Of a DNA stretch of 12,974 nucleotides, positions 1-12,974 are shown one piece after another (positions within the stretch are counted from its first letter, which is position 1; every line of letters begins with the position of its first letter). The translations under genes and the position numbers were made by a program. The DNA comes from a virus (Duplodnaviria; Heunggongvirae; Uroviricota; Caudoviricetes). The notes under the pieces are model-generated. The model was not told where the DNA came from. It did no database searches and worked only from the letters and a program-made list of their open reading frames with translations. Location of the stretch: the IMG/VR virus record IMGVR_UViG_2648501669_000022, positions 1 through 12,974 of that record; one strand, written 5' to 3'.

Positions 1-1215
1 ATGCTGCTTTCAGACCTTGCCATCAGGCGCGCGAAGCCGAAAGAAAAGGCTTATACACTCAATGACGGTAACGGGCTTTCGTTGCTCATTGAGCCGAACG
101 GTTCGAAAGGGTGGCGACTGCGCTACAGGTTTGCAGGAAAGCCCAAAATGTTGTCGTTGGGTGTGTACCCTGATGTGTCTCTGTCTGATGCCAGGGCGGC
201 AAGGGATGAGGCTAAAAGGCTTCTTGCTGGTGGTATAAATCCAAGTGAGGCCAGAAAAGCCCAAAAGCGAGAACAGGCGAGCAAATTTGGCAATACTTTT
301 GAGGGTATTGCTCGTGAATGGTACGAAAAGCGGATCGACAGGTGGTCATCGTCATACGCCGAGGAAATGATCGAGACGTTTGAAAAAGATGTTTTTCCGT
401 ACATTGGCGGTAGGCCGATCGCAGAAATTAAGCCGATGGAATTGCTGGCGGTTCTTTCCCGTCTTAATGACCGTGGTGCGACTGAAAAATTGCGTAAGGT
501 TCGCCAGCGATGCGGCGAGGTGTTCCGGTACGCAATCATCACCGGACGCGCCGAATATAATCCAGCCCCTGACCTGGTGAGCGCATTTGCTCCACATAAA
601 AAAGAGCATTACGCCTATCTGAAGGCCGACGAACTGCCGGAATTTTTCCGCGTTTTTAATACGTACACCGGAAGCCAGATCGTCAAACTGGCAATGCGGC
701 TATTAATTCTGACAGGTGTCAGACCCGGGGAATTACGGCAGGCAGAATGGCAGGAGATCGATTTTGATAATCGTTTGTGGGAAGTGCCTAAAGAACGAAT
801 GAAGATGCGCCGTCCGCATTGTGTGCCATTACCAGAACAGGCGATAAAAATACTGGAGCAGTTAAAAAACATGACAGGCCAGTATCAGTTTATTTTCCCC
901 GGTCGTATTCACCACAGTAAGCCAATGAGTGAAATGGCGATGAATGTGCTCATTCGTCGTATCGGCTATGCCGGGCGCGTTACTGGTCATGGATTCCGGC
1001 ACACCATGAGCACCATTTTGCATGAGCAGGGCTATAACACTGCGTGGATAGAGACGCAGCTCGCACACGTCGATAAAAACTCAATTCGTGGCACATACAA
1101 CCATGCGCAATATCTGGATGGTCGCCGGGAGATGCTCCAGTGGTATGCCGACTATATGGATTCGCTCGAGCATGGCGGAAATGTGGTGCATGGTGAGTTC
1201 GGAAAATGCGGGTGA
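1..1215 (+). CDS. int: Tyrosine recombinase / integrase, P4-type
   Basis: 404-aa ORF. N-terminal arm-binding-like region (AKPKEKAYTLNDGNGLSLLIEPNGSKGWRLRYRFAGKPKMLSLGVYPDVSL) typical of P4-family integrases; C-terminal catalytic signature HGFRHT plus downstream Tyr (RGTYNHAQY). Stop TGA at 1213-1215. Confidence 0.9.
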   Translation: MLLSDLAIRRAKPKEKAYTLNDGNGLSLLIEPNGSKGWRLRYRFAGKPKMLSLGVYPDVSLSDARAARDEAKRLLAGGINPSEARKAQKREQASKFGNTFEGIAREWYEKRIDRWSSSYAEEMIETFEKDVFPYIGGRPIAEIKPMELLAVLSRLNDRGATEKLRKVRQRCGEVFRYAIITGRAEYNPAPDLVSAFAPHKKEHYAYLKADELPEFFRVFNTYTGSQIVKLAMRLLILTGVRPGELRQAEWQEIDFDNRLWEVPKERMKMRRPHCVPLPEQAIKILEQLKNMTGQYQFIFPGRIHHSKPMSEMAMNVLIRRIGYAGRVTGHGFRHTMSTILHEQGYNTAWIETQLAHVDKNSIRGTYNHAQYLDGRREMLQWYADYMDSLEHGGNVVHGEFGKCG

Positions 1216-1343
1216 CTGGTTGAGTATACAGTAGTAGACTTTGAGCGACGAAAGAAAAGGCTGTGTCTAGGGTCGCTCCCGAAAATCCGTACACCTCGAC
1301 GGACTGGTACAGCCACTACAGTAGAGGACGCTGAGGTGTGCGT

Positions 1344-2141
1344 ATGATTGATATTCATGCCGAATTAAACGAATACAAAAAAGATTTTATTTCTTTACGT
1401 GAATTTCTTGAGGTCGTGCTTAAGGTCGCTGGTGATGATTATGATGTTTCAGATGTCATAACTTGGATACTCAGGAGAATAAGCGGAGAACATATCCGCC
1501 TGTACACAGTAAATGAATTTAAGCTGTTGGAATCTTTTTGTAGCCCGTATCGGGATGAATTTGATTATGATGTTCTTTATAGAAATCTGAATGCGGTTCG
1601 GAAACGTGGTTGTTTACCTGGTGAGAGGGATGAAAATGGTTTTCTGGTGTCCGGTTATTGGGAAGATCCCGAATTTGAGAACATTGGATTTATAAGGGGT
1701 GAAATTTTCGCAATTTTTCCCGATGTCCTTGACGCGTTAACGAAGCTGGAAGGCGCTAACTCTTCTGAAAATGACGAGGCACAAGGACGCGATATTGAAA
1801 AGAAAGAGTTGCGTACAGAGGATGATTTATTATCCCAAATCGCAATGCTGGAAAAAGAAAACGCAGAGTTAAGGGCAAGGATAGAGCAGTTAGAGCAAGA
1901 GCGCCCGATACACTTATATAAATACTGGGATAAAGACCCATTAGCTAAGGCTATTGAGATTAGAAACAGAGAGTGGGCCAATTACGATCCAGAAAATGAT
2001 TTTGCCACCAGGGGAAATCAAGAAGCGATAACCAGGGAGCTTAAGCAGTGGGGGGCAAGTAATGCACTTGCAACGCTCATAGAGAGGACTGCCTGCCCTA
2101 TTAACCGAGACAACAGCCAAAAGAACGCAAAGCCGGATTAA
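1344..2141 (+). CDS. Hypothetical cargo protein (265 aa) with a central leucine-zipper-like coiled coil; function unknown
   Basis: ATG at 1344 with GAGGT 6 nt upstream (the track's 1338 start is a GTG lying on the SD). Visibly AT-richer codon usage than its neighbours. Heptad-like segment LLSQIAMLEKENAELRARIEQLEQER. Followed immediately by a strong intrinsic terminator. No catalytic motif recognised. Confidence 0.65.
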   Translation: MIDIHAELNEYKKDFISLREFLEVVLKVAGDDYDVSDVITWILRRISGEHIRLYTVNEFKLLESFCSPYRDEFDYDVLYRNLNAVRKRGCLPGERDENGFLVSGYWEDPEFENIGFIRGEIFAIFPDVLDALTKLEGANSSENDEAQGRDIEKKELRTEDDLLSQIAMLEKENAELRARIEQLEQERPIHLYKYWDKDPLAKAIEIRNREWANYDPENDFATRGNQEAITRELKQWGASNALATLIERTACPINRDNSQKNAKPD

Positions 2142-2154
2142 CGCACCATACCGC

Positions 2155-2197
2155 ATACCCTGAGGGTGATTTACTGTTACCCTCAGGGTATTTTTTT
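2155..2197 (+). terminator. Rho-independent terminator after the cargo gene
   Basis: Perfect 13-bp stem ATACCCTGAGGGT (2155-2167) / ACCCTCAGGGTAT (2179-2191), 11-nt loop, then a run of 7 T (2191-2197). Confidence 0.8.
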
Positions 2198-2214
2198 ATC
2201 TTCCCCGTCAATTT

Positions 2215-2302
2215 TACCATCACCCTTAGGGTAGATTTCCTCCCGATTACCATCACCCTTATGGTTAATTTCCTTCCGGTAACCATTAGGCCTGAGGGTA
2301 TG
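2215..2302. repeat. Tandem 33-bp direct repeat (2.6 copies) carrying ACCCT-N-AGGGT palindromes, upstream of alpA
   Basis: Unit 1 (2215-2247) and unit 2 (2248-2280) are 28/33 identical; partial third unit 2281-2302. Palindromes ACCCTTAGGGT (2222-2232), ACCCTTATGGT (2255-2265), CCTGAGGGT (2291-2299); the same palindrome forms both arms of the upstream terminator. Confidence 0.7.
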
Positions 2303-2368
2303 AAAATATTCGTTATTTCTGTGCCATGATTACCTCGTCAAATTGAGTAGACGTTATGAGGTAAATAT

Positions 2369-2566
2369 ATGTCAAATACGCTTATTCGTTTAACAGAAGT
2401 TCAGCGTAGAACTGGATATAGCAAGGCATGGATTTATCGCCTTATGGGGCAAGGTAAATTTCCTGCATCAGTTAAAATTGGCTCGCGAGCTATTGCTTTC
2501 GTTGAGAGTGAAATTGACGAGTGGATTAATCAGCGTATTGCGGAATCACGCGGAACAGCTACCTGA
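2369..2566 (+). CDS. alpA: AlpA-family (Xis/MerR-like HTH) transcriptional regulator
   Basis: 65 aa; RLTEVQRRTGYSKAWIYRLMGQGKFPASVKIGSRAIAFVESEIDEWINQR matches the AlpA/Vis-type signature found next to P4-family integrases. GAGG 7 nt upstream of the ATG. Confidence 0.85.
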   Translation: MSNTLIRLTEVQRRTGYSKAWIYRLMGQGKFPASVKIGSRAIAFVESEIDEWINQRIAESRGTAT

Positions 2567-2643
2567 TTAAATGGCTACGGGGCTTTTCCCCCCAGCTATC
2601 CACCAGCAAATAAAAGTAACTTAATTCGATAGCAGGAGTTTTT

Positions 2644-3444
2644 ATGAAACTGCGAAAAACGCCCGTACAGGGGCAGGGCTTCGTTCGGCCTGAAAACCAG
2701 AATCTGCAAAATTTCGGCGAAATTATCCCGATTATTTCCGGCGTTATTGGCGGGAGTGAAACCACTATTGTTAGCGCCAGAGCGTTACATAAGGCGTTAG
2801 GTGTAGGGCGCGTTTTCCGTTCGTGGATCAAGGGGCGCATTGAAGAATACGGGTTCACGGAAGGCGTGGATTATGAGGTTGTTGAATATTTGAGCCGACC
2901 CGATCCGGTGAGCGCAAAATCTCGCCAGCAAACCGCTCTTGAGTACATCATCACAGTGAACATGGCGAAAGAACTGGCGATGGTCGAACGTACCGAACAG
3001 GGCCGCGCCGTTCGCCAGTACTTTATCAAATGCGAGGAGGAGCTACACAAGGTAGCGCCAGTGCGTTCCGCAGCGTTACGCCGGGAACTGAAAGCCCGTA
3101 TCACCGTTGCCAGCTACTTTAAGCCAATGTGTGCCGCGCTGGAGGCGTACCGGGCTGAACTGGGTAAAAACACGTTCCAGCACCACTACACCACGGAAGC
3201 CAATATGCTGGCGCGTATCGTGCTGGGTGGCATGACTGCAAAACAGTGGGCGCAGGCGAACGGCATCACAGGCGAACCACGCGACCACATGAGCACGTTG
3301 CAGCTTGAGCACCTTTCTTACCTTGAGCAGAGCAATATCACGCTGATTGAGTTAGGCCAGGGCTACCACCAGCGGAAAGCTGAATTAATTCGTCTTTCGC
3401 AGCGTTGGTTAGCCCGTCGCATGGAGGAAAACAGCCATGTGTAA
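2644..3444 (+). CDS. AntA/AntB-type antirepressor-like protein (N-terminal domain), C-terminal domain unknown
   Basis: 266 aa; N-terminal segment SARALHKALGVGRVFRSWIKGRIEEYGFTEGVDYEV resembles the AntA/AntB N-terminal domain as I remember it. AGGAG 5 nt upstream of the ATG. Confidence 0.6.
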   Translation: MKLRKTPVQGQGFVRPENQNLQNFGEIIPIISGVIGGSETTIVSARALHKALGVGRVFRSWIKGRIEEYGFTEGVDYEVVEYLSRPDPVSAKSRQQTALEYIITVNMAKELAMVERTEQGRAVRQYFIKCEEELHKVAPVRSAALRRELKARITVASYFKPMCAALEAYRAELGKNTFQHHYTTEANMLARIVLGGMTAKQWAQANGITGEPRDHMSTLQLEHLSYLEQSNITLIELGQGYHQRKAELIRLSQRWLARRMEENSHV

Positions 3445-3750
3445 CGCTCTGACCGTTACAAAAAGAAAAAGCGCCCCGTTGCCGGAGCGCCTTTGTGAAC
3501 GAATAGCCTACTGCGCCATATTGCTTACTGTCTACGAGGCAGATTATAGCGTTGTGGTCGCACAGAGTGAAGGCGCAGATCACCGTTACTACAGCACACC
3601 AGAAATGCAGAATATTTTGCTGCAAAATGTCGTTGGCCACGCTGTCCGGAAAGCAAAAAATTTTGCTGGTGGCGTGACTGATACGATTTTTTCTGGTTGC
3701 TCGGTGCTGATCAACTTAACCTGGACTTATGTACAACATTGCAACTATTC

Positions 3751-3897
3751 CTACTTTAAGCTGAATGTAACTTTACCTATATCATTAGAGGTATGGTCGC
3801 GCTTGACCTCAATTTCACCATTTTGTAGCCCTGCTACAAAAAAATATAAAAGTGTCAATGTTGCTGCAATCAGTAACCATTTTCCAAAAATATACAT
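3751..3897 (-). CDS. Small membrane peptide (48 aa), not in the ORF track
   Basis: Translated by hand from the minus strand: MYIFGKWLLIAATLTLLYFFVAGLQNGEIEVKRDHTSNDIGKVTFSLK. One predicted TM helix at the N-terminus. Starts 21 nt downstream of the Arc-like stop on the same strand; AT-rich; weak SD-like AAGGG upstream. Confidence 0.35.
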   Translation of the reverse strand: MYIFGKWLLIAATLTLLYFFVAGLQNGEIEVKRDHTSNDIGKVTFSLK

Positions 3898-3918
3898 TCT
3901 TGATTTTACCCTTAATCG

Positions 3919-4092
3919 TCAACCTTTTGGCACGATGCCTCGCTGTTGTAATTCTTTGCGGAGCACTCGTTTAATCCAGGTAGCTAATGAGGTGTCGCCG
4001 TCTGCTTTGGCTGCCTCCTCAAGTTGTGCCCTAAATTCTTCTGGTAGCCGCATTTGGTATGGTGGCGATCGTTTTTCTAATGGTGTTGACAT
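3919..4092 (-). CDS. Arc/MetJ-type ribbon-helix-helix DNA-binding protein (57 aa), not in the ORF track
   Basis: Translated by hand from the minus strand: MSTPLEKRSPPYQMRLPEEFRAQLEEAAKADGDTSLATWIKRVLRKELQQRGIVPKG. Beta-strand-like PYQMRLP followed by two helices is the Arc/Mnt pattern. The start codon is embedded in a palindromic operator. Confidence 0.65.
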   Translation of the reverse strand: MSTPLEKRSPPYQMRLPEEFRAQLEEAAKADGDTSLATWIKRVLRKELQQRGIVPKG

Positions 4093-4144
4093 GGTAATTA
4101 CCCATAATTACTATAGTTACACGGTAATTACCATTGTACTTACC
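4093..4144. promoter_or_regulatory. Divergent promoter/operator region: perfect 10-bp palindrome GGTAATTACC x2 plus a degenerate third site
   Basis: GGTAATTACC at 4093-4102 (abutting the Arc-like start codon) and 4123-4132, 30 bp centre to centre; degenerate copy GTACTTACC at 4136-4144; TATAGT-like -10 for the minus strand at 4111-4116. Confidence 0.55.
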
Positions 4145-4228
4145 ATTGCAAAAAAAACAACGCCCCGGACTGCGGGAACAGTACCAGGGCGTCTAACCAC
4201 CAACGATAGCGAAAGTATCGAGGTAGCT

Positions 4229-4432
4229 ATGATAAATCATACCACACACCCGCAAGGGCGGGACTCGCACAACCTGAATAAATACATCTGGCGTTTTATC
4301 GCCCTGAGCACGGCACAACCGCGCGTAATTCACATCGAGGCCACCAGCGAACAGGAAGCACGCCAGCAATCTCCTGATGGCTGCGTGATGGTATTCGCCG
4401 CCCGTATTCGCCAGGAGGTGCACCATGCATAA
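4229..4432 (+). CDS. Hypothetical protein (67 aa), first gene of the replication operon
   Basis: This is only the 3' part of the 331-aa track ORF (3437-4432). ATG at 4229 with GAGGT 4 nt upstream; the upstream 800 nt of that ORF overlaps the Arc-like gene and the intergenic region and translates to low-complexity sequence. Stop overlaps the next start. Confidence 0.5.
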   Translation: MINHTTHPQGRDSHNLNKYIWRFIALSTAQPRVIHIEATSEQEARQQSPDGCVMVFAARIRQEVHHA

Positions 4433-4790
4433 CCTGTCAATTTCTGACCTTAACAGCATTCAGTTTGATGAGAAATTTACCGGGCAGCTACTGGTCAATG
4501 TGGAGAATGGACGCGTGGTAAGTAATTACCACCTGCCGGATGGTGCAATTGCCGGAAGTGTTGAAGCATTGCTGGAGCTGGCAGAACGTGCGCGACTGAT
4601 TAAGCCGTCAACGTGCCATCACGATGATGATCTGCATTTTACCGGACGCATGGTGAGTCACTACGAAAACGGCGTTGAGGTATCCCGCGAACGTATGCGT
4701 GATAATTGCTGTTTCGGAACACTGCCGGAATTTATCGAATTGCTGACCAGTTGCGGTTATCAGGTTATTCAGGGGGTGAATCATGGATAA
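4425..4790 (+). CDS. Hypothetical protein (121 aa) made of two tandem copies of a ~50-aa FTG-motif domain
   Basis: AGGAGGTG 4 nt upstream of the ATG. Internal repeat: FTGQLLVNVENGRVVSNYHL... and FTGRMVSHYENGVEVSRER.... Start and stop both overlap neighbouring genes. Confidence 0.6.
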   Translation: MHNLSISDLNSIQFDEKFTGQLLVNVENGRVVSNYHLPDGAIAGSVEALLELAERARLIKPSTCHHDDDLHFTGRMVSHYENGVEVSRERMRDNCCFGTLPEFIELLTSCGYQVIQGVNHG

Positions 4791-4983
4791 TCAGCAAGCA
4801 ACAATGACAATTACCCTGAGTGTGCCAGATGATTTCACCGGACGCGTACTGGTTTACCTGGATAAAGGGAAAGTGAAATCACAATGCCGACTGAAAAGTA
4901 ATGAGATTGTTGGTTCTCCTGAATTTTTTTCTGAACTTTGTATTCGTGCGAAAATAAAACCGGAACTGCTGACAGGAAAATAA
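4783..4983 (+). CDS. Hypothetical protein (66 aa), single-copy paralogue of the FTG-motif domain
   Basis: FTGRVLVYLDKGKVKSQCRL...GSPEFFSELCIRAKIKPE aligns with both repeats of the upstream gene; AGGGGGTGA upstream. Confidence 0.6.
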   Translation: MDNQQATMTITLSVPDDFTGRVLVYLDKGKVKSQCRLKSNEIVGSPEFFSELCIRAKIKPELLTGK

Positions 4984-4987
4984 AACC

Positions 4988-5278
4988 ATGAAAAAGAAAA
5001 ATTCTGGCTTTACTGCCAGCGGCCCCGCTCGGCCTGAAATCAGACACGGAGATATTTACCGCGACACCAGACGTGGGGGACGAGTGGTTATTCGTCACGT
5101 TACGCCAGGCAATATCACCTACCGCCGTGAGGCTTACGAATATGACTGCGTAATGCCGCGCCGTCAGTTTGAGCGTGATTTTATTCTGGTGGAAAACAAA
5201 CAACAGGCGGTGGCAAGACGTGCAGCCACGAATATTAAAAAAATCCGGGCAATGTTGGTTGCGGGAGGTAAGAAGTGA
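4988..5278 (+). CDS. Hypothetical basic protein (96 aa)
   Basis: ORF with AGGAAAA upstream; stop overlaps the GTG start of the helicase gene. No family recognised with confidence. Confidence 0.5.
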   Translation: MKKKNSGFTASGPARPEIRHGDIYRDTRRGGRVVIRHVTPGNITYRREAYEYDCVMPRRQFERDFILVENKQQAVARRAATNIKKIRAMLVAGGKK

Positions 5279-6687
5279 AAAACGCACCGAATTTGAAATA
5301 TCAGCCGAAGGATAAATTCACTGAGGTAATCATTTTTGCCGGGACGGACGCTTACTCCCATGCTCAACACTGGATTGAAAGCGAAGGACGGAAACACGGC
5401 GATAATGTGCCACCTGTTTACCTGGGGCCAAAGCAACTGGCAGACCTGGCGAATATCCGCATTATTGACGAGAAACGCCGCTTTGCACGTGTCTATCTCG
5501 CGGGGGAGATCGAACCAATCCAGATCAATGCTATCGCTGAAAAGCTGGCGCTGGCTGGCGTACAGGAGGCGAAATTATACAAAGGTATCACCGACCGGGA
5601 GCCGGAGAACTGGCGCGACTACCTGCAACGGATCCGCGAACAGGCAGAGCGCGAAGAAATGCTTACTGACGAGCAATACAGCCAGCGAAAAACCACACTA
5701 CCAATGAGTATTGGATCTGCAGGGTACGACACACAGCTTGATTATGTCGTTAAGGGCGTGATTCCGGCTAATTCATTGTGCAGCACATACGGCGCGAGCG
5801 GTTCCTATAAATCGTTCCTCGCGTGTTCCTGGGCGTGTCATGTTGCCACGGGTCGCCACTGGGGAGGCCGCAGGGTGGCGCATGGTTCGGTGATGTATGT
5901 CGTCGGTGAAGGTGGCATTGGTGTCCCTCGTCGTATCAAAGCATGGGAAATCGTTAATGATGAACGGGTGAAAAATCTGTACCTGGTAAACCGCCCGATT
6001 TTTCCGGCGGTCCCGCTTGATGTTGATGAAATGGTCATCGCTTCCCGTCAGGTTGAACGGGAAACGGGTAAACCGGTACGCATGATTATTCTGGATACGC
6101 TGGCGCGTTGCTTTGGCGGTAATGATGAAAATGACGCGCGGGATATGGGGGCGTTTATCCGTGGATGTGACGAACTGAAACGACGCACGGGGGCCACGGT
6201 ACTGGTGGTTCACCATTCCGGCAAGGATGAAACAAAAGGGGCGCGTGGTTCCAGTGCATTTCGTGCATCTCTGGACGCTGAATACCGTATTCGCCGTGAA
6301 GGTGCGGACAGTGAAGCCCTGGTTATCTCCTGCACCAAAATGAAGGACGCGGAGGAACTGAAAGAGGCTGCATATGATTTACGCGTGGTGGAGCTTTTTA
6401 CCGACACTGACGGGGAGTTAATCACGTCGCTGGTGGTTGTGGATAAGCCGCGCCCACCTGTTGAACTGGAACGCATCGAGGAGGCCGGGAACAAGACGGA
6501 AAATCACGCTGCGCTATGGCAGTGCATCAGAACGCGAACAGCACACGGGGAGGCGTGCACTATCGCCCTTCTCCGCGATGATATGAAAAAGCTGGGGTAT
6601 GAAATGAAAAACTTCCGGCGCTGGCTGTACAAGCTGGAAAGCGACGGCGTAATCGCTATTGACGGTGATTATGTGCGCCCACTGTAA
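5275..6687 (+). CDS. RepA/DnaB-like RecA-fold replicative helicase (the family I remember as AAA_25), probable replication initiator of the island
   Basis: 470 aa; GTG start with GGGAGGT 5 nt upstream. Walker A-like GASGSYKS, Walker B-like ILDTLARCF, and VLVVHHSGK motif typical of RepA-type helicases. Its stop abuts the iteron array. Confidence 0.8.
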   Translation: MKNAPNLKYQPKDKFTEVIIFAGTDAYSHAQHWIESEGRKHGDNVPPVYLGPKQLADLANIRIIDEKRRFARVYLAGEIEPIQINAIAEKLALAGVQEAKLYKGITDREPENWRDYLQRIREQAEREEMLTDEQYSQRKTTLPMSIGSAGYDTQLDYVVKGVIPANSLCSTYGASGSYKSFLACSWACHVATGRHWGGRRVAHGSVMYVVGEGGIGVPRRIKAWEIVNDERVKNLYLVNRPIFPAVPLDVDEMVIASRQVERETGKPVRMIILDTLARCFGGNDENDARDMGAFIRGCDELKRRTGATVLVVHHSGKDETKGARGSSAFRASLDAEYRIRREGADSEALVISCTKMKDAEELKEAAYDLRVVELFTDTDGELITSLVVVDKPRPPVELERIEEAGNKTENHAALWQCIRTRTAHGEACTIALLRDDMKKLGYEMKNFRRWLYKLESDGVIAIDGDYVRPL

Positions 6688-7075
6688 AAAGTGAGGAGCA
6701 AAAGTGAGGATGGCGGGTAATTTAACAAAAAATCAACGCCACTCCTCACTTTCTCACCTGTATATAGGTCAAAAAGTGAGGAATGAAAAACATATTGTAA
6801 AACAAGACATTACAACAACAAGAAAAACAGGTGAGGAGCAGGACGGGAATAACAAAAAGTGAGGAACAAAAGTGAGGAATGGTGAGTTAATAGAAATGAG
6901 GTAATAAAAATAACAGGTAGGTTAAAAAACACACCATGCAAGATATTAACTAAAACTTAACTATTTACCTCACTTTTGCGTATATATAAGGATTAAAAAG
7001 TGAGTACTTAAAAATACATTTAAAATCATATTGTTATTAACTTCATAAATTTTCACTGTGCAGCAGGTGAGGAAT
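6688..7075. repeat. Putative origin of replication: AT-rich iteron array, core GTGAGGA
   Basis: Direct copies of GTGAGGA at 6691, 6704, 6776, 6831, 6859, 6872 and 7067; inverted copies at 6743-6749 (TCCTCAC) and 6967-6973 (ACCTCAC); variants GTGAGTT (6882) and GTGAGTA (7010). Most are preceded by an A-run; the region is strongly AT-rich. Confidence 0.7.
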
Positions 7076-7153
7076 TAAAAAATTAGGAATGTTAAAAATG
7101 AAAACAGAATGTTGTGTCAGTGCCGTTGGGCAACGTAGCAATCAGTAAAAACG

Positions 7154-7696
7154 ATGGGGCAAAGCATGACTAAGCTGACCATTAACAGAAAACCTAAAGG
7201 CATTTACGGCACGCCGCAGAAAACGACGCAGGCGGCGCAGGAGCAGGATAAAACCACGTCGGCGCATAAAGTGATGCCCGGTAACCAGAAAGCGCAGCAG
7301 AAGCCCACAGGGGCGACACCGTGGCGGCATATGACCAAGCGCCAGCGCAAAAACCGCAGGCGCGTTAACCGCCTTATCGAACTGTGGCCAGAATTATTCA
7401 GCCGGGAAGCACCGAAGCCGCTTAAGGTGGGGATATTTGACGACCTGATGCAGGATCTCGCCGTCAGGGGGCTGGCATTCGGGCCAGGGGCATTACGTGC
7501 GACGCTGGCATCTTATGCGCAGTGTCCGCGCTATTACCGCGCCTTAATGGCTGGTGGGGTACGCTACGACCTGAAAGGCCAGCCGTGCGGCGAGGTGACA
7601 CCACAGGAACAACAGGACGCAGAAACGCGGCTGGTGGCGCTGAATGAGAAGCGCAAACGTCAGCGCCGGGCAGCAAAGGAGAAAACAGGCGCATGA
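7154..7696 (+). CDS. ProQ/FinO-domain RNA-binding protein with a basic N-terminal extension
   Basis: 180 aa; LIELWPELFSREAPKPLKVGIFDDL...RYDLKGQPCGEVTPQE parallels the ProQ N-terminal/FinO signature as I remember it (PLKIGIF.DL ... R.DLDG.PCGEL). The first ~70 aa are Lys/Arg/Gln-rich. Exact start uncertain (ATG 7154 or 7166). Confidence 0.7.
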   Translation: MGQSMTKLTINRKPKGIYGTPQKTTQAAQEQDKTTSAHKVMPGNQKAQQKPTGATPWRHMTKRQRKNRRRVNRLIELWPELFSREAPKPLKVGIFDDLMQDLAVRGLAFGPGALRATLASYAQCPRYYRALMAGGVRYDLKGQPCGEVTPQEQQDAETRLVALNEKRKRQRRAAKEKTGA

Positions 7697-7980
7697 TTCA
7701 CGACAGCAAAGCGGAAGCACTGGAAGCGCGTGGTCTGTACCGGAGAGCGGCGGCGCGGTGGGCTGAGGTCATCATGCTGGCGAATGATGACAAGGCACGG
7801 GAACAGGCGGCAAAACGTCGCGCGGAATGTATCCGCAAGGCAGCACGCCCACCAGCAAGGCAGGATAATTTCGGGGAGATGCGCGAAACCATCAGCCGGG
7901 CACATGCCGGGATGGGATTACATCAGCCCAATGGTAAGGCATTCAGGAAATACCCTGGATCGAAAAATTGCAGTCAGTGA
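7693..7980 (+). CDS. PerC-family transcriptional activator-like protein
   Basis: 95 aa; N-terminus MIHDSKAEALEARGLYRRAAARWAEVIM fits the PerC/Pch pattern (E..G.WRRAA.RW) from memory. ATGA overlap with the upstream stop; followed by tandem terminators. Confidence 0.6.
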   Translation: MIHDSKAEALEARGLYRRAAARWAEVIMLANDDKAREQAAKRRAECIRKAARPPARQDNFGEMRETISRAHAGMGLHQPNGKAFRKYPGSKNCSQ

Positions 7981-7985
7981 CGGAG

Positions 7986-8009
7986 GCCGGGATTTTTCCC
8001 GGCTTTTTT
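7986..8009 (+). terminator. Rho-independent terminator (first of two)
   Basis: Stem GCCGGG (7986-7991) / CCCGGC (7998-8003), loop ATTTTT, then 6 T (8004-8009). Confidence 0.75.
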
Positions 8010-8022
8010 GTGCCAGTAAAAA

Positions 8023-8056
8023 GCCCGCAGCCAGAAGTGTTGCGGGCTTTGTTTTT
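8023..8056 (+). terminator. Rho-independent terminator (second of two)
   Basis: Stem GCCCGCA (8023-8029) / TGCGGGC (8041-8047), 11-nt loop, then TTTGTTTTT (8048-8056). Confidence 0.7.
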
Positions 8057-8181
8057 CAGGTGATTGAAGTCAATGGGAAGAACGCGATCATCATGCGTTA
8101 TTGTTTCATAAATTGCAATGATGTAGATCGTCATTTCAGTTTGTGCAATCATAATCATTGTTTTGTTCAGGAGATATGACT

Positions 8182-8355
8182 ATGAGAAAAGCCAGCGTGA
8201 AACCCGTTTTACTCGCTCGTGAGCAGATTGAAGCATTACAGCGCATCCAGGACGAGGAACGCCGCAATTCTCCGCTGGGGATTGCTCCGAGCATTCATGA
8301 GGTCGCCCGGCGTTTAATGCAGCGGGCGCTTTATCCCGTAGAACGTCCGGCCTGA
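8182..8355 (+). CDS. Small hypothetical protein (57 aa), first gene of the late-like operon
   Basis: AGGAG (8169-8173) lies 8 nt upstream of the ATG at 8182; the track's 8158 start and the 8176 ATG have no usable SD spacing. Helical, charged sequence; possible small regulator. Confidence 0.5.
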   Translation: MRKASVKPVLLAREQIEALQRIQDEERRNSPLGIAPSIHEVARRLMQRALYPVERPA

Positions 8356-8394
8356 TGGTCGTGATTTTTTGGTGAAAAAAGAGAGGTGATAAAA

Positions 8395-8973
8395 ATGCCA
8401 GCAAGCAAAGAAGATTTGCGATTAAAACTGATGGAGGTGGTTAACGCTCTGTCAGAGTCGCAGGGCAGCACTCCGCAGGAGATTATCGAAATTCTGAATG
8501 CGATCCCCGCACAGGATTTCATAAAAGAGGATAACGCTAATCAAAACATCGTCGCGTCAGTCGAAGATGAATCCTCACTGGCAGAAGCCCAGGCTAAAGC
8601 AGATTCCGCATACAGCAATATGGGCCGTCGCGCTCCAGCCCCGTTTGCTGGTGAAAAGTCGATGGATTACCGCAAGCGTGCATTAATTGGTGCACAGAAG
8701 CTGGCTAAAAAATTCAGTGATGTGGATATTCGTTCCGTTTCAGATTCTGCAACGCTGGCGGTGCTGGAAGATCAGATTTACCAGGCTGCAAAAGACAGTG
8801 TTCAGTGGGCCGTGGAAAACACGCCGGGCCATTTGGGTAAAACCGTAAGAATGGATGAAGCTGGTCGTCGTATTACTGAATATCAGGGCGATCCGAACGT
8901 CTGGCTGAACGCCTTCAAAATCCCTCCCCGTCGCCTGGTCAAAATTAACACTGCAAGCCTCGCGGGGGCATGA
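8395..8973 (+). CDS. Hypothetical protein (192 aa), acidic helical N-terminal half
   Basis: ATG at 8395 with GAGAGGTG 6 nt upstream (the track's 8386 start is a GTG inside the SD). No family recognised. Confidence 0.6.
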   Translation: MPASKEDLRLKLMEVVNALSESQGSTPQEIIEILNAIPAQDFIKEDNANQNIVASVEDESSLAEAQAKADSAYSNMGRRAPAPFAGEKSMDYRKRALIGAQKLAKKFSDVDIRSVSDSATLAVLEDQIYQAAKDSVQWAVENTPGHLGKTVRMDEAGRRITEYQGDPNVWLNAFKIPPRRLVKINTASLAGA

Positions 8974-8990
8974 AAAACGTGCTGAGTTCA

Positions 8991-9021
8991 GCCCTGCCGG
9001 ATTTGGCGGGGCTTATTGCTT
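8991..9021 (+). promoter_or_regulatory. Intergenic stem-loop with U-rich tail (weak terminator or attenuator)
   Basis: Stem GCCCTGCC (8991-8998) / GGCGGGGC (9005-9012) with one G-U wobble, loop GGATTT, then TTATTGCTT. Confidence 0.35.
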
Positions 9022-9037
9022 ATAACCGGATAACATT

Positions 9038-9709
9038 ATGCTTTTAACAGAAATTGAGGCGGCAAAGCAGATTCGGGACGGTCAGCTACCGTCGCCTTAT
9101 CAGTTTTCCAACATGTGGCTGGTTAACCTGCGTATTACAGGAACCGGTATGGCCTACCGCGCCGAAGAAAAAGAATTTGTCTGGCGTTCACCGCAAACTT
9201 ATCTCAATCCGCAGTTCCTGGAACGTTGCGCCGGAGTACCCGTCATTATCGACCATCCCGAAGGCAAAACCATTGAAGACGTTGGCGAACGGTCGCGCAT
9301 TATTGGCACCGTCATGTTGCCGTATATTCGCGGTGACGAGGTGTGGGGTGTATGCCGGATTTACGGGCAGGAAATCATCGATTACATCCAGAAAGCACGG
9401 GGGGAGGTATCCACCAGCCCGTCGGTTGTGTTTTGTGGTGCGTCCGGTGGGGCAGAAGTTCCTGATGTAATGGGCGAGGACAATTTTTTCATTGAGGGTA
9501 CGCCATTCCTTATCGATCACGTTGCGCTCGTGCCGCTTGGTGTTTGGGATAAGGGCGGGAAACCATCGGGTGTGGAGGTAACAACGCCGACAGCAGAAGA
9601 ACAGCTCGCCGGAATGGTCCGGGACGTTATTGATGCGGCCTGCAAGCCAGCCCTGGAAAAACTGGAAGAAATATCCGGGCGGCTGGCTCAACTGGAAAAA
9701 ACAGAGTGA
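9038..9709 (+). CDS. Hypothetical protein (223 aa); weak resemblance to HK97-type prohead proteases
   Basis: Size and a His (VPVIIDHPEG, residue 73) to Ser (GEVSTSP, residue 125) spacing of about 52 aa recall HK97-family prohead proteases; this is memory of motif shape only. C-terminus is coiled-coil-like. Confidence 0.55.
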   Translation: MLLTEIEAAKQIRDGQLPSPYQFSNMWLVNLRITGTGMAYRAEEKEFVWRSPQTYLNPQFLERCAGVPVIIDHPEGKTIEDVGERSRIIGTVMLPYIRGDEVWGVCRIYGQEIIDYIQKARGEVSTSPSVVFCGASGGAEVPDVMGEDNFFIEGTPFLIDHVALVPLGVWDKGGKPSGVEVTTPTAEEQLAGMVRDVIDAACKPALEKLEEISGRLAQLEKTE

Positions 9710-9716
9710 GTGAATC

Positions 9717-10334
9717 ATGAAAATTGCTAAAAACTTAAATCTGATTATCCCTGTGCGCACTGAAAAGGGAAATGGCTGGATCCATGCCACGCCGATCAGC
9801 AAAGAGGTGTTTAAAGAGCATTTCTTCATCCTGAGTAAAACCTTTTCTGCCATTTTTTCTGAAGGTCTTGGTGTTGTTGCGGGTCCGCGCGTTGCCTGCC
9901 TTATGCTGGAGAAAATCTCCCGTGACTCCGGTTTATGGGATGGGGAGAAAGGCATACGTAATACGCTCATAAACGAAATTATTCGCCTGGCAAACCTTGT
10001 TTATCCAGTGGAGGGCAAAGGCTACGACACAATCCCTCTCGATATGGCGCTGGAGCGTGAAATCGTTGATTTGGACGAAGTGGCGGGTGAACTTGTTTTT
10101 TTTACATGCGTCTCGTCGATAAATTCCCCGGAGCAGACGAAGGGGACTATGGATGCGGTGAATGGAATATGGAGCACTCAATGCTCGTCCTTGAGTCTTA
10201 CGGAATGGATCGCTTCATTGCCGACATTGAAGCCTGCCGTCAGTTCTGGCGCGACGGCGAACACGTCATCAGCGACATCCTCGACTACTCAGCCGGAGCC
10301 GGATTCAGAGACATCTGTGCAGATTCCGGTCTGA
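9717..10334 (+). CDS. Hypothetical protein; zero-frame ORF convincing only to about 10105, possible tail-assembly-chaperone-like gene
   Basis: GAGTGAG 6 nt upstream of the ATG. The first ~129 codons look protein-like; after the T8 run the zero frame becomes Ser/Thr-rich low complexity and loses the G-rich first codon position, which the -1 frame shows instead. Confidence 0.5.
   Translation: MKIAKNLNLIIPVRTEKGNGWIHATPISKEVFKEHFFILSKTFSAIFSEGLGVVAGPRVACLMLEKISRDSGLWDGEKGIRNTLINEIIRLANLVYPVEGKGYDTIPLDMALEREIVDLDEVAGELVFFTCVSSINSPEQTKGTMDAVNGIWSTQCSSLSLTEWIASLPTLKPAVSSGATANTSSATSSTTQPEPDSETSVQIPV
10097..10103 (+). other. Candidate -1 slippery heptamer T_TTT_TTT within a T8 run (10096-10103)
   Basis: Zero-frame codons are GTT TTT TTT. 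The -1 frame has a stop at 10088-10090, opens at 10091 and runs to 10399. Confidence 0.4.
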
Positions 10335-10399
10335 ATGTAAAAACAGCAGCTCAGTTTCGTGAGCTGCTCAAATTCAAGAATCCCGCAGGAGTATTGTAA
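10106..10399 (+). CDS. -1 frame ORF (97 codons from the ATG), likely translated as a frameshift extension of the upstream gene or as its own product
   Basis: Better codon-position bias than the overlapping zero frame; its stop overlaps the next start (TAATG at 10397-10401), indicating translational coupling to the 680-aa gene. Confidence 0.5.
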   Translation: MRLVDKFPGADEGDYGCGEWNMEHSMLVLESYGMDRFIADIEACRQFWRDGEHVISDILDYSAGAGFRDICADSGLNVKTAAQFRELLKFKNPAGVL

Positions 10400-12441
10400 T
10401 GTCAGGTAATCAGATGCCAGTTCTGACGCTGGACGTTAATGAAGAACACCTCAAACGGCTTGAGGCAATTTTTGAAAAGTATCGCAACGGGCTGATGATC
10501 GGCCCTGCAGGAACGCCGATGAAAATACCGGGGCAAAGTGGGCGCAGCGTGGGGGCAGGCTTACCCGTGGCGGCAAAATCTGGTCGGACAGGACCGGATG
10601 TATCCGGGAGAGTGAGGGACGAAAAAGGGCGCTTTGTCGGCAGTGGAAAAACAGCAGATTCGTTCGTAAGCAACTATAAAGGTCGCGGCGAAACGATGTT
10701 TGATAAGTATCTCAGCGGGCTGGGGAAAAATGCCCAACAGACGCTGAAAACTTACAAGCAGATCAATTCTACGCTACAGACGACCACTTCGAGATTAAAC
10801 AACCTGTTTAAAACAACCGTATCGTGGGGGACAAAACTTGCGGTTATGGGCGTTGCCGGGCCGTTTGGCTTTGGCATGATGTCTCGTAGTGTTGTAGAGA
10901 AACAGAAAAATGCAGATGAGCTGGTGGCAACGCCGGGAGAATTAAAGGCGGCAGAGAGTACCTATTCACCTTATTTTTCCGGTGTTGGCAATGTGCTCAA
11001 TACACTGGCAGCCGCGCAAAATGATCAAGAACACCCCGCCCGCGTTGGCCTGCTTCATCTGGGGATTAATCCTGATAAAAACGCGACTGAAAACCTGCCT
11101 GTATTCCTGAAAAAGGTTGCAGAGCTGGCAAAGGAATATCAGGGAAGTGGTCTTACCCAGAGTATGCTCAGGGGAAGAGGGCTTGGATGGGTAAATTTTG
11201 GTCTTACTAACCAGTTAGTCAAATATCAGGACAAAATACCTGAACTCAACAAAGAGTTTTCGTTACGTGCAGCGCAGAATGATTCGTTACTGACCTCTGC
11301 ACATACAAGTAAATATCAGAATCTTACCAGTAACCTGGAAAAAAACTGGGATCGGCTTACCAGCGGATTTCAGGGAGCAATGGCGGGGAATGAAGACGCT
11401 TTAATCAGAATGTCTGATGGTACCACGAATGCTGCCCTGAATTTCATGAATGGTGAGAACTTTAAAAGGATTCTGACTGATGTTGAAACGGGGCTGGATA
11501 AACTTGGTAAGTACGTTAATGGCCCGGATTTTAATAACGACCTGAACAATTTTGCCGAAAACGTTGCAAAGGTCACCAAGGCACTTAGCGGATTTGTTGG
11601 TTTTGCCGTTGAACATCCCTGGCTTTTTGGGGCCGCAGTGCTTGCGGGGCCATCAAGAGTTGGTGCCGTGGCAGCCACAACAACCGGAGTTGCCGCTCGT
11701 GTTGTCGGTGGAAGTCTTCTTGGGGCTACAGCCGGAACAGTAGCAGGATTGGCTATTCCTACAAATAACACACCTACCACCAGTGAGGAAATGAAAGGGC
11801 TGGAGGGGCGTTTCAACTTTGATTATTTTAACGAAGTGCAGGAGTGGCAAAAAAACAATCCGGGTAAGGTCTGGCCTGGAGGATTGCAGGGATTTTCAAA
11901 TCAAGTAAACAGATCTGCATATTTATCCAGAGGGATCAGGAATAACAATCCCGGAAATCTTAATTTCGCAGGACAAAAAGGGGCTACCCTGGAATCGGGG
12001 CCAAATGCCCGTTTTGCCAGCTTCCCGACGATGCTGGAAGGCATTGCTGCCTTAGATCGGCAGGTAATGCTATACCTGAAACGCGGCAAAAATACGATTG
12101 ATCAGATCATTGATATTTATGCCCCTTCATCTGATGGAAATAACACATCGTCCTATAAAAGCTATCTCTCTCAGTACACCGGTTTAGGTGTTAAGGAGAA
12201 AATTGATGGTTCTAATTTTGAGGTCATGAAAAAGCTAATTCAGGGCATTATTAACCATGAAAATGGTGCTGCCGCTAAAGCTGTAAGTGTTGAAGATGTG
12301 ATCCGGGCGCTGGCTATGAATCGTGGGATTGTCCCTACAGCAGGAAATAATAATCAGAACGTTAAGCTTGATATTCTTCAAAAACCAGGCTCCGACATAG
12401 TCGCTCAACTGGCCGGATTTTCGGGGCTTATGCCGAGGTAA
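10399..12441 (+). CDS. Large tape-measure-like protein (680 aa) with Gly/Ala-rich hydrophobic segments and a C-terminal NNPGN-motif domain
   Basis: AGGAG 7 nt upstream of the ATG. Central segment AVEHPWLFGAAVLAGPSRVGAVAATTTGVAARVVGGSLLGATAGTVAGLAIP; N/T/S/K-rich helical regions; C-terminal RGIRNNNPGNLNF...IYAPSSDGNN. The gene itself is well supported; the function is a guess. Confidence 0.7.
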   Translation: MSGNQMPVLTLDVNEEHLKRLEAIFEKYRNGLMIGPAGTPMKIPGQSGRSVGAGLPVAAKSGRTGPDVSGRVRDEKGRFVGSGKTADSFVSNYKGRGETMFDKYLSGLGKNAQQTLKTYKQINSTLQTTTSRLNNLFKTTVSWGTKLAVMGVAGPFGFGMMSRSVVEKQKNADELVATPGELKAAESTYSPYFSGVGNVLNTLAAAQNDQEHPARVGLLHLGINPDKNATENLPVFLKKVAELAKEYQGSGLTQSMLRGRGLGWVNFGLTNQLVKYQDKIPELNKEFSLRAAQNDSLLTSAHTSKYQNLTSNLEKNWDRLTSGFQGAMAGNEDALIRMSDGTTNAALNFMNGENFKRILTDVETGLDKLGKYVNGPDFNNDLNNFAENVAKVTKALSGFVGFAVEHPWLFGAAVLAGPSRVGAVAATTTGVAARVVGGSLLGATAGTVAGLAIPTNNTPTTSEEMKGLEGRFNFDYFNEVQEWQKNNPGKVWPGGLQGFSNQVNRSAYLSRGIRNNNPGNLNFAGQKGATLESGPNARFASFPTMLEGIAALDRQVMLYLKRGKNTIDQIIDIYAPSSDGNNTSSYKSYLSQYTGLGVKEKIDGSNFEVMKKLIQGIINHENGAAAKAVSVEDVIRALAMNRGIVPTAGNNNQNVKLDILQKPGSDIVAQLAGFSGLMPR

Positions 12442-12446
12442 TACCC

Positions 12447-12974
12447 ATGCTAATGAGTAAAGCAGAATATGCTAAACACAAAGGCGTAAGCCGCCAGACA
12501 GTTTACGACTGGATCGAGAAAGGCGAAGTGGTCATGTCCGGTAAAAAAATCGATGTGGAAGCGACAGAGCAGCGGAACAGCCCACCAGCACAGGAAAAAG
12601 ACACAGTTTCTGAAATGTGGCCAGAGAGAACGCTGGAAATGACGTGGGGCGAGTTCTGGAAAGCAGTTAAGGCCAGAGACGGTAAAATCCCTGCACCAGT
12701 AACGGACGATGACATACAGCAGCGTGTGCAGGATGCAGCCGGGGAATTAGGCTGGGAAGTGCACTTTCTTGATGATGGTGCTATCTGCCTTGAGGATGAT
12801 GAAGGGCAGCATTACTTTGAAAAATACAATTTGCGAGGTAATGCCAGGCTGGCAATTCGTATGCTGCGTTGCGAACTCTGCTATGTTGCAGGTGATTATC
12901 CCGATGAACTGGAATCATGGAGTGAAGCCGGGCTAAACGCCCTGGCTGAATGGGAAAAATCAGGCCATCAATGA
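12447..12974 (+). CDS. HTH protein (175 aa) with a Nu1-like small-terminase N-terminal signature; candidate TerS or packaging-redirection factor
   Basis: GAGGT 7 nt upstream of the ATG. N-terminus SKAEYAKHKGVSRQTVYDWIEKGEVVMSGKKIDVEA parallels lambda Nu1 (KKQLADIFGASIRTIQNWQEQGMPVLRGGGKGNEVLYDSAA) from memory. Acidic C-terminal half. Stop TGA is the last codon of the window. Confidence 0.45.
   Translation: MLMSKAEYAKHKGVSRQTVYDWIEKGEVVMSGKKIDVEATEQRNSPPAQEKDTVSEMWPERTLEMTWGEFWKAVKARDGKIPAPVTDDDIQQRVQDAAGELGWEVHFLDDGAICLEDDEGQHYFEKYNLRGNARLAIRMLRCELCYVAGDYPDELESWSEAGLNALAEWEKSGHQ

Follow-up and report, generated by a model that had tools for sequence, protein, structure and literature searches.

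The product of the gene at positions 10399–12441 of the window (by which is meant the whole stretch of 12,974 nucleotides that was analysed) is supported as a tail tape-measure protein (TMP) by the nearly identical, syntenic TMP gene that contractile-tailed prophages have. Together with a predicted tail-assembly chaperone of its own, it is carried on a PICI-type satellite of E. coli, and it is probable, in our view, that the two genes, captured from a likely Rac-type helper phage, are functional and serve in the building of chimeric tails. In other words, the gene content suggests that the island builds part of the tail which carries it, something so far shown only for the cholera PLE satellites.

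The tape-measure gene and its lytic domain

The TMP open reading frame on the + strand is intact; it starts with ATG at 10399 and stops at 12439–12441 (Table 1). A GGAG lies 7 nt 5' of the ATG, and the TAA that ends the upstream −1 frame shares bases with this ATG (TAATG). In a PHROG profile search the protein matches phrog_7694, a family without annotation, over its full length (E=2e-296). The proteins in the TMP position of four Rac-type E. coli myovirus prophages (L009, L012, L015 and L036) share 88–90% amino acid identity with it, and that of phage PP818812.1 shares 70%, also over the full length. The locus order in these contractile-tailed prophages is sheath, tube, frameshifted chaperone, TMP and baseplate hub: 5' of the ortholog lie a sheath gene (phrog_205, E=6e-54), a 147-aa gene in the tube position and a frameshifted 205-aa gene, and 3' of it lie the baseplate hub (phrog_196), baseplate J and fibre genes. 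Out of this tail-gene context the island TMP keeps only its chaperone neighbour. Two families without annotation are hereby given a function, phrog_7694 as TMP and phrog_11810 as tail-assembly chaperone.

Pfam and NCBIfam profiles gave no match to the TMP and PADLOC was likewise uninformative; the PHROG 'tape measure' family phrog_2276 covers just residues 466–630, which is the lytic domain. Word-index protein searches with the full-length TMP and with the chaperone gave no matches beyond close relatives of ≥ 88% identity, and a scan of genome contigs with the TMP returned one Yersinia locus.

The N-terminal side of the TMP would be a long ruler. Residues 101–395 are rich in L, N, G, A, T and K. 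The segment 396–456 (21% Ala, 18% Gly and 15% Val) is the sole stretch with a Kyte-Doolittle(19) value of ≥ 1.2, and is almost identical in island and phage alleles (dN/dS 0.02–0.07); by analogy with other TMPs and with ejection proteins, it may have a role in membrane insertion. An earlier sequence-only reading of this DNA had described a tape-measure-like 680-aa protein with just such a Gly/Ala-rich hydrophobic stretch and with RNNNPGN and YAP motifs, and these features are indeed all present, the motifs at residues 514–520 and 574–576, respectively. Moreover, the association of RNNNPGN...YAP with the cell wall made in that reading proved a correct lead to the PHA02564/Enc34 family of peptidoglycan hydrolases (PMC8943055).

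The search of the C-terminal region by sequence and structure, which that reading had advised, matched the Enc34 endolysin (PDB 7Q47) in both respects. With phmmer against the PDB, the domain matches 7Q47 at E=1e-10 and the N-terminus of 9VVP gp29 at E=3e-12; its AF2 model (pLDDT 81, core > 93) led Foldseek to 7Q47 with a probability of 1.00, E=3.5e-8 and a TM of 0.71. The motifs common to the island TMP and the Enc34/PHA02564 family are RNNNPGN, (Y/W)AP, NNT..Y, HENG (residues 620–623) and the catalytic Glu. The catalytic residues of Enc34, Glu131, Tyr95 and the aromatic residue 79, with roles as described (PMC8943055), have as their equivalents E621 (codon 12259–12261), Y586 and Y574 in the island TMP, and among 40 relatives E621 is at least 90% conserved, while N517, P518, G519, N520 and Y586 do not vary at all. 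The C-terminal domain is, as judged from sequence and modelled fold, a cell-wall hydrolase of the Enc34/PHA02564 type with its catalytic signature intact. It is alike in sequence and fold both to the Enc34 endolysin (PMC8943055) and to the N-termini of podovirus internal virion proteins (9VVP gp29; Kayfunavirus gp16-like), but differs in its setting: here it is fused to a TMP, in the C-terminal part, whereas Enc34 is a free endolysin and the podovirus version forms the N-terminus of an ejection protein.

The product name assigned by PGAP, an SLT/GH23 lytic transglycosylase, is rejected for the island TMP and corrected to Enc34-type hydrolase, there being no Pfam match of this allele to the SLT profile (PF01464) and an Enc34-type domain instead; the Enc34 paper proposes a glucosaminidase specificity, unlike the PGAP label (PMC8943055). 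An SLT-type domain does occupy the same position in the TMP alleles of pPE4, STEC719 and the island L040.

Table 1. Features of the island in window coordinates, with the basis for each assignment.
Feature	Position	Strand	Basis
Satellite backbone	1–7980	+	Pfam/PHROG matches, gene calls with Pfam
P4-family integrase	1–1215		Pfam/PHROG
AlpA	2369–2566		Pfam/PHROG
AntA	2644–3444		Pfam/PHROG
DUF4222	4988–5278		Pfam/PHROG
AAA_25 replication protein	5275–6687		Pfam/PHROG
ProQ/FinO	7154–7696		Pfam/PHROG
PerC	7693–7980		Pfam/PHROG
Terminator-like hairpin (8020–8050) after perC and promoter-like site (8128–8155)	8020–8155	+	Consensus scan alone
Scaffold-like protein, 195 aa	8386–8973	+	Homology to C-terminal part of helper protease-scaffold gene
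DUF2213 prohead-protease-like protein, 223 aa	9038–9709	+	Pfam DUF2213 (E=3.7e-6); phrog_530 head maturation protease
Predicted tail assembly chaperone, 0-frame product, 'G'-like, 205 aa	9717–10334	+	
Putative −1 slippery heptamer T_TTT_TTT, within 8-T run 10096–10103	10097–10103	+	Offset and codon conservation
−1 frame extension ('T' part, 98 codons) of a predicted fusion chaperone of 227 aa	10103–10399	+	Open frame
Tail tape-measure protein (supported), 680 aa	10399–12441	+	phrog_7694; 88–90% aa identity to phage orthologs; synteny
Gly/Ala/Val-rich hydrophobic TMP segment, residues 396–456	11584–11766	+	Kyte-Doolittle scan, allele comparison
Predicted Enc34/PHA02564-type peptidoglycan hydrolase domain, residues ~508–640	11920–12318	+	phmmer, AF2, Foldseek
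Island-specific signature stretch of TMP, residues 627–659	12277–12375	+	Allele comparison
175-aa protein with N-terminal TerS/MerR-like HTH	12447–12974	+	phrog_57 TerS (E=1.3e-7, residues 1–42)

The island and the chaperone–TMP cassette

The island is ~ 14.6 kb long and is bounded by 20-bp att repeats, which are the 3' end of a tRNA-Gly and directly beyond which lie chromosomal genes; attL (about −183 in window coordinates) and attR (about +14416) both fall beyond the window. Within the window and the 1.4 kb on to attR, Pfam and PHROG searches found no genes for a major capsid protein, portal, TerL, head–tail connector or lysis. Given these repeats, its size, its backbone and the lack of a full structural set, the element is, on this genomic evidence, a genuine PICI-type satellite, and the satellite-like context that had been suspected from the letters alone is borne out.

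A promoter-like site, found by consensus scan alone, precedes the morphogenesis operon. The genes from 9038 to 12974 lie 5–8 nt apart or overlap, and a scan found no + strand terminators with more than six stem pairs between them. The scaffold-like protein has 65% identity to the C-terminus of pPE4 gp46 and of its prophage homologs, and it matches phrog_6216 at positions 409–545. The DUF2213 protein has 53% identity to the N-terminal half of the protease-scaffold gene (440 aa) of the helper; on the island the two pieces stand in inverted order relative to the helper gene. The HTH protein, which is found at the end of every island variant and is 79–96% conserved, gave no match at E ≤ 1 to PDB sequences, a search that should include RppC, whose crystal structure has been solved. 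It is a candidate packaging-redirection or small-terminase-like protein.

Nucleotide identity to helper DNA is 87–89% from exactly 9717 to 12417, and 65–70% for the island scaffold and protease genes. The best reading of these edges is that a contractile-tailed temperate phage of the Rac type was the source, and that the chaperone and TMP genes were captured from it together, as a cassette of precisely these two genes. Islands at other integration sites, with integrases that share 26%, 37% and 75% identity with that of the window, have the same module, PerC falling to 74% identity among the backbones that keep the cassette, and the island architecture recurs at three or more chromosomal sites. 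TMP-bearing and TMP-less islands differ in gene content by the cassette only. PHROG gave no matches to the alternative middle module that island L004 has.

The upstream gene of the cassette is, by prediction, a G/GT-type frameshifting tail-assembly chaperone of the adjoining TMP. The window, the divergent island L040 and 10 copies from prophages or phages all have the 8-T run at one and the same offset of 380 nt within the gene, and the slip-site codons F128/F129 are invariant or nearly so in a 62-member alignment with a mean column identity of 28%. The −1 frame is open from the slip site, with a stop that overlaps the start codon of the TMP gene; this overlap holds for the window and for nine of the 11 other copies examined, among them that of L040, the TMP of which is just 70% identical. 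Conservation of the −1 frame (65–94%) runs parallel to that of the 0 frame. The best plausible fold match of the chaperone model is the PLE1 chaperone 5IR0; Foldseek against the PDB found none.

The likely helper phage and the proposed use of the cassette

Co-occurrence and sequence kinship make a Rac-type contractile-tailed temperate phage the likely helper. With the sheath and tube genes of Rac-type prophages taken as the helper marker, a survey of 5426 complete E. coli genomes found the marker in 88 genomes overall and in at least eight of the 14 that have the TMP island, a lower bound, as the overlap was read from 60 of the 88 prophage-positive genomes (hypergeometric P ~ 1e-11, clonality uncorrected). 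The TMPs of Rac-type prophages (UMNF18, F2_407_2_2, PP818812.1 gp56 and Rac-SA53) have the same architecture and length class (679–693 aa) as the island TMP, and the closest alleles, at 88–90% identity, have the same frameshifting chaperone upstream. Unlike these phage TMPs, that of the island sits on a 14.6-kb element without sheath, tube, baseplate or head genes, and its alleles form a group of their own with signature residues at 627–659. Where island and prophage reside in the same genome, their TMPs are 88% identical in UMNF18 and 57% identical in STEC719, the prophage TMP of the latter having 697 aa and an SLT-type lytic domain.

As to how the cassette would be used, we infer the following timing of expression, incorporation into the virion and benefit. 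Upon induction of the helper, the late operon of the satellite would be turned on, giving the scaffold-like and protease-like proteins, the G/GT chaperone, the TMP and the HTH protein. The satellite chaperone would hold the satellite TMP, around which helper tube and sheath would polymerise on helper baseplates, such that the particles carrying the island would have chimeric tails with the satellite's TMP allele. On infection of a recipient, the lytic domain would cut the cell wall and the hydrophobic segment would help the DNA across the membrane. The benefit to the island may be independence from, or replacement of, a highly variable helper TMP allele, for example escape from TMP-directed interference of the Tab or Rta kind. 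A change of tail length as the purpose was rejected because the lengths of the island alleles (679–680 aa in the five close alleles; 669 aa in L040) lie within the range of the full-length phage alleles (652–704 aa); the 18-aa difference in STEC719 amounts to ~ 3 nm, assuming ~ 1.5 Å per residue.

The cassette could instead be a neutral or transient passenger, drawn from the helper by recombination and preserved mainly through repeated gene conversion by phage copies, but useless for transfer or host fitness. The high nucleotide identity to helper DNA with clean boundaries at the gene edges, the mosaic nature of the TMP alleles, and the finding that sister islands without the cassette are at least as common as those with it (~ 19 vs 14 genomes), one of them showing a deletion remnant, would all fit such a history. 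What makes it unlikely is that every full-length island copy examined is intact, that the frameshift signal is kept, and that the five PHA02564-type island alleles cluster, with 94–98% identity among themselves and ≤ 90% to any of ~ 50 phage alleles. These five share 16 fixed residues that none of 25 phage alleles has, and 13 of the 16 lie within the signature stretch. Moreover, dN/dS between island alleles is 0.12–0.27 at dS of up to 0.23 (phage–phage, 0.19), which is purifying selection, and the cassette is kept across backbones with integrases of 26–75% and PerC of 74% identity, in L040 with a different, SLT-type TMP.

Rather unlikely, too, is a role in interference or defence, whereby the TMP and chaperone would act mainly against phages. 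They might disturb the assembly of tails by the helper or by superinfecting relatives, as a poison or a competitor, or might have as partner an unrecognised inhibitor directed at the TMP, comparable to Rta of PLE11, with the result that no tails but those with the island TMP are completed. PADLOC finds no Rta/Tab-like or other known defence gene on the island, TMP-bearing islands differ from TMP-less ones by nothing else than the cassette, and a pure poison would need neither intact catalytic residues, nor the same length class, nor a conserved G/GT frameshift. In its favour, PICIs commonly hamper helper reproduction (Rpp), and there are precedents directed at the TMP in Tab (TMP C-terminus) and Rta (ICP1 TMP, the PLE TMP being resistant). 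The concentration of island-specific substitutions near the TMP C-terminus also points this way, and the hypervariable helper TMPs are consistent with an arms race. In the paper on tail-assembly interference by 'Tai', tape measures appear in the reference list only.

The sequence-only reading had offered as an alternative a repurposed tape-measure-like protein, acting at the membrane of the lysogen as an exclusion effector and not as a virion component. This is very improbable. Just the hydrophobic segment and the lytic domain speak for it, and both are ordinary TMP features; the gene is full-length, falls in the phage length class with an architecture near-identical to that of virion TMPs, keeps its catalytic residues, is co-inherited with a frameshifting assembly chaperone and evolves as the phage copies do. 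Moreover, it lies not in an immunity or moron position but among the late morphogenesis genes, in an operon that a terminator-like hairpin precedes, and a protein both lytic and active on membranes would, if made constitutively, probably be toxic, as is the full-length Enc34 endolysin (PMC8943055). Finally, a decayed Rac-type prophage remnant beside an integrase, as the four to five phage-derived genes and a further phage remnant downstream in ETEC1748 might suggest, is effectively refuted because of the att repeats 14.6 kb apart with chromosomal genes directly after them, the size, and the typical Gram-negative PICI backbone (int, AlpA, Icd-like, DUF4222, primase and PerC), common to experimentally mobilised E. 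coli PICIs, the phage-derived genes being moreover re-ordered and precisely spliced, and the island architecture recurring at three or more chromosomal sites.

If the chimeric-tail reading is true, chimeric-tail building extends to classical E. coli PICIs, in a genetically tractable system with natural controls: sister islands that have or lack the cassette, an island with a divergent TMP, and strains with a very different helper TMP. A wider proposal, which we put forward tentatively and as possible rather than probable, is that the satellite replaces the helper TMP allele down to its type of cell-wall enzyme (Enc34-type on the island, SLT-type in the STEC719 prophage), such that island particles would penetrate recipients differently, or differently escape TMP-directed exclusion or defence of the Tab/Rta kind, and that TMP swapping may be a general, exchangeable strategy in Enterobacteria which satellite finders filter out by design.

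Relation to known satellites

The Gram-negative PICIs EcCICFT073, EcCIEDL933 and EcCIMP1 resemble the island in their backbone of integrase, AlpA, primase and PerC, in a length of ~ 10–15 kb and in having a morphogenesis/packaging module downstream of the primase. The described PICIs are without tail genes, whereas the island has a TMP and chaperone, and in place of a recognisable Rpp it has helper-derived protease and scaffold pieces. Tail genes are a forbidden component of PICIs in SatelliteFinder (PMC10085698), the no-tail-gene criterion of which excludes the island on account of its TMP and chaperone; such detection models reject elements with tail genes, and variants of this kind are therefore under-counted. 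The cf-PICIs have a left arm in common with PICIs, and some carry putative tmp genes, as judged from gene maps alone (PMC12987554). Membership of the cf-PICIs and of the P4-like satellites was rejected because the defining genes are absent: in the former case the hallmark major capsid, portal, TerL and head–tail connector genes (window and 1.4 kb to attR), and in the latter Psu, Delta and Sid, to which Pfam and PHROG gave no matches, only the integrase being of the P4 family.

Satellite-encoded tape measures have been shown recently, and in Vibrio PLEs only. These encode a TMP, a chaperone (TAC) and a baseplate hub, and have been shown experimentally to build chimeric tails; deletion of the PLE tmp cuts transduction by 96–99.9%, and PLE11 Rta targets the TMP of ICP1, while the PLE TMP resists this inhibitor (PMC12987554; Nature 2026). 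The benefit to the PLE is partly explained by this companion inhibitor, which is known from one variant only, PLE11. The premise of the sequence-only reading, that known satellites never encode tail-length determinants, is in this regard outdated, as Vibrio PLEs do and some cf-PICIs putatively do (PMC12987554). Nor is the island in principle the new kind of satellite late module envisaged there, because PLEs, and putatively cf-PICIs, carry tmp (PMC12987554).

Several differences set the island apart from the PLEs. It has an E. coli PICI backbone, and its likely helper is temperate and of the Rac type. No homolog of the baseplate hub (BhuB) that the PLE encodes was found on it, the helper hub phrog_196 occurring in the prophages only, and no Rta-like inhibitor such as that of PLE11. 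Its TMP is 57–90% identical to helper alleles, as against ~ 20% between PLE and ICP1; and, in contrast with the PLE, the cassette is optional, given the sister islands without it, and the TMP has a peptidoglycan hydrolase domain. Across these differences, the Vibrio PLE and the E. coli island are alike in that each is a satellite of a contractile-tailed phage with its own adjacent TMP and chaperone genes, the TMP being unlike that of the helper.

The tape-measure-like protein and the gene upstream

The features that the sequence-only reading had described for the 680-aa protein (helical regions of N/T/S/K type, a Gly/Ala stretch and C-terminal motifs) were all found. Residues 101-395 have a composition rich in L, N, G, A, T and K, residues 396-456 (21% Ala, 18% Gly, 15% Val) form the sole hydrophobic peak of the protein, and the motifs RNNNPGN, YAP and HENG lie at residues 514-520, 574-576 and 620-623; a GGAG stands 7 nt 5' of the ATG. 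These features are far beyond chance, since the protein matches phrog_7694 from end to end (E=2e-296) and its close homologs in E. coli and Salmonella number in the hundreds. Neither Pfam nor NCBIfam gives a match, and the identity of the protein was therefore taken from its orthologs in complete phages. A full-length homolog, 70% identical, is encoded by GenBank PP818812.1 (47.5 kb), and homologs of 88-90% identity are found in the E. coli prophages of F2_407_2_2 and UMNF18 and in several IMG/VR contigs. In these phages and prophages the head genes run in the order TerS, TerL, portal, DUF2213 protease-scaffold and capsid, and the tail genes in the order sheath (phrog_205, E=6e-54), a 147-aa gene at the tube position, a 205-aa gene, the homolog, two small genes, baseplate hub (phrog_196), baseplate J and tail fibres. 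Judged by this gene order, the phage orthologs occupy the tape-measure position of a contractile-tailed phage, and the closest of them, in the prophages, bear out the earlier proposal of a tail tape-measure-like protein (TMP).

The upstream gene encodes a tail assembly chaperone, 86-91% identical to the product of the gene directly upstream of the TMP in the prophages. Within an 8-T run of this gene lies a correctly phased T_TTT_TTT heptamer, from which the -1 frame is open for 98 codons, its stop overlapping the TMP start codon (TAATG). All 11 other copies examined have the run at an equal offset, even that of an island with a TMP of only 70% identity, and in nine of them the -1 stop coincides with the TMP start. 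Moreover, the -1 frame is as well conserved as the 0 frame, and the two Phe codons of the slippery run are invariant or nearly so in a 62-member alignment with a mean column identity of 28%. The arrangement is that of a classic G/GT tail-assembly chaperone, with a 0-frame product and a predicted -1 frameshift fusion.

The C-terminal domain

The RNNNPGN...YAP motif, taken in the sequence-only reading as cell-wall-interacting, was the right lead, as the structure search proposed there arrives at the PHA02564/Enc34 hydrolase family by both sequence and fold. [quoted passage not shown] An AlphaFold model of the domain, computed from an alignment of 40 diverse relatives (mean pLDDT 81, core >93), returned 7Q47 as its sole Foldseek match (probability 1.00, E=3.5e-8, TM 0.71). 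Work on the Enc34 endolysin has shown that the PHA02564 family degrades peptidoglycan, with Glu131, Tyr95 and Trp79 given as the catalytic signature (PMC8943055). The counterparts in the TMP are E621, Y586 and Y574; among the 40 relatives Y586 is invariant and E621 at least 90% conserved. The PGAP label 'lytic transglycosylase' is only approximate.

TMP alleles of the helper phages have either an Enc34-type or an SLT-type domain in the same place. An SLT-type domain lies exactly where the window has its Enc34-type domain in two helpers (L069 6318-8411 and PP818812.1 33091-35172) and in a divergent island (L040 10001-12007). Because the two types alternate at one position, the helper TMP is a hotspot of domain swapping, and its length also varies, from 652 to 704 aa.

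The island and its likely helper

Contigs with the exact TMP share the order integrase, AlpA, AntA, small ORFs, DUF4222, replication protein, ProQ, PerC, scaffold-like, DUF2213 protease-like, chaperone, TMP and 175-aa HTH gene, after which come a 59-aa ORF and then, directly, chromosomal ETT2 genes. On both sides the island is bounded by a 20-bp repeat of the tRNA-Gly 3' end, which sets its length at ~14.6 kb, about one third of the PP818812.1 genome. Pfam and PHROG searches found no capsid, portal, TerL, sheath, tube, baseplate or lysis genes on it, and in backbone it agrees with Gram-negative PICIs, among them EcCIMP1 and EcCICFT073. As had been supposed, the element is a true satellite-type island; that it is a prophage remnant has little support and is the least credible of the readings considered.

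Features of the window discussed in the text
Feature	Position	Strand	Remarks
AntA/AntB antirepressor	2644-3444		
331-aa gene of public annotations	3437-4432		looks spurious
Replication protein	5275-6687		AAA_25, 470 aa
Terminator-like hairpin and promoter-like site	8020-8155		12-bp stem then T run, right after perC
Scaffold-like gene	8386-8973		65% aa to C-terminal scaffold part of helper 440-aa gene; PGAP name 'NUDIX hydrolase' looks wrong
DUF2213 protease-like gene	9038-9709		53% aa to N-terminal protease part of helper 440-aa gene
Tail assembly chaperone	9717-10334	+	205 aa, phrog_11810
8-T run	10096-10103		
TMP	10399-12441	+	intact, 680 codons
HTH protein	12447-12974		175 aa, last gene of every island variant

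Relative to the single protease-scaffold gene of the helper (65-70% nt), the scaffold-like and protease-like genes have been separated and their order changed. They are much older helper copies, far more diverged than the TMP cassette, and are plausible candidates for capsid-size redirection. Homology to helper DNA jumps to 87-89% exactly at the chaperone ATG and extends to 12417, 24 nt before the TMP stop; chaperone and TMP therefore constitute a younger, precisely spliced cassette. The hairpin is a strong one and, together with the promoter-like site that precedes the morphogenesis operon, suggests that late expression is regulated separately.

Of the 331-aa ORF, only the last ~58 residues match the Icd-like protein encoded by the ETEC1748 island, which has a YlcI/YnfO gene there on the opposite strand. 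The replication proteins of the window, of ETEC1748 (L001 14299-16071; primase family, 590 aa) and of a sister island (L010 5883-8021; DUF927, 712 aa) have their first ~130-140 residues in common (88-94%) and unrelated C-terminal modules beyond. The HTH protein had no PDB match at E<=1, a search expected to include the solved RppC structure. Downstream of the ETEC1748 island (L001 24000-36900) is a second remnant, bounded by an integrase and encoding a major capsid protein, a 614-aa unknown protein and a baseplate protein, such that mobile elements stand in tandem at the tRNA-Gly site.

The early regions of prophages with TMP homologs are Rac-like (RecET, KilR, YdaT), and the prophages of F2_407_2_2 and UMNF18, which are the chromosomal copies examined, adjoin uspF and ompN. 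Of the 5426 genomes, 88 contain the prophage sheath and tube genes; among these are at least 8 of the 14 with a TMP island (hypergeometric P ~1e-11, clonality ignored) and at least 8 of the ~19 that have a cassette-less island. A Rac-type contractile-tailed prophage is the likely helper. Island and resident prophage TMPs are 88% identical in UMNF18 and only 57% in STEC719, where the prophage TMP (697 aa) has an SLT domain. The helper prophages also encode an Ant, 37-43% identical to the island AntA, on the opposite strand inside the tail gene region; the pair may offer the island a route to induce the helper, or the reverse. PP818812.1 is named 'Actinobacillus phage vB_Apl-pPE4', a host that is doubtful because its gene set is Rac-like E. 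coli (RecET, Kil, DicA, YdaT) and its chaperone gene has zero nucleotide differences from that of the UMNF18 prophage. The portal-position gene of the prophages (L009, F2_407_2_2, 4018-5454; L012, UMNF18, 18007-19443) is labelled 'anti-CBASS protein Acb1 family protein' by PGAP, and its same-length PP818812.1 counterpart (478 aa) matches Pfam Phage_portal_3 (E=2.5e-14); the label reflects either mis-annotation or a fusion.

Retention of the cassette and comparison with known satellites

Across the 5426 complete E. coli genomes surveyed, the island-specific protease-to-chaperone junction occurs in 14, the island protease gene without the cassette in about 19 (in 52F4, for example, it runs straight into the HTH gene) and the chaperone solely in prophage context in about 64. 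In one further island, in ETEC6335 near yejO/narP, a third chromosomal site, the chaperone gene is cut down to its first 255 nt (L070 7419-7673) and the HTH gene comes next; this island derives by deletion from a cassette-bearing one, and the cassette can therefore be lost. In GPEC617 (L004 9963-12835), five unknown ORFs without PHROG matches replace the module between PerC and the HTH gene, followed by an AAA ATPase and DUF4435 pair, presumably a PARIS-like defence arrangement.

Such losses from sister islands, and the mosaic TMP alleles, would suit a neutral passenger kept intact by gene conversion. This reading is nonetheless unlikely. The same module is retained in islands with integrases only 26%, 37% and 75% identical to that of the window, and with different replication proteins and integration sites; moreover, the frameshift is conserved and the island alleles form a group of their own. 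Among themselves the five PHA02564-type island alleles have 94-98% identity, against at most 90% to any of about 50 phage alleles, with 16 residues (13 of them within 627-659) common to all five and in none of the 25 closest phage alleles; the TMP of the divergent island is of SLT type and 86% identical to that of PP818812.1. Low dN/dS also speaks against neutrality, being 0.12-0.27 between island alleles (dS up to 0.23), no different from that of phage alleles compared with each other (0.19), and dropping to 0.02-0.07 within the hydrophobic segment. Since the alleles are mosaic, part of this constraint may have been imported by recombination from functional phage copies.

Vibrio PLEs, satellites of phage ICP1, encode their own TMP, chaperone and baseplate hub, which take the place of the ICP1 counterparts in PLE virions, as seen by TEM, western blot and mass spectrometry, and deletion of tmp lowers PLE transduction by 96-99.9% (PMC12987554, Nature 2026). 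Putative tmp genes have also been noted in PLE-like elements and some cf-PICIs (PMC12987554). The premise of the sequence-only reading, that known satellites hijack helper tails and encode no tail-length determinants, is accordingly outdated, even as its TMP, cell-wall domain and satellite context stand. By analogy, the island most likely works as a PLE does: tails made by the helper would incorporate its chaperone and TMP, and particles carrying the island would bear the island TMP allele with its lytic domain. We infer expression, virion incorporation and benefit of the cassette alike.

A primarily interfering or defensive role, which is compatible with a structural one, seems rather improbable. 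PLE11 also makes Rta, which blocks the phage TMP (PMC12987554), and the prophage protein Tab likewise targets a TMP C-terminus (PMC10884400); a defence-gene search recognised no Rta-like partner on the island. The suggestion of a repurposed, membrane-acting exclusion effector in the lysogen finds little support and is highly improbable.

We rate the island as a classical E. coli PICI whose chaperone and TMP cassette is polymorphic and of recent capture. It differs from the PLEs in its PICI backbone, in having no hub gene and no recognised Rta-like partner, in a TMP close to helper alleles, whereas that of PLE is ~20% identical to the phage's, and in that the cassette is optional.

What the first reader, a model, noticed from the sequence alone, without database searches (positions are those of the whole stretch)
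12447..12974. Nu1-like HTH protein directly after the tape-measure-like gene: candidate small terminase or packaging hijacker
The N-terminal ~40 aa align by eye with the DNA-binding HTH of lambda Nu1 small terminase, while the acidic C-terminal half is unrelated. On E. coli PICIs a factor of this kind redirects helper packaging to the island cos site. Its position after a tail-like gene rather than at the head of a packaging module is atypical gene order.
Basis: partly seen in the sequence, partly recalled or inferred. Interest (0 to 1): 0.5.

Follow-up and report, generated by a model that had tools for sequence, protein, structure and literature searches.

The report
Satellite DNA-binding protein in the Rpp slot
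This real gene sits near the end of a phage-parasitising island and encodes an uncharacterised DNA-binding protein that always travels with its own array of short DNA repeats and sits where related islands keep their packaging-hijack gene, so it is probably a new way for such islands to get packed into a helper phage's particles.

Summary
The ORF at 12447-12974 (175 aa) is real and conserved in 114 protein clusters, all from Enterobacterales and all unnamed.

**What was confirmed**
- The fold equally resembles Xis, Cox, BldC and RppC.
- The acidic C-terminal alpha/beta domain (pI 4.5) matches nothing known.
- It is not a member of the Nu1 or Rpp families.

**Context**
- The window is a PICI-type satellite with int, alpA, a replicase, perC and borrowed morphogenesis genes.
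- The gene is the penultimate gene, the position rppA holds in EcCICFT073. It is followed by a homolog of the small ORF that follows rppA.
- Being next to the tape-measure gene is incidental, because the upstream neighbour differs between elements.

**New finding**
- Just past the window end, every homolog examined in five genera is flanked by 3-7 copies of aAAAGTGT(C/A)AA.
- This array is distinct from the replicase iterons and independent of integrase type.
- A second subfamily keeps the same HTH and array but has a different C-terminal domain.

**Best reading (about 0.45):** a satellite DNA-marking adaptor that directs helper terminase to the satellite. It would work like Rpp or a SaPI TerS but has a different build. 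A role as a transcription regulator is the main rival.

The parts
12435..12438 (+). GAGG ribosome-binding site, 8 nt before the ATG. It overlaps the end of the tape-measure gene, whose stop is at 12439-12441.
   Evidence: Read directly from the sequence. The 5-nt gap to the upstream gene implies co-transcription with the morphogenesis-like operon.
12447..12974 (+). The gene: a 175-aa two-domain protein that is a core gene of a PICI-type satellite family.
   Evidence: ORF and translation. 114 homolog clusters, all Enterobacterales and all 'hypothetical'. Present in 189 of 5426 complete E. coli genomes.
12447..12578 (+). Residues 1-44: winged helix-turn-helix DNA-binding domain of the Nu1/Rpp/Xis/MerR class.
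12579..12626 (+). Residues 45-60: disordered, variable linker.
   Evidence: pLDDT is below 50 for residues 46-55. Mean identity is 17% and length is variable.
12627..12971 (+). Residues 61-175: acidic alpha/beta domain specific to this family. Proposed partner-binding domain.
10399..12441 (+). Context: tape-measure protein with an SLT transglycosylase domain, borrowed from a Rac-like myophage lineage.
   Evidence: 70% identity to pPE4 gp56. phrog_7694, and the aa 466-630 stretch matches phrog_2276 tape measure.
9717..10399 (+). Context: tail assembly chaperone (9717-10334) with a -1 frameshift extension. The slippery T_TTT_TTT is at 10097-10103 and the -1 frame is open from 10091 to 10399.
   Evidence: 86% identity to pPE4 gp55, which sits directly before its tape-measure gene. 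Heptamer and frame analysis.
3849..3858 (+). The only copy of the array motif AAAGTGTCAA inside the window. It is isolated, in non-coding DNA between antA and the Icd-like gene, and may be chance.
   Evidence: 1 match at up to 1 mismatch, 1.17 expected at that stringency. The same site is present in L001 and L003. The main array lies just beyond the window end, at what would be window positions about 12981-13236 if the source matches L003 (L003 17133-17388).

Best explanation
The gene encodes the DNA-recognition, packaging-specificity factor of a family of PICI-type phage satellites.

**Proposed mechanism**
1. The nearly invariant N-terminal winged HTH binds the array of aAAAGTGT(C/A)AA repeats beside the gene. 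This marks replicated satellite DNA.
2. The acidic C-terminal domain contacts a component of the helper phage's packaging machinery, either TerS or TerL.
3. The helper terminase then starts packaging on satellite DNA.

This is the job Rpp does for lambda-type cos PICIs and that SaPI TerS does for pac SaPIs. The likely helpers are Rac/Pam3-like myophages with a Terminase_2 small subunit and a Terminase_6N large subunit, which are probably headful packagers.

**Shown**
- The gene, its fold and its conservation.
- Its fixed position in the rpp slot.
- Strict co-occurrence with the repeat array.
- Independence of the array from the replicase and the integrase.

**Inferred**
- That the protein binds the array.
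- That the C-terminal domain binds a helper protein.
- That the outcome is packaging.
For: **Position.** The element shares EcCICFT073's architecture, and the gene replaces rppA as the penultimate gene. It is followed by a homolog of the small ORF that follows rppA, which shares the N-terminal TEAxxLxxIRxxAGI and the C-terminal YxWxKPxRxRR.

**Mutual exclusivity.** None of 58 loci with this gene has an rppA or nu1 homolog or lambda cosN.

**TerS-like signature.**
- The best PHROG hit is the Nu1 small-terminase family, both for this protein (E 1.3e-7) and for the distant L069 homolog (E 2e-6 over 70 aa).
- No family search on any other ORF of the window that was scanned returned a terminase or Rpp family.

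**Cis array.**
- Six exact AAAGTGTCAA copies lie within 260 bp after the stop in E. coli, against 0.07 expected per 21 kb.
- The same motif occurs 3-7 times beside the homologs in Klebsiella, Enterobacter, Pantoea and two Serratia species.
- It is also present in all 37 IMG/VR loci that carry the gene.
- In E. coli the array is found in 166 genomes and the gene in 189.

**Modularity.** A second subfamily has the same HTH (44% identity, hhalign probability 97%) and the same array, but an unrelated C-terminal domain, in satellites with Mu-like tail genes. This fits a constant DNA-marking half joined to a helper-specific half.

**Core status.** In Serratia aquatilis the element is reduced to int, alpA, primase and this gene, plus cargo.

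**Site specificity.** The motif is absent from the candidate helper pPE4.

**Precedent.** Rpp is a winged-HTH protein that binds PICI DNA and helper TerS (PMC6739421).
Against: - No experiment exists, and no packaging cut site has been identified.
- No cos or pac sequence is shared with any phage record.
- The C-terminal domain looks like no TerS, Rpp or other packaging protein.
- The fold of the DNA-binding domain is equally that of excisionases and MerR/Cox-type regulators.
- The array lies downstream of the gene in the main family but upstream in the second subfamily, where it could simply be an operator.
- A GCCAKTACTGGC element inside the array region also occurs in the EcCICFT073 ori region.
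- The helper's identity and its headful mode are inferred only from homologous structural genes and Pfam classes.
Confidence: 0.45

Rival explanations
1. It is a transcription regulator of the satellite. The HTH binds the repeat array as an operator or enhancer to control its own gene, the downstream small ORF, or the 3' cargo and defence genes. The C-terminal domain would act as a sensor or oligomerisation domain.
For: The HTH_17/MerR/Cox/BldC-type fold is typical of regulators. In the second subfamily the array lies directly upstream of the gene, like an operator. In the main family the array precedes the small ORF or inserted defence genes such as the PARIS-like pair in O104:H4. Multi-site arrays are used by Cox-type and BldC-type regulators.
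Against: No sigma-70 promoter-like site lies within the array. The array stays with the gene even when the downstream gene is replaced or separated from it by 3.6 kb of cargo. Six or seven sites spread over 260 bp is more than an ordinary operator needs. The slot is the rpp/cos slot.
Confidence: 0.25
2. It is an iteron-binding protein of a second replication or maintenance function, such as an auxiliary origin or a partition-like centromere. The array would be the iterons.
For: The direct repeats have roughly 55-bp phasing. A GCCAKTACTGGC element is shared with the functional EcCICFT073 ori region. In S. aquatilis the gene follows the primase directly.
Against: Every element already has a canonical ori right after its replicase, with iterons that change with the replicase: AAAGTGAGGA in the window, TGAGGCAA in L012, GTGAACAG in L017 and GGTAGAYA in CFT073. 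The array motif stays constant across these. No ParA/ParM-type partner gene was seen among the gene annotations and family searches of the elements examined. The protein resembles no Rep or ParB/ParR family.
Confidence: 0.1
3. It is an excisionase, a recombination directionality factor of the Xis/Cox type, for the satellite integrase.
Against: The same gene plus array, about 97% identical in the flanking DNA, goes with at least three different integration sites: tRNA-Gly, abgR/smrA and tRNA-Thr. The array lies 680 bp to several kb from attR. An AlpA excision and activation gene sits next to int. The protein is 175 aa with an extra domain, whereas excisionases are single-domain proteins of 50-80 aa.
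Confidence: 0.05
4. It is a genuine member of a known packaging family: either a diverged lambda Nu1-type small terminase, or an Rpp homolog that heterodimerises with a lambda-type TerS.
Against: The match is confined to the HTH. There is no Phage_Nu1 Pfam hit. hhalign probability is only 18-24%. No PDB sequence hit appears even at E<=10. The predicted C-terminal domain is alpha/beta, not the helical coiled-coil of Rpp or the Nu1 assembly and gpA-binding region (PMC6739421). There is no lambda cosN and no TerL gene. The candidate helper's TerS belongs to the unrelated Terminase_2 family.
Confidence: 0.04

Closest known systems
RppA/RppC (redirecting phage packaging) of E. coli cos PICIs such as EcCICFT073; PDB 6HN7; PMC6739421
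   Different: No sequence homology beyond the HTH. The C-terminal domain is predicted alpha/beta and acidic rather than a three-helix coiled-coil dimeriser. The adjacent site is a 3-7-copy repeat array rather than cosQ-cosN plus a single R3-like site, and there is no lambda cosN. The likely helpers have a Terminase_2 TerS, so DBD mimicry of a Nu1-type TerS is unlikely.
Lambda gpNu1 small terminase (Pfam PF07471, phrog_57)
   Different: No self-assembly or gpA-binding regions, no neighbouring TerL gene, no cosN and no Pfam match.
SaPI-encoded small terminase (TerS-S) of pac-type staphylococcal islands (as summarised in PMC6092414)
   Same: A satellite-encoded protein that recognises a satellite-specific site and hands the DNA to the helper's large terminase. 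This is the functional analogy if the helper is a headful packager.
   Different: SaPI TerS is a true homolog of phage TerS. This protein is not homologous to the candidate helper's TerS (BLASTP E 5.8; Terminase_2 versus no family).
Excisionase/Cox/MerR-class winged-HTH proteins (Pukovnik Xis 4J2N, P2 Cox 4LHF, BldC 6AMK; Pfam HTH_17)
   Different: Those are single-domain proteins tied to an integrase and att site or to promoters. This protein has an extra 115-residue domain, is independent of integrase type, and lies far from att.

Membership tests
Lambda Nu1-type small terminase (PF07471 / phrog_57) | N-terminal winged HTH that aligns with Nu1 residues 1-40 | tested here: met
Lambda Nu1-type small terminase (PF07471 / phrog_57) | Full-length family match, including the self-assembly and large-subunit-binding regions | tested here: not met
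   No Phage_Nu1 hit at E<=0.1. hhalign aligns only 32 columns, probability 18.5%. The C-terminal half is an unrelated alpha/beta domain.
Lambda Nu1-type small terminase (PF07471 / phrog_57) | Gene adjacent to a large terminase gene and to cosN | tested here: not met
   No terminase family was found among the window ORFs scanned. No lambda or P2 cos in the window or L003.
Rpp (redirecting phage packaging) proteins | Sequence homology to RppA/B/C over the whole protein | tested here: not met
   Only 25 aa of HTH align with RppA. RppC in the PDB is not found by phmmer or a profile search at E<=10.
Rpp (redirecting phage packaging) proteins | Winged-HTH DNA-binding domain followed by a helical coiled-coil dimerisation domain | tested here: not met
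Rpp (redirecting phage packaging) proteins | Location in a PICI: late in the element, next to the satellite's packaging site and before the small conserved ORF | tested here: met
   Same slot as rppA in EcCICFT073, with a homologous downstream ORF. The adjacent site, however, is a repeat array and not a cos site.
Rpp (redirecting phage packaging) proteins | Binds the helper TerS and switches packaging specificity | not testable with these tools
   Needs two-hybrid or pull-down assays and transfer assays.
Excisionase / recombination directionality factor (HTH_17, TIGR01764) | Small single-domain winged-HTH protein scoring above the family cut-off | tested here: not met
   HTH_17 scores 20.2 bits against a cut-off of 27. 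TIGR01764 scores 17.3 against 28.8. The protein is 175 aa with a second domain.
Excisionase / recombination directionality factor (HTH_17, TIGR01764) | Co-variation with the integrase and binding sites inside the att arms | tested here: not met
   The same cassette occurs with three integration sites. The array lies 680 bp to more than 3 kb from attR. AlpA is present next to int.
PICI-type phage satellite (the element as a whole) | Integrase, AlpA, primase or helicase with an adjacent iteron ori, unidirectional genes, size about 10-15 kb, flanking att repeats, no full virion gene set | tested here: met
   The close relative in L003 measures 14.25 kb between 18-bp att repeats at a tRNA-Gly gene.

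The most novel reading that the evidence does not exclude
Gram-negative PICIs that parasitise headful-packaging myophages use a previously undescribed, modular packaging adaptor. One half is constant: a 45-residue Nu1-like HTH and its AAAGTGTMAA repeat array, which together act as a portable pac site. The other half is a swappable C-terminal domain that plugs into the terminase of whichever helper lineage the satellite exploits. In the same elements, helper-derived scaffold, tail-chaperone and even tape-measure genes are co-opted, so both head filling and tail assembly are rewired.
Probability: 0.3. Interest if true: 0.75.

Novelty: new variant of a known kind. Interest (0 to 1): 0.55.

Why it matters
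How Gram-negative PICIs are packaged is understood only for lambda-type cos helpers, through Rpp. This family is present in about 3.5% of complete E. coli genomes and in Klebsiella, Enterobacter, Serratia, Pantoea and others, and it has no Rpp, no TerS and no cos.

A self-contained protein-plus-site cassette would explain how these satellites, and the defence and virulence cargo inserted next to the cassette, are mobilised. It would also give a compact, portable packaging signal for engineering transducing particles. It offers a clean test case for modular evolution of hijacking, with a constant DNA-binding half and an exchangeable helper-binding half.

If the protein turns out to be only a regulator, the conserved array still defines a new regulatory node of these satellites.

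Tried and rejected
**Searches that found nothing**
- Lambda cosN (GGGCGGCGACCT) and the P2/P4 19-nt cos, with mismatches, in the window and in the complete relative L003: none.
- The 940 bp between the gene and attR against 50,697 phage records: no match. The helper-shared-cos approach of PMC10111431 therefore gave nothing.
- tblastn of the protein against phages: nothing below E=1.
- PADLOC: nothing.
- Rfam on the 3' region: nothing.
- Sigma-70 promoter scan of the array: no sites.
- Foldseek against BFVD and PDB: no hit at E<=0.001.
- Literature search by protein accession: no hits.

**Searches that were unavailable or uninformative**
- The afdb50 library was unavailable.
- A search with the 45-aa HTH alone returned only truncated copies of the same family and no fusions to terminase domains.
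- Two 49-kb fetches of CFT073 were wasted before EcCICFT073 was located.

**Ideas considered and rejected**
- The array is the replicase origin. Rejected because the ori iterons differ with each replicase while the array motif is constant.
- The protein mimics the helper TerS DNA-binding domain as Rpp does. Unlikely, because pPE4 TerS is a Terminase_2 protein with no similarity.
- The Tai tail-assembly-inhibition system (PMC11364771). Considered because of the tape-measure neighbour. [quoted passage not shown]

Full report
**Observation.**
The ORF at 12447-12974 (+) is 175 aa, starts at ATG and ends with the last codon of the window. A GAGG sits 8 nt upstream, and the preceding gene stops 5 nt before the ATG. 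Homologs form 114 protein clusters at 35-94% identity. All are from Enterobacterales (Escherichia, Citrobacter, Klebsiella, Raoultella, Enterobacter, Serratia, Rouxiella, Pantoea, Yersinia, Cedecea), essentially all are full length, and nearly all carry no informative name. The gene is in 189 of 5426 complete E. coli genomes. It is therefore a real, conserved gene.

**The protein.**
AlphaFold2 with a 38-sequence alignment gives a confident model (mean pLDDT 89.7) with three parts.
- Residues 1-44 form a compact winged helix-turn-helix.
- Residues 45-60 form a disordered linker.
- Residues 61-170 form an alpha/beta domain.

The N-terminal domain is basic (pI 8.1) and 80% identical on average across the family, with S15 R16 Q17 Y20 K34 I35 D36 invariant. 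The linker is 17% identical. The C-terminal domain is acidic (pI 4.5) and 44% identical.

**Similarity to Nu1.**
- BLASTP gives 34% identity over residues 1-32, in register.
- The best PHROG is phrog_57 (E 1.3e-7, residues 1-42). I verified this is the Nu1 family, since Nu1 scores 1e-76 against it.

The similarity is class-wide rather than specific.
- Pfam gives only a sub-threshold HTH_17 hit and no Phage_Nu1 hit.
- NCBIfam gives nothing above cut-off.
- Sequence searches of the PDB find neither Nu1 nor Rpp.

**What the window is.**
The window is a PICI-type phage satellite with these genes, in order:
- P4-type integrase (1-1215)
- AlpA (2369-2566)
- AntA
- an Icd-like region
- DUF4222
- an AAA_25 helicase (5275-6687), followed by an iteron origin
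- ProQ/FinO
- PerC
- a block of morphogenesis-like genes
- the target gene

A 97%-identical relative in ETEC4077 is bounded by 18-bp att repeats at a tRNA-Gly gene and measures 14.25 kb.

The morphogenesis block is borrowed from Rac-like myophages (pPE4, Rac-SA53):
- the two halves of a DUF2213 scaffold/protease-like protein
- the tail assembly chaperone, 86% identical, with a T_TTT_TTT -1 frameshift site
- the tape-measure protein, 70% identical

So 'tape-measure-like' is correct.

**Position.**
EcCICFT073, the PICI in which Rpp was discovered (PMC6739421), has the same architecture. It runs int, alpA, Icd-like, DUF4222, primase, PerC, capsid and decoration homologs, a hypothetical gene, cos1, rppA (144 aa), an inverted cos2, a 93-aa ORF, then attR. 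In the relatives of the window, the target gene is likewise the penultimate gene. The 59-aa ORF after it is a homolog of that 93-aa ORF, sharing both its N-terminal and C-terminal motifs. The target therefore occupies the rppA slot.

What lies upstream is variable:
- the tape-measure gene here
- a 380-aa plus 107-aa module in O104:H4 and EC5
- a baseplate module in Klebsiella and Serratia
- a KAP NTPase in Enterobacter
- the primase itself in Serratia aquatilis, where the element is reduced to int, alpA, primase and this gene, plus cargo

The 'atypical order' is thus an accident of module swapping around a fixed core gene. None of 58 loci carrying the gene has an rppA or nu1 homolog or a lambda cosN.

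**The repeat array.**
The main new finding lies just beyond the window end.
- In ETEC4077 the 294-bp spacer after the stop codon holds six exact copies of AAAGTGTCAA, five direct and one inverted. The expectation is 0.07 in the whole 21-kb locus.
- The same motif, consensus aAAAGTGT(C/A)AA(G/C)(T/C), occurs in 3-7 copies directly beside the homologs in Klebsiella, Enterobacter, Pantoea and Serratia liquefaciens.
- It is also beside the homolog in S. aquatilis, where a cargo block has been inserted between the first copy and the other six.
- In E. coli the array is found in 166 genomes and the gene in 189.
- A pattern scan of IMG/VR returned 80 loci. All 37 that encode the protein have at least 4 copies within 400 bp.
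- Three further loci encode a second subfamily. It has the same 45-residue HTH (44% identity, hhalign probability 97%) and an unrelated C-terminal domain, and here the same array lies immediately upstream of the gene. One of these is in a primase-bearing satellite with Mu-like tail genes.

**What the array is not.**
- It is not the replicase origin. Each element has a separate iteron origin after its replicase, and its repeat changes with the replicase: AAAGTGAGGA in the window, TGAGGCAA in Enterobacter, GTGAACAG in S. aquatilis and GGTAGAYA in CFT073. The array motif is constant.
- It is not an att arm. The same cassette occurs with three integration sites and lies 0.7 to more than 3 kb from attR.
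- It contains no promoter-like hexamer pairs and no Rfam RNA.
- It is absent from the candidate helper pPE4.

A near-invariant DNA-binding domain paired with an invariant motif across genera and across two C-domain subfamilies makes it very likely that the protein binds this array. That remains an inference; I put it at about 0.8.

**Helper.**
The borrowed genes point to Rac/Pam3/E217-like myophages. pPE4 has a Terminase_2 small subunit and a Terminase_6N large subunit. From general knowledge of these families, this class usually packages by the headful mechanism. The element has no lambda or P2 cos. Its 3' region shares no DNA with any phage record. At 14.25 kb it is about 30% of pPE4's 47.5 kb, and this ratio, like the scaffold homologs, fits small-capsid redirection (inference). 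The Klebsiella copies abut E217-like tail genes and a truncated capsid gene. That is the helper-embedded configuration described in PMC10111431.

**Mechanism proposed.**
The HTH coats the repeat array on replicated satellite DNA. The acidic C-terminal domain, which differs between subfamilies that carry different helper-type tail genes, recruits or re-targets the helper terminase. Packaging then starts on the satellite. This works like Rpp (PMC6739421; PMC9026076) or like a SaPI TerS (PMC6092414), but the protein belongs to neither family.

I give this 0.45. The rivals are:
- transcription regulator using the array as an operator (0.25)
- auxiliary replication or maintenance function (0.10)
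- excisionase (0.05)
- true Nu1 or Rpp membership (0.04)

**Novelty.**
I found no paper describing this family, by topic or by accession. If the packaging reading is right, this is a new variant of a known kind of satellite strategy. The conserved protein-plus-array cassette is a new, testable observation in any case.

Noticed in passing
window 8386-12441: The satellite carries its own copies of a Rac-like myophage's scaffold/protease-like protein, tail assembly chaperone and tape-measure protein. The scaffold/protease-like gene is split in two with the halves in swapped order (8386-8973 is the C-part, 9038-9709 is the DUF2213 N-part). I found no description of a satellite with its own tape measure and chaperone in the papers searched.
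   Followed up: partly
window 10091-10399 (slippery site 10097-10103): A canonical T_TTT_TTT -1 frameshift site lies in the chaperone gene. The -1 frame opens at 10091 and stops at 10397-10399, overlapping the tape-measure ATG at 10399, which is the G/GT arrangement. pPE4 conserves both frames.
   Followed up: partly
window 6690-7100: Origin-like region after the AAA_25 helicase gene. It has about ten copies of AAAGTGAGGA or its complement flanking an AT-rich stretch. The iteron sequence differs in relatives with other replicases.
   Followed up: partly
window 3437-4432, especially 3919-4092 (-): The 331-aa ORF on the + strand is probably spurious. The stretch holds a 57-aa ribbon-helix-helix-like ORF on the minus strand, at the place where relatives have a YlcI/YnfO-family gene, facing the Icd/replicase operon. 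It may be the satellite's repressor.
   Followed up: no
L003 17127-17420, L012 10780-11200, L021 (outside the window): Interleaved with the AAAGTGTCAA copies is a second repeat, (A)TGYTAAG-N3-TGYTAAGGTTTTT. The array is therefore built of composite units of about 55 bp and may bind a second factor.
   Followed up: partly
L003 17212-17224; L019; L017; L008 24190-24205: A near-palindrome GCCA(T/G)TACTGGC lies inside the array region in E. coli, Pantoea and Serratia, and also in the functional ori region of EcCICFT073. Its meaning is unknown.
   Followed up: no
L026, L069 (8670-9251, -), L099 (587-1201, -): A second subfamily has the same HTH and the same repeat array (upstream of the gene) but an unrelated C-terminal domain. 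In L099 it again follows an SLT-domain tape-measure-like gene, in a satellite with a Mu GpP-like baseplate hub.
   Followed up: partly
L009-L011 (Klebsiella): The satellites carrying the gene sit directly against E217/Pam3-like tail genes and a truncated major capsid gene. This looks like the helper-embedded PICI configuration. They also carry duplicates of the helper's baseplate genes.
   Followed up: partly
L015 13614-15570 (E. coli O104:H4 2011C-3493); L017 9157-12054: Defence-like cargo is inserted right after, or inside, the repeat array: an AAA ATPase plus DUF4435 pair that looks like PARIS, and an SMEK_N/MC6/DUF2326 block. The array therefore borders the 3' cargo hotspot of these satellites.
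   Followed up: no
L003 17421-17600; L008 28374-28655; L010 10864-11052: A small conserved ORF has the N-terminal motif TEAxxLxxIRxxAGI and ends in YxW(R/K)KPxRxRR. It follows both rppA and the target gene in different PICIs. Its function is unknown.
   Followed up: partly
window 7154-7980: ProQ/FinO-domain and PerC-family genes are translationally coupled upstream of the morphogenesis block. EcCICFT073 has an SSB and PerC at the same place.
   Followed up: no
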